Shown here piece after piece: positions 1 to 64,000 of a DNA stretch of 64,000 nucleotides; within the stretch, counting starts at the first letter, position 1, and each line of letters opens with the position of its first letter. The position numbers and the translations under genes are program-made. The notes under the pieces were generated by a model. That model was not told where the DNA came from. It worked only from the letters and a program-made list of their open reading frames with translations, and ran no database searches. Origin of the DNA: Dudresnaya verticillata (Eukaryota); NCBI GenBank assembly GCA_977862235.1, contig OZ374560.1, positions 1,674,001 to 1,738,000 on the forward strand, read 5' to 3'.

Positions 1-323
1 GGATCCTACAACAACAGTCGACTTCGGCGCGGACCCACCCTGAGGCGGAACCACAGCCGACAAGGATTGGCTCACCCACTCTATGGGCGAGCCGCTAAAA
101 CGGCTAGTAGCGACGCCGGCGGCCTGTAACAACGCGAGGACCGTGCGGCGCTGTTGTTCGGTCCAGACCGGCACGCTGGGAGGCTTCCCTGAACCGTCTA
201 CGACGATAGATGCTCCGCCTTCTGGCATTGCGGACGGGGGTGGCTCTGACACTGACACCGCCATAGTAACGTCACCCTCGTCGTCCGCAATGGGCGCCGC
301 AAGGTCCAAGGGAGCAACCGTGG

Positions 324-1705
324 CTATGCCGGTCGGCATCGCACTCGCCGCAGAGGCTCCGTGGGCAACGTCGTAGACGGAACAGCCGCTTCAGCGGAAG
401 ACTCAATCGCCATAGACGTCGCAATAGCCGTCCCAGACGAGTTAACCGGTCCACAGTTGGCGTGAAGAGCATCCTCTTCCACCATTAAGGCGCTTAAGTG
501 AGGAGGAAAGTCACCGACAAAGCCGCAGGTCTTACGCAAACCGCGCGGGTGATTACCCGGCGGGAAGCGATCGGTCTTGCGATGGCCTTCCGCAGTGTTC
601 TTCGTCGTACGACGCTTTGTCCAAGGGCTGAACCAAATCCAATCTCCACAGGCGGAATGAGTACGACTCATCGCGTAACGTGGACGATTCGCCTTACGGC
701 GGTTGTTGGCTAACAGCACGGTAACCGGGTCGTTCCAATCGATCTCATCCGCAATAGCGCGCAGGTCCCAGAACTCCTCGGAGTTCCTGGGAACACCAAA
801 TATTTCGACCAAGTCGAGGCCACCAAGATGGGTGACCACACGCGGTGGTAGATGATACATACGGAAGGCGTCATACACCTCCTATAACCAAGCATACACC
901 ACGATGGCGACCCACTCGGTGTAGAACACGATCCAATATCTAGAATATGGGTTGGTCATCAGCTCGGAACCAAGATATGTGATGCACGGGAGCTCTGCTG
1001 CGAAACCTTCGCATATCTCGAACTCACGCCATAAGGCGGTACCTTCACGAAGCAGTGAGGCAACTTACTACGCTCAATGCGGGTGACCTGCATGTCCTGG
1101 TAAGGTACGAATAAGCCCTTTCGGCGACGCGTCTCGTACTCCCAACGGATACAACGCTCCCAAAAGAACGTACCCCTGCGATGCAGGAAACGAAAATCCG
1201 CTTTCAAGCGTACACCTACTAGGTAAGCCTCTCCCAACATACGAGGCTCGAGCGACACCCTCACATGTTTGAGCGATAGCGTCCCGAGACGACCTCCATA
1301 TTCGGTCTCGGCGGCTGTACGATATTTCCCCGCGTCAAAATTGAAGAGGGGCGGCGTTAACGTCGACCCGGGGTAACGCGTGAAGCGCCGATAGACATCT
1401 GAGACGAACTGCGAGTGGACGTCCGCACGCGATTGTCCCGCTCGGACCCAAAGCCATTCCGGAGGAACGGCACAGCGCAACTTCCACTCTAACTTCCAGC
1501 CAAGGGGCAGGCCCCCTGGCAAGAATCCGCTAGTAGCGTAATGAGCGACCAATTACTCTTCGCGTAAAGCCTCCTGGTCGAACCAGCGGGCCCGCGCGAA
1601 GAAATGCGCGTGATCGCGAGGATTCTTCCCGATAAAGTCGACAGGCGAAGCGTACACCGGCGCGGCCGAGGGCGCCGCAACCTGCATGCCATTGAACGTC
1701 GGCAT
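324..1705 (-). pseudogene. Accessory ORF of the LTR element (copy 1), disrupted, unknown function
   Basis: Starts MPTFNGMQVAAPSAAPVY (ATG 1705). ORF pieces 1553-1753, 959-1552 and 324-878 join across a stop at 1553-1555, a 1-nt frameshift near 1030 and a stop near 885. About 70% aa identical (hand count, ~225 aa) to 38381-39060. Confidence 0.75.
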
Positions 1706-1707
1706 AA

Positions 1708-2065
1708 CGTCAAAGACGAAAATATGCTCGCGCCGCTGGCGACGAGTGTACAAACGTCAAAGACGACTCGTGTCCTGCGCCACTGGCGAAAGCTTCACGA
1801 AGAGTGCGTCGAAGACGATTAATGTCCAACGCCACAGGCGATACAAACAAACCTGCGCCACTGGCGAAAGTCTTACAAACGTACGTCAACGACGTTCTGT
1901 TGCAACGCCCCAGGCGAGGAAAAGAAACCCACGTCGACGACGTTCAGTTCCCACGCCACAGGCGATACACATAGAAGACAACGTCGATGACGATTGAGTC
2001 GCAACGCCCCAGGCGAGGGAAATCTGAAAGACGTCAACGACCAGGATCGTTTTGCGCCACAGGCG
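1708..2065. repeat. Phased array of 15 palindromes CGYC-N3-GRCG
   Basis: CGTC-N3-GACG at 1708, 1755, 1807, 1884, 1932, 1982 and 2032 (1 mismatch). CGCC-N3-GGCG at 1731, 1778, 1830, 1856, 1906, 1954, 2005 and 2055. Confidence 0.9.
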
Positions 2066-2267
2066 GTGATGTCGGGGCAGCGCAAGTGCAGTCGCACGGG
2101 CACCGCACGCAACAAGAGACGAGCTCTTACGGCACAGCCGAGATCGCAACGCACACGCGGGCGCACCAAGACAAGACGCGAAGCCGCAAGCGCTGGCAAG
2201 GACGAAGCGGGAGTGCGCACGGCAGCAGGTTGAGGGTCGGACGTGTTCGCGTTTTGGAGGGGGGTCG

Positions 2268-3166
2268 TGTGGTGCAAGGGGGGTGAGCCCCTTTTTCCGC
2301 TCAGAGCGTGCCATAAGACGTCTACTGACGGGTATCGCAACCGCCGCTGGCGCGCGTGAACACGCCACGGACGGCCGACTCAACGGCGTACGGACGCCAC
2401 AACCGCCGCCGGGCATGGCGGCTCACGCACTGTACGCCCGCGCGGCACGCATCCGCGTCGCCCATCGGGATCCGCGAGGTGTAAGGCGGGTACCTGTAAT
2501 GATGGCCCAGATCCGGATGGGATCTGGATCGGACATCGGGATCAGATCGGGATCCGCTACAATGTAAGGCGTGCGCCTGTAAGGCACGCCCACGCGCCAG
2601 CAATGCTGGCAGGGATCGGGATCCGAATCCGGATCACCTCTACCAACGCGCGCGCACGCCTGTAAGCTAGTTAATTACGCGCGCACACACCTGTAAGCTA
2701 TTTCTTACCCGCGGGCGCGCGGCTGCATGGCGACAACGACTCGTCAGACGCACCGGGGCGCGACACGCGTCCCGAGTTCCCATGGGCCACGGCGCGCCGC
2801 CGCAGCCCGCGTCATAATGATAGTATATTAGATAACCCGTCTGGGATGCCGAGTAAATCCCGGCAAGCCGGCCTCGGACATGAAGCCCCTTCGCTAGTGC
2901 GTATTCTACGTTACCAAAGAAGGCAACTGCGCAGCTCCGCCCGTGCTTCCGCGTCCGCCTACGTCCTTGACGCGTCTTTCTCTCTTTCTCTCCCTCCCCT
3001 TCCCTTTCTCTTTCCTTTCTGTGGCCTTTTCCCATTCTTACCGCCCAGGGCGTTGACAGTCCGCCGTCGGCGTGTTATCGACACTCTACCACAGCCTCGC
3101 TACTAGCGCGCTACCCCCGGGTCCGAACTGCCCGGAGGTACTACTCGTCCGAGACGGATTGCACCA
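2268..3166 (+). repeat. 3' LTR, TGTGGTGCAA family
   Basis: Starts TGTGGTGCAA and ends TTGCACCA. GATCC-rich GC-rich U3, TATA-like TAGTATATTA at ~2821, then a CT-rich segment. Homologous to 37065-37930 and 58020-58929. Confidence 0.8.
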
Positions 3167-3420
3167 AAATCTGAACCAGGTCGGGACCTAGAGAGCTTAC
3201 TGGCTACACCTTTCAAGAGTTCTTCGGGGTTCTCTATCCCGGGGCTCAGGTCGGCAGCATCGCCACGGCGTGTTCTCGTGGCTGAGGCTACCTCCGGTTC
3301 GGTGGGCTCACTGCGGCGTGTTCTCGCAGTAGAGGGCACCTCCGGGCCGGTGTTATCGTCACCGCGGCGTGATCTCGCGGTTGGCGGCACCTCACCTTGA
3401 TCCGATACGGAAGGGTCCAT
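3167..3420 (-). pseudogene. Probable gag N-terminus of another LTR element, cut by the LTR ending at 3166
   Basis: ATG at 3420 with three EV(P/A)xxxR(S/T)RR repeats. A PBS-like TGGTGTAAGGGCAGG lies on the minus strand at ~3475-3489, next to an LTR-like end (TGTCACA at 3499). Confidence 0.4.
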
Positions 3421-3498
3421 ATGTTCTTCTATTCTTAGGATACAAAAACGGTCTCAACGAGTATTTTGCCTTGTCCTGCCCTTACACCAATACGGAGT

Positions 3499-5060
3499 TG
3501 TCACAAAGCTGATCTCCTACCGAAACGGAGTCCAACGGAGATTCTTCTACCTTGACGGTCTTCTAGGTCGGGAGACCAAAAAGATGTGGTGTAGTGAAAG
3601 GCACAACTGTAAGGAGAGCTGGTCAGGCAATCCCAATAAGGAGTGATCTCACACGGCACCGGGGTGGTAGAGCTTAGTTCGTAGACCGAAGGGAGTACCT
3701 CGAGCGGCAACACCTGTAAGGAGTAAAGGGATGAAACATACAAGGGGGACGGTACACTGCCAGGACAGCTACACCGGGACGGAGGTAAGAGGAATCCGTG
3801 CACGGGGCTGGCGAGGGGAAACCGTGAAGGAATATGAGGGTAAGGCTTAGGGTAAGGCACTTTGCCCAGGGTTGCGTACCCGTTTACTGTAGGACTAGTC
3901 CGCGAGCTCGCGGTGGCCACCCATTAATATACTGGGAGATACACCCCGCGGTCCGGTCCGTGTGGGCCAGACCCCAATGGGTCCGGTCCACCATGTGGCT
4001 CCGCCCCTACTGGTCCCGGTCACCGTTGCGGACATGCTCGGCATTCTCATTGGCCAGCCGACACTACTTACTGTACGGCATCATTAAAATTACCTAATTA
4101 CAAATAAACCAACTACTTGGATCCTATTGGTGGTGCGCGCAGATTCCAGCAGGGCATACAGTGCTACTGTGTCGCTGCAATCCCGCTTCGCCTTTTGGCG
4201 CCAGCTCACTGGTGCGCCGATCACGATGTAGTAGTATGGCGCGACGAGCCAGTAGCCCGCTAAAAGGAAAGGGCAGCTGTCCCGTGCGTGCAAACACCCT
4301 AACGAGGGTAGCTCAACGGGGAGTTGGTAGAGATTTGAGGGAAAAGGGGAAAAGGCTATCGTACCTGAAAGAAAGGGAAAAGAGGCGGCGCCACACTAAC
4401 ACTCGTAGAGTACAAAGCCGTACGAGGCTAAAGCTTGTAATGCACCTGGAAGGGGGAGTACGGTGAGCCCGTGTAGACCAAAGAAAGGGTACAGACCCGA
4501 AACCCACCGTAGGGTTCTATTCAGCAGACCCCTGCTAGTCAGGGGCGCAATAAGTATGGCGAAGGCCGAATTGCCTTCGCCGCTATTGCTATTCTAAGCT
4601 ATCGTAGTTAGAGTTAATAATGACAATGAGGTAGTGAGCGGTCGTACTCCGCCCTGCGCACGTCAAGTGCCCATGACTCGGGCGAGATACCGAGCAAGAG
4701 GCCATGATAAATTAACCAATCACAGCAAGCCATCTCATTGGCGCCGTGCTGTTCCCAGCAATGCCATATGGAGTGGCCAGCAATGTACTGGGCCTTACAG
4801 TGCGTCAGTATGTGCGGCGCCTTACAGGCGCATGACGCGTGCAATGTTACCCGCGCATTACAGGCGCAAAACACGTGTACGTGCTTACAGCCCCTGGCGG
4901 CTCATTGTGCCACACGCGAGTTGGATCAAACGTCGTCTGCACTCCACAACGGCCGCTTCACCACAACTACCCGTCTTGTCCCTGCTGGCGCGCCATAGGT
5001 AACGCTATTTCGGCGCACACAAGAGGGCAGAGGGCCCACTTCTGTAAGCCCTTCACTGTA
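3499..5060 (-). repeat. LTR-like non-coding sequence (one or two degenerate LTRs)
   Basis: GGTCCGGTCC mini-repeats at 3950-4025, a purine-rich block at 4320-4390 resembling the reverse complement of 45430-45610, and TTACAG(G) clusters at 4795-4890. Ends and TSD not resolved. Confidence 0.35.
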
Positions 5061-5599
5061 TTACAATGATATCGCGGGAGGTAGCAGGTTGGCCCTGCGT
5101 AAGCATAGTTAGGATAACCATAAGTGCAAGGATCGCAAGCAGCGGTGAGGGATCGGGAAGTTGTTTATCGCAGGCATGTGTCGACGTTTTGGCTTTTGAG
5201 ACCGCATAGCCTCTAGCAGGGTGTGGCGGCGCTGGAACGGATACGCGAGAGACGACTACCCGCGCGTGAATGCTATTAAGAAGACAAGCGCCTTGCGTTC
5301 CTGAGGACTCCGAGGCAAATCTTGTTCTTTCCCCACCCTCCTCTCCCTGGATTTGCTGTCATCAAGTCTGTTCTTTAAAGCTCCTTCAATAGGAGTGTTA
5401 GTCTGTTACAGTAGAGTGTTCAAAACAATCGAAGTCGTTATTGTAGCTGAGATCAAAGCAGTTATCTAGGTGTGTCCGACAGAAATAGCTTTGCCTGCAT
5501 CTTTTATAAAGCCTGAATATTTGATCTTCAAGTAGGTGTTCGCAGAAGACAAGTGCCGCATGGCACCTAGCCGACTGATCTCGCTTCGTGGCCTTTTCC

Positions 5600-7440
5600 G
5601 TTTGGAGCCCCTGCTGCTCCGCCAGCGCATTGTGCAATAAAAGTTTCTATCCAACGCCGACTAGCAGACTCTGGCCCAGCTGGAGTCGCTTGGCAGGCGC
5701 GATAAACACTTTTGGCCGTGCCCGAAGTCCCCTGCCCTTCATTGAACCGCGTGCTCCAGAATTCCCTCGCCCTATCTCTGTTGGCCGTTGTCTGCGCACA
5801 AGCATCGAAGGCTGCCGTCGGAGCTTGCCGACCTGCGCTAGTTTCCCGAATGCTTCGTTCCCCCCCGCTCTTCTTTTGCCACGACGGAGTCCTGGCCATT
5901 AGACGACCCTGGCCATTAGATGGCACCTCTGTACCTTCCCCATTTCCCCAAGATGCCCTTCTGCTCGTAAGGCCCTCAGGCCCCATGCGGCCACACTGTC
6001 TAAGTTGCCCTAGGCCAACCCGTCACCCCAGACCTAGCTTCAAGATGCAATCTGTCAAATGATTGCTGCCATCCGCATGCTCTGTACCGTTGACCACCCC
6101 TCCCTCAGCTTCTCTCCTTGCTCCTAGGCCTCCGACCCACGCCCCTCTTATTGTCATCATGGCCTTGTGGGGCCGGTACTCCTGCTCATGGGTCTCAGTC
6201 GCTCGTGTAGGATCACCTCAATCATTCAGTCAAATACAGCCATCAAAACCTCATTGTGCCCCTCAGCAGGTATGCTCAATCCTGCTCCTCTTCTCCGTCC
6301 TTGTGGCACGCGCAACAAACTCCGCAAGCCTTACCGTTTGCAAATTGCCGTTCCATACGTTCTGCGGCGCAACGGCCGTTGTTACTGGCGGCTATCGCTT
6401 CCTGCCTAGCAGTCGAAAGGAATTCCTCGGTCGCTGGGTAACGACCGGCCCCAGTGTACAACACCCATCGATATGTTCCATGCCCTGATTGTCCCTGACT
6501 AGCATGAGCACGTTCTCACCGATGGAATACGATGACACGCCTGCACATTACAATACACCCCAGATGTCCACAGCCATGCATGACCCTCCGCGCCTACACC
6601 CGATTACTGCACGCCCTATCCATGGCCAAGCCCACCACTGCCGATCTGGTGGAGGTGTCCCACGCACTCTCCGCCGTCCCAACCTCTGCACCGCGGAATT
6701 CCTCCTCCAAACCCCGTCTTCACCTCTCCCCTACCTAGCTCCACACTCCTTACCTTGTTCCAACCTCTTTGGCCTTCGGTGCCAGTGCGCTTCTAATTCG
6801 GCCGATGTTTTCCTCGCAAGCTCAACTTGAACAGTGAGAAAAATCCATCGTCCGCTACTCTAGTCCGGAAACGTCTACCATCACCTTATGTCAGAGTTGT
6901 GGTACACAAGCCCAACACGAGGCGAAGGCTCAGGTGCGCTTTGGGCGGCTTCACAGCCTTGGTGCTACCACCCCACAATCTCGGGCTTGTGCCACCACTA
7001 TCGTGGTCCCGGTGCCCATTCCCTGTATGGAACCCTCGCAAACCGCGCCACGCCATAGAGACCCACAATCTTTTCCGGATCAAGAACGCCGGCTGGATCA
7101 TAATGCCGTTCCCACAAGCTCTTGCCTGCCTCCGAACGTCTTCCGGCCACCGCACCCTCGTTCCTTGTTTGCTTCCTGGGCCATCCTCTCGAGAAGCCCA
7201 AGAACACACACATCCTTTTGTTTTGTCCAGCCCCTAGTTCGCACTTCGATCAATCGACGAGAGAGCCCGACTAGTTTGCGCACACCCCTGACTCGGAACT
7301 CGACAATCCGATCCCAGAGACTATCGCCTTACGGACATAAGAGCCCCAGCCCGAGCTCATGGGGAACCTCTCGCCCATATCCCGTTGAGGCCCCCTGAGT
7401 CTCAGGAAACCTTTCCTACGCTCAGGGCCTTGCTGAACAA
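5600..7440 (+). mobile_element. Highly degenerate APE/RT LINE remnant
   Basis: Faint motif traces in LINE order: GGYRFLPSS (YxPP-like), GGVPR (GVxQG-like), SNLFG (LFADD-like), IPCME (IRPxMEY-like). Many frameshifts. Confidence 0.35.
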
Positions 7441-8777
7441 AACGTCATTGTCAACACTTGGCCAATCCGAGAGATAAACCCGCGTGCTAGTATCTATAGA
7501 AAAGGGAATCATTACGTAAGTACATGCGGCGCGGGACGCTAATTCGCCACTTCAAACAGACGCTAGAAATGCGTTAGGCACGAGACAGTGACGATGAATG
7601 ATGACATAGCTTGGTAGCACAAGAGCTGTGAGCTAAAGCGAAGCATGAAAGAGCCGACTTTCTTCTACAGGACAAGTAACGCACCATTCAGAAGCAGAAC
7701 GACCAGTGGAGCCCATAACTTTCCGAGCTTCAGTGCGGGCAGAAACATATCTGCCAATTCCAGATACAAAGAAGTTCATTCTGTCTCCACGGGTCAGATC
7801 ATGGAAACATGCGCGCTTCGATTGTTTAGCAAAATGTAAGAAACCGTACCTAGTGTAGGCTGCCCTAACTATGACAGGGATTGCGGCTCTTCCGCTCAAT
7901 ATATCTGAAGATCCTGTCCACAACAAGTTCTCATCCGTTGGATCGCTGTGTGCTGGCTACTGTTCCCGTTCTGTAAGGTAAATTTGTTCGCTATTTCCTT
8001 GGATACTCCTCACATGTGAACAGTGTGGTCCTCGTCTACACTAAAAGAAAACCAAGCATATACGCCCCCATCGCTCTACCACGGTCCCAGTTAAGGCCAA
8101 GAGCAGGTTCGGGTATTGCGGTTTTGCTAGCGGGACATTGCCACGGAAACAGACTCTAAACAAAGCAAGATGTAAGTAGAAAATCAACGGGAATTCTGTG
8201 GACACGTGCACTGCTTGCTCTTTCGTAACGGTATCTCTCTCTCTGGATGGGAACACGGCCTCTCTGGGATCGCGGTGTAATGTTATACAGAGCGAAGGCC
8301 CGAGCGAGCTCAAGTGTCAAGAGCCCAATACGATTCGCAATTCTGGGATTGGCGCGTGGGCGTTCTGACCGCAAGTGGGTCTGTCCGATAGCATCAACAA
8401 ATGCGATGTTGTCGCCAGAGCTGTCGTCGAGAGCAACAAAAATTGGGTTCTTATTGACACCCCAAAGAGGGCGAACCGCTCCGTTCTTGAAACCTTTCGG
8501 GCCAACTTACATGCCTCGAGCTGCGTTCATGTGGACGCAGTATTGCGCGCACTTGTCTGTCAAAATTTGGGCGCCAAACTGTTGCTCCCGTCGTCCGCAG
8601 TTGTCGCCAGCCGAAGACTCGGCTCGCCAGCGAGCCCCAAACTTGCCTACATAAACCCCGCCCATGCCCCATCCCACCCCCACTGAGTCGCATCCACACT
8701 CACGCTAACAAACCACACACTCAAGCAAGAACCCGCCACTCTGCCCAACCCACTAGCCCCAGACTTACACACCAACC

Positions 8778-10340
8778 ATGGCGGACAAGACTGCCGAGAA
8801 GGCTGCCTCCGAGGCGCCGAACCCCGCTACGCCGAACCCCGCTACGCCGAACCCCGCCACGCCCAACCCCGCCACGCCCAACCCCGCCACGCCCAACCTC
8901 GTCACGCCCAACCCCGCCGCTTCGGCCCCTGCCCCGGACACTAAGATGGGCGCCCCAGAGGCTGCAGTCGAGAAGACCGAAGCTCCGAACACCACGCAGG
9001 TCCAGGAGATCAACACCAGCGACAAGGTTGGCGTGCCGAAAGCCGCCGATGCGCCTGCGCCGACCCCAACTACCGTCGCTACGAAGAAGGGTGACGAGAA
9101 GACCAAGGATGGAAGCAAGAGCAGCTCCGAGGCTACTACGGCCTCGGATGCCGCGTCTACTGCGTCGGACAAGATTGCCAAAACTGGTGAGATCAAGACC
9201 TGTCAGGACCGCAAGGTGGCCAGCAATGACAAGGATGGCGCAGCCTTGACCGCTGCTACGAAGGGATCGGCGATGAAGCCAGCCGAGAAGAACGTCAGCA
9301 AGGATGATTCCGTCCATGCGTCTGACAAACTTTCAGTGTCAGGGAAGGCTGCCGCTGAGAAGGACGCTGTTTCCGAGGATGTCTCGAAGGCTTCCTCCGA
9401 GGATACTATTACTGCTGTTGGCGGTAAGGGTACCCTGGAGAAGAAATCAGACACCGGAGAAGCCAAGAAGAACGGGCATGAGAAGTCTGTTGAGGTCAAG
9501 GATACGTTGGTGTCCAGCGCTGAGGATAGCTCCAGCGGCGCTGAAGTCAAGAGTGAAGCTACTGCGAAGACCGAGGATTCGGCCAATATTGGTGCTGCCG
9601 AAGAAGCCTCACTGGAAGATGTTACTAAGACTGCTTCATCCAGTACGTCTTCCGACAAGGTCAAGGACAATTCTGCTAAAGACGGAGCTGTTGCTGATAC
9701 CGCTGCTGTGAACAGTGAGCCCATCAACTTGTTGAAGATTGTTGAAGCCACTGCTAAGACCGAGGATGATGCTAAAGATGCTGATGTGGCACAGGTTGTG
9801 GTTGAGAGCAAGCAGAATGGCTCGTCTAAGGTTGAGCTTGCTGAGAAGAAGTCGAGCGCTAAGGCCAAGAAAAAGGTTGAGTTCAAGAGTGCGGAGGGCG
9901 TGTCGATTGTGAAGGTGTCTGGCAAGCCGCAGGACGTTAAGAAAGCGGAGCCGGATACGAAGGCTTCCGACTCGTCCCAGGGGGCTGGCAGTCGTGCTAG
10001 CCTGGAAGTCTTGGCTTCCGGCCCGTCTCGTGACATGGATCTTGCAAGCAATGAGAAGGACGCCGATAATATTACTCCGGTCAAAGCGGCGAAGGGGCTG
10101 GATTCCACTGCGGATGAGGCTACTGTAGGAGACGCTGCGGGTGCAGATGACGATTCTGAGAGCGGAAAAGTCCGTTGCTGGAACCTCTGGAACTCGCTAT
10201 CAGCGAAGAAGCACATGAACAGTCGCAAGAAGGTCAGTATCAAACCTGCAGACGACGTGGACGGCTCTAGCGACGGTGATGACGACAAAGAAGCCAAGAA
10301 TGTCAAGTCGGCTGATGCGGACGAGAACGAGAAGGCCTAA
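8778..10340 (+). CDS. 520-aa Ala/Lys/Asp/Ser-rich, probably intrinsically disordered host protein with N-terminal PNPAT repeats
   Basis: Long uninterrupted ORF, CCAACCATGG start context, CA-rich leader, CATAAA at ~8650, strong codon bias (AAG, GAG, GAC). No recognisable globular domain. Confidence 0.85.
   Translation: MADKTAEKAASEAPNPATPNPATPNPATPNPATPNPATPNLVTPNPAASAPAPDTKMGAPEAAVEKTEAPNTTQVQEINTSDKVGVPKAADAPAPTPTTVATKKGDEKTKDGSKSSSEATTASDAASTASDKIAKTGEIKTCQDRKVASNDKDGAALTAATKGSAMKPAEKNVSKDDSVHASDKLSVSGKAAAEKDAVSEDVSKASSEDTITAVGGKGTLEKKSDTGEAKKNGHEKSVEVKDTLVSSAEDSSSGAEVKSEATAKTEDSANIGAAEEASLEDVTKTASSSTSSDKVKDNSAKDGAVADTAAVNSEPINLLKIVEATAKTEDDAKDADVAQVVVESKQNGSSKVELAEKKSSAKAKKKVEFKSAEGVSIVKVSGKPQDVKKAEPDTKASDSSQGAGSRASLEVLASGPSRDMDLASNEKDADNITPVKAAKGLDSTADEATVGDAAGADDDSESGKVRCWNLWNSLSAKKHMNSRKKVSIKPADDVDGSSDGDDDKEAKNVKSADADENEKA
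8817..8921 (+). repeat. 15-bp coding tandem repeat: (PNPAT)x5, then PNLVT and PNPAA
   Basis: CC(G/C)AACCCCGC(T/C)ACG units read directly. Confidence 0.95.
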
Positions 10341-10559
10341 GTGTGTCAGATAGGCGTATTTTCGGCGCCTGCAACAGTAGAGGGCACATGCATTGCGGCA
10401 TGTTACCCGCTCCGAAGCAATTCTACCCTTTGTCTTGAGGGATTGTATGTTACCCACGAAAGTGGAGCTTGTGTGAAGTTCAATTTTCGAGAAACTTCCG
10501 TGTTAAAACTTGTGATCTTGTGATATTGTACATTGTGTTATACCAGAACGCCATTCCAG

Positions 10560-12834
10560 AGCTGATATGCGGACGCTGCCCTCGCCCGCGTTTCTCCCTC
10601 CCTTACAAACCCTTAGGTCCTACTCCACTCCCCACGCCCGGTTGGGTACAAGCCCTTCTGGACGGGCGAACTCGACGGGCTCCGCCGCCTTCGCGCACGG
10701 GCAAAGCGAAACATCGGCACACCAGGTCATCCAGACGTTGAAAAGCAATATCGACTTCGGCGAAAGATCATTACCGCTCGTAATCGAGCACGGAAGAAAC
10801 TTGCACAAGCACGGGAAGAAGAGGCTCTCTTTGCTCGCCCCAACTCTGAATTAGCCGTTGCAATACGCGCGCAGTAACGCAGACGCAATACCCGCATCGC
10901 CTCCCTCACCAGCGCTGGTCCACGGCTCTACCCACGGGTCTTCACTGAATTTGTCATCGCACAACAACACCCAAGCCTGCCCACCAACCTGACACCCAGG
11001 ACGTTTGAGGTACCACAATATTTCCGGAACAGTCTTGCAAGGGCCCTTCGAGCCTCCCCGCGCGGAAAGGCAATCGGTACCGAAAACGTCCGTGTCGAAA
11101 TGCTACTACTGGTCTCGGAGTTGGCTGTGGACCTCCTCATGGCAATGTGGCGGGTTTGCGGGCGCTTTTCAATATTTCCCGTAGAGTGGAACCAGGGGCT
11201 GCTGATTCCAATTCAAAAACCCAGCTCGCGAAACGACCCATCAAAGTATGGACCAATTTGCTTACTCTCACATCTACATAAGTTTGTTGACCGCGCGATC
11301 GCATACGAAGAGAAACGATATTTCACCCCACACTTAATGCCACTGGGCTTCCAGGCAGGGCTCCGCACGGAAAGGTCCATTGTCTTAGCCCAACACTCCA
11401 TGAAGTGCGGGGATGACTATGTCGCTATTCTAGACCTCAAGAGTGCGTACGACAGAGTTGACCGTCTCAAACTCCTTAAAATCTGCGAAGAGATACTACC
11501 CGATCACTTAACTCGTATGATCGCGGCTACCCTCGCAGTACGAACGGTGGGTGACAGCTCTCGATGTACTGGAGCAGTTCACCGAGGTGTGACACAAGGC
11601 TCTCCCCTGAGCCCTGACCTGTTCAACATCTACATCGAGCCGCTAGCCGCAAAACTGTGTTCTAAGCTCCAACCAACGTCCATCAGCACACCTCCCTGGT
11701 CGGCTTGACGCGGACGTGCCTTCTGCATCTTAAACCCCACAATAGCTAAGGAAGGCATCGGAAATCTGTGACGGCTGGGCCCAGCGCAGTTGCATAGCAG
11801 GGTCGGAAAAAGAAATGACACCTTCTCCTCCACACGACATCGTCTTCGCCCGTCTTCCTCACGGTTCCGCATTGCTGGAACATACATCGAGACTGTCCCA
11901 AGCGCGCACTATCTCAGGATCGAGTTAACCCGCAATGGAATTGGACCCCAGTCCATGCTCAACCGGATTCAGACCGCAAAAAGAACTGTTGGTATGCTGG
12001 CTAGCGCAGGGCACATCACTCCCTGAATGCTTCCCATTGCTGCTCGCTTCATTTACCGCACGTTTGTTAGACCCATTGTCAAGTACGCGCTGGCTATAAC
12101 TCCACTCACCCCCGAACTCGAGGCAAACATGGACAGCGTCTAGGCTCTCTTCCTCCGGATCTCAATTGGTCAGCGGACGCACTACATGCCCCCGAACAGG
12201 TTCAGAAAGCTGTGAGTACTTATTGCTGGCAAGCCCAAAGAACGCTTTCTTCCCTCCAGGGCCCCACCGCATATTGCTTGCTGGGATGCATCCCAACAAT
12301 CCCGAACGCGGCCAGAAATCCGCGACTTGCTGCTACAGGAATGGCGTGCGGCGCTATCTGGTCGACGCCCTGCCCCGGTGTACAACTCGCATCGATTACC
12401 ACCAGCCCTGGAGCTACCAGACCACAGAGACAGGAAACTAGCAATCCGTTGGCACCTGGGTACGTTCTCTATTCCGCTGCCCTGCCCAATTGCGCGCGAG
12501 GAAGTTCGACCCCTTGCCCAATCTCTCCAAGCCCTGTCGCTTCCAGAACCACTCGCCGCTGATCTCTGCGCCATCTCCGAGACACAATCTCATCTATCCG
12601 GGACGCTTGCAGCCACGCGTTTCCCCTGTCTACTTCCCACTCACAACCCAGTCGGTCCCCACGTAACTGATCCCTCTCCGAAGGATAACCCCACCCCCTT
12701 TACCGGTGATAGGGTACTTTTCATGTACGTCATTAAGAATAACCTTAACAACTGTACCTTACCGGTGTTCTTGCCCATGGGCCATCGTCGCCCGCACAAG
12801 ACCACCCTAAACAACCATTAAAATCAAACATCAC
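10560..12834 (+). mobile_element. 5'-truncated, degenerate LINE (RT and 3' end)
   Basis: RT motifs YGPICLLS, GFQAG, LDLKSAYDRV, GVTQGSPLSPDLFN; C-terminal AIRWHLGTF. The 3' end matches the LINE at 29715-37064. Confidence 0.85.
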
Positions 12835-15572
12835 CTCTTGGAATCCCACATACCCCCTATCGTTGTCGACAGCTCCAGCATTCCCTAGCACGCCGCTCCG
12901 ACAACTCTCCTATTCCACCACCACCAAAATGTCCTGGGCTGCATCATCAGCCCCCCCCAGCTTTACCGCGCTCAAATTGCGGCCTGGACCCGCATACTTG
13001 CTGGGACACGGCTGCCCTCTGTCTGCCCTTCAACACGCTTTACGCCGGCCCTGTACGATGGCACTTAGGGACGTTCCCTATCCCTCACCCAACCTCGCAG
13101 CCGCCCACCGCGTCCGCCGCCTACGATCCATCTTGAACCTGTTGGCTCACCCAAACCTAACTCCCACCTCCCTCGCACGCGTAAGCCAAGCAATTGAACA
13201 AATCCGTCGCACTGGCCTCCAGCATACTACATCCTCCGACGAACCCACCACAGATCGATACGGCCAGCTCTAGATACGTAGTGTGTTTTTCAATAGGCCG
13301 TTGACGCCGAGGCAAGTGCACTCTAAACTTTGTTGTGTAAACTTTATCATCACCTAGAAAACTTGCTCTCACCTCAATTCTCTGAAGTGCCCAAGAATTT
13401 CTGCACAAGAATGCTGAAGTCATCGCGCTACCATGGGTTTTTGCAATGTTGGAGAAGACCGGGACATGCGCTGTTTGCTTTCCGCCCCTACCAAATCTTG
13501 CCCAACTATCCTTACACCTTCTTCGTGGTGCCGTAGTGTTACTTGAGTCTCAGTATCATTATTTCTTTTTCCGTACCATTCCCATTATGAATACACCTCT
13601 GCAAGACACATCATGACTTAACTTATCTCAGTGCCGTTTTGGACAGCGGTAATGGGAAAACAAAACCCCTCGCAGCCATCTACGCCACACATCACTCAAG
13701 ATTACTAGAGACATTGAATGGAACTGTCCGGGCGATAAGCCACTCCAAATGGGAGTCGGGAGTCACAGGCCCACAGTCTGCTCCGGTCAAATCTGTGTAA
13801 TCCCCACTACTCGTGCTCCAGCTCCCAGGCCACCGCGCCCACAGGATTGCTGTTTGAGGCAACTTTGGAATGGTTCCAATTTCACCAATCTGCCCAGTCA
13901 AACGGGAATAGACCTTTATGCATAGGAAAGACTACAGCCCCGTAAGGGGGCCTAACTAAACTTTTGTGAAAGACAAAGGTCCAAGAGTTTACGACGGTAT
14001 TTACAGACGGTTAACAGCCTTCGCGACATATTGAAGTAGAAGAAAGGTGAAGTGGGTTAAAAGAGAGAGTTTCTCAGCTATCGGCGAAGTACCCGTTACA
14101 ATTGCTAGGAAATTCGCCATGAGTTGAGCGCCTCTATCGACTCCAGAACCAATGGAACAATGGATGCCCATCGCCATAGGATGGAGTTATATCCGGTTCG
14201 AAGAACATAAGCGACAACAGTGACGGGCTTTCGCTTGCCCGTGGCAGTGAATAGATTGATGTTGTGAGCTAGACGTACTGGAAATTGTAGTTGGATGGTC
14301 CGGGATCACCACAGAGATATCAAACGCTTGAAGGACGGAGCAAACCCACGTTCATCGGCATAGATATCCATGGGAAGATGGTCAGGTCGGTCTTCTATCA
14401 AACTCTATCAAACGGCCTTCAACACGTTGTAATTATCGGGCATCGCGACGCCTTTCAGACACAGTGGCTACAGAAGACAAAACTCAGGAATCCTCAGTCT
14501 CTTCGAGGTAGGAAAAGTTACGTTCAAGCTGAACAGTACGCCATGGTTCCGAGAAGTGTTACGAAAGAAAACCGCAAGTTGATTTCGGTTGGTATCATGG
14601 CGGCGAATGCTGCTATTTCCAGATCGGCAGATTGTCGCATGGTGTCCAAGAGATATCAAGGATTGGAACATGAGCGGATATGCCGTGGAGACAAGCAGGG
14701 CTTGGGCGATCACCACGGAAGATCGCGACACCCAGTCGGAGTTTTAGCATGGTGAGCCATATTTCAGTTTGCACGCGGGTAGAAGAAAATGCGTATTGGA
14801 GGGCACTGAACGGGCGGTTAGAGTACATAGTAGAGGTAGAATGAAGCCGTACTCAGGCACGAGATCTATTCTGAGCACTCATCTGGGATACAACTTAGGA
14901 AAATTGCGTCATTACCTTATGTCCAATTTTCGATGAATATAGGGAAAAAGATCTTGTGACAATGCGGAAGCGACAGCATAGCTTGATTTACTATATGCGT
15001 TCGATAAGATAGAAGGAACAGGGAACTGGTCACGGTCTTCACGGAGTTGTTTCTGTTCACGAATGTGATGAATAGAAGGGGCGGCGAAATGGTGCAAAAT
15101 AGGAGAATCAAAAGGCACCTGGCGAAAGAGGACAGGACAGAGATTATATAGCTGCAGTGCGCAATGTGAGGGTCACGCGTAAGACCTAGGCCTCCATGTC
15201 CCATGGGAAGCGAAAACAGATCCAAGGATTCATCCGACAGTTGATGGTATGTACAGTATGTTCAAACACTCACGCATGCCACAGTCATGTGTTAATGAAA
15301 TGGATTGGGGTGGGGGGGGGGGGTTCATCGCAGTAAGTATGACAGCTTAGACGTGCCAACACACAAGCGTGATAAATGAAAAACGAGTTGAGGATCATTA
15401 AGATGCTGCAGTTGGATCCAGAAATGCTGGAAGGAGTCATGGTCTTAGCCAGCAGTTATTGTAAACAGCTCTCATTTACAAGGGCGCTCAGAACTGTTAT
15501 AAAGAATGATTATGATAGGGAACCCAGGGAGTTGGAACGAGAAGCACAACATGACGGTGAAGAAAATGGGGG

Positions 15573-16506
15573 TGTGGCGTGACAAGTGGGCACGTCCGTG
15601 TCCGACGAAGTCTCGCGTACGCGAAGACGAAAACAGAAAGTGAAGAATAGGGGCGGAAAGAGGAAGGCGAGTAGATGGGTATACCGCGCTGGGCGGGTCC
15701 AATGCAGTGGTTGCATGCCCTCGCCGTCGTTCGACGCCAACGGGTTGCCTTTACAAATACTACAGCTGGACAGCTCTGTGTAACCCACAGTAAATCGTGA
15801 CTTGCGTACGCAAGCTCCGTTCCGAACAGCCATGGACAAGTGCCGCCACAGGCACCAGCCATCCCGACGTCCCCGGTAATGGACGGCAAGTCGCCCAGGT
15901 CCTCGCCCTAGTCGGGGGACCTGGCAGCAGACCAATCATGTAGAAAGGCATGGCAGCCCGGTGCATGTGCGCAGGGTTTGCACTGCGAGCGTACGCTACA
16001 GTAGAGCGCGTCGCTCGGAGCATCAGCACGGCGAGTCGGCTGAGTACTCATCAGGCGTCCGTACTCTGCACAGAGCTCACCTCACGACGCCACGGCGGGT
16101 CGGGGGTCGGCGCTATTGGCCTGCGGGCGCTTCGGCGTGTTCAGCGCCCTGGGGTTACAGTGGTGGCGGGAGGGCAGATCTACTGGGGGGCATGCGGTGA
16201 GGGGTAGTCTTCGAGGCATATATGACGGATGGCTCGCAGGGCGTCGCAGACACGGGGGGCGGCGGATGGATCGGGTTCTTGGAGTGACAGAAGTGACAGT
16301 GTCTGTGCGTGCGGTCGCAGCGCGAAGCGGGCGCCTGGACAGCTGGATAGGATCGGGAAAGTCCCCAGATGCCAGCTTATGGCTACCTTCCTGTCTTGAT
16401 GGTCCGGGAGTTGCAGAGACAGTGCTAGCCGGTGATGGGCGTAAATCTACGTGCTATGAGATGGTAATCTTTTCTCAAAGTTTACGCTGAGGTTACGCGG
16501 GCAACA
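15573..16506 (-). repeat. Possible solo LTR inserted in the CRE RT
   Basis: Non-RT ~930 bp between two RT segments, with TGTGGC...GCAACA ends and a CT-rich tail on the minus strand. No convincing TSD. Confidence 0.35.
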
Positions 16507-16802
16507 CATGTACAGATTGTGTTAGATTTGTGTGTTGATGTACCAACCAGTCTGGGCTACTCCCTGTTTCTGGCTGGTCTTTATACGGTAAGCAAAGCCC
16601 TACTACTACATTTTCGAACCTTTGCTTGCACGGCAGGAGAGTCCTCTCCGGGTGATAATTCCGGGGGAGTCTCCTGAAGAGCAGGACCGGAGAGTTTCTG
16701 CACTTCTGTCATTGTCAGGTAAACTGCATTGTTGTGGTGCATGTTGACCGTGATGAGTTCGTGTCACATTGAACATCATTGTGCCAACATTCCCCCTCGA
16801 AC

Positions 16803-19800
16803 TTAACAGCGGTCGATTGAGATGCCCCTCATACTTGTGAACCTTGTATGTTTGAACTTCTGCAAGGCCTTGGTCATAACGTCTGCCACCATATTCTCGG
16901 TTGAGATGTACTGTAGTTCGATAGACGCTTTCTGGATGTGGTCACGAATGAAATGGTACTTGATATCGATGTGTTTCGTGCGTTTGTTGGAGACACTGTT
17001 CTTTGCGAGCGCCATCGAACCTTGATTGTCGGTGTATAATGTGACAGTCTTGTCGGCATCTGCGCGAAACTCCTTGTTTAGTCGTTGAAGCCATAAAGCC
17101 TCACGAACGGCAAATGAAGTCGCAACATATTCTGCTTCAACACTTGACTGTGCTACTATACTTTGTTTCTTGCTACGCCATGAAATAGCCCCACCGCAAC
17201 TCAGGAAAACAAATCCGCTTGTTGATTTCCTCTCAATGCGATCTCCGGCAAAGTCAGAATCAGTAAATCCATGCAACCCTACGCAATCTTTGCTCCTTGT
17301 TACAAAGGAGATACCATTCTCTTCTGTACCTTTCAGGTAACGAAGGACATACTTGGCGGCATTCCAGTGTACTCTAGAAGGCTTTTGCATAAAACGGGAG
17401 AGATATGAAGTTGCAAACGCGATGTCTGGCCGGGTAGTGTTGGCAAGGTGCAGCAAACCTCCAACCAATTCGCGGAACGGTACCGATGCTGGTTCCCATT
17501 CCCCCTCATCGGTGACGTTTGGGATTTCCAGAATTGTGCCAGGTGGCAATGGAGTAGTTGTAGACTTGGCATACTGTAATCCGAACTTAGAAACCATCTC
17601 GCGGATCATGTGTGGACTGGATACCTGAATGCATTGTAGATCACGGTTACGATGAATGATGATACCTAAAAACTTCGTCACACTCTTCTCGACGCGGATA
17701 TCTACCTTTTCGGCAATAGATGTAGTTATGTTGCGCATTAATGAGAGGCTGGCACTGACGAGTAGCATATCATCTACGTAGACTAAAACAAACAAACGAA
17801 TAGAGTCGAGGATAAGGATGTAGAGGCTAGCGTCAGACTCAGACTGAAAGAAACCCAGGCTCTTAAGAAGTGTATCGATTGTTCGATGCCAGGCACGCGA
17901 GGCTTGCTTCAGACCGTAGAGCGCTTTCAGGAGGCGATAGACAAAATGAGGTTTTTCATTGTTCACGAAACCCTCAGGTTGTTTCATGTAGATGACCTCG
18001 TCAAGGTCGCCGTTGAGAAACGCAGCCTTCACATCCAGTTGCATCATCTGTAAGTCCTCATCCGCTGCCAAGGAGAGAAGGAAACGAAGCGTGGAGTATT
18101 TGGCTACAGGTGCAAATGTTTCTTCGTAGTCAATTCCATACCGCTGTGAAGATCCTTTTGCTACGAGGCGTGCTCGATATCGAGATACCCGGTGGTCAGC
18201 GTCTCGCTTCTTGAAATAAACCCACCTGTTCTGGACGGCCTTGGCATCCGTCGGGAGAGGAACAAGCATCCATGTACTCTTACGCTCGATCTCAGCAATC
18301 TCTTCATTCATAGCCTGAACCCATTGATCCTTTTCAGGGCCGCCTACGGCCTCTTTGTATGTGGTCGGAACCTCGGCTGATTCATTTCCCATTCGTACGT
18401 TAAGTGCAATTGATGCGATGTCACCGTATCGCGCTGGAGTTGTCGACGCACGATTAGAGCGACGCAATTGCGGGAAGTGGGTAAGTTCTTCAGTATTAAC
18501 GGAACTAGGGGAGTTGCTGTCCCTATCCTCTTCGTCTTCGTGATCGGACTGGAGTTCTCCTTCTTCGTCATCGGAGTCGTCCGCGAGATCTGGGAGTGAA
18601 TTGTCGTCATCCTCTGGGTCAGGTAGTTCCATAAAGCTATGTTTGGTTTCCTCTTCTGGCTCTGACACAGCATCAAGACCTGTGTAGGTCTCATCGCAGC
18701 TAACATCGCGGGAAGTAACAACCTTGCCATCGGTAACGAAGTAGACTTTGTAACTGTTGCCTCTTTCATAACCAACCAGGAGGCCTACCTTGGCCCGTGG
18801 TTCGAATTTGCTTTTCCTGGTTGCTTTGGGAATATGGACATACGCTCGGCAGCCAAACTTGCGGATGTGGGCTAGATTTGGCTTCTTGCCCATAATAACT
18901 TCGTACGGGGTCTGGTTGGACGAATTGCATGAACGGGTATACAGCCGGTTTCGAAGGTAGTTAGCTGTGTTTACAGCTTCAGCCCACAGTGATTCATGGT
19001 CAGGAATGTCTGAAACAGCCATGAGCATTGTTCAAGCCATGTCTAGCAAGGTACGGTTGAGTCGTTCGGCCTTTCCGTTAGACTCCGGAGAGTACGAAGA
19101 GGTTAATTCGTGAACTGTACCTCTCTTAGAGAGCCATTTCTTGAACTTGTTGGAGAGGAATTCCCCGCCATTATCAGTACGCATCCTCTTGACACGTACA
19201 AATTCGGGGTCGTAAGCGTCGGCAGTTACACGACGGTCTATTAGTCGTTTGACCTTAGAGCCGAATACAGTTTCCAATTCCACTAGCATCTCTTTTAGTG
19301 CTTTGCTGGCATCTCCCTTCCCGGAGATGAAACGTACGAGAGACAAGGAACTGTGGTCATCGAGTAGAGTCACGAAATGCCGTGCACCCTTGATGGATCG
19401 GCGACGAGAGGGGCCAACTAAATCAGAGTGGACAAGATGTAACGGTTGTGTAGACTTCTGTTCTTCATCTGTGGCCTCAAAACGTACTTTGCGAGTCGAC
19501 TTTCCCTTGAGACAGCTATCGCACTTTGATGGAAACTTGCACTGAGATATGTCAAGACCATTGACTAGTGGAAGAGAATGCTGAATTGTTTCAGGACTAA
19601 CGTGTCCCAGCCGTTCATGCCATAGCTTCTGTTTGGCTTCGACGGAAATGGCAGCAGTGTGAGTGTCAGCTTCCACCTTTGTTGGATTCATGGTGACTCG
19701 ATACAGTCCGTCCTCGTGTTCGAGACCTTGAAGAATAACATCATTGCTACGGAATCCTGATACAGTACAGATTCCTTGGCCGTTGGTATCTGTCTCGAAG

Positions 19801-20954
19801 ATAACGCGATGTCCCTGCTTGCGAAGACGACTAACTGAGATCAGGTTGCACATCAGTCCTGGAACATGTAGGACATTGGTCATTCGGATGTTGACATCAC
19901 GGTCGCCGACTTTCGCGACACACAACAAGTCACCAATGGCAACAACTGGAGATTGGTTGCCGTTCCCTACCATTACAGATGATGGGCTTTGACTGATATT
20001 CTGGGTAATGAAGTGCTCTGAGTTGTTCGTCATATGCGAGGAACAACCAGAATCAATATACCATTCATAAGGTGGCGAGGCAAGGACAGTAGTGTTTGCG
20101 GTTGCACATTTTGAGATGAACGTGATGTAATTTGACCCACTAGTAGCGGTGTTAGCATAATTTGCTGCTTCTGTCTCCTTCTGTTTCGAGCGCGGGTCGC
20201 GGAAGCTGCCTTGTGGTTTTCCATTTGCAGCACGAGGTCGATACCGAGGGCTCTCTGGATTATCAAAACAGTCGGGCTTGATATGACCGAGTCGTCCACA
20301 GTAGTGGCATTTCTTCTTTCTGTTTTGTGTTGCTGCTAATGCAGTAGAGCTTTCTCCATTTGCCGCGTCGTCTTGCAAAATGTTGATTTCCTCAAGGACG
20401 AGTTGCGATATACATTCTTCATACTTTGTGCCTGAGATCATCATTACTTTCTTCACAACATGATACTCCTCTCTAAGTCCTCGTAGTAAGGCCCTTTTGC
20501 GATCTCGCTCAGATATTGGATGTCCAACTGATGTTAACTTATGCTCCAGGTTAGTCGACCGATTTACGTAGCTCATAATATTCTCCGTCGGTAGCATGGT
20601 AACTGTCTGGTACTGTGTCAGATAGGCATCAATTGATGCCTCCGAAATAACTTGAAACATAGACTCAAGAGTGTCCCAAACTTGCTTAGCGTCTCGTAAG
20701 CCAATTACACGGGCGCTAATTGAGTCGTCCACAGTGAGTAGTAAGTTTGTAAGAGCGACATCATGGCGACGTTGAAACTTTTCACCTTCATCAACGGAGG
20801 CACCTTCCGGCTTCTTCTCGGTGCCTGACACGATTCCCCAGAGCCCCTTGGCACGAAGTACTAACTCGATTTTACGAGACCATATGTAGTAGTTCTGGGA
20901 TGTAAGCTTCTCAATACGATAGCGAGAGAGGTCTGTCCCACTTTCAGAATCCAT
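16803..20954 (-). pseudogene. Copia gag-pol polyprotein (~1383 aa) with one in-frame TGA at 19032-19034
   Basis: CHYCGRLGHIKPDC knuckle, WYIDSGCSSHM protease, WHERLGH...CDSC integrase, RTDNGGEF, LYGLKQA, YVDD, TDSDFAG, KHIDIKYHF. Confidence 0.95.
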
Positions 20955-21048
20955 GTTGTGGGAAGACTGACGAAAAAAGCGAAACGACGAGTTGTTACGA
21001 AACGATAGACGGTACGACAAGCGCAGATAGAATTGCGCGTACTAAAAC

Positions 21049-21057
21049 CCCATAACC
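21049..21057 (-). other. Primer-binding site complementary to the anticodon arm of initiator tRNA-Met (half-tRNA priming type)
   Basis: GGTTATGGG immediately follows the 5' LTR, with no TGG. Same type as Drosophila copia and yeast Ty5. Confidence 0.8.
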
Positions 21058-22247
21058 TGTTAGATTTGTGTGTTGATGTACCAACCAGTCTGGGCTACTC
21101 CCTGTTTCTGGCTGGTCTTTATACGGTAAGCAAAGCCCTACTACTACATTTTCGAACCTTTGCTTGCACGGCAGGAGAGTCCTCTCCGGGTGATAATTCC
21201 GGGGGAGTCTCCTGAAGAGCAGGACCGGAGAGTTTCTGCACTTCTGTCATTGTCAGGTAAACTGCATTGTTGTGGTGCATGTTGACCGTGATGAGTTCGT
21301 GTCACATTGAACATCATTGTGCCAACAGATTGAAACCAAGTTTAGGACCTTGTGTCTAGCAAAACTATATAACATCGAAAGTAATAGAACGGGGAACAGC
21401 GACATGGATGTCATCAGTATATGCAGCTAGAAGTTGGTTGAGGGGGACGTAGAGACCAGATTGGTGAGCAGGGGATGAATAGCGAGGGCAAAAAGTAGAA
21501 TCTCAATGGGTCACCCTACTGTGTGCCTGTCCGACTGCGCAAATAAAACGGACCAAATAGAAGAAGGGGTCAGCCGAAAATAGGAAATACACAAGCTTTG
21601 CAATGCCGTGAGCCCCTTCGATGACTTCACGGAGGATAAGATAACGCTCAACACAGTTAAAAGCGTTTGTGGCATCAATCTTAAGAAGCATATAGTCTTA
21701 GCTGAGATTGGACTCCGCGAAAGAACGTATCGCATGAATAATAGCTTCCTCCCCATTACGGATGCCAACGGCAAACTGATAACGAAGGAGGATTCACGAA
21801 ACTGATGACTGATTCACGAATGCCATTGTCCTGGGCGATTCGCTTCATCCACAGGCGGCCAACGAAACGACGCAGGATTTATCCAATGGCAATGGTACGA
21901 AGCTTGCACAGTCACGATGGGAGCTTAGGGTGGCCCAGAAGCAAGGCACCCCCGAACCAGGCATTGTAGCGAGGAGGTAAGGGGCCATGCTTGCAAAGGA
22001 GCCATTTTATTTTGGCTCCTTCTAGAAAGCGATGAGCAAGCTGCTGTCGCGATTACTAATGCGAAGGAATACATAAAACCGCATCTAATGCGAAAGGGCT
22101 TTCGATGAATAAGTTACGTGTTAGGCTAGCAAATGAGTTAGTATATGTGGTGAGTACCAAAAACTCCAGATTACTTACGAGCCAACTGTGAGATACAAGT
22201 TGTGAGTGAAAGCCATGTGTTGATAGGAGTTATAGGTCAAAAACGTA

Positions 22248-22754
22248 TCACGCAACCTCAACGAAAACGTTGACAATCCATTCAGCAGTACCGGCAGAGC
22301 CCATATTTTCCTTCTGCCTAATGCAAGTGTACTTGGAAGTTCCGGTATTGAAGCCACCGGTGGGTTCCATAACAATCTTACAAACACCGTCATCATTGAT
22401 CTCATTTGGTCCGTCATCCTCCCGAACCTCAACCATGATGCCGTCAGAGGCGAACGGGGGAAACTGTTGGTCGATGAGGAGCTTCTCACGCTGGCCGAAG
22501 GTATGTACTAGACTTGGGAATGGTGTTGACGACTCTTGTGTAGGTAGCGAGCAGCCCTGTAGGTGGAAGAAGGAAAGGCGAGTGAACATCTCGACCAAGT
22601 TGCCCTCGTCACTGTCCGAGCGAGTTAGGAAAACCTTGACCCGACTGTTAGAGTTGAGCTTGGTGGATGGATCGAGGCCTGGTGCAGAGACTGGGATTGC
22701 CAGGGATGAACTCCAGAGCAGCAGGAAGGAGAGCAAGAGAGGAAGCGCATGCAT
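22248..22754 (-). CDS. 168-aa putative secreted protein, unknown function
   Basis: Signal-peptide-like MHALPLLLSFLLLWSSSLA, AAAATCATG context, CA-rich leader, TATAA near 22932, acidic loop VEVREDDGPNEINDD. Confidence 0.75.
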   Translation of the reverse strand: MHALPLLLSFLLLWSSSLAIPVSAPGLDPSTKLNSNSRVKVFLTRSDSDEGNLVEMFTRLSFFHLQGCSLPTQESSTPFPSLVHTFGQREKLLIDQQFPPFASDGIMVEVREDDGPNEINDDGVCKIVMEPTGGFNTGTSKYTCIRQKENMGSAGTAEWIVNVFVEVA

Positions 22755-25700
22755 GATTTTGGTATTCTTGGGAGCGGCGATGGTGGTGATAAGTTTTACT
22801 CCATGTTTAAGGTGAGCTCACACGAGCAACAAAGGTGATGGTGAATTCTGGGATAGCTTGTTTGTAGTTGGGTGATGGGGCGTGTAGCGAGAGAACGGGA
22901 GTTTGGGCGAAGGACGTGTCGGTGAGAGCGTTATATGCGGGCGTAGAATGGAGGCGTTGTGGTGCTGAAGTACAACGATTGCAGCTGTGTGTGACAAAAG
23001 TTTGTACAAACAAAAGTTTGTCTCTCACAGAGCATCGAAGACATTCGCCTCGTTGGCTTTCAACGCAGCCAGCCTCCCCACTCGGCCCCTTCAACCCAAC
23101 AGCACCCCTTGAAGATATACAGTCGTTGTTCCCCCTTCCCATACGATAGTACGATAGTGCGCTGGGTCGTAGGCCTTTGTTGCCGATGTCGACGCACTAA
23201 AAAGAGTCCTATAAAGTTTAATATCACCAACCTCGACTCTTGACATTACCACCGTCGACATCGGCCTCATCGGCCTTACCACTACACATTTGCCACAGCT
23301 CTCAACTCCAGCAAAAATACATCATGCTTTACCTCTGCACCGCTGATCGGAAGCTGGAGAATAGGCACCTGCAGCGTGCCCAGCTTGAAGCGAAAGATCC
23401 TTGGAATGTAACATCTTGCCGTGTAGTGAACCGAGATGAGTGAGTCCAGGACTCGCCGTTATTCTTTGGCATTCAAAAAGCTTTATAGAGGCATATCTTT
23501 ACTCCAGTCTATGCAAGGAAGACGGAAAGCACCAAGGCACTAAGATGCATGCGGGGTATTAGTTGCAATTATCGCTAGTCGCGTTGCGTATCGGAACTCA
23601 ACGAATGAGGGACTTTTAGGGAGCAAGCTTCTTGACGAGCTGGGAGGTCCCGTCATCGAGAGCATTACATTTCTCAAGCTGGTTGCGTAGGGAGCATATA
23701 GTGAGTTATGCTGGAAGAGAATTTCATTCTCAGCGCTTATTGCAATACAAACAAATACCCTTCTCAACACGATAGTTATTATTTCGTGAGGGTTTGCGTG
23801 AGTTTTGCTGCCATTCCTAAACGGGCACTCGGATTTACCACTCAACAGCGTTTGAATGGGTTGTGTTCCCTTTAGATAGGGAGAGCGACTGAATCGCGCA
23901 GATTGCATATCGATAAGGTGTGTGTGGTCATGCAGTGGCTCGCACTGGTTATCATGATAGAAATTCCAAAGGCAGGAGGCGGCTTTACGGTGGTGCCTGG
24001 CCCTAAATGCCTTGTGGCCTTTGTTTTTGTAGTTCCAATGTCGTTTAGAAATGGTCTGTGCAGAAACTGGAGATCACGCAATCCAAGCTCTCTCCGACTA
24101 ACATTCAGAGAATTGTCTCTAGAGCATCGGACACAACCGACGAGGTGCGGCAACTCGCACTCTCCGGAGCTGAGCAATCTTAAAACGAATATTGTTGCGA
24201 TAACTGTCAGGGAAATAGCAAACAAGAGTAATAAACTGCCAGGGGTTGTGCGGCAATCAGTCTCGCTGCTGTAGCGGTTATGTCGTACTATTAGAAAAAA
24301 AGAAAACGATACTTGCTTGGAGGAAGGAAGCAGGGGCAGTATGAAAAGGGCCTTGTTCGGCATTTTCTCCGCAAAGGAGAATTCTAGACCCGGTTGTGCA
24401 GTAGAATCGCTTTGTACTTTGCACAGATCCCCAAGAGATAGGACCTCTACATACTAATCATCCAGAATCGGAATGTGTGGAACTACAAGTTTCACCGCAG
24501 GCATACACTAATACCATCTCAACATTGGTGAGCCACCAAGCGATATTTGCCTGGTTCATCGCATAAGGGATGCGCAAATAAACTTTGAAGTGCTCTGATG
24601 TCGCAACACATGTTTCACTCAACGAAGCTCAAGTTTGAATGGCTTTTCCTCACTGCTGTTGTCAGGCGATTCTGAAACGAAAGAGTACGGCTTTTACTGT
24701 CTGATCCTACTGTACTACTATCTCTGAGGCTTAACAGTGTTTGATATAGAAAATTTTCAAACTAAATCTTGGCATCCATTCAGACCTTGTCCCTTGACTA
24801 TGAATCTTGAGTTGATTTATGTACAGTGGTGTCACGTCGAGGAGTGGCGAAGCCGGTTTAGCCCTGGAATGCCTGGGAGGCACTTTGGTTGGACCCTCTG
24901 GGAGCAAAAACAATAACCACAACATAACATAGCTGTTTCTATCAGTGCTGGACAACCGCGGAAACGCTCTATTATGATCATACTGCGATTATATTTTATT
25001 ATATAGGATGACATGTTCTAATGCGGTTAATCCATTTGCCGCCTGCCGCGTCGGAAGTGTATTATTTGCAAGTTTACGTTTCACGGTTCTCTATGAGATT
25101 TTCCCGGAGTTTCTCTCCTGTCATGGCACTCTCGAGCCACACAATAATGGGGTGATTGCCTACCTGCACGGAGAAAACGTTGCAACGACGATTTGTTCTC
25201 ACTGTCAAACGTAATTGTGTGCTGCTGTCACAGAATATGGGGACCGGTTCGGTGGTTTAAGAGCACACATGGATCTCGTTTGATGTCACCTTTATAGGTT
25301 TTATAGCTGCTCGACTGCTATTATTCCGCGTGTTGCACTAGAGCTGCATAAGGCTTCGGAGAGCTTCCTTAATCTGCTTTGATAAAGTTAGACTGTCGTC
25401 TAGGCCCTGATCTTTGTTAAGCCCCATTATGGGGCTACTATCATCTCGCTGAATAAAATTCATTTCTCCTTGAAAAAGGTCCACTCGTATATCTAAACAA
25501 TAGCGTACCGGTATTTTCAATCAGTCGGGGAGATGGGATAGCGTCGCAGCTATCAGAAGACTTGCAGATAAACTGTAGATATATTGCAATTTTGGAAGAG
25601 CCCCGAGCCTCCTGAGTGTATTATTTTGCAATTAATGGTGATTTCCGAAGGTAGATATCATTGTATTTCTGGTTGAAGTTCTCCGTGCGTCGATAGCACA

Positions 25701-27439
25701 CAAAACACCCTTTTTACCAAGCATGGATGCTTTCTTCGAGCGGAAATCTAGCGTTACCTCGCGCAGGGGCGGTAAAGCATTCTCTTACAATGAAAACGGC
25801 TTCCCAAACGACTAGAATAGCAGACGCTTCTGGCAATCAATAAACAGCTGCGTACTGTTGTGCTGTTCAGACCAACAACCCGCATAGATTACAGTTCAGT
25901 TCTCTTTTGGGAAGGAACGGGTCCGTAAAATGGCGGATGAGCTTTCTCTGCAGCAAATGCGAAGGTGCCAGTAAACGGGTAGCAACTATCGAGACTCTAG
26001 ATGTACTGCTTGTACCTACTTGGGATTCATATTTGCCCATTGCAGTGTCGCAAGCCATCCCCTGCCGGTGAGTTGAACTGACAGTTGCCTAACCTTTCTC
26101 GGTTTGAAAACCCCGCCTGATTTAACCCTCGACTCCGCGTCGGAATGAAAAAATATAGAACATCGCCTGCTTGGAGTACAGATTCGATATTTGAGTCTAT
26201 AGATAATTCTGGTCACAACTTCTACTTTCGAGATCAACTAAACGAGAAAGAAAACCTGTTCACTGACTGCAGATATCTACAAGCAGTCATCAAGGCCGCT
26301 TTGGGTCACAGAAGCACTTGAAAGGAAGCTAAACGCATTGCGTAAGTTTCTCTCGCAAGCCTCGCGGATATCACCATCTCTCCCCTCACCGTTCCAGAGT
26401 GTACCGAAAGAGCTTTTGTCGTGGCTATTTGCAATCTCTGACAGTCAGCAAACGGTACAGTAACATTACTGAGATAACCACATTTTCTTTCACTGCTCTC
26501 GCCGTGGATATTCTATTCTACTCTTAAATGTTCCGATACGTATTCCTTTCACATCTGTCGTGCACACTGTCGATGACATATTCTCGTATCTGGGCCGAAG
26601 ATATTCATGCTGCGAGAGTCTATTCGCGCTACGACAGTAGGGCGCTCTATTTCGCAGGTGTAACTGTCCGCTTCGTAGAACAACAGTTACACTGAAGGGA
26701 ATAAGCCGCAAAGAGGTATGAGTAATGTTGGAGCAGTCTTTTGAATGAGACTAGTTTCGAACTGCGAACAACCGCGAACAAGTTAAACAAAAGCCACCGA
26801 CCGCAGTCCATAATCAGAATCCGACAATAATGGAGCTCGAGCTCACCCCCAAATTGAAATAACTTGGACACAGTACAGCTGTGCATTACATTATGCTGCC
26901 GTGTCTCAGCAATAGGTTGTCCGCAGGGATGGATGGTGAAATTCGTAATAATTACTGGCGCTGTGGTCTGCAACCCCTCCAGGAGATGCAAGAATCGGAA
27001 GTTAGGCAGGTGTGGTACAAAATGGACCCAACGGAAACCGCATCGATACTCAGCATTGAGTCAAACGATGTCCACCGATAACTCGCCTTCTTGGATTACG
27101 AGAGCGATACTGCAAAAATTATACAATGGCGTTGGTTTGTTCTTCAACAAAGGTCTCTCTCTTTTGGGGGTTTTAGAGCGTCAAACGTGTTGCATTTGTT
27201 AAAAGATGAATTCTCTTCTGTCAGACCTCTCGCAAAGGACAGCATGTTACATTCCTGATAGAGTGAACGATCAAAGCCTTCATACGAGGTGTAGAGAACC
27301 AAAGCCGAGCTCGATATTAAAGTCCTGAATCGCTTACTGCGAGTGTCTTCTGGAATACATCGCCCTTCAATGGAAAAGCTTTTCAAAACAGCAAACGCCC
27401 GTAGCACTTGGTCGTCATTGTTTGGAACCTAAAGTTCTG

Positions 27440-28390
27440 ATGGTGGGGTGTTTGGGTTTACTGTGCACCTGCCTTCTTTTCTTGTTTGAAGTTTCTTCTG
27501 TCTCTGCACAGCGGCCCAAAAGAGCTATTCTTGGCACCTGTCTAGGGAAGGACCCACCACTCGCATCTGTAGGAGACAGCTGTGGCGTTCCATCGTATGT
27601 AGATACTGCAAAGTTTGGGACGAACGCCAATACGAATGGGTTTATGCGTCTGAAACCGACTTCGAAGGGCCTCAAAATCTCCATTTGGCTGAAGAATCTA
27701 CCTAAGCCCGACTTGGTCTTGACGGCGTGGATAATATGGAGTTTTGGTGGTGACAATCTTCCTGAAGTATTCGACGTAAGTGATGCTCTTTCCTTGAGGA
27801 TACCTAACTTCGATTCATGATGTTGAGGAAAATTAATTGGATTCTGACCTAGAAGGTTGCTCGCTTGTCTGATTTTTGTTGTGCCAACTGAGTAGGTAGC
27901 CAACACGGCATCTCCTTGCGCCGCATATGATGCCAGGTTCTCCAGTGGATTCAAAAGGGACCCAAATCAGTTTCAGGCGGCCGGCAGGACAGGCGCACGC
28001 CTAATCTCTAATCTCAACTTTAACCCAACGTACCCGAACCAAGGCGCGTTGACTAGAAAACCCTACCAGTATCAGAAAGATATCCCAGGCATTCAAAACA
28101 CACCTCTAAAACAGTTCCCCATCCCTGGAACATCTGGTTACTCACCAGTGTCGTCGGAATTCCTGCGACGTTTCGATCCTCTCACTGGATTTCAAAAGTT
28201 GGGTGCAGATCGCGTTCCGATGGTGGTTCGCAGCCCATTAAGTGCGCAGGGTGTGATTGTAATTGCTCACCTAGACCGCATGAGTCACGGTATTTCGCCA
28301 GGGTATGCTGAAACTGGGAATGGAGACCACTACCCGATCATTTATTTCTCCTTCAATAACACTGCTATCGGAAGTCCTGTCCCTACTTAA
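27440..28390 (+). CDS. Two-exon putative secreted protein (~276 aa); exons 27440-27775 and 27896-28390
   Basis: Signal-peptide-like MVGCLGLLCTCLLFLFEVSSVSA. A phase-0 120-bp intron GTAAGT...GTAG joins ...PEVFD|VANTASP... in frame with ORF 28049-28390. Confidence 0.8.
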
Positions 28391-28959
28391 CCTCCTCGTA
28401 CTTGAGCTTGTTTGAAGGGGCTCACACCTTGGAGTGTTGAAGTTCATCCTGGTCCTAATTGCCTGCACAACGTTGAGGTGAGATGTTGTGGTAAAGCTAC
28501 TACTAGAAAATGCCTTCTATTCGTCTCATTTCCTTCAGTCTTCAGTGTGTTGTCGTAATTTCAACTGCCATCGTATCAATACTAGTTTGTACTGCCCGTT
28601 AGGGCTCTGTGTACACGTCTCATAAAGCGAGCTCTCTACTTCTCAATCTGCTTTGAAGTGGGTAAAATATATTGTGGCATGTATGTCATTTCTAAATTAA
28701 ATTTCTAAACTATATGAATTTAGTGCCAGTTTCACATTTCGAATGCATGCTTAGTTACAACTTGCAACTTGCCACTTTTACCCCCAGTCCTGGGGTTTAG
28801 TTTCTCTTTGTTACGGAGTAGAAGGTTTTCTTGTTTGGAGATTTATTATTATTCTGTGTCTTGCGATTAAAGGGATGCTTGCTTGCTTGCTTATTGGGAG
28901 CCCGCAACTTTATTGTATAGGCTACTGTATACAGCACCAATATCATGAACGACTGTTAT

Positions 28960-29705
28960 CGTGACCGAGGTTCTTCATTGCTTTGCATCCTTACTATAGT
29001 TTACGATGTGCATATAGCCGTAGCCCTATGAACGAGTGTTACAGTGTAAGAGGTTCATCAGTGTGTTGCATCCTTACTGTAGTTTTAAGGATGTGCATAT
29101 AGCTGTAGCTCGGCTTTCCTGTATGGGACCTTTATCGACATGATATCGTTATTGCCTGGATATTCTCTGCTAATTCCAACTGTGACATGATATCGCCATT
29201 GCGTGGGTATTCTATGCTGATTCCAACTGTAGAAGAATTCAACGGACTAAGTCAACTGCTTTGACTTTAGTTCATAGTAGAGGTAGAATGTAATAGCTAC
29301 CTATTCGGTAGATGTGACTTGATAAAAAAAGGGCAGCCAATTTGTACGACGATCTACACAAGACTGCACGATAGTTGCACATCCTTCGACCCGCTCGACT
29401 CAGCACATCTTTCGACCTGCTCGACTCTGCACATCAGTAAACCTGACTATCATTAAGCCCGGCTTTTAAGTATGGGACCTTTATCGACATGATATCTTCA
29501 TTGCATGGATATTCTCTGCTAATGCCAACTGCGGAAAACCCCTAAACTTACCAGTCGATTACATAGAATTTGGTAAGCAGTCATGGTAATATATAGCAGC
29601 TTCCTAAACGGCAGATGAGACTCAACGAAGAGGGTAAGCATTTCGTACTCTGAAATACAACATGGCTGTGCAATAGCTGCTTGCCTTCAAACCGCTCGAC
29701 TCATA
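28960..29705. repeat. Mosaic of short degenerate local duplications
   Basis: ~57-bp pair at ~28968 and ~29051; GACATGATATC...CCAACTG three times (~29137, ~29184, ~29486); GCACATC(C/T)TTCGACC(C/T)GCTCGACTC tandem at ~29377-29435. Confidence 0.7.
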
Positions 29706-30905
29706 AGACCTGCAGTGATGATTCATGTTTGTTGTTGTTTTAGGTGGTCCTGCGCAGGCAACAAAGGCCCATTTGCAGGCGCACCGGCCCTAGGGGCCAA
29801 GGTATCAATGAAGGGCGGGCAGGTGGTTACGGGGGTGACAAGCAGAACGGGGGAGGGTGGTCCACTGAGCATAGGTCACGGATCGCAGCAATCGATAATG
29901 AGACTGAGCGGATGTCCGAGGGCTGGGGGGCGTCGTGCGAGAGCTTCGTGAGCTCGAGGGCATGGGCGCGTAGCGCCGTACGAGAGGAGGGGCAACGGGG
30001 TGGGATTGGGAAGGTGCATAAGTGCCATCTGATAGCAAGCAGGGGGTCACGGTGGTCAGGGAGTAGCAGTGCCGGGGCAAAGCGTGATGTGGTGGGGACT
30101 GGGGCTTTGCGCGGACCGGGAAATGCAGAGCGCCATTGGGCAACGCAGTCAGCATCCAGGGTGGATGGGGTCGTCGGGTTCTGGATCGCGTTGCCCAGCA
30201 TCGGGTTTCGGAGCTTCGGGAGAGCGAGTAAAGTTTGCCTAGCGTGCCATGATGCCGGGAGGTGCGTGGAGCGCGCAGTGCGACGGAGGGAAGACACGAA
30301 CTTGCTTTGTAGAATACGCTGGCGCAGAAGCGGCGGGACGATGCGGAACAGAGCTCGAAGCTTCTTGAGATGCGAGCTGGGCATGTGGGGCGTGCGTTGC
30401 GATATGAACAAGCGGAAGAACTCGGTTTCGAGGTTGTCGATGGCCCGCGTAACAGTAGGAGTATAGTTGATGAGGGCACATCCATACTCGTAGACAGGTC
30501 GCACGAAGGTTTGGTATACAAAGTTAACTGCCGTTGCTGGCATCTTGGCAGACACAAATGCCATGCTTGTCAGTGCTCGAAGAATATTCTTGGCAGACGC
30601 TATCCGTTGCAGGACAGTACGGTCACCGGGCCAGCAGGGGAAATGTCTATGCCAAGATAGCAGGCCGTCGCAGGGTTGGAGAGGGTCTGGCCCGCAAGTT
30701 GGAACTTGGTCGAGTTGGGACGACCTCGGTGTCGAGTCGGAAGGATGCGAAGCGCCTGTTGTAGAGCCTGGGGTGACTCGACGTGTAGCAAGCAATCGTC
30801 GGCAAACAACCGGCCCGGCGGGTGGTGATCAGTGTGTCCAAGTTTCTCGCAGAGTAGGTAGGCAAGCGGGTCTATGAAGAGGTTGAAAAGGATCGGGCTG
30901 AGGGG

Positions 30906-31078
30906 TGTAGACTACTCTCCAGCTTCGCACTGCACACACCCGCGGGACTCGATCCCACGACCTCCATGGCGGACCAAGCAAAAAGAAACCACTAAGCTAT
31001 TGCCGCTTCAGTGTGGCTTTGCTTGGCGTAGTGCTGTGATGCTCCCTACTTAATATCCTACTTCAGTAGGTATCTACA
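30906..31078 (-). mobile_element. 173-bp solo LTR-like element containing a tRNA-derived Pol III promoter
   Basis: TGTAGA...TCTACA inverted ends; GGGG duplicated at both flanks; removal restores QGSPLSP. A box TAGCTTAGTGG (30989-30999) and B box GGATCGAGTCC (30945-30955) on the minus strand. Confidence 0.8.
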
Positions 31079-31444
31079 GGGGAGAGCCTTGCACCACGCC
31101 CTGCCGGATGTCCGCAGTCGTGTTTGTTGCGTCCCCTGCTGTACGAACGGAGCATGTGCCAAGCGTTGTGGCAATCATAGCGACCAAATGCGGGGGTAGC
31201 CGGTCAGCACACAACTGGAGGAGCTTGTGCCGGTCAACCATTTCGTAGGCTCGCTTGAGATCCAGGACAGCTGTGTAATCGTCGCCGGACGCATTCGAAG
31301 CGAGATTGAGGGCAACGGCCATTTCGGTACGCATTATTTACTCATTATTGTTCCTTCGAGTCTTTCTCTCCGTCTTCCTCACGCCCCTGCACACACCAAT
31401 CCCTCTCCTCCTTCGTCCTGTCCTTTTCGACTCCCCTTGCCGAC

Positions 31445-32740
31445 ATGCCGGGTGGCTTGGCCCCTGCCCCCGCCCTGGTCGAGCAAAAATTCGTGAAGTT
31501 TGCTCATGCGTCAATCGACTTTATTGCTGCTACCGTAGCGGACCTTGAACCTGTCGTCGACCTCAACAACCCCACCTCCGTGTCCGCGTTTCTCTCCCAT
31601 CTCTCAACCTCTTCAACTGTAACCGCCTTACGTCCAATGTTCGCTTCCGAAACGCCATTCGGCGCCATGCTTCGCATCTTCAACCAGATATCGCTACCGT
31701 CCGAAACCGCTCCGGGTCGTTCGTACCTCAAAGCTGTTCAATCATCAAATGCTCCTGTCGCGCGCCTCCCTACTCGCTCAACTGGCAAAGAACCTCCGCT
31801 CGATCCAGCCACAACGCACATTACCGCCGAGTTGGCAGCTTCGTTACGACGTACGTCCTGCAGTCTATGTGGCTACTCCCCGCATCGCTTTGTTCGCGTT
31901 GTTTCATCTACAGCTTTCGCAAACCCAGCCCATTTTCGCAATGCCCTGCAGATTGGTGGCTTCCCTGGCCCTGTCGCTGTAATTCCTACTACGGACGCCA
32001 CGCAACTCTACGTTTGCGCCCCGGAGGTAACGATTCAGCACACCAACACCGCCTATGCTACCTTCCGGTCCTTCGCGCAGGTCCCCAGTTCTACTCCCCC
32101 CAACATCACGGTTTCATCTGTTCTGTCTGATATCGCTGCCCCGCTCCGCTCCGCTGGCGCTGTTCGTCAAGTCCTTGCTCCACTTCGAGCAGAGATACAT
32201 CGTCTTGAAGGGGCTGACTGTCGATGGGGTCCCAGACGTTTCTTTGCTGCCGCCCTGCGGAAGGCAGACAAGGATCTGTACGCCCGTCTCCATCATCTCA
32301 ATCCATCTCATTCTGAACAGCCAATCACACCGCCCGTAACCGCAACGCCATCCTCCACTGGCAAACGCCCGGCCCCAGCTCAACTGCCCACTGCCGCTGC
32401 ACCTCGTCCCATGCCCTTGAGCGCTCGACCTTCTACCCGTTACATGATTGGTGCCCGCCCTGTTTCAGGCCCTCAGAACTCCTCTCCGACAGCTCCCCTC
32501 CCCTCTTCACCTGGGACCCCCACTACACCCCCTACTGCAGCCCCCAATTCACCCCCCCTTGACGCCCCCACTGCCTCCACTGCACCCCCCACAGCCCACC
32601 CCACTATTACAGCTGCTCCACCCTCGGAATCTCCCCCCTGTCCTACTTTGCCTTGCACGTCTGGTCCTCCTGGCGTATCGGCAAACCGATTTGCCTTGCT
32701 TCCCGAACAGGATTGCGCTGATACCATTATGTCAACCTGA
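31445..32740 (+). CDS. ORF1 of the CRE-type element (431 aa, Pro-rich C-terminus)
   Basis: Intact ATG-to-TGA ORF inside the TSD-bounded element, with a CSLC motif. Confidence 0.75.
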   Translation: MPGGLAPAPALVEQKFVKFAHASIDFIAATVADLEPVVDLNNPTSVSAFLSHLSTSSTVTALRPMFASETPFGAMLRIFNQISLPSETAPGRSYLKAVQSSNAPVARLPTRSTGKEPPLDPATTHITAELAASLRRTSCSLCGYSPHRFVRVVSSTAFANPAHFRNALQIGGFPGPVAVIPTTDATQLYVCAPEVTIQHTNTAYATFRSFAQVPSSTPPNITVSSVLSDIAAPLRSAGAVRQVLAPLRAEIHRLEGADCRWGPRRFFAAALRKADKDLYARLHHLNPSHSEQPITPPVTATPSSTGKRPAPAQLPTAAAPRPMPLSARPSTRYMIGARPVSGPQNSSPTAPLPSSPGTPTTPPTAAPNSPPLDAPTASTAPPTAHPTITAAPPSESPPCPTLPCTSGPPGVSANRFALLPEQDCADTIMST

Positions 32741-35701
32741 TACGCTCTCGCCCTCTCGACTCGGAGTTTACGGTCACTCACAGCTCAGAAATCGCCCTTC
32801 CCACCGCCCTCCATCTTGACACTCCTGCACCACTCTCTTCAACGTCTCGTCCCACTGTTGGCCCTTGCCCTCCACTTCATGTTCTGATGACTACCCCTAT
32901 TCGTACTGTTGACTATGTCCCGAATGCAATGCGATCGGAATTCTGTGAACTCTTCACTACTTGCATACGCGAATTTTTACGAGCCGTTACCCCTGAACAA
33001 CAGCGCCTATCCTTCACTCGGCTACTTGCCATCCCCAAGACTGTTCGCCGTCGAATGGGGTCTGGGGAACCACGGAATCGCAACCGCCGTACATTTCAAG
33101 CTGTTTTACGTCGCCGAATACATCGTGCTTTAATTGGTGACTGGAACGCGCTCTTCCACGAAGCCTGTGACTCGCAGGACGCTGAACGCTCTTCTCTGTC
33201 CCGTCGTCGATCCTCACATTTCCGTGGATGTCGCCGCTCCATGCAGCAGGGTTCTGTTGCCAAAGCGGCGCGCTGCCTCATGTCAGATTCCGATGCCGTC
33301 ACCCCCACTCCCGAGACGCACGACGCCTTAAATCTCCTGCACCCCCGCCCATCGACGCCTGTGAGTGCCCGGGACGCTTCAACACTACCTGCCTCTGCCC
33401 CGTTCTCTGATGTTCGGTTGGCCACCTGATGGACTGCGGGCCAGTATGCTCAAGGCTCTGCTGCATGGGAATGGGGGCACCGATCCCTCTCGCGATCCTC
33501 TACAGCTATTGACACAGCTCGTGAATTGCGCCGTGAATGGCGGGCTTCCCCAATCCGTCCAACCCTGGTTCTGCTCCAGCAATCTTGTGGCATTCCCAAA
33601 AGCTGCACACCGCCCCACCGACCTCCGTCCTATTGCTGTTGGTCTCCTTCTGGCCCGACTCTTCAGTAGACTCCTTGCTCGGCGCGCATCTGATTCTCTT
33701 GGCTCTTACTTCCGCCCGTTGCAGTACGCAGTTGGCACGACCGGTGGCTGTGAAATCATTGGCCATTCCGATCGCACCTGGTTCCAGGAAGCGCCTGAAG
33801 CGAACTTGGCTTTGCTTCAGATTGACGCTTCAAATGCTTTTAACAGTCTGGAACGTCAGTGTATCCTGGATGAAGTTTCCACTCAAGCTCCTGACCTCTC
33901 CCGGTGGGTACATTTCGCCTATGGCACACCCTCTCCGCTCATATTTGGTCCCTTCACACTTCTCAGCCGTACCGGGACTCGTCAAGGGGACCCTCTCGGA
34001 ATGCTTCTCTTTTGCCTGGGCATCCACCCTCTACTCCAGCGCCTCTCTCCTTCCCCTGATATATACATGCTTGCTGCCTATGCGGATGATCTCAACATAA
34101 TCACCACTCGCTCGTCAGCACCAGGGCTTCTTTCCTCCATTCAATCAGATGGACGCACAATTGGCTTCAATGTCAACATGGCCAAGACGTGGGCGTCATG
34201 GCCTTCTCTTACCTCGCCAATCCAAGACCTACCGTGCCCTGTTCGTCCCGCTACTTCCGCAAAAGTCGTTGGGGTGCCCCTGGGATGTCTAGCGCTTGAC
34301 ATTGCATTTCGAAAGCTCGAATCTACGCATGAATTGCTTCGTGATCGATTCACTACACTATGTGATCCCCAAATATCATTTCACATTATCCGTGTTTGTT
34401 ATGGCGTTAGTAAGCTATCTTTTCTCCTTCGTACTGTGCCGCCGCACTTAACCCGCGCTGAAGTCGACGAGTTCGACCGGAGGCAGCGAGGCATGTATGA
34501 AGAGACACACCGTCCCCTGACCGACTCTGCCTGGTGCCTCGCTACGCTTCCTGTTCGTTTTGGGGGTCTTGGAATAACCTCTGCGTCTGATATTGCCCAT
34601 GCTGCTTATGCGGGCTCGCTGCTTCAAGTCCGCTCAGCGGTTCGCCTCCTCACCAACAGCATCGGACAATTTGCTTCTACTCACATCTGCCCGATCGATA
34701 GAGCCATTACAGAAGCACTGCTTCCTCTACAAAACCTTTCTCTTCTCCCCTTGCCTCTCACCCCGGAAGCTCTATTAAGGAAAGCTACTCAACGCAATGG
34801 TTCGGTTCCTGGCATTCAAATGTCCATTACGGATAGTATTATGGCTGCCCGTGCAGCTGTACTCCGCTCTCCATCGCTTTCCTCGCATTCTTCAACAGTA
34901 CAAAAATCGTACATGGCTCGTCTACTGTCCTGCAGTACGGCTGCAGCTAGTGCGCCATTTACTGCCCTCCCGAATACCTATCGCGGTACTCGCTTCACCC
35001 CGGAGGAATGGATTACCGCGTGTGATATCCGCTTGGGCAACCCGGTTTTCACCGGCACTACTCGTTGTCCCCACTGTGTACTCACGCGGGGCGTGACGCA
35101 AGCTCCTCTACTTGATCCTCTCGGGAAACATGCCATCATCTGCGCTAGGCGCGAAGGTGCTATCCGGCGTCATAACGCGTTACGCGATGTTCTAGCCAAC
35201 GAATTCCGCCAGTTGGGCCTACGCCCTATCTATGTCGAATACTCGTTTCTCGCCGAACGTCATCTACCCCCTACTTCTCGTCGCCGTATGGACGTGGTGG
35301 TTCCTATATCTGCCTTTAACCCCCGCCCTCAGGCATTTGAAGTTACGGTGGCAGCCCCGTTTGCTGCCAATTACTGCACTGCCGCCTCTCGCTTGGGTGG
35401 GGCAGCGGCGACGCTCGCTGAAAGGCCCAAAAGAGCGCATTACCAAGATCTACTCGACAGCGAGGGAATGGATTTCTATGCTGTAGGTATTGACTCCTAC
35501 GGCGCTATTGGCACTGAGGCTCGTCAGGCGTTACGTGCCATTGGCCGCTTTACGTCCGAACGGAGAGGGAGTAACCCTTCGGACGAAACGCAAGCACTCA
35601 CGAATCGCATTGTATCTCATCTTCTCCGCTTTCAGGCGCTGGCGATCAATCGCCGTCGTCTTGCCCTTCAGGTAGGTCCTTGCGTAGACGGGGCGACTTA
35701 G
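32722..35701 (+). pseudogene. ORF2 of the CRE-type element: RT, CCHC finger and restriction-like endonuclease, with a frameshifting deletion near 33420
   Basis: LRPIAVG, QYAVG, IDASNAFN, GTRQGDPLG, AYADD, LPVRFGGLG, CPHC...HAIIC, RHNALRD, RRMD...FEVTV...ERPKRAHY. Confidence 0.92.
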
Positions 35702-37064
35702 CGCCCTTCCAATCCTACCATAAAGGTCCCCATCTCTCTTTCGGTACGTAGGTTGCGCTGGAAACCAAACTGCATACGGTGTGGGGAAAAAACTCCCTCG
35801 ACATCGTAGGCAATCGCGCGTTCTATCACCTTGTGTAGGTCGGAGAGCATGCACAGTGGCCTATAGTTGTTTGGTTCGTCCCGAGGGCCGTGCTTGTGGA
35901 CTGGTACGAGTAGACCCGATACCCAGCCACGGGGAAAGATTCGAAAATGGCCACAGCATCGCCAGATCGAGAAGAGGAGGTCTGCGGAGATCTCGGGGTG
36001 TAACTTCAGCATCTCGACGTGGGTTTGGTCAGGACCCACCGCTTTCCCGCTGCCCATGCTTGTGATGGCCCGAAGTAGGGACGCGTGGAAGGACGGGGGG
36101 CATAGAATTCCCGACGCTCGGGGGTTGGGGGCGTGGCCGCTGGCGAACGCATGTGGTTGGTAAAGCGTTTGAGGGAGAGGGCGGGGCCAGTGGAGTTGAT
36201 GAATGCCAGCCGGCGCCGTCGTTTCGTCTGCTGCGCTCGGATGGCATGGGCGATTTTGGAGTGCGGCCGTCGGAACAGCTCGTCGTGAGAGCGTTCTTTG
36301 CGTTTGCGCTTCAGCGCGCGGGCGCGGGAATGGATGGTTCCCTGTAGGGTTCGGTATTCCAGTTCCGCAGCGGCATGGGCTGGTGTCCCGGCCGATCGCA
36401 GCATGCGTTGGAACGCCCGACGACGAGTTCGACGTAGAGAGTCAAGTTCAGGTGAGCAATGGGGCTTGTACCGGCGGGGACGAAGTGGGACGACAGAGGA
36501 CCAGGGCTTGGTCAAGAGGTCAGGTAGCTTGTCGAGGATACATTGGGCCTGCTCCGGTGTGGAGGATCGGTCGAGCTCCGCGATGAACGGCGGGACGGAT
36601 TCTTCGTATTCTTGTATGACCCGTTCGTAGTGTCTCGGGTTACCCAAGGTCGTCTTTGTGACTCGCAGCCGTCCGGGATTGTCGATCTCAGGGGCATCGG
36701 TGATGTCGTGGGCGGCTCTGGCTAACTGTACGACGACAGGGGCGTGATTGCTTGACCCGTCCAACGGACCTTCCTTCACAGTGGGCTGCAGGGCTTGGGC
36801 GTGGCTGGACACGCAGAGGTCGATAGTACTGGTACCGCCGCTGCCGTTGCGGCTCAGGAAGGTTGGTTGTGGAGGGGCGGACACGGAGAACGGGTGTTGA
36901 CTACACCAAGCAGCGAGAGCCTGGCCACGGACGTTGCGGACGGAACACCATGTCGGGTGACGGGCGTTCAAGTCGCCCATGAGGAGAGTCGGGTGGGTAG
37001 AGTGAGAGTTGACCTGTTCGAGGATTTCCACGAGCGTTGCGGCGTCGACGCGGGGACTGATGTA

Positions 37065-37930
37065 TGTGATACAAACGTCTGAAGACGGAACACCGCCGAG
37101 CAGTTCGGGGCTCGGTGGGTAGCTGCGCCCGTGGCGGTGAGTATTCTCGCCTTGGGCGGCTTGTGGTAGAGCATAGGAGACGCCTTGGGCGGACTGTAGA
37201 CGCCCGAGGCGGAAGGGAAGGAAAAAGGGAGCAGAAAGGAAACAAGTCAAGGACAGCGATAGACGTGGAAGCACGGGAGGTAAACGCTTGAGCCGTAGGC
37301 AGCGGTAGGGTACGTGCGTGCGGAACGGAGAAGTCTGGACCAAGGCCGGCTCGTCCGGGGTTTACTCAGCGTCTCAGACGGATTACCTCATATACTACGT
37401 GGGCGACGGCGGCGGGCGCGGTGCGCGGGAACTCAGGACGCGTGTCGCGCCGTCGAGTGTATGACACATCGTCGTCGATATGCAGCCGCGTGCGCGGGAG
37501 CTCAGGAGTAGCTTACAAGCGTGCGTGCGAGTAATGGGTGACTTACAGGCGCATGCGTGTAGCAGTGCGGGTGATCCGGATTCGGATCCAGATCCCCGCC
37601 AGCATTGCTGGCGCGCGGGCATTACAGGCGCGCTCCTTACATCATTGTGGATCCCGATGCCGGATCCCGATGACCCATCCGGATCCGATCCGGATCCGGG
37701 CCAAGCTTACACGCGTGCGCCTTGCGCCTTGCCGATCGGGATGATGCATCCGGATCTGCCCGTCCAGTGTGCGCGTGCGCCGTGCCGCGCGGGGTAACGG
37801 CGGCCGTGTGTCCGTGGGCCAATCGTCCATGACGTGTTCGCGCGCCAACGGCGGTTGAAGTGCCGTCGGTAGACGTTGGCATATTTATACGCTCACAGCG
37901 AAAAAGGAGCAGCCCTCCCCTTGCACCACA
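37065..37930 (-). repeat. 3' LTR, TGTGGTGCAA family (copy 2), inserted in a LINE endonuclease
   Basis: TGTGATACAA...TTGCACCACA ends. The adjacent minus-strand TTTTGCGAGGGGGTCG is PPT-like. Closely similar to 58020-58929. Confidence 0.85.
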
Positions 37931-38098
37931 CGACCCCCTCGCAAAACGCGAACACGTCCGCCGCAAGCTTGCGTTTTTCTGCGGATCCCACTTCGTCATG
38001 CGTGCGTTCCTGCGTTCCGGCTGTGTCGTGCTAACTTCGCGTGCTGCGCGTTGCGTCCGGCGAGCTCTCCCTCGCTCTCTCTCTTCACCGTGCATCAT

Positions 38099-38378
38099 CG
38101 CCGCTGGCGCATTGTGACGCCCGTCAACGACGCCACATCCAATTCGTCGCCTGGGGGTGTCAGCTGCATCTTCGTAGACGAGTTGTGGGAATCTCATCGC
38201 CCAAGGCGCAGGTGTTTCCCTCTGTGATGCAGCTCATCGTAGTCGCCTGTGGTGCGGAACAAAAGGCGTCCTTGACGTCAGCAAAAAGTAGAACCGCCTG
38301 TGGCGTTAGGCAGGAGTCGTCGTTGACGTTTGTTTGACCTTAAGCGCCAGTGGCGTAAACGAAGTTGCGTCGCCGATG
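38099..38378. repeat. Phased array of 12 CGYC-N3-GRCG palindromes (copy 2)
   Basis: Sites at 38099, 38122, 38148*, 38170*, 38198, 38219*, 38244*, 38267, 38295, 38318, 38345 and 38368* (* = imperfect). Confidence 0.85.
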
Positions 38379-38380
38379 AT

Positions 38381-39140
38381 ATGCCGACGTTCAATGGTGT
38401 TCAGGTCGCGGCGCCCTCGGCCGCGCCGGTATACTTGTCGCTGTACGACTTCGTCGGGAAGAACCCGCAGGATCACAGGGAAATCTTCGCGCAGGCCCCC
38501 TGGTTTTACCAGGAGGCCTTGCGCAATAAGGAGCTCATTGCTGATTACGCTACTAGCGGATTTTTGCCGGGGGGACTCCCCCTTGCCTTCTTCTGGACGA
38601 TGGATTGGACGTTGCGCTGCGCAGTGCAGCCCGAGTGGCTGTGGGTTCGCGCAGGGCAATCGCGTGCGGGCGTTCATGCCAAGTTCGTCGCAGACGTGTA
38701 TCGTCGCTCCACGCGTTATCCGTGCTCGGCGTTAACGCCGGCCATCTTTGAGTTTGATGCCGGTCAATACCGGACCAATGGTGAGATCTAATATGGGAAT
38801 CGTCTAGGGACGTTATCGCTCAAATATCTGAGCATCTCGGCAGAGCCGCGTATCAGATAGGAGGCGTACCTTCTGGGAGTATACTTGAAAGCGGATTTCC
38901 GTTACCAACACCGAATGGGTAAGTTCTTTTGGGAAGGGTGCATCCGTTGGGAATGTGAAACGAGTCGCCGAAAGGGCGTCTTTGTGGCCTACCAGAATAT
39001 GCAGGTCGATCATATCGAACGCAGTACGTTGCCTCACTGCTTCGTGAAGTTGCCGCCCGTGTGGCGAGAGTTCGAAATTTGCGAAGGTTTCGCTGCCGAA
39101 CTTCCTCCGTGTCTCACGTATATCGGGTCGGAGTTAATGA
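38381..39140 (+). pseudogene. Accessory ORF of the LTR element (copy 2), two in-frame stops, truncated after GSELMT
   Basis: MPTFNGVQVAAPSAAPVY...LPHCFVKLPPVWREFEICEGFAAELP, collinear with copy 1. Confidence 0.8.
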
Positions 39141-39141
39141 C

Positions 39142-41680
39142 GGACCGGTCCCGCGTCGGGCGATGAAAGCTCGTACGAAGACCGTCGCAGACGCAAGGAT
39201 CGGAATAGACGCCGCCGTAAGCTGCGTCATGGACGGAAGAAGAACCGTCATCGACGTGGGGATTCATCCTCGTCATCTTCGGACTCGTCAAGTGACGGAG
39301 ATTCATCTCACTCTTCGTCTGAAGAGGACCGTTTTCCGACCAACGGCAGTGACGGAGAGTCATCTCACTCTTCGTCTGAAGAGGACCGTTTTCCGACCAA
39401 CGGCAGTGCCGTGCGACCTCACGGAAAGCGGTACAAAGGGTTGAAGGAACTACGCCCCTCCAACCCCCTTTTCGATCAATTGCTATAGTATAGGACGTAT
39501 CGTCTCCAAGAAGTCCGACAGAAACGCTCGGGACGTGAAACGGGTAAGGTGAAGGACCATATCAAGCGCCTGGAGCTGACCATGAAGGACACCGCCTTTG
39601 ACGGCAGCGACCCCGTCATGATCCTGGAATTCCTAACGCAATTCGCGGATGAAGCGGATACGCTGGAGATGAGCGAGGCACAAGCGTTTGTCTCACTGCC
39701 GTACTTCTTGCGAGGTACGGCAGCCACGCAATTCCGGACCAGTCTACATTTTCACGCCACCGCGGCGGGGTGTCCTCGTATCCGGAGGATGTACAGTACC
39801 TCCTCCGTACTCATGCTACGCCAGCGGCGATCTGTGACACCGTCTTTGGCCTACGTTCGACCTTTCAGAAGCAAAGCGAGGACGAGACGACCTGTAGGGT
39901 ACGGCTTGCCGGGCCGTCTATCCGTTGCGGTAACGTGTACCCCGACTGGGAGGCGATGGCACTGTATATAGACGGATTAGACCCATCTATCAGGTCACTC
40001 GTGGCTCGCTTTCGAGAAGAAACACCAGCTTAGTGTTTCTTCTCGAAAGCGGGCCACGAGTGACCTGATCGAGTCCCTGAAGGACGGAATTGTCATTCGA
40101 GCGGTTGGTCCACTTCGCACAGGACGAAGGGGACTCCAACCGCGCACGACACGGCAAAGCCGGCTCCGCTTCAGAACGACGAGATAACCTGATACCGGCT
40201 CAAGCCACGCGTGCGTCGCGCCCCGCCACCAGCGATGCCCGAGGGGTACGCGTCAACAGACGAGAGGCCAAAAGCTCGGAGCACACGCTATAGCAGCGGA
40301 TTCTTCCGTCCAGTTCCAAGACGCTAGCCGCCATGTCGATGACATGGAGACACACGCCGATGGTGATCTCTACTTGGCAGACGAACAAGCGTCCATGCCA
40401 ACTTCGGCGTTGCCGACGGACAGCTACGTCGAAGACGAAGAAACAATGGGAATCGATCCTGCTCTCGCCTTTGGGCGTTCTGTTGTTCCCGCGCCACGCG
40501 TTCCGTATTCGGAGTATGCTCTGCACGTCCACCGGGAAAGGTCCGGGTGTCTGGACCGAGTTCCGTTCCGTCAAGATGCGCGTCGAAAGTTGGTATGCCA
40601 TCAATGTTACACTCGCGGGCATATCGCGCCAGGCTGCTTCCTCCGCATGAGCGACTTCATGAAGGTTATTACCAATTATGAAGGCTTAACCGACGCCGAG
40701 AAGGCGGATGTCCCTGCTGATGCGAACGTCCCTTGTAAGAAACGCGCGAGTCGCGACTCTGCCCGCCGTGCTGTCCGACCGCAATCGCCACGAGGCGGAA
40801 TAATGCCGCATGCGGCAGAACGTCACCCGACGATGATTAATCACTACGTAGCGCCACAACCACCGCCTGAGGCAAAAAAACTAAAAAGGGCACCGAATCC
40901 GGACACTGGAGGGCGTTGGCACGGAAGGAGGGCCCGAAGTTAGTTACTGATGACGCCAAGGGGCGGAAAGGATCGTTTCAGACGTCATTGAAACACACAT
41001 GGCGAAGGTACCACCCCTCAAGGCGAGGGGACAGATGTTCGCAATGGCCAAAAGGAACAAAAAGGTATACGCCGACTTGAGCGCAAACCGTTAGTACCTT
41101 GGCACGTAAACGCAGTGTCCTAGACGTGGGGGCTGGTCTGAATTTCATCCGTATTGACGACATTCCGCTGGAAGCGCGATCACGTATCGTGGCGAATGGT
41201 CTCCCCATCATATTCGACGCCAACAAGAAGGCCATTCAGACACGAGCAACCATCGACACCTGGTCTTACGTCTGGGATGGCGCGTCTTCAAATTGGAACT
41301 GATCGTTTTTGAACAGCTCGCTGCGCCGGTTATACTCGGTTGCGACTTTTGCCACCGCTTTGTCGAATCGATGTATCCGCGGAGTCGCGAGATTGAATTG
41401 AGGGGACTCGTATCCCTATAACGCGCCGTCCACTGCACCGACCCCCGTCGTATCCCCCTTTACCAACGAAACAGGAATACGGCAAGGCCGAAGGAAGGAC
41501 GTCGCCCAAGATACGAGCAACGGAGGGTACGATCATCCCGCCCCAGATGGAGCAATTGATATGGGTGACCACCGAGCGCGCCGGCGTTATTACGATTCAA
41601 CCGTTCGGAATGATGTAGCACAGACAAGGTCTGGCCGTTACGAACGGAATTTCTCAAGTCAAGGCGCTAAAAGCGTTCCG
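39142..41680 (+). mobile_element. Degenerate Gypsy gag and protease fragment
   Basis: FDGSDPVMILEFL gag core, CHQCYTRGHIAPGC knuckle, AAAAAAC-TAA at the gag end, VLDVGAGLNFI protease, VILGCDF. In-frame 57-bp tandem duplication at 39291-39407. Confidence 0.85.
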
Positions 41681-43399
41681 CATCAGATAAATCGATGTGT
41701 AACCAACACGTCCATATGACACTACATCACCATAAACTATGCCCTGTATGTTGCATACCGACAGCTTTAACCGTTACCTCTTGCGCGTGAAGGGTCGGAC
41801 GGGATGATTCAGGCCGCGAAAAAATGTACTTGACCCCAAACATTGCGGCGTCATGCACATTTCAACTGTCGATTTGTTCTCATAAACCTTAGATGCGGAT
41901 ACTCCAAATCAGAGATTCTGGAATACCCGCAAAAAATCTTGTAAGGCACCGTGAGCATCGTCCTGTCTTCGAAAGGCTCTAAGCAGGTCGCGATGATGTT
42001 TCCGGTGCATACGGCATGGCTGGCTCGAGCATGCACTATATTAATGAAGTACGGACATGTAGTTGTTAAATCAGCTAGAGCGGATCTTATCTCATTTTAA
42101 AAGCAACCCAAGATAGGTTGAGACAGGACCTGCGTCCGCTGGAACAGCTATGTGACCTTCTGAAGAGCAGAAGGTTTTGTGCCACAGGTTTCGAACTTAC
42201 CCCACTGGTTCGATTTGGAGCTATCAGATGCGGCCCTCAGGGAGCTTGCGGGGCGGTGGCGACTTGTTCTGGTGATAGGGGTGCTTGAACGGCAAGAATC
42301 GAAGGCATGGCGGATCGATGTTTGGGTCGATGGTCCACTTCGGGGAGTTGAAGGGCCCAAGATGGTGTCGCGGTCACGGAGCTGAAGAGCGACGTGTTAC
42401 CGGGTTTTATGATGCCGGATGAAAACGAAATGGGCTGCTGCAGTAGTTTATAACCAGCCGCATCGATGCTGTGAGGAACTAAAATGACGCTTTACACATG
42501 TTCGGAATCGACCCTGGGCAGTGCTAGAGCTACCTATTCTGGATGAGGGCTCCAAAGGAGATACATTTCGTCTCCCCTATGTTCCCAGAACGTTTCTGTA
42601 ATACGTTTCGCCCGAGCGGCAGGTGATCCTTGAGGAGGCCAGTATCGCGCCGAAAGGTCCCCATCTGGAGTGATTTAGCTAATGAATCTATCAATGAAGG
42701 CGTTGCGTCTAAGTCTCACATGTTCGACGTTCGAATGAGACGGCATGCTTCTCGGTTCAACGCTGATGGAATCCATGATGCCTTCAGACTGATAGTCATT
42801 TATCGCAACTGGGAATGGAGTCGGAGAAGCTCGGACACTTGTGTGCTGGACTCGGCGTTACAATATTGGAGACTATATGAAATACAACCATGTATTACAC
42901 GCGGATCAGGACCGTATCGTTCTTGCCACATAGTTTGGCTTGTATTATGTCCGTGTCTAGTGTATTTCTTAAGGCCTTTACCGCCCGTATACTCTATTGT
43001 CTATAGAAGAATGGAATGTCGGCGTAGAAAAGGAGACCAAACGGCTTGGGCCCCAACAAAGCCCTGGAGATATATTGGAATCCAAAGTGTCTTCGTAGCC
43101 TTCATCTGCTGCATCGGTTTTTAGATGCAGGCACTTTATGCCTCCACAAATTAGTCGCCCATCCCTAGCAGTCATTGCACTCTAACCTACCAGATGTATT
43201 CTTCCCGCCTTGGAAATAGGGATACTCTGTTCTCGATATCGACCACAATGGGACTGCCCGGATTCGAAATCTCGTATACCACACGGGTAAAGAGCAATTA
43301 ACCCCTAGGGTCAGCCACCAGCCTCAGACGAAAGTACGTCAGAACTGGCGGCGCTGCAACCATGAAGCTCAATGGTGCTTCCCAATGTTCGAACCAGGC

Positions 43400-45610
43400 T
43401 AGGGTTGCGGAATAGCAGGTGGATAGTTCACTGGACATAAAGGTGTGAACTTGCACGCACTGGTACGTCAGGAGGATACCGTAGCCGTTCCCCTAACGGC
43501 CCTCCCACCGCTGAGCTATGCCAATAGCTCGACGCGCTTTCCCGATCGACGAACTTGTAACAGAACGAGCGGTACTCTACCGGCAGAGTTGGGTGGTACC
43601 ACGCCCAGTGCGACTCGCGGAACGTATGCCCAATGTTGCTGTCCAGGATCCGGACCAATACTTCAAGTGTAGTATAACATATACGTAGTCCACAGAGAGG
43701 CTGGAAAGCCTGGAAGGTGTGAGGAAACACGAAAACACGGAGAAAGCGAATGGGGCGGTAGCGCGATAGAGCTGGCGACCGACGTCCAGGGCCGCGGTGT
43801 CAACGTATGCGTGTGCGGAAGGGAGAACTGCGAGCTAGTGATCGCGGGGGTAATCTCGGTGAGCGGGTCTATCGGAAACGAGACTCAACCGTATCCGTGA
43901 ACACGAACTCAAAGACACCGAAACATGAAGAAAAAGAGATTGCCGAAGACTCCGAAGTCCAGGCGCTAGTTGCTTACCCGGGTTCCTTCAGAAGTGGAGC
44001 TAGACTATTTAAATAGTACGTACACGGGTACATATGAACGTCAACTCGGGAAACGGCTCGCATCCAACTAATACGTAACAGCCTCGGATCCTACGAACCG
44101 TCACCTTACGTATTGTGGCGGTTACGCATCACGACAGCAATACACACTGGGGCACACGCGCATCATGGGCCTCGGTGTCGTTCGCGCAAGAAGTGACGGG
44201 AAAACACGGAGTTGTCAGCGATTTGGGATACAATAGCGCACTGTAATGCGAATTTCATCGCGGCGCGCGTAACCACGAAGTCATCTCGAAATTGATATTT
44301 TTCGATTGTTTTCACGTAGATCTCGGAGTCCGAGCACGGGGAGCCCTTATACCACATCGAGATAATCGACCTCGCCTAGCGTGCGATCCGTCCATGTTTC
44401 AACGTCCATCACTGGCGGGATGCGTTCTCTGCACAGGGTGCACTCGAGGTGGTCTAACAGGACCCGGACAAAGGCTCGGCAACTGTCTTGAGAGGTACGC
44501 CTATGGCGGTGAGTCAATGCCTCGGGGTTCATGTCAATACGGAACATCCAGTCACGACTAGTGGTTGCAAACACATGCAGGCTGCCCGGAGACGAGCCAG
44601 AGGCGTCCTTATAAACCTTAAATATATTCGGGTTGCGCGCGGACTCCATGTCAAACTATGAGGCTCTTTAGAAGGGCAGCGGGGTGCGTCCGATTGGCTT
44701 ACCCATACCTGAGATTCGGTTGAAAATCGGCTCGACGCAGGGACCGTCAAAAGTCCCGCGTGAGACAGCAGGCGATTTCGTAAATGGTCCATCTCGCCAC
44801 ACGAAGCGTAGGCATAGGAAGCGAGGTTGACTCACTCGATCGAGCACAGGTCGGCTCTGTTCTGGTTAGCCTTCAGCGACACGAAGGGGCAGCGGCGCCC
44901 CGGCTTATATTACCCCTTTTGCGCACCGCATTGAGGTGCAGAATCGAGGACGATTGGGGCCAGGCGAAATATTTTTTAGTGCTTTTTGAGTGTGGACGCT
45001 CAATGCTTCGATGGGGGATCTGCATTGCACTGGCGCCCACCCCGCTGGTCTAATCCAATTTCAAGTCCCCGCCTTACAGGCGCTCCTTTTTACAGGCGCA
45101 TCGTTGCCCACTGACTTACAGCACGTTCTACAGTTCGCACGAGCAGGCCTATTCAGCTCTCCTGTTCAGACCTATATTTTGACCTAGCGCTTACAGGCCG
45201 AAGTAGTGAAAGCGCGCGCGCCGACGCCGCCGCACCGGTGGTGGTACCACATATCCCCCTAGGGCTGCGCATCTGGTAAAAGGAGGGACATCGACCCTCG
45301 GGTCCAACAGTTCGGTGCCAAACGTGGAGTCGCGTGGAACCCGAGTAGCCTCAGTTTTGGGAAGTCGGTACCGGCCGAGTCCCTGTGACGCTATCTGCTC
45401 GTGTAAATCCATAAGCACAGATCGACCCCGTTTACAAGTTCTACCGAGAGCTCGGTACGGGCTAACCTACACCTACTGTCTATATTCTCCCTTTTCTTCC
45501 TTCCTTTCCTTTCCTTAGTGCCCCTCCACCTTTTCCCTTGCAGGGTGGTCTACCGCACCGCGCCCGGACTTTTCGGATGGCCTTACGATTATGCCTTCCT
45601 TTTCCCTCTA
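43400..45610 (+). mobile_element. Possible 3' end of another LTR element (PPT-like GGGGGATC ~45013-45020, LTR-like 45021-~45610) with opposite-strand ORF remnants
   Basis: TTACAGG clusters and a CT-rich block downstream of a G-run. Broken minus-strand ORFs start at ATG 44792. Confidence 0.35.
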
Positions 45611-45619
45611 TTGGGACCT

Positions 45620-46580
45620 TTAGAGGTGGGTTATAAGTGCTGCAAAATTGTAACCAATTGAGAAATAGCCGCACCGGAGAAGGTTTGTAATACACCTTCC
45701 CACACCCAGAGTCGGGAACATCCCGCATTTCTCACCAAATCCGGGCCATCCCTTGGCTTTTGGATAGCTTCTCGTCTGTAATGAACACCGAAACGTTGTA
45801 GTGTCTACAACAAGTCCAAGATGTTCACGTCTTGTAGTACCGTGTACCCAAACTATTTTCTGGGGTGTCCAAGCCCTAACTTGGGTAATAACGCCTCTAA
45901 TAAGGCAAATAGATTCACACAATCTTGAGATAAGCTTGGAACCGTAGCAATTCTTGTTACAAATATTTATTCGTTGACAAGTCGCACCGCCTTCGGCGGG
46001 GGCGGCGCTGCGCGCCGCTAGACCGCGCCTTCGGCGCGGGACGGCACTGAGTGCTGGTATGATAGTCCCCGCGCCGAAGGCAGGCGCGGGGTGTGACGGC
46101 GGTCGCGCGCGCACAAAAGTAAAGGACCAAATTAACAAATCACGCGCACAGCGAAGGTGTCGGCTGTAAGGAGCACCATCCAGCCAATCAATGGTGAGCT
46201 TTGCTGCTGCTGATTTTTTTCATTGGCGCTGCGGCCGTGTATTTTAGATATAATTTCGGATGCGTAGAAGCTATTTTGGTGCCAAGTGGATTTGTTGGCG
46301 CATCGATATAGAATTTTGTTTATTTTTCGAGACGTGGCCGGGCTATTACTACCCTTTGGGCGGTCATACCCCTACAAATTCTTATTACTATAAGGTAAAC
46401 AAGTCGCACCGCCTTCGGCGCGGGACGGCACTGAGTGGTGGTTAGTCCCCGCGCCGAAGGCAGGCGCGGGGTGTAACGGCGGTCGCGCGCGCACAAAAGT
46501 AAATAACCAAATTAACAAATCACGCGCACAGCGAAGGTGTCGGCTGTAAGGAGCACCATCCAGCCAATCAATGGTGAGCT

Positions 46581-46613
<33 letters not shown>

Positions 46614-47704
46614 ATTTTTTTCATTAGCGCTGCGGCCGTGTATTTTAGAAATAATTTCGGATGCGTAGCAACTATTGTGGCGCCAAGTGGATTTGTTCGC
46701 GCATCGATATACAAATTTGTTTATTTTTCGAGACCTGGCCGGGCTAATACTACCCTTTGGGTGGTCATACCCATACAAATTCTTACTCTAAGGTTAACAA
46801 GGGCAACGGCGCGGAGCTGCGCGCCGCTATGCACCGCGCAAGGGCAACGACGCGGCGCTGCGCGCCGCTATGCGCCGTGCAGCCGCGCCGAAGGCGTGAC
46901 AGAGGTTTGTAACCTCTGTGGCAGGATGGGATACTGTGGGATACCGGGGTAGGTTGGGGTCGCTTGATAACGACAGGTGTCTTACAATTTCTTTGTGATG
47001 ATATTCGTTCTAGGCCCCTAGGACAGGTGCGGTTTTAATCACATAAATTAAGAATGGAGGCGCACGGCGGGACTGTAAGATCGGGTCACTGTAGCGCGGC
47101 GGCGCGTCTGTCAATTTATTGTCAGAAAATCGGAGCGCACCAATGGGCGCGCGTTGCGGCAAAATGCAGCCAATCGGGTGGCACGGCTTGGCGGTCAGCC
47201 AATGGGGTTGCAGCTTTGCTGCTGCTGCTGCTGCTGCCGCTGCTGATGCTGCTGCTGCTAATGCTGCTGATGCTGCTGATGCTGCTGATGCTGCTGCTGC
47301 TGCTGCTGCTGAATTTTTCTATTGGGCATAAAAGGGTGAACTGATAATATTTTTAGGCGTGCGTAGAAATAGGTTTGGCGGCAAGGGATGGTAATGGCGG
47401 GCGGATGTTTATTTTTTGTAATTTTTTACGTGTACGAAGCCCTCGAGGGGCCTCGTACACTGACTAATCATTACTATGGGGAGAACAAGTCGCACCGCCT
47501 TCGGTGGGGGCGGCGCTGCGCGCCGCTAGACCGCGCCTTCGGCGCGGGACGGCACTGAGTGGTGGTTAGTCCCCGCGCCGAAGGCAGGCGCGGGGTGTAA
47601 CGGCGGTCGCGCGCGCACAAAAGTAAATAACCAAATCAACAAATCACGCGCACAGCGAAGGTGTCGGCTGTAAGGAGCACCATCCAGCCAATCAATGGTG
47701 AGCT

Positions 47705-47743
<39 letters not shown>

Positions 47744-48140
47744 ATTTTTTTCATTGGCGCTGCGGTCGTGTATTTTAGATATAATTTCGGATGCGTAGAA
47801 ACTATTGTGGCGCCAAGTGGATTTGTTGGCGCATCGATATAGAATTTTGTTTATTTTTCGAGACGTGGCCGGGCTAATACTACCCTTTGGACGGTCATAC
47901 CCCTACAAATTCTTACTATAAGGTAAATCCGTTGCAATACTAGACAGTGAACAGCGGGCCCATGTATAAAGCGATATGTCGAGTGAGGGGACGCAAGATA
48001 TCACAGATGCAGTATGGTGACCTTGTCCAGCCAAAAGGAAGTGAGATAAATCGATATAATGCGTCCTTATAACGGAACAGGAACCATTTCCACATACGGG
48101 TGCGTTCGCATATGTCTGTAGCCATATTTTCAATCAAATG
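45620..48140 (-). mobile_element. DIRS/Ngaro-like (tyrosine-recombinase retrotransposon) RT remnant split by the Helitron-like array
   Basis: YRFISLPFGWTRSPY right of the array and GTTRREHLGLVVDT left of it, in the expected order. No recombinase seen. Confidence 0.55.
45978..47927 (-). mobile_element. Head-to-tail array of four non-autonomous Helitron-like elements: A1 45978-46399, A2 46400-46797, B 46798-47485, A3 47486-47927
   Basis: Each unit on the minus strand starts TT and ends in a GC hairpin plus CTTG. The array sits at an A|T site with no TSD. Each unit has an internal (CTG)n tract. Confidence 0.7.
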
Positions 48141-49824
48141 AGAGCATTCGGTCTCCTTCGGTCAGGCAATCCCAAAATGAGCTCAAAGTACCCATTACTA
48201 CAGACCACTTGTGCCAACAAGTATACTATTTTTATGTTTATGATAATGGCCTAATCAGATATTTGTGTTCATTGCAGTGGACTGGAGCGTGACTTGTAAT
48301 GTTATCACCTGATTACCTGCATCAAGGTATGAGCAATGTAACGGTGCAACCACAGGAATGGTTTTTCGTACACCTCCGAAGGAGTCTCAGGATGAGGTTT
48401 TCCCGTCCCATCCTGAGTCTACAAGCTACTTTCAATAATTCTGGTCTGGTGAGAGATGTTTGATCTAGAAAACGGCATGCCGAGCGCTGATTCTAACGTA
48501 CGCAGTACCGAAGACGACAGGCGGCAGCTGGAAAACTTCTTGAACTGACCTTCGAGGAGCTCGACTACCTGGCTCATTACAATTTGGACAGGCTCGTAAA
48601 TTGGTGAAGATAGCCCGCAGAGCTGACGGTGACCTTGCACGTCGTGGTACCACACCCCAGAAGGATTATTTCAGTCTGTATATTCCTGTTATGGAAGCTC
48701 CTCTTCTCCTTTGAAAAGTAACAATCCATTTTCAGACAGATAGGATGTTCCGGTACGGAAGCAGACGGCTATCAGGATCGCAGGCGTACCGACTTGGGAA
48801 GATGCTGACGAAGACCACGACGTTTGGTCAGGATTCAGTGGGCAGCCCTCATTCATCCGAGGCAGCTCCGGGCATAACCAGGGCGAAACGCAGCACTACG
48901 CAGTTCCCAGTAGCTAATACGGCCCTCCATTGTAAACTCAGGCTTCCAGCTGGGCTCGAACGTCGTAATATCACGCCTTCATACTGAAAAATGTTGGGAT
49001 GGCCCCTACTGATGAAATAGTCTCACTTCTATTTGGAGCTCGCAAAAAATACAACGACATTGTTTGCGGTCGTGAAGGACTCAAGGAGGGACAGGATCAC
49101 CAGCTGAGCTCGTCTTCAAAACGATGCTATGCCCGACCCTCCTCATGTGTATCTTCCATATCCCGGTCACTTCTCTCGCATACTTCATCAAAACTCCCAT
49201 CGATCGTGCGAATTCTTTCGTGACATTTCTAACATGTTTCACAACACGCGCTTACCAGACGCGATCACAGAACGTTTCCATTCCACGCTATTCCAGTCGG
49301 AAACCTTCCAGGGTTAGTTCAAAATGCTCTCGAGACCAAGCTGGGACACCGCCTGCAACAAAATTTGATTGAACCCCTACAAACAAGAGTACCGATTGCA
49401 TTTAAATGTGCCGTCCTAATTGCAGTTTGGGTTTCTGACAGCTGTTATATGGACACCTTCAACCGATTATTACCTTCCACCCGGTACTCCACCAACCTCT
49501 AGAAGCTGCTGATCATACTTTTACCGCACCAGGGCCACGGCTTTCTACCTCTCAGAGACGCGAAAGAGCTCTCCTTGTTTATCAAGGATGAACTGAACAT
49601 GGTGTGCGTCACTCGCCCGAATTCGAAGTCTCAACATTGAAGAAGACCATCAAGTCCACCGTGGACTGTAACTTCCTTCTGGTCAAGAAATCCACGCCGT
49701 CGACCCTCGGCACTGTTAGATGTAACCATGTACCGTTTTTGGTTGAATACAGAATGAACCGACGTGATTCGCCCCAACTCCCGCAAAGTTCATACTACAG
49801 GACAAGAAGTCTCGAATACGTCGC

Positions 49825-50675
49825 TTTGGTGCAAAGCGTCTCCGACGGAAAGCAAGCTCAGGGAGTTCCAAGCCCGGCTGTTAGCGGCGTCAAAGGACGA
49901 AATATTGTAGAGAGAAATGGCAATGCCGCAGGGTGGTCTGTACACTCCCTAGTCGGAAGATAGGTGAAGGAAAATGGAAAAGGTAACAAGGACAAAAAGA
50001 TGCACGTTGAAGTGACGGTGGGAAACCACGAAGCAAGGTAGACCGAGTCATAACCCTCAGGCTACAGTCAATGGTACGTGCATTCCAAAAGGGGCATTCT
50101 GGTCCCAGGCCGGGCTACTGGGGTCTAAGGTGAGGTCCTAGACGGGTTGGCTAACTACTAGTGCTACTACGCGCGCGGCGGCGACAGTATGGCAAGCGCG
50201 TGGAAACTCGGGACGCGTGTCCATTCGCCGTGAGTCTGACAAGCGTCACGGCGATAAAGACCGTACTGCTGGTAGACGCGCTCGCGTCCCCGTGCGTGCG
50301 GCCAACGCATACACTTGCACGTGGTCACGACCAATCCTTACAGTACGAGTTCTGGAACAAATCGTGCTCGAGCGTGCTCCGAGTGCGCTCCGGCGGGCCC
50401 GCGCACGCGTGTACCGCGTGTACGCGTGCGGCCCGGTTACATTCCACGCCGTCCGCACTCGGCGTCCAGCTGTACCTGAGCCAAGGCCGATCTGGCCGGG
50501 GTTTGCACCCCTACGATGGGTTTCCTCCACAAAGCGAGCAGGTTCGCGCCCACACCCACTGAGCGGTTACGGAATTGTCCCAACGCCGAACGGCGGTCGA
50601 CACCCGTCGTCGATGGCGTTCACGTCAGCGGCCGTAGATTACTTCAGGAGTGCCGCGTGCGGTGTTTGCACCACA
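49825..50675 (-). repeat. Diverged, probably solo LTR, TGTGGTGCAA family
   Basis: TTTGGTGCAAA...TTTGCACCACA ends and the shared AACTCGGGACGCGTGTC block. Flanks GTCGC/ACTGC do not match as a TSD. Confidence 0.7.
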
Positions 50676-51779
50676 ACTGCACTTCCCCATCAACCACGAT
50701 AAGGTAGTAAAGACCGTTCGAAGACTAGTCTGGATACCCATCGGCCGCTGCCCGCTCCTATCCATCCTCTACCTCACGTTCTACTTTCGTTAAACCATTT
50801 ATCATGGAACTTTACATGCTCAGCCCACATTGCAGCGAGTCGTGGGGAGGAAGTTGCGAGTGAATGGAACTCCCGCCCCCTATCCAAACATGGGATGAAT
50901 AAAACACGCGATCAACAGTCGTTGTTTTCGATGCCATTCATACAGCAGGGGCCGTTGTATACACAGATTTCGTCTTAAGGTGGATTATAACACTCCTTCA
51001 ACTAGCTTATGTAGCTCCAAACAATTCAGACCATCACAATTCTGGTCATGAAGTAAGAAAGGAGTACCTGATGTCCACTACAATCGCAATTTTCTGGACT
51101 GTCATGTCTGAAAGACTGCATTTGCTCATGTTTGGCACCGCCGCGAACACATAAATACATTCGAAACTCATATTGGTATTATTACTTTCGAGTGGGCAGC
51201 TGCGCTTCCCGTAGTGGGTTCATTTCTAATCCTACCGTCCGAGTCCCTTGTCACTATATCTTCCTTCAGAAAGGGGCGCTCGTCTTCATCTTCGTCATGA
51301 TTTCCTTGCGGGTAATAAGCCTTGTTGCATTTGTTTTTTGCTTTGATTTTTAGGGTATGATCTAGAGGTCCGTTTAATCCATATTCCCTCCGCAGTTGAT
51401 CTCATCGACGGTCTATATAGATTGAAGTCACGTGCGGATAAGCCATGCATTCCGCAGACATAAAGGCAGCTGATGACAACTCTACATCGCGGTATAAGCG
51501 AAGTAATTGCTCCATACCGGTAGCTGTGTTCTAAAAGCGCTTCTTATGTTGCGCACGTATCGCAGTAGACACTAGAGGGAGGACTTTGACGCAACCCTTG
51601 CTCAGAGCTCTCCTTCTGGCGATGTTTGATGGCTCGAACTAGGGAATGTATGACACCCTGGAGCCTACCGTATTCCTGTTCAGCAGCGGCGCATTGGGGT
51701 TCTGCGGCAGAGTTCGTATTTCACCAGAACGTACGGCACCTATTTCCTCGCATACAGTCGAGCTGTATGGACCATTGTG

Positions 51780-53400
51780 GCTTAAAAAGACGCGGTCATG
51801 CGGGGCCACGCTAATCCAAGACTTCGAAGGAATGGCGGGGAGTTTGGCGAGTTGGCGAGGGTATTCTGCGCCCCAAGCGCGATGCTGTAGGTTTGTAGTT
51901 CTTCAATAACGGGGGGCTGGGAATCATGGTAGCATTGTACTACAGCTTCATAGTATCTCGGGCTCGCCAATATCGTCTTGGTATCTCGGTGGTGAGCGCG
52001 GTTATTGCAGGTTGGCACAGGGACGGAGTGGGGAAGCGCTGTGGGAGGGTGGTGACGATGGGTGAGTGGTCACTGGCCACATCCGAGGTACCTTCCGCGA
52101 CATAGGGTTGTACCATGCGATCACCATTGGGGACTAAAAGGCGATGGTGCTTGAACTTTGTGCAACGCAGGAGACCGTACACTCGCCAAGGGGGCTATTA
52201 TACCTTCTAGAACGGGTCAATATCGCCAAAGGCGTTTGACTCTCGTTTTGAACGTTGGCGCGAAAACACCGCTCATTCGGCCTCTATCGTCGACGGCATC
52301 CGTGGACGCACAGCCGCTCGGGCCAAATTCGTGTACACGTGCATCCTCAGAATTTGGTGGCATGCAGACAAAAGGGACGCGTGCCGGCCAGACCTTCATC
52401 CGCTGATCGCGATTGGCACAGGCGAAACACGTGCGCATCCGGCGCCTTTAATGTGACAGTACTGTACGCCGGATGTGTCCACATGAACATTGGTGTAAGA
52501 CTACACGCACCTGTTGGTGGGCAGCGAGGTAATTGGATCAGGCGCTTAGCGGCTGCAGCGTGGTTCCGTTTATCAGAGACATGTGCGAACGCCACGTGTC
52601 CTTAGTTCTCGCGCACGCGTATCGCCGCTGCTAAGCCGCACGTCACGTCCATCGGCGGCGATACTTCGGTAAACCACCGATTAAGGCTCAGTAAACCCCC
52701 TGTAAGCCATCCTCGCACCTGAAAGTCCTTTCCGGATATTCTGTCTAATCCTACCACTAGCGCTAGGCCAAAAGGTCAGTACCATCGTGCTTCCAAGTCT
52801 ACCGTCGTCCTAGACGTGCTCCTCTATTTTTGCTCCTTTTACTTTCCGTTCCTACGTATCATACCGCCCAGGGCGTTAGAGTCAGCCTCGAGGCGTTTTA
52901 ATTTGCTCTACTACCACCGTCTACGGTGGGCTTGAACTCCCCTGCCGTGTTTCTCGTCTCTGAAATTTGCACCACATCAACCGCGGCTGCCACTTACACT
53001 GTGCAAGGTCGGTAAAGAAGGGCGGAGATTGTTAACGGGTTCCGAAAGCACCACATTGATATGCCGAGATCGAAGTCAATACCATTCCACACAGCAGAAC
53101 GCAGCAAGGGTCTCATACCCACGAAGGGAAGCCCTGTCGGCCTGCCTCCAAAGCAGCTACTGCCATTAGTCGCAGCGGCCACGTCAACGGCTCCACACGA
53201 CACAGAACTGGCCACATCATCGCAAGTTACGAAATCACCATGGCAAATGTGTGGTGCCTCACCCGGATCTCTGGGCCTGATAACGGCTAAAAGACGGGCC
53301 ACACCGTGTCGAAAGATGACCCACCCATACTCCACAAAAACGAAATTCCAGGATCCCCCCAGCACGGCAGGTAACGTCAGCCCGACCTCGAAACACGACG
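51780..53400 (-). mobile_element. Degenerate LINE endonuclease remnant interrupted by a solo LTR
   Basis: PTLHSVSGSRG|STI...QPYVAEG...SDHSPIV...TKTILASPRYYEAV parallels the LINE at 36000-37064. Confidence 0.6.
52157..52976 (+). repeat. Diverged solo LTR, TGTGGTGCAA family
   Basis: TTTGTGCAA...TTGCACCACA ends, TSD TGAAC/TCAAC (4 of 5), ACCGCCCAGGGCGTT shared with the LTR at 2268-3166. Confidence 0.7.
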
Positions 53401-56400
53401 GCACTGACGCCTACCCGGATACTACTGTCGCCGCCGACACTGCCCCTCGCCACCGACCCTGCCCCCTCGCCACCGACCCCGCCCCCTCGCCACTAGCCCC
53501 CGATGCAAAACCAGCCCCACCGCTCCCGGAAACTCTGGAAATCTCAACACCGCGATCCCGCCGCCTGGGAAATAACGCGGCTATCCCCGTGGACCGAAAA
53601 CCGTCCAATCCTCCCTAACCAGCCTCGGCACTACCCTCGTCCCACGCCGTTTCCGTCCAGTTGACTTCCCTGCATTACGTCCTGTGCTGAAAGTGCCCGA
53701 GGCCCACGCCGGGAACCCTCTGCAGAGCCCTGAAGCCCCCTCCAACCTGCGCTGCACATCCTGTGGATCTTACATCTCAGGTCACACCCTGCTCCAAGCA
53801 CTTCACATCGCCAACGCCATATCAGAAACTGCACTCGAGATGACGAAGGCTCTCGCCGTCACAAAGCCCACTAGATGCCCAGCTCGGACGCAAGTGCCGG
53901 ACAATCCGTGCCTTGAGAACCAATCGGGCCGGTGGACAAATAAAATTGGTCCAGGAAGCGGCGTGCGGGTCCCCAGGAGTTGCAGGTATGAGCCCAGGAG
54001 GTGGTTTCTGAATGTCAGGCTGGAAGTTGGCCTTCTGGCCGTTTTGAGCGCGAGAGCGGTGGTCGCGCGAGTTGTGCCGCAATGCGGCGGAGTGTCGTTC
54101 GTGGATGATACGCGCGATGCGTAGGCTCTACGCCTCCTTCCCAGGAGCAGCGCAGACTAGATGCCGTCCCAGCATCTAGACACTTCCGTGCGCGGTACAT
54201 AAATCGAGTTTACTCGAGCGTGTCTTGATCACCAGGTACCTCTAAACTTCCTTGGGTCGCGTCGCCGTCGCGATATTTATAATTCTCGTTCACCGCTTAC
54301 AGAACCTTTCTGAGAGGATCCTGACTAGTCCTGACGACTCCTGCAGACCTCGGAGTGGCTCCTGACACTGCCTGAGTGCGATATTAAGTCCAATCATAAT
54401 CCTCACTCTGGACCCATCAGCAGCTCACTGGTCCTGAAGTTGGCTTTCTATCATACCATCTATCATACCATCAGGAAGCACGCACCTGATGTGCGGCACT
54501 TGCCCCAAGGCAACTTCAGGAGCAGGTACAGGATGCGCCAGAGGGGCAACGCATAGCCAGTAGTTGTACAGGATGAACATAAACTGTTCGCAGCGTTCGG
54601 TTTCGAGCATGAGTCGTCTGTGTACATTACTGTCGTACTGTGGAGTCTCCTGGAGACGACAGAGGGCCTTCCACGACCCATTGTGCTACTGGCGTCTCCA
54701 ACTTATGCGAGACCAGCATCTCCTGAAGTGCTCCTTTCGATTGATCCTTTGTCAGTGAATCTGCGATGTTGTGTTCGCTTCGAATCCACCCAATGTTGGT
54801 GCGCTCCCCGTATCTGTATGCTTCGCGCAGCCCCGAAATATCTATCAGTAGTCGTTTTTCGGTCATAGAACACAGGGTGACGATAGAATCAAATAGAGTC
54901 TTCGAGTCCGTGAATAGACGAAGTTCCACATGACGCCGCAGGACACGATTATAAGCGTGTCGCATTGAAAATCCGGCGCGGAAACTGTTGGCCACAGCGT
55001 ACAGCTCAGCTGCCAAGACAGACCTCGTCACTCTCTTACACTTGGTTGATGACCAATTCAGGATGGCGCAATTCTTACCGCTGTCGACAGCAACGATTAC
55101 ATGGCCGAGATGTGAGGACAAGTCCCTATTCGTGGCGAACGAGGTGTCTGCGTTTACATGTATCTCGCCTGTTACCAGGTCCAGCGGGCGGTACATGAGT
55201 TGCACAGTTGAATTTCTCAGCCGTTTGAAGACATAGTCTAGTCTCCTGAAATCCTCCTCCTGTGCATCCTTAGCAGGAAGCTGAGCGAGTTGGTTCACGG
55301 CGCACGTAATATCTGGGCGTGTGCATGTACTGACATATGCAGCTTGTACGCGTAGAGACAGAAACGCTTCAGGAGTTCTTGGGGCCTTGATGCTTTCCAT
55401 CCTGTCGATATAGGGTTGTTGATGAGCAACTATTATCTCATGTTTCATGCTGAGATGTTGACCACTGAACTTTTATTCTCCTGAAGGTTTTAAGAAATTC
55501 CTCCCCTTGGTAGGAAATCTCCTGGATGACTTTTCCTCTTCTTCCAGGAACACAGCACTTCCTGAACCGGCTGAGTCGTCAACCTGCAGACAAATCAATC
55601 CGTCCAGGTTACCTTCTGCATCGTGCCGTGTAAGGAAACAGGGGTCTGTCTCAAGACTTCTCATCTCTAAAACATCATGATGGTGAGCTATATACGTCTG
55701 AACCATAATAATCCACTCTCGGGAAGACCGTACAGTGGGCGACAGACCAACCAAAGCACATCCGGGTCCAGTCCCAACTCCTTGGGAGGAACGACATACA
55801 CTTCTCGTAATAGTGTGGCATCGGTAGAAACGTACGCTTGGCTGATGTCACGCGTGAAGAATGGCATCCGCTTGGCTGCAGTAATCGAGACCTGTATGCG
55901 CACTGACGACCTGTTGACTGTAGGAGAGTACGTGAACAGCATCCGTATGTTCTTGTCCTTTTTGCCAATGGCCTGTACCACCAGTCGTGCCTTGTATTAC
56001 TACTCCGTGGTTCCTGGTTCCTGGTTCCTTGATCGCCAGTACGAGCTTGACTTTCATGACGTTAAGATTATTCAGCTCCTTCTTAGAGAATTGTGACCTG
56101 CGCTCCTCCTGAAATGTCTTCTTCGCGTGTAGCCCGTTCAATTCCTTCTTGATCGCCTCTTGGAATTCTAATCTCCTGGGATCATTTGAGGACAGTACCT
56201 GAGTATGCGTAGACTCTTCTAAAATCATATGGTCTTCTCCCATGGGTTCATGCACCTCCCGGGAGTCTTCCTGGGGTACGCCGAAGTAAAAGACGTCATC
56301 AAACGTCCCAACAACCGGCAATTCTTGCGTGTCTGCATCTCCTAAGTCTATCACAGGCAAACCAGGAAGTGCTTCGCTCGTTCCTTGTTCTCCTGCGTCC

Positions 56401-58019
56401 TGTACATAAATTCCAGGAAGCGTATCCTGTTGCGGTTCGTGTTCATCCAGGTCCATCATAATTACTGGGTCAGCCCCAGGTTCACTTGGAGTCTGCGTTT
56501 GTGTATCCTGCGGTGGCGTTGGCGTCTCCTGTGCGGGCATCTGCGTCACCTGTGGTGGTTCTGGGGCCTCCTGCTGCGCTGTAACATTTCCAGGAGTGCT
56601 CGTAGCCGCTTCCTGACCTTCTGCTGCATCTCCTGCATCGATCCCATATACGTCGGGTCGTGGTAGATATGTCCCTTCTCGCAGCTCGCTGACCTTTGAT
56701 ATCCCATATGGTTGCACATCTCCGTTGGGTTCCTTGATCAGGATCTGGTTGTCATCCCTGGAGATGAACGTACGCGGCTCCCACCTTCCTGTTGTCTCCC
56801 CATATACCAGCACCTTATCTCCTAGTTTGAGGTTAATAGGAGGTGTCTTTGGCACGAACGCTTTTTGTGCTTGGCGAAGGCGCATCCTGGCAATGATCGA
56901 GATGTATTCCTCTCTCGCAGTTTGAAGAATAATGATCCTTTCTGCCTGCGGGACAGCTCCTGGATGGGAACCGGGAAGTGGGAGCTTTGGTATTGCCCCA
57001 AAGACTCGCAGCGTTGGGCAGATGCCTTCCGGGTGTACTGTACTGTTAATGCACATCACTGCCACAGCGAGGAGATACTCATCGGTGACTCCTACAGGCC
57101 TGGTGTTCTTCTGGGACTTCCTTTTCTTCCCATTATTATCCTGTGCTTCTCCTGGGCATGCCTGGTTTTCCAGGAGTGTGTCCAACGGTTTAATTACGTA
57201 CGTATCCTGAAGTTAGAGAAAGGTCTTGCGCAACGGTCCGTGATACCTCTCCCCGACAGAAATCGCTTGTGGGCTCTCGAATCCTACGGACCGACAGGTT
57301 ATTCCTGCTTCAGCTGCCATCTCCTGTAGCCTAGGAGTCACAAACTGAACTCCTTCATTATGGCGCAGGTTGTCGGGAGCGCCCAGGTAGATCAGTACCC
57401 ACATCTGCATAAACGTACGCCAGATGCATTCTGTTGAGTCGCTCTCCAGGAACATCGCAGCCTGGACATGAGTGGCACGATCTACGATATGCAGGACCGG
57501 CTTAACCTGGATGTAAATGATATCGATAATGACCTCGCTATTAAATAGCAAGACCTCGTGCGGAATCGCAACCTGTACGACGTACGGCTTTGGCGCAAGC
57601 AGCTGACATTCCCGACATCGGGCTTGGATGTCTGCGATCATCGCGCGCGTGTCCTTGTCAACTTCAGAGGGCCTGACGCGCTTCAGGAAGTCGTGTAGAC
57701 GCCTGACTCCAGGATGTCCGAACCGGTAGTGCAATTTATTCAACTCCTGCTCTGTGAAGAGGCACTCATCCTGAAAATTCCACCTTATCCAGAAATGTCT
57801 CAGGTCACCCACCACCTACTGATCAGGTCCTCACAGGAAAGAGATAGTATTCCTTACCTGATCCACGCCGTGGGATTCCAACTTGTCCATCTCTCGCAGC
57901 CCTAGAATCAGCGGCAGGTCAGCATCTTCGACAATAGGAGCATCGAATGCTAGTACTATGTCTCCGTAAGGGAATCGGAATGTTGTAATCCCAATGCACG
58001 CCGAGCCCCCATGTCCTGA

Positions 58020-58929
58020 TGTGGTGCAAAACGTCTGAGACGATAGACCGCCGAGCAGTTCGGGGCTCGGTGGGTAGCTGCGCCCTTGGCGAGAGGTGGT
58101 CCCGCCGTGGGCGACTTGGTGGTAGAGCAAAGGAACACGCCTTGGGCGGACTGTAGACGCCCGAGGCGGAAGGTGTGAAGGAAGGGAAAAGGAAACAGAA
58201 AGGGAACACGTCAAGGACGATGGTAGACGTGGGAGCACGGGAGGTAGGCGCTTAGCCGTAGGCAGCGGTAGGATGCGCGCGTGCGGAACGGGGAAGTCTG
58301 GACCAGGGCCGGCTTGCCCGGGCGTTTACTGTTACGTCTGGGACGGCTTACCTAAGTATAGTACGGCGGTGCGGCGGCGGCGGTGCGTGTGCGTAGCGCG
58401 GGAACTCGGGACACGTGTCGTCCCGAGGCGCGTCTGACAGATCACCGATTGCATGCAGCCGCGCGCCTGACAGGTTGCCGTGCAATCCCCTTTATGGGTG
58501 CTTACACACACACGTGGACGCGTGGGCCTTACAACCGTGCGTGCGCGCGCACTGTAGAGCGTGCGCATTAGATCTAATCCGATACTTGTCCGATCCCGAT
58601 CCCATCCGGATCGGGCCAGCAATGCGAATACCCGCAGCTTTACAGGCGCGGATCTTACAGCTTAGGCGATCCGGATAGCCAATCTGGATACCGGATCCGG
58701 ATCCCATCTGGATCCGTATTACAGTGTCCCGGGGCGCCACGTCGGGCCATCACCGTACAGTGCCCGCGTGGCGCGCGGCGCGCAGTGTGCGCGGGCGCCC
58801 CAGTGAGCCGTCGATGACGTGTTCGCGCGCCAACGGCAGTGGTGAGCGCCGGTGGCGGTTTCTCCGTCGGTCGACGTATTTGGTCTTCCCGCTTTCAGCG
58901 AAAAAGGGCTCACCTCCCCTTGCACCACA
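58020..58929 (-). mobile_element. 910-bp solo LTR (TGTGGTGCAA family) inserted in the Copia protease region
   Basis: Perfect 10-bp inverted ends TGTGGTGCAA/TTGCACCACA and perfect TSD CCTGA (58015-58019, 58930-58934). Removal restores HFAVSG|HGGSACIG. Confidence 0.95.
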
Positions 58930-61900
58930 CCTGACACCGCGAAGTGATTTTTGAGCTGGCGAAGCGGCGTGGGCTGACCTGTAAAATACCGGTAGGCTTC
59001 GAGCTGTGCAGTACCGCATAGGGAACCTGTAGATTCATTATCGACCATTACTCCTGGAAAGAAACCAGCCGGATATCGCAAAGCAGCTCCTCGACGGCTT
59101 GCCCCTTGCTTGCGCCTCCTGTATGATGTGGCTTCTTGTTCTGCTTACGGGAGGAGATATGTCGTACGCCATAGAAGGTGTGTTCTGTCTTGAGCGTGTT
59201 ACAGGAGATGTACACGGACTCTGCCTGGTCCACGGGATCAACCTGAAGCTCGATAAACATGCTCTCGTCCAAGTGGCGGTCCAGTTCGAAAGAAAGATCA
59301 TGCGCGGAGTCTAGGACAAAGCAAACTGCATGTCTTGCGCCCGGTTCTGAGTCCTGGTTCTCCTGAACACCTTCTGAATCCAGTGCCTCGTGGTGTGCAG
59401 ATGTAGGTTCCTCCTGGTCTTTGAGCTGTAGAAAATAGGAACGACGTTGATCTCCCTGTTTCCTGGATTTCATCCTGGAAATTTCTTCCAAGCGCTTTGC
59501 GCGGAATCGCTCCTTGTTGGGATCCTGGCAATCCTTGTAGAAGTGCGTTTCACTTCCGCAACCTGTACAGGTCATCACTGTACCGTCCTTGAGACGCGGG
59601 TTCTTCCTGGAAGAATTGTTAGCAGCTCCTCTGAAGCTTCTGGAGTTTGGCTGTCCGTAGCAACGAGTCTCAACGTTCATCGCCTCGCGTACAGTGCGCA
59701 TCCTTGAAGACATCTGACGAAAACGGCGCTCCTTCTCAATCGCAATCTAGATTTTTCCTTGCAACCTGTAGGAGGTTATCCTCATAGAGGAGTCGTCCAC
59801 GTATGCCTAGAATGGTTCGCGCTGCAGAGCACGGCGGTAGAAATCGCGTAGGAGAGCATCCTTCCTGTACGTTGAACCTAAGTTCTGTTGCAGCCTACGT
59901 GACTTCTTGATGAGTCGGTGGAACGCTCTCCCCGTGCTGTCGCCTTCCTGACGCATGTCCTGCAATGTTATCGTATTCCACTGTGCCTTTGCGTGGCTGT
60001 GGAATTCAGGAGTTTCCAAAGCTCGTCCTAGAGCCTTCAAAGCGCGCGATGCATTCCGAAATTCACCTTCCAGGACACGGTAACGAAAGCGGTTGATCTA
60101 TTCGTCGAGCGCGTCTCCCTTGAGCGCTACCTTCAAGCAGATAAGACCTGCAGGACTTGGGAGGGCGAACAAGTCCATCATGGCCTGGTACGTTTACACG
60201 AATTCCCGAGTGGAATATCGGGCATCCTTCGGACCAGACCAGTTGTTGTCCGAGCGGTTGAAGTAGGATACAAATTCCTTCAGTCCAGGAATTTTCTTCC
60301 TGACGCTCTGGGTCTCGGCGATTCGGGTGGCACTGTAGTCGCGGTGGGCCTTACACTGCTTTTTCCGAGATTCTCCTGCGACGTGTAGATCGGTTGCCCC
60401 GACGCGGAGATTTGTCAGGAGAATCGTGCGAGTCCGATGAGCTTGACGAATACTTCCCTCGTCGTCCAGAAAATTTCCTATCCCAACTCGAACTGCTTGA
60501 GGAGCTGGAGGATGATAAGCTGGAGGGCGAAGATGGCGGGTCTTGTCATGAGCGTCCTCTCCTATCCCCTTCACGAGAACGCGAGTCCCTGTGTGTTCTG
60601 GGGGATCGGTACGCTATCCTGTGGGTCCGATAGTCCGCCCGTGCACCAACTGTGGCACCAGAAATGTCCAGTTCCTCCGGGTGCTCGACAGCTTGAGGTT
60701 CCTCCATCAGCGGACTGTACTTACCGAAATTAACCTTCCTGGGAGCCGTGACAGATTCGCTCCTTCTCTCAGGACGCCTCCTGAGCGCGAAAGTACTTCC
60801 CCAGCGTGTGCTGGTCGGTACATCGACAAAGGAGATTCCGGAGCTATCGTGCCTCGGCGCGGTGTCATCGCGGTTCACTTTCTGAAACGAGGTTGTGTGT
60901 GCTGGCCCGGAACGCACGTCCTGAGCTGAGCTTTGGACATCCTGCATCTCCTGATGATGGTGCTTCCGGATCTAACAGTTCCTTCAGGAACTGTTCGCTT
61001 CCCTTGATTTGGCGAGGAATGTCCAGGAAAGTTCTCGTCGCGTCCAGGAACAATACCTCTCGCGGCTTCCGTCTTGTACCTTCTCTCTTCTTCAATGTGC
61101 AAGTCCTGAACCACTTTGTGGTTCCTTGTCTCCCGAATATTCCGGGACATTGCGCGATAGATGTTAACGAGGGCTTCCTTATTGGACACGTATACTTCAT
61201 CGTCTTTTGCGACGAGTGCTGAGGTCTCCAGAGCGCGCATGATGCAGTTTGCGTGGATGTAGTGCATTCGTCGGATGGCCTCCTCGTTGAAGAACGGAGA
61301 GTCGGCAAAGATCTTGAAAATGTCACGTCCTGCCGCAGTCGGATCTCCTGAAATGTCAGCGAGCCGGATGAGATCCTGTATTTCCTTCAAAAGAAAGTAC
61401 AATCTGTCCTGCTCAGGATTCTCCTGTAGTTGCACAGTAGGCACAAACCGAAGACGACTGGATACTGTGCTACCTGATCTTGCACTCGGCGAAGGAGGAG
61501 CAGCTTCGGCTGGATCGGTTTCGTTGGAGTTAGAATTTCCAGGTTGCCTAGGAACGGAGTCTTTCTGATTCGACGAGCTTGATTGCGCGGCGTCCTGCTG
61601 AGAAATTGAGGCAGCAGCATCCTGACGGGTGCTGTTAGAGCTACCAGAATTATTTCCCGCGGCGCCGCGCTGAGATTTTGATCCTCTAGAGTTGTCCTGC
61701 AACCTCGATGCATCTCCAGTGGGCGTAGATGAACTTCCTGACTTCCCAGGACCAGCTCCCTGAACCACATCAGGCGCGGTTACAGCTACAGGTTGGGCTT
61801 GGCTGACACGACCTTGAGCAGAACTTCCACGGCCACGACCACGTCCCGGTAAATGTCCTCCTGCCTCTTCGTTGAGCCGATCGATTGATACGTCTCCCAG

Positions 61901-61982
61901 GTGACATTCTGACGGATATCCTTGGCACTCTGCGCCGGCTCAAACTTGCAAAAGCCTAAGAGACGGGTACTTGTCGACGGTA

Positions 61983-61992
61983 ACTTATAAGT
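61983..61992 (-). other. Palindrome ACTTATAAGT at the PBS position
   Basis: Overlaps the last base of the 5' LTR. No TGG-type PBS is present. Confidence 0.7.
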
Positions 61993-64000
61993 GTCGGACA
62001 ATCCGTGCCTTGAGAACCAATCGGGCTGGCGGACAAATAAAATTGGTCCAGGAAGCGGCGTGCGGATCCCTAGGAGTTGCAGGTATGAGCCCAGGAGGTG
62101 GTTCCTGAATTTCAGGTTGGAAGTTGGCCTTCTGGCCGTTTTGAGCGCGAGCGCTGTGGTCGCGCGAGTTGTGCCGCAATGCGGCGGAGTGTCGTTCGTG
62201 GATGATACGCGTGATGCGTAGGCTCTACGCCTCCTTCCCAGTAGCAGCGCAGACTAAATGCCGTCCCAGCATCTAGACACTTCCGTGCGCGTACACAAAT
62301 CGAGTTTAGCCGAGCGCGTCTTGATCACCAGGTACCTCTAAACTTCCTTGGGTCGCGTCGCCGTCGCGATATTTATAATTCTCGTTCACCGCTTACAGAA
62401 CCTTTCTGAGAGGATCCTGACTAGTTTTGACGACTCCTGCAGGCCTCGGAGTGGCTCCTGACACTGCCTGAGTGCGCTATTAAGTCCAATCATAATCCTC
62501 ACTCTGGACCCATCGGCCGCTCACCGGTCCTGAAATTGGCTTTCTATCATACCATCCATCTTACCATCAGGAAGCATGCACCTGATGTGCGACAACAAGA
62601 TCGGGCCAATAATCTCCTAACGGACACTACCCTTAAGAGGCTTGACGATTTTCTGACCTGGCAGGGGAAAAATCTCCGAGAGATGCAGGATCACGTGGAA
62701 GAAATCGAAAGGGCCCCATAGCGTGAGGATATCAACCATTGAAGACAACCTCCAGGCCACCAGGGACTGCCTCGTCAGGCGAATCGATTGAACGGCAGAG
62801 AAGTCACAGTAGATTCCGGAAGAGCTCTCGAAGAAAAAGACTGCGGAGCTCACCGCACTCATCTCAGATGCGCGCCCAATATAGATTCATGGCAGACGTA
62901 TAAGCGCCCCCGCAGCGGAACCGGAACACGAAGAGCGATAATATACCACGCGTTCTGAGACCATGGAGTGCCAGCGAGAACACCCAAACGTTCTGGATGC
63001 CGCCCGTAAACCCTACGCAGATCCTTCCATCCGTCGGCGGGTCACCATGGCCGATATTGACGTACTCTACAACTCGGATCGGCAACCGGGGGCCACGCAA
63101 TGGGAACTTGCCAACCCACTGATCTTCGGGTACTTCCAATCCGATAAGTGGGTCCCTATTGGAGATATTCATCGCTGCATCCTAAACGATTTCGTGCACC
63201 ACAACTGGAGAGTGCTACGCGGCCTTTCATACCACTCGACAACTTTCCCATATGTGATTGAGGTTTTATTCGAGGAGGCCGCCAGGCACGAAGTCTTCTC
63301 CAGCTTACGCAGTTCATGCAATCCGTCGGCTCGGACTTTAAACTCTTACAACCGCCCTCCCAAAACAGGGCAGTTCAGGACCACGTGTTTGGGGTCGCCC
63401 TTAGATGGTGGAGGAATGGGAACCTAACCCCGCACAGGGCCACGGCAGACTGGTACCAAGACAGGCTCAGGACCCCTGCAATCGCCCACCCGTCCGTTCG
63501 CAAACGCATCGAAGCCCGTCTGGAACGCGACGGACCCAGCAAAGCCCTCAGGCTACTCCATCGAACCTCGCGATCAAGAACCGTCCACCCCTTCCATTGG
63601 AAAGTACAGGGTATAGCTACTACGGACACTCCATCAATGGGCACCTTGACTCCACACCAAGAACACATATTGGATCCCGACTCACAAGGCCACGTACTAG
63701 ACACCGAACCGAACCGCATAGGCGTGGCGAGCAGGACAACTCTACGATGCGGCGAAAAAACTGGCGCACACTCCAAATACAGATCCTGAGCCCGAAACAC
63801 CCACCTCCATCTGCAAGTGTCAGCGCCGTTGTGCTTCCCTCTATAAAGGCCTCCTTACACCAGCGACCCCCAGGACCTCGGGAATAGACGAGATGGAAGC
63901 CTGATGAAGATTGGAACTTGGAATGTATCAGGGCTTCTCTCCGCCCACACCGATGTTATGGATCTGATGCTCCCTGAAAATGCCGATGCACTAATACTTA

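Follow-up and report, generated by a model that had tools for sequence, protein, structure and literature searches.

A decayed LTR retrotransposon of the red alga Dudresnaya verticillata bears a conserved accessory gene, probably antisense, next to an array of paired palindromes

RESULTS

LTR copies in a window of nested transposons

The whole stretch of DNA analysed here, 64 kb long and referred to as the window, is made of nested transposons. When it is compared with itself, positions 955-1788 and 2238-2877 align with 39141-38295 and 37960-37340, in inverted orientation and with 73-75% identity. The two diverged copies have in common the order LTR, T-run and G-tract, palindrome array, 2 nt, ATG of an accessory open reading frame (ORF), which is the arrangement that an earlier note on this DNA had claimed for both. 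The element and its relatives comprise the following features.

1..1705, minus strand: accessory ORF, copy 1, broken; conserved core at 525-1705, low-complexity tail probably beyond the window start
1708..2065, no strand assigned: palindrome array, copy 1; 15 sites, of which 14 are perfect; seven CGTC/CGCC pairs (22-23 bp) and a CGCC site in addition
2238..2267, plus strand: conserved 30-nt block, copy 1; T-run, PPT-like G-tract at 2256-2264, TCG, then the TG of the LTR
2268..3168, plus strand: copy 1 LTR, 901 bp, likely a 3' LTR; six CGYC-N3-GRCG sites at 2342, 2363, 2962, 3042, 3062 and 3146; TATA-like box near 2824
37065..37930, minus strand: copy 2 LTR, 866 bp, 71% identical to that of copy 1; 7 sites
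37931..37960, minus strand: conserved 30-nt block, copy 2; T-run and G-tract
38099..38378, no strand assigned: palindrome array, copy 2; 10 sites when one mismatch is allowed, 7 of them perfect
38381..39140, plus strand: accessory ORF, copy 2; the first 253 codons, with two stops, truncated at 39140
39141..41720, plus strand: stretch taken, from its motifs and by eye, to be a decayed gag with a protease-like part (CX2CX4HX4C knuckle; LDVG...ILGCDF); no Pfam match
43304..43510, minus strand: third gene copy, second fragment (profile E 2e-14)
44338..44694, minus strand: third, distant gene copy, N-terminal fragment (profile E 8e-20), without an upstream array
45021..45644, plus strand: candidate LTR upstream of the third gene copy, preceded by GATGGGGGATC; judged by eye from its motifs, without a match to the family LTR profile
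49825..50675, minus strand: distant LTR of the same type, about 52% identity; 2 sites
52158..52976, plus strand: distant LTR of the same type, about 52% identity, 5' end uncertain; 3 sites
58020..58929, minus strand: solo LTR inside a Copia-like element; 9 sites; 5-bp target duplication TCAGG on both sides

The shared repeat is a genuine LTR, because its solo copy (58929-58020) is flanked by the TCAGG duplication, whose length lies within the 4-6 bp norm; this copy is a TG...CA repeat with a short terminal inverted repeat. The termini of the repeat are TGTGGTGCAA and TTGCACCACA, and copies 1 and 2 have the variants TTG(C/T)A(C/T)CA(C/A)A at the distal end. The identification of the LTR in the earlier note thus stands, with its end in copy 1 moved from 3166 to 3168. 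The outer end of the copy 2 LTR falls within the endonuclease region of a LINE. No intact element of the LTR family is present in the window.

The 30-nt block (TTTT, G-tract, TCG) abuts the LTR and is near-identical between copies 1 and 2, while its flanks are not. In both copies its PPT-like tract consists of a T-run and 7-9 purines and ends 3 nt from the TG; it is short and was judged from the sequence. Including this block, LTR and array are 202 bp apart in copy 1 and 168 bp apart in copy 2, and in both copies 2 nt separate the first array site from the ATG.

Several observations were made in passing on these LTRs and their surroundings. The U3-like part of the LTR (2480-2720, 37540-37760 and 58540-58720) contains repeated GGATCC/GATCGG and CCTGTAA motifs; further LTR-like stretches (about 4790-4890 and 45070-45200) have TTACAGGCGC motifs in reversed form. 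Just past the copy 1 LTR, at 3250-3420, a degenerate direct repeat of about 45 bp (CGCGGCGTG-TCTCGC core) occurs three times and probably belongs to another element.

The rest of the window harbours a young Copia element (16520-21327, minus strand) with 270-bp LTRs that are 100% identical, a target duplication CAATC, the primer site GGTTATGGG and the PPT GAGGGGGAA; one in-frame TGA, at about 19032-19034 in the integrase region, breaks its otherwise open polyprotein. An older Copia-like element (53892-62594, minus strand), with 607-bp repeats of 95% identity and many stops, hosts the solo LTR. Two LINE-type elements are placed face-to-face, one with a long open RT frame (31310-35700, plus strand) and one with the endonuclease region in which LTR copy 2 ends (35700-37064, minus strand). 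Finally, an open 527-aa low-complexity frame with seven PNPAT repeats at its start (8757-10340, plus strand), without a Pfam match, is likely a host gene.

The accessory gene evolved under purifying selection

Both close copies of the accessory ORF are decayed. Copy 1, whose open frame leaves the window at its start, is interrupted by stops (1555 and 884) and by one frame change near 1040, with a probable second frame change near 330-390; copy 2 has stops at 38789 and 38858. The ORF is conserved, as the earlier note had it, but is intact in neither copy.

The two copies share 75% amino acid identity over 244 codon pairs, against an earlier estimate of about 70%, and the excess of third-position changes noticed at that time is confirmed: differences are distributed as 44, 27 and 99 over the three codon positions, third positions accounting for 99 of the 170. 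A dN/dS of 0.18 (bootstrap 0.12-0.27) was computed from these 244 codon pairs of two copies, far from the value near 1 that had been named beforehand as speaking against the proposed module. The other five frames of the region contain 10-15 stops. The accessory ORF has therefore evolved under purifying selection.

A third gene copy, distant and badly decayed, is present as two fragments about 800 bp apart, with other sequence intervening (43540-44330). As it has no array, the array accompanies two of the three gene copies; absence from most ORF-bearing copies, which the earlier note had counted as an argument against pairing the array with the gene, thus applies in part, to this third copy.

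The accessory protein belongs to a large family with a confidently predicted core

Word-seeded searches with single pieces of the window found no homolog, whereas searching all of 1.84 billion cluster representatives exhaustively yielded 166 of them at E<=1e-3 and 67 at 1e-10. The best homologs are 29-39% identical to the accessory protein. Thirty clusters were looked up, of which two are named, both as hypothetical proteins of Gracilariopsis chorda, the others being ENA, Logan and JGI records. The two G. chorda clusters hold 4 and 5 proteins of at least 90% identity, spread over scaffolds of nine different lengths, a multi-copy scatter that looks like the pattern of a mobile gene. Intact natural members of the family occur in this alga (e.g., PXF40140.1 and PXF47025.1), annotated as hypothetical genes of the host. 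Related DNA was looked for in viral contigs, metagenome contigs and prokaryote genomes, and none was found there.

Domain searches returned next to nothing. None of the 55 homologs scanned among the 150 listed matches Pfam at E<=0.01, and none of these 55 bears TRP28 (PF04195), DUF1985/DUF287 or a plant-mobile-domain signature; pieces of the window itself have no Pfam match at E<=0.08. Among 40 aligned members, one gives a single weak NCBIfam match (E 0.0095) and none matches PHROGs. A sequence search of the PDB with the core domain was negative, and the ESM Atlas gave no usable match for the two homologs queried.

Full-length members consist of a core of about 380 residues and a low-complexity tail. 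The AlphaFold2 model of the core, from an 89-row alignment, is mostly helical (pLDDT 92, pTM 0.90). Foldseek searches of the PDB and viral libraries gave nothing at E<=0.001, and the best VIA-align Z was 2.4; neither a MAIN-like fold nor a known DNA-binding fold was among the matches listed for the solved structures searched. The core was searched as a whole, rather than by sub-domain, against solved and viral structures, so that a missing match is not proof of a new fold.

Conserved charged columns of the core number 14 basic and 14 acidic ones; residues 71-105 and 176-210 form net-positive blocks, and the median net charge in 51 homologs is 0. In the 89-row alignment no His or Cys column is conserved above 0.48, and the His/Asp ligand pattern of 2OG-oxygenases was not found. 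An env-like reading of the ORF was considered and rejected on hydropathy, as there is no clear transmembrane segment: the median of the best 19-residue value is 1.39, and 3 of 51 homologs reach 1.8.

Behind the low-complexity tail, 35 of 73 long homologs have a short C-terminal two-helix motif (35 residues, FL-x-x-x-G ... LR), modelled with a pLDDT of 83. Its fold matches are weak and tied (best Z 3.8, rmsd 2.9, 50 aligned) and include several HLH domains and one SAP domain (Z 3.3). A resemblance of this motif to SAP/HeH is thus not established, all its matches being of this kind; it may be a dimerisation module. In copy 1, an apparent match to the motif near the window start is no better than shuffles.

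Taken together, homologs and model describe a real, old, mobile and folded protein, not recognisable as gag, pol or env. This agrees with the earlier claim that the ORF has no gag, PR, RT, RH, IN or env motif, for which the Pfam result on the 55 homologs and the absence of a fold match now speak.

The accessory gene is likely antisense, in a 3' position

The sequence suggests that the accessory gene is likely antisense and in a 3' position. The earlier note had placed it antisense between pol and the 3' LTR; the side of the PPT-like tract and the third gene copy support this, whereas the gag next to copy 2, which runs in the same direction as the ORF, argues the other way. We infer the position between pol and the 3' LTR, since no pol adjoins either copy 1 or copy 2, and neither RT nor IN was found in 41700-43300. 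The young Copia of this window has a PPT, GAGGGGGAA, that directly precedes TG, and the G-tract ahead of the TG of the LTR family looks similar to it. The third gene copy (44694-43304, minus strand) is antisense to the gag at 39141-41720, and has its own G-tract and candidate LTR upstream, on the same side. The protease-like stretch and this third copy are separated by 41720-43300.

Under the antisense model, the gag at copy 2 calls for an inversion or a nested insertion, because it is joined straight to the ORF in the same direction. The reverse orientation would do without either: the ORF would be a sense extra gene between the 5' LTR and gag, with the array in the leader, and one deletion would have taken the end of the copy 2 ORF together with the start of gag. 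That the ORF runs straight into a gag of equal composition (GC 0.56 and CpG o/e 1.32, as in ORF copies 1 and 2 and unlike the third copy) fits such an arrangement, which is compatible with any model of binding. We nevertheless hold it to be unlikely, as four observations oppose it: (i) the LTR would be followed by CGACCCCC, which lacks TGG, unlike the primer site of the Copia in the window (GGTTATGGG), (ii) a T-run and a G-tract precede the TG on the opposite strand, (iii) in the TGTGG orientation, repeated motifs stand before the TATA-like box and a pyrimidine tract after it, and (iv) the third gene copy is antisense to the gag.

The array is built of paired palindromes that recur in the LTRs

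The arrays are built of a composite site, CGTC-N3-GACG followed 22-23 bp further on by CGCC-N3-GGCG. The two types alternate: all 11 clear CGTC-to-CGCC intervals measure 22-23 bp and the return to CGTC takes 24-29 bp, a count that omits one longer gap and one degenerate unit of copy 2. The phased palindrome array of the earlier note is thus found again, with a phasing that is fixed within pairs and looser between them instead of even throughout.

The pattern CGYC-N3-GRCG occurs 66 times in the window where 5.4 are expected, a number reached by none of 100 shuffles, and 14 times instead of 0.07 in 1706-2070, the motif having been picked from the very array tested. In the non-coding DNA of the family, 43 sites have a 3-nt centre, vs. 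at most 5 for any other length from 0 to 8. Perfect palindromes make up 42 of these 43 (25 CGCC/GGCG and 17 CGTC/GACG), so that the arms co-vary, and the centres comprise 27 different triplets. In the nine composite units that have a 12-nt inner spacer (two 11-nt units being left out), mean identity is 96% in the arms, 49% in N3 and 30% in the inner spacer.

The motif does belong to the array, as had been noted before, but is also found in the LTRs. Close LTRs have 6-9 sites each, located near the 5' end, just past the TATA-like box and near the 3' end. When sites were defined in one LTR copy and scored between the other two, the arms were conserved at 133 of 156 positions (85%) and N3 at 30 of 57, compared with 69% for the background and 67% for other CpG. 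By contrast, no site is present in two Copia and two LINE stretches (18.4 kb), where about 1.5 are expected, and the number of sites drops with LTR divergence, from 6-9 in close to 2-3 in distant LTRs. The gag stretch has 6 matches vs. 0.6 expected, which we discount because three of them fall in a run of arginine codons. Elsewhere, three to four diverged units of 390-450 bp with TGC runs, each with CGCCTTCGGCG, lie at 45977-47927; apart from the LTR family, the motif is clustered nowhere else in the window.

The array might be a neutral product of tandem duplication, as weak 48- and 76-bp periods detected there by Tandem Repeats Finder and the frequency of such arrays in this region of Retand elements could suggest. 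This idea is largely refuted and retains a very slight probability, for spacers are near-random in identity while arms and spacer length are kept, and the dispersed LTR sites are conserved as well. On the sequence evidence, the conservation pattern is like that of a protein-binding site under selection, and does not by itself name the binder.

Another reading is that the sites act as hairpins in RNA or single-stranded DNA (4-bp stem, 3-nt loop) and are recognised, much as in Rev/Tat systems or at a packaging signal, by either Gag or the accessory protein. Base-pairing would also produce the near-perfect co-variation of the arms (42/43), the loop is free in sequence, and the folding of the array has a z of -1.5 to -3.5. 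On the other hand, the pairing probability of the hairpins is mostly low, exceeding 0.5 in 2/14, 3/14, 1/7 and 3/7 sites in the four strand/copy folds; flanks do not lengthen the stems, no site changes type between copies, the rigid 22-23 bp spacing fits duplex DNA, and no Rfam match was obtained. We consider such hairpins quite improbable. No tRNA match was found either. Likewise, the structured leader proposed in the earlier note is not supported, because hairpin pairing is low and copies 1 and 2 have no common overall fold.

The same note had suggested that the protein and its CpG-rich array may form an autoregulatory or anti-silencing pair. Between LTR copies, transitions at CpG number 7 of 21 and 12 of 41, vs. 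27% and 39% expected from base counts. As CpG transitions are not enriched in these two LTR pairs, a protection from CG methylation is not supported. According to a review, methylation in G. chorda lies mostly outside CG, and repeats of Cyanidioschyzon carry H3K27me3 (PMC8566409).

DISCUSSION

Possible regulation of the element by its own accessory protein

Our results point to the accessory-gene end of a decayed LTR element, likely of Gypsy type, whose protein is likely made from an antisense transcript and likely binds the paired palindromes to regulate its own element. We favour this reading as a whole, in a tentative way. An antisense transcript would yield the protein from a gene lying between pol and the 3' LTR. 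Each palindrome would be the target of one dimer, and the 22-23 bp pair, with its distance of about two helical turns, that of two dimers. The sites ahead of the ATG would provide feedback on the accessory gene; the gag-pol promoter, in the 5' LTR, would be governed by those at the LTR start, just past the TATA-like box and near the LTR end. In effect, this would most likely amount to a family-specific activation, or a protection from chromatin silencing, rather than a CG-demethylation.

Some of our findings do not favour a regulator: the core is neutral, with as many conserved acidic as basic columns, searches with its model brought up no DNA-binding fold, and no array accompanies the third gene copy. 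The array-bearing copies studied are two, both in this window.

A host transcription factor could alternatively bind the palindromes and drive both the LTR and the antisense promoter, while the accessory protein would act elsewhere, in particle assembly, nuclear import or the blocking of a host silencing protein. The same neutral charge, unmatched fold and array-less gene copy would be in line with this, and site conservation indicates a binder without saying which. However, the sites are confined to the LTR family among the elements tested, their number falls as LTRs diverge, and where they are densest they reach, in copy 1 as in copy 2, to exactly 2 nt from the ATG, all of which speaks against a host factor. 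We see it as a somewhat unlikely explanation.

Coming back to a protein of the element itself, one bolder possibility, about which we have considerable doubt, is that it is a sequence-specific DNA binder of a new fold, antisense-encoded, reading the paired palindrome at both promoters and shielding or activating its own family only. A self-recognition of the VANC kind would then have arisen a separate time, in a retrotransposon, and over 100 subfamilies would show co-evolution of protein clade and motif.

The role of antisense extra genes in LTR retrotransposons is stated to be an open question (PMC7264820; PMC11963269). In the present case, a sharply defined candidate site accompanies the candidate protein, which belongs to a large family with intact members in G. 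chorda and a confidently predicted domain that has no match among solved structures. If binding were true, element-specific anti-silencing would extend from DNA transposons to retrotransposons, and this would bear on the expansion of LTR elements in red seaweed genomes.

Comparison with known systems

The protein family and its site appear to be undescribed: no description of either in red-algal LTR elements was found in the literature searched, although an annotation of the ORF in Repbase is possible. In plant Gypsy elements (Retand/Tat, Grande gene23, RIRE2), antisense additional ORFs sit between pol and the 3' LTR; their function is given as unknown and a regulatory role has been proposed (PMC7264820; PMC11963269). 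For Retand elements, 97% of the clusters with antisense ORFs are reported to have TRP28 and about half of the elements to have tandem arrays, and the survey finds Retand confined to monocots and eudicots (PMC11963269). The element described here is similar to Retand/Tat in having an extra gene that is conserved and likely lies antisense, close to the 3' LTR, and in a tandem array in the same region, present in two of the three gene copies. It differs in that its protein has neither TRP28 (PF04195) nor any other Pfam domain, its host is a red alga, and its array consists of a definite composite palindrome also present in the LTR.

In red algae, Plavaka DNA transposons carry the accessory gene PAG3 beside inverted-repeat arrays, for which binding to the own element has been proposed; PAG genes move between transposon families, and PAG1 is described as having no known domain (bioRxiv 10.1101/2025.02.11.637652). 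The neighbourhood of a transposon accessory gene and an inverted-repeat array is the same here. However, Plavaka is a DNA transposon and PAG3 has ParB-like and 2OG-oxygenase domains, whereas our protein is mostly helical and without a conserved His/Cys pattern. Large En/Spm elements with extra ORFs are known in Chondrus (PMC6431247).

VANC proteins, which counter silencing in the VANDAL transposons of Arabidopsis, bind short motifs amplified in tandem, and both binding and demethylation have been shown (PMC5735166); their fold is MAIN-like (PMC13547354). The likeness lies in a family-specific short motif, dense in non-coding DNA and tandem-amplified (here within one window), and in a protein with a conserved domain and a variable region. 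On the other hand, VANDAL belongs to the Mutator-like DNA transposons, the motifs of VANC share one orientation and are not palindromes, and VANC has DUF1985/DUF287 and a MAIN-like fold, whereas the present protein has no Pfam match. TnpA, which activates Spm copies (bioRxiv 10.64898/2026.08.24.746577), provides a further likeness in layout, being an accessory protein encoded by its element (Spm/CACTA) and acting on cognate copies via repeated sites near the ends; it differs as part of a DNA transposon and by its transposase-derived tandem HTH domain, a fold that was not matched here. As far as sequence comparison goes, the element thus departs from its known counterparts in the domain tests for TRP28, VANC and PAG3, and resembles Retand, VANC and PAG3 in layout.
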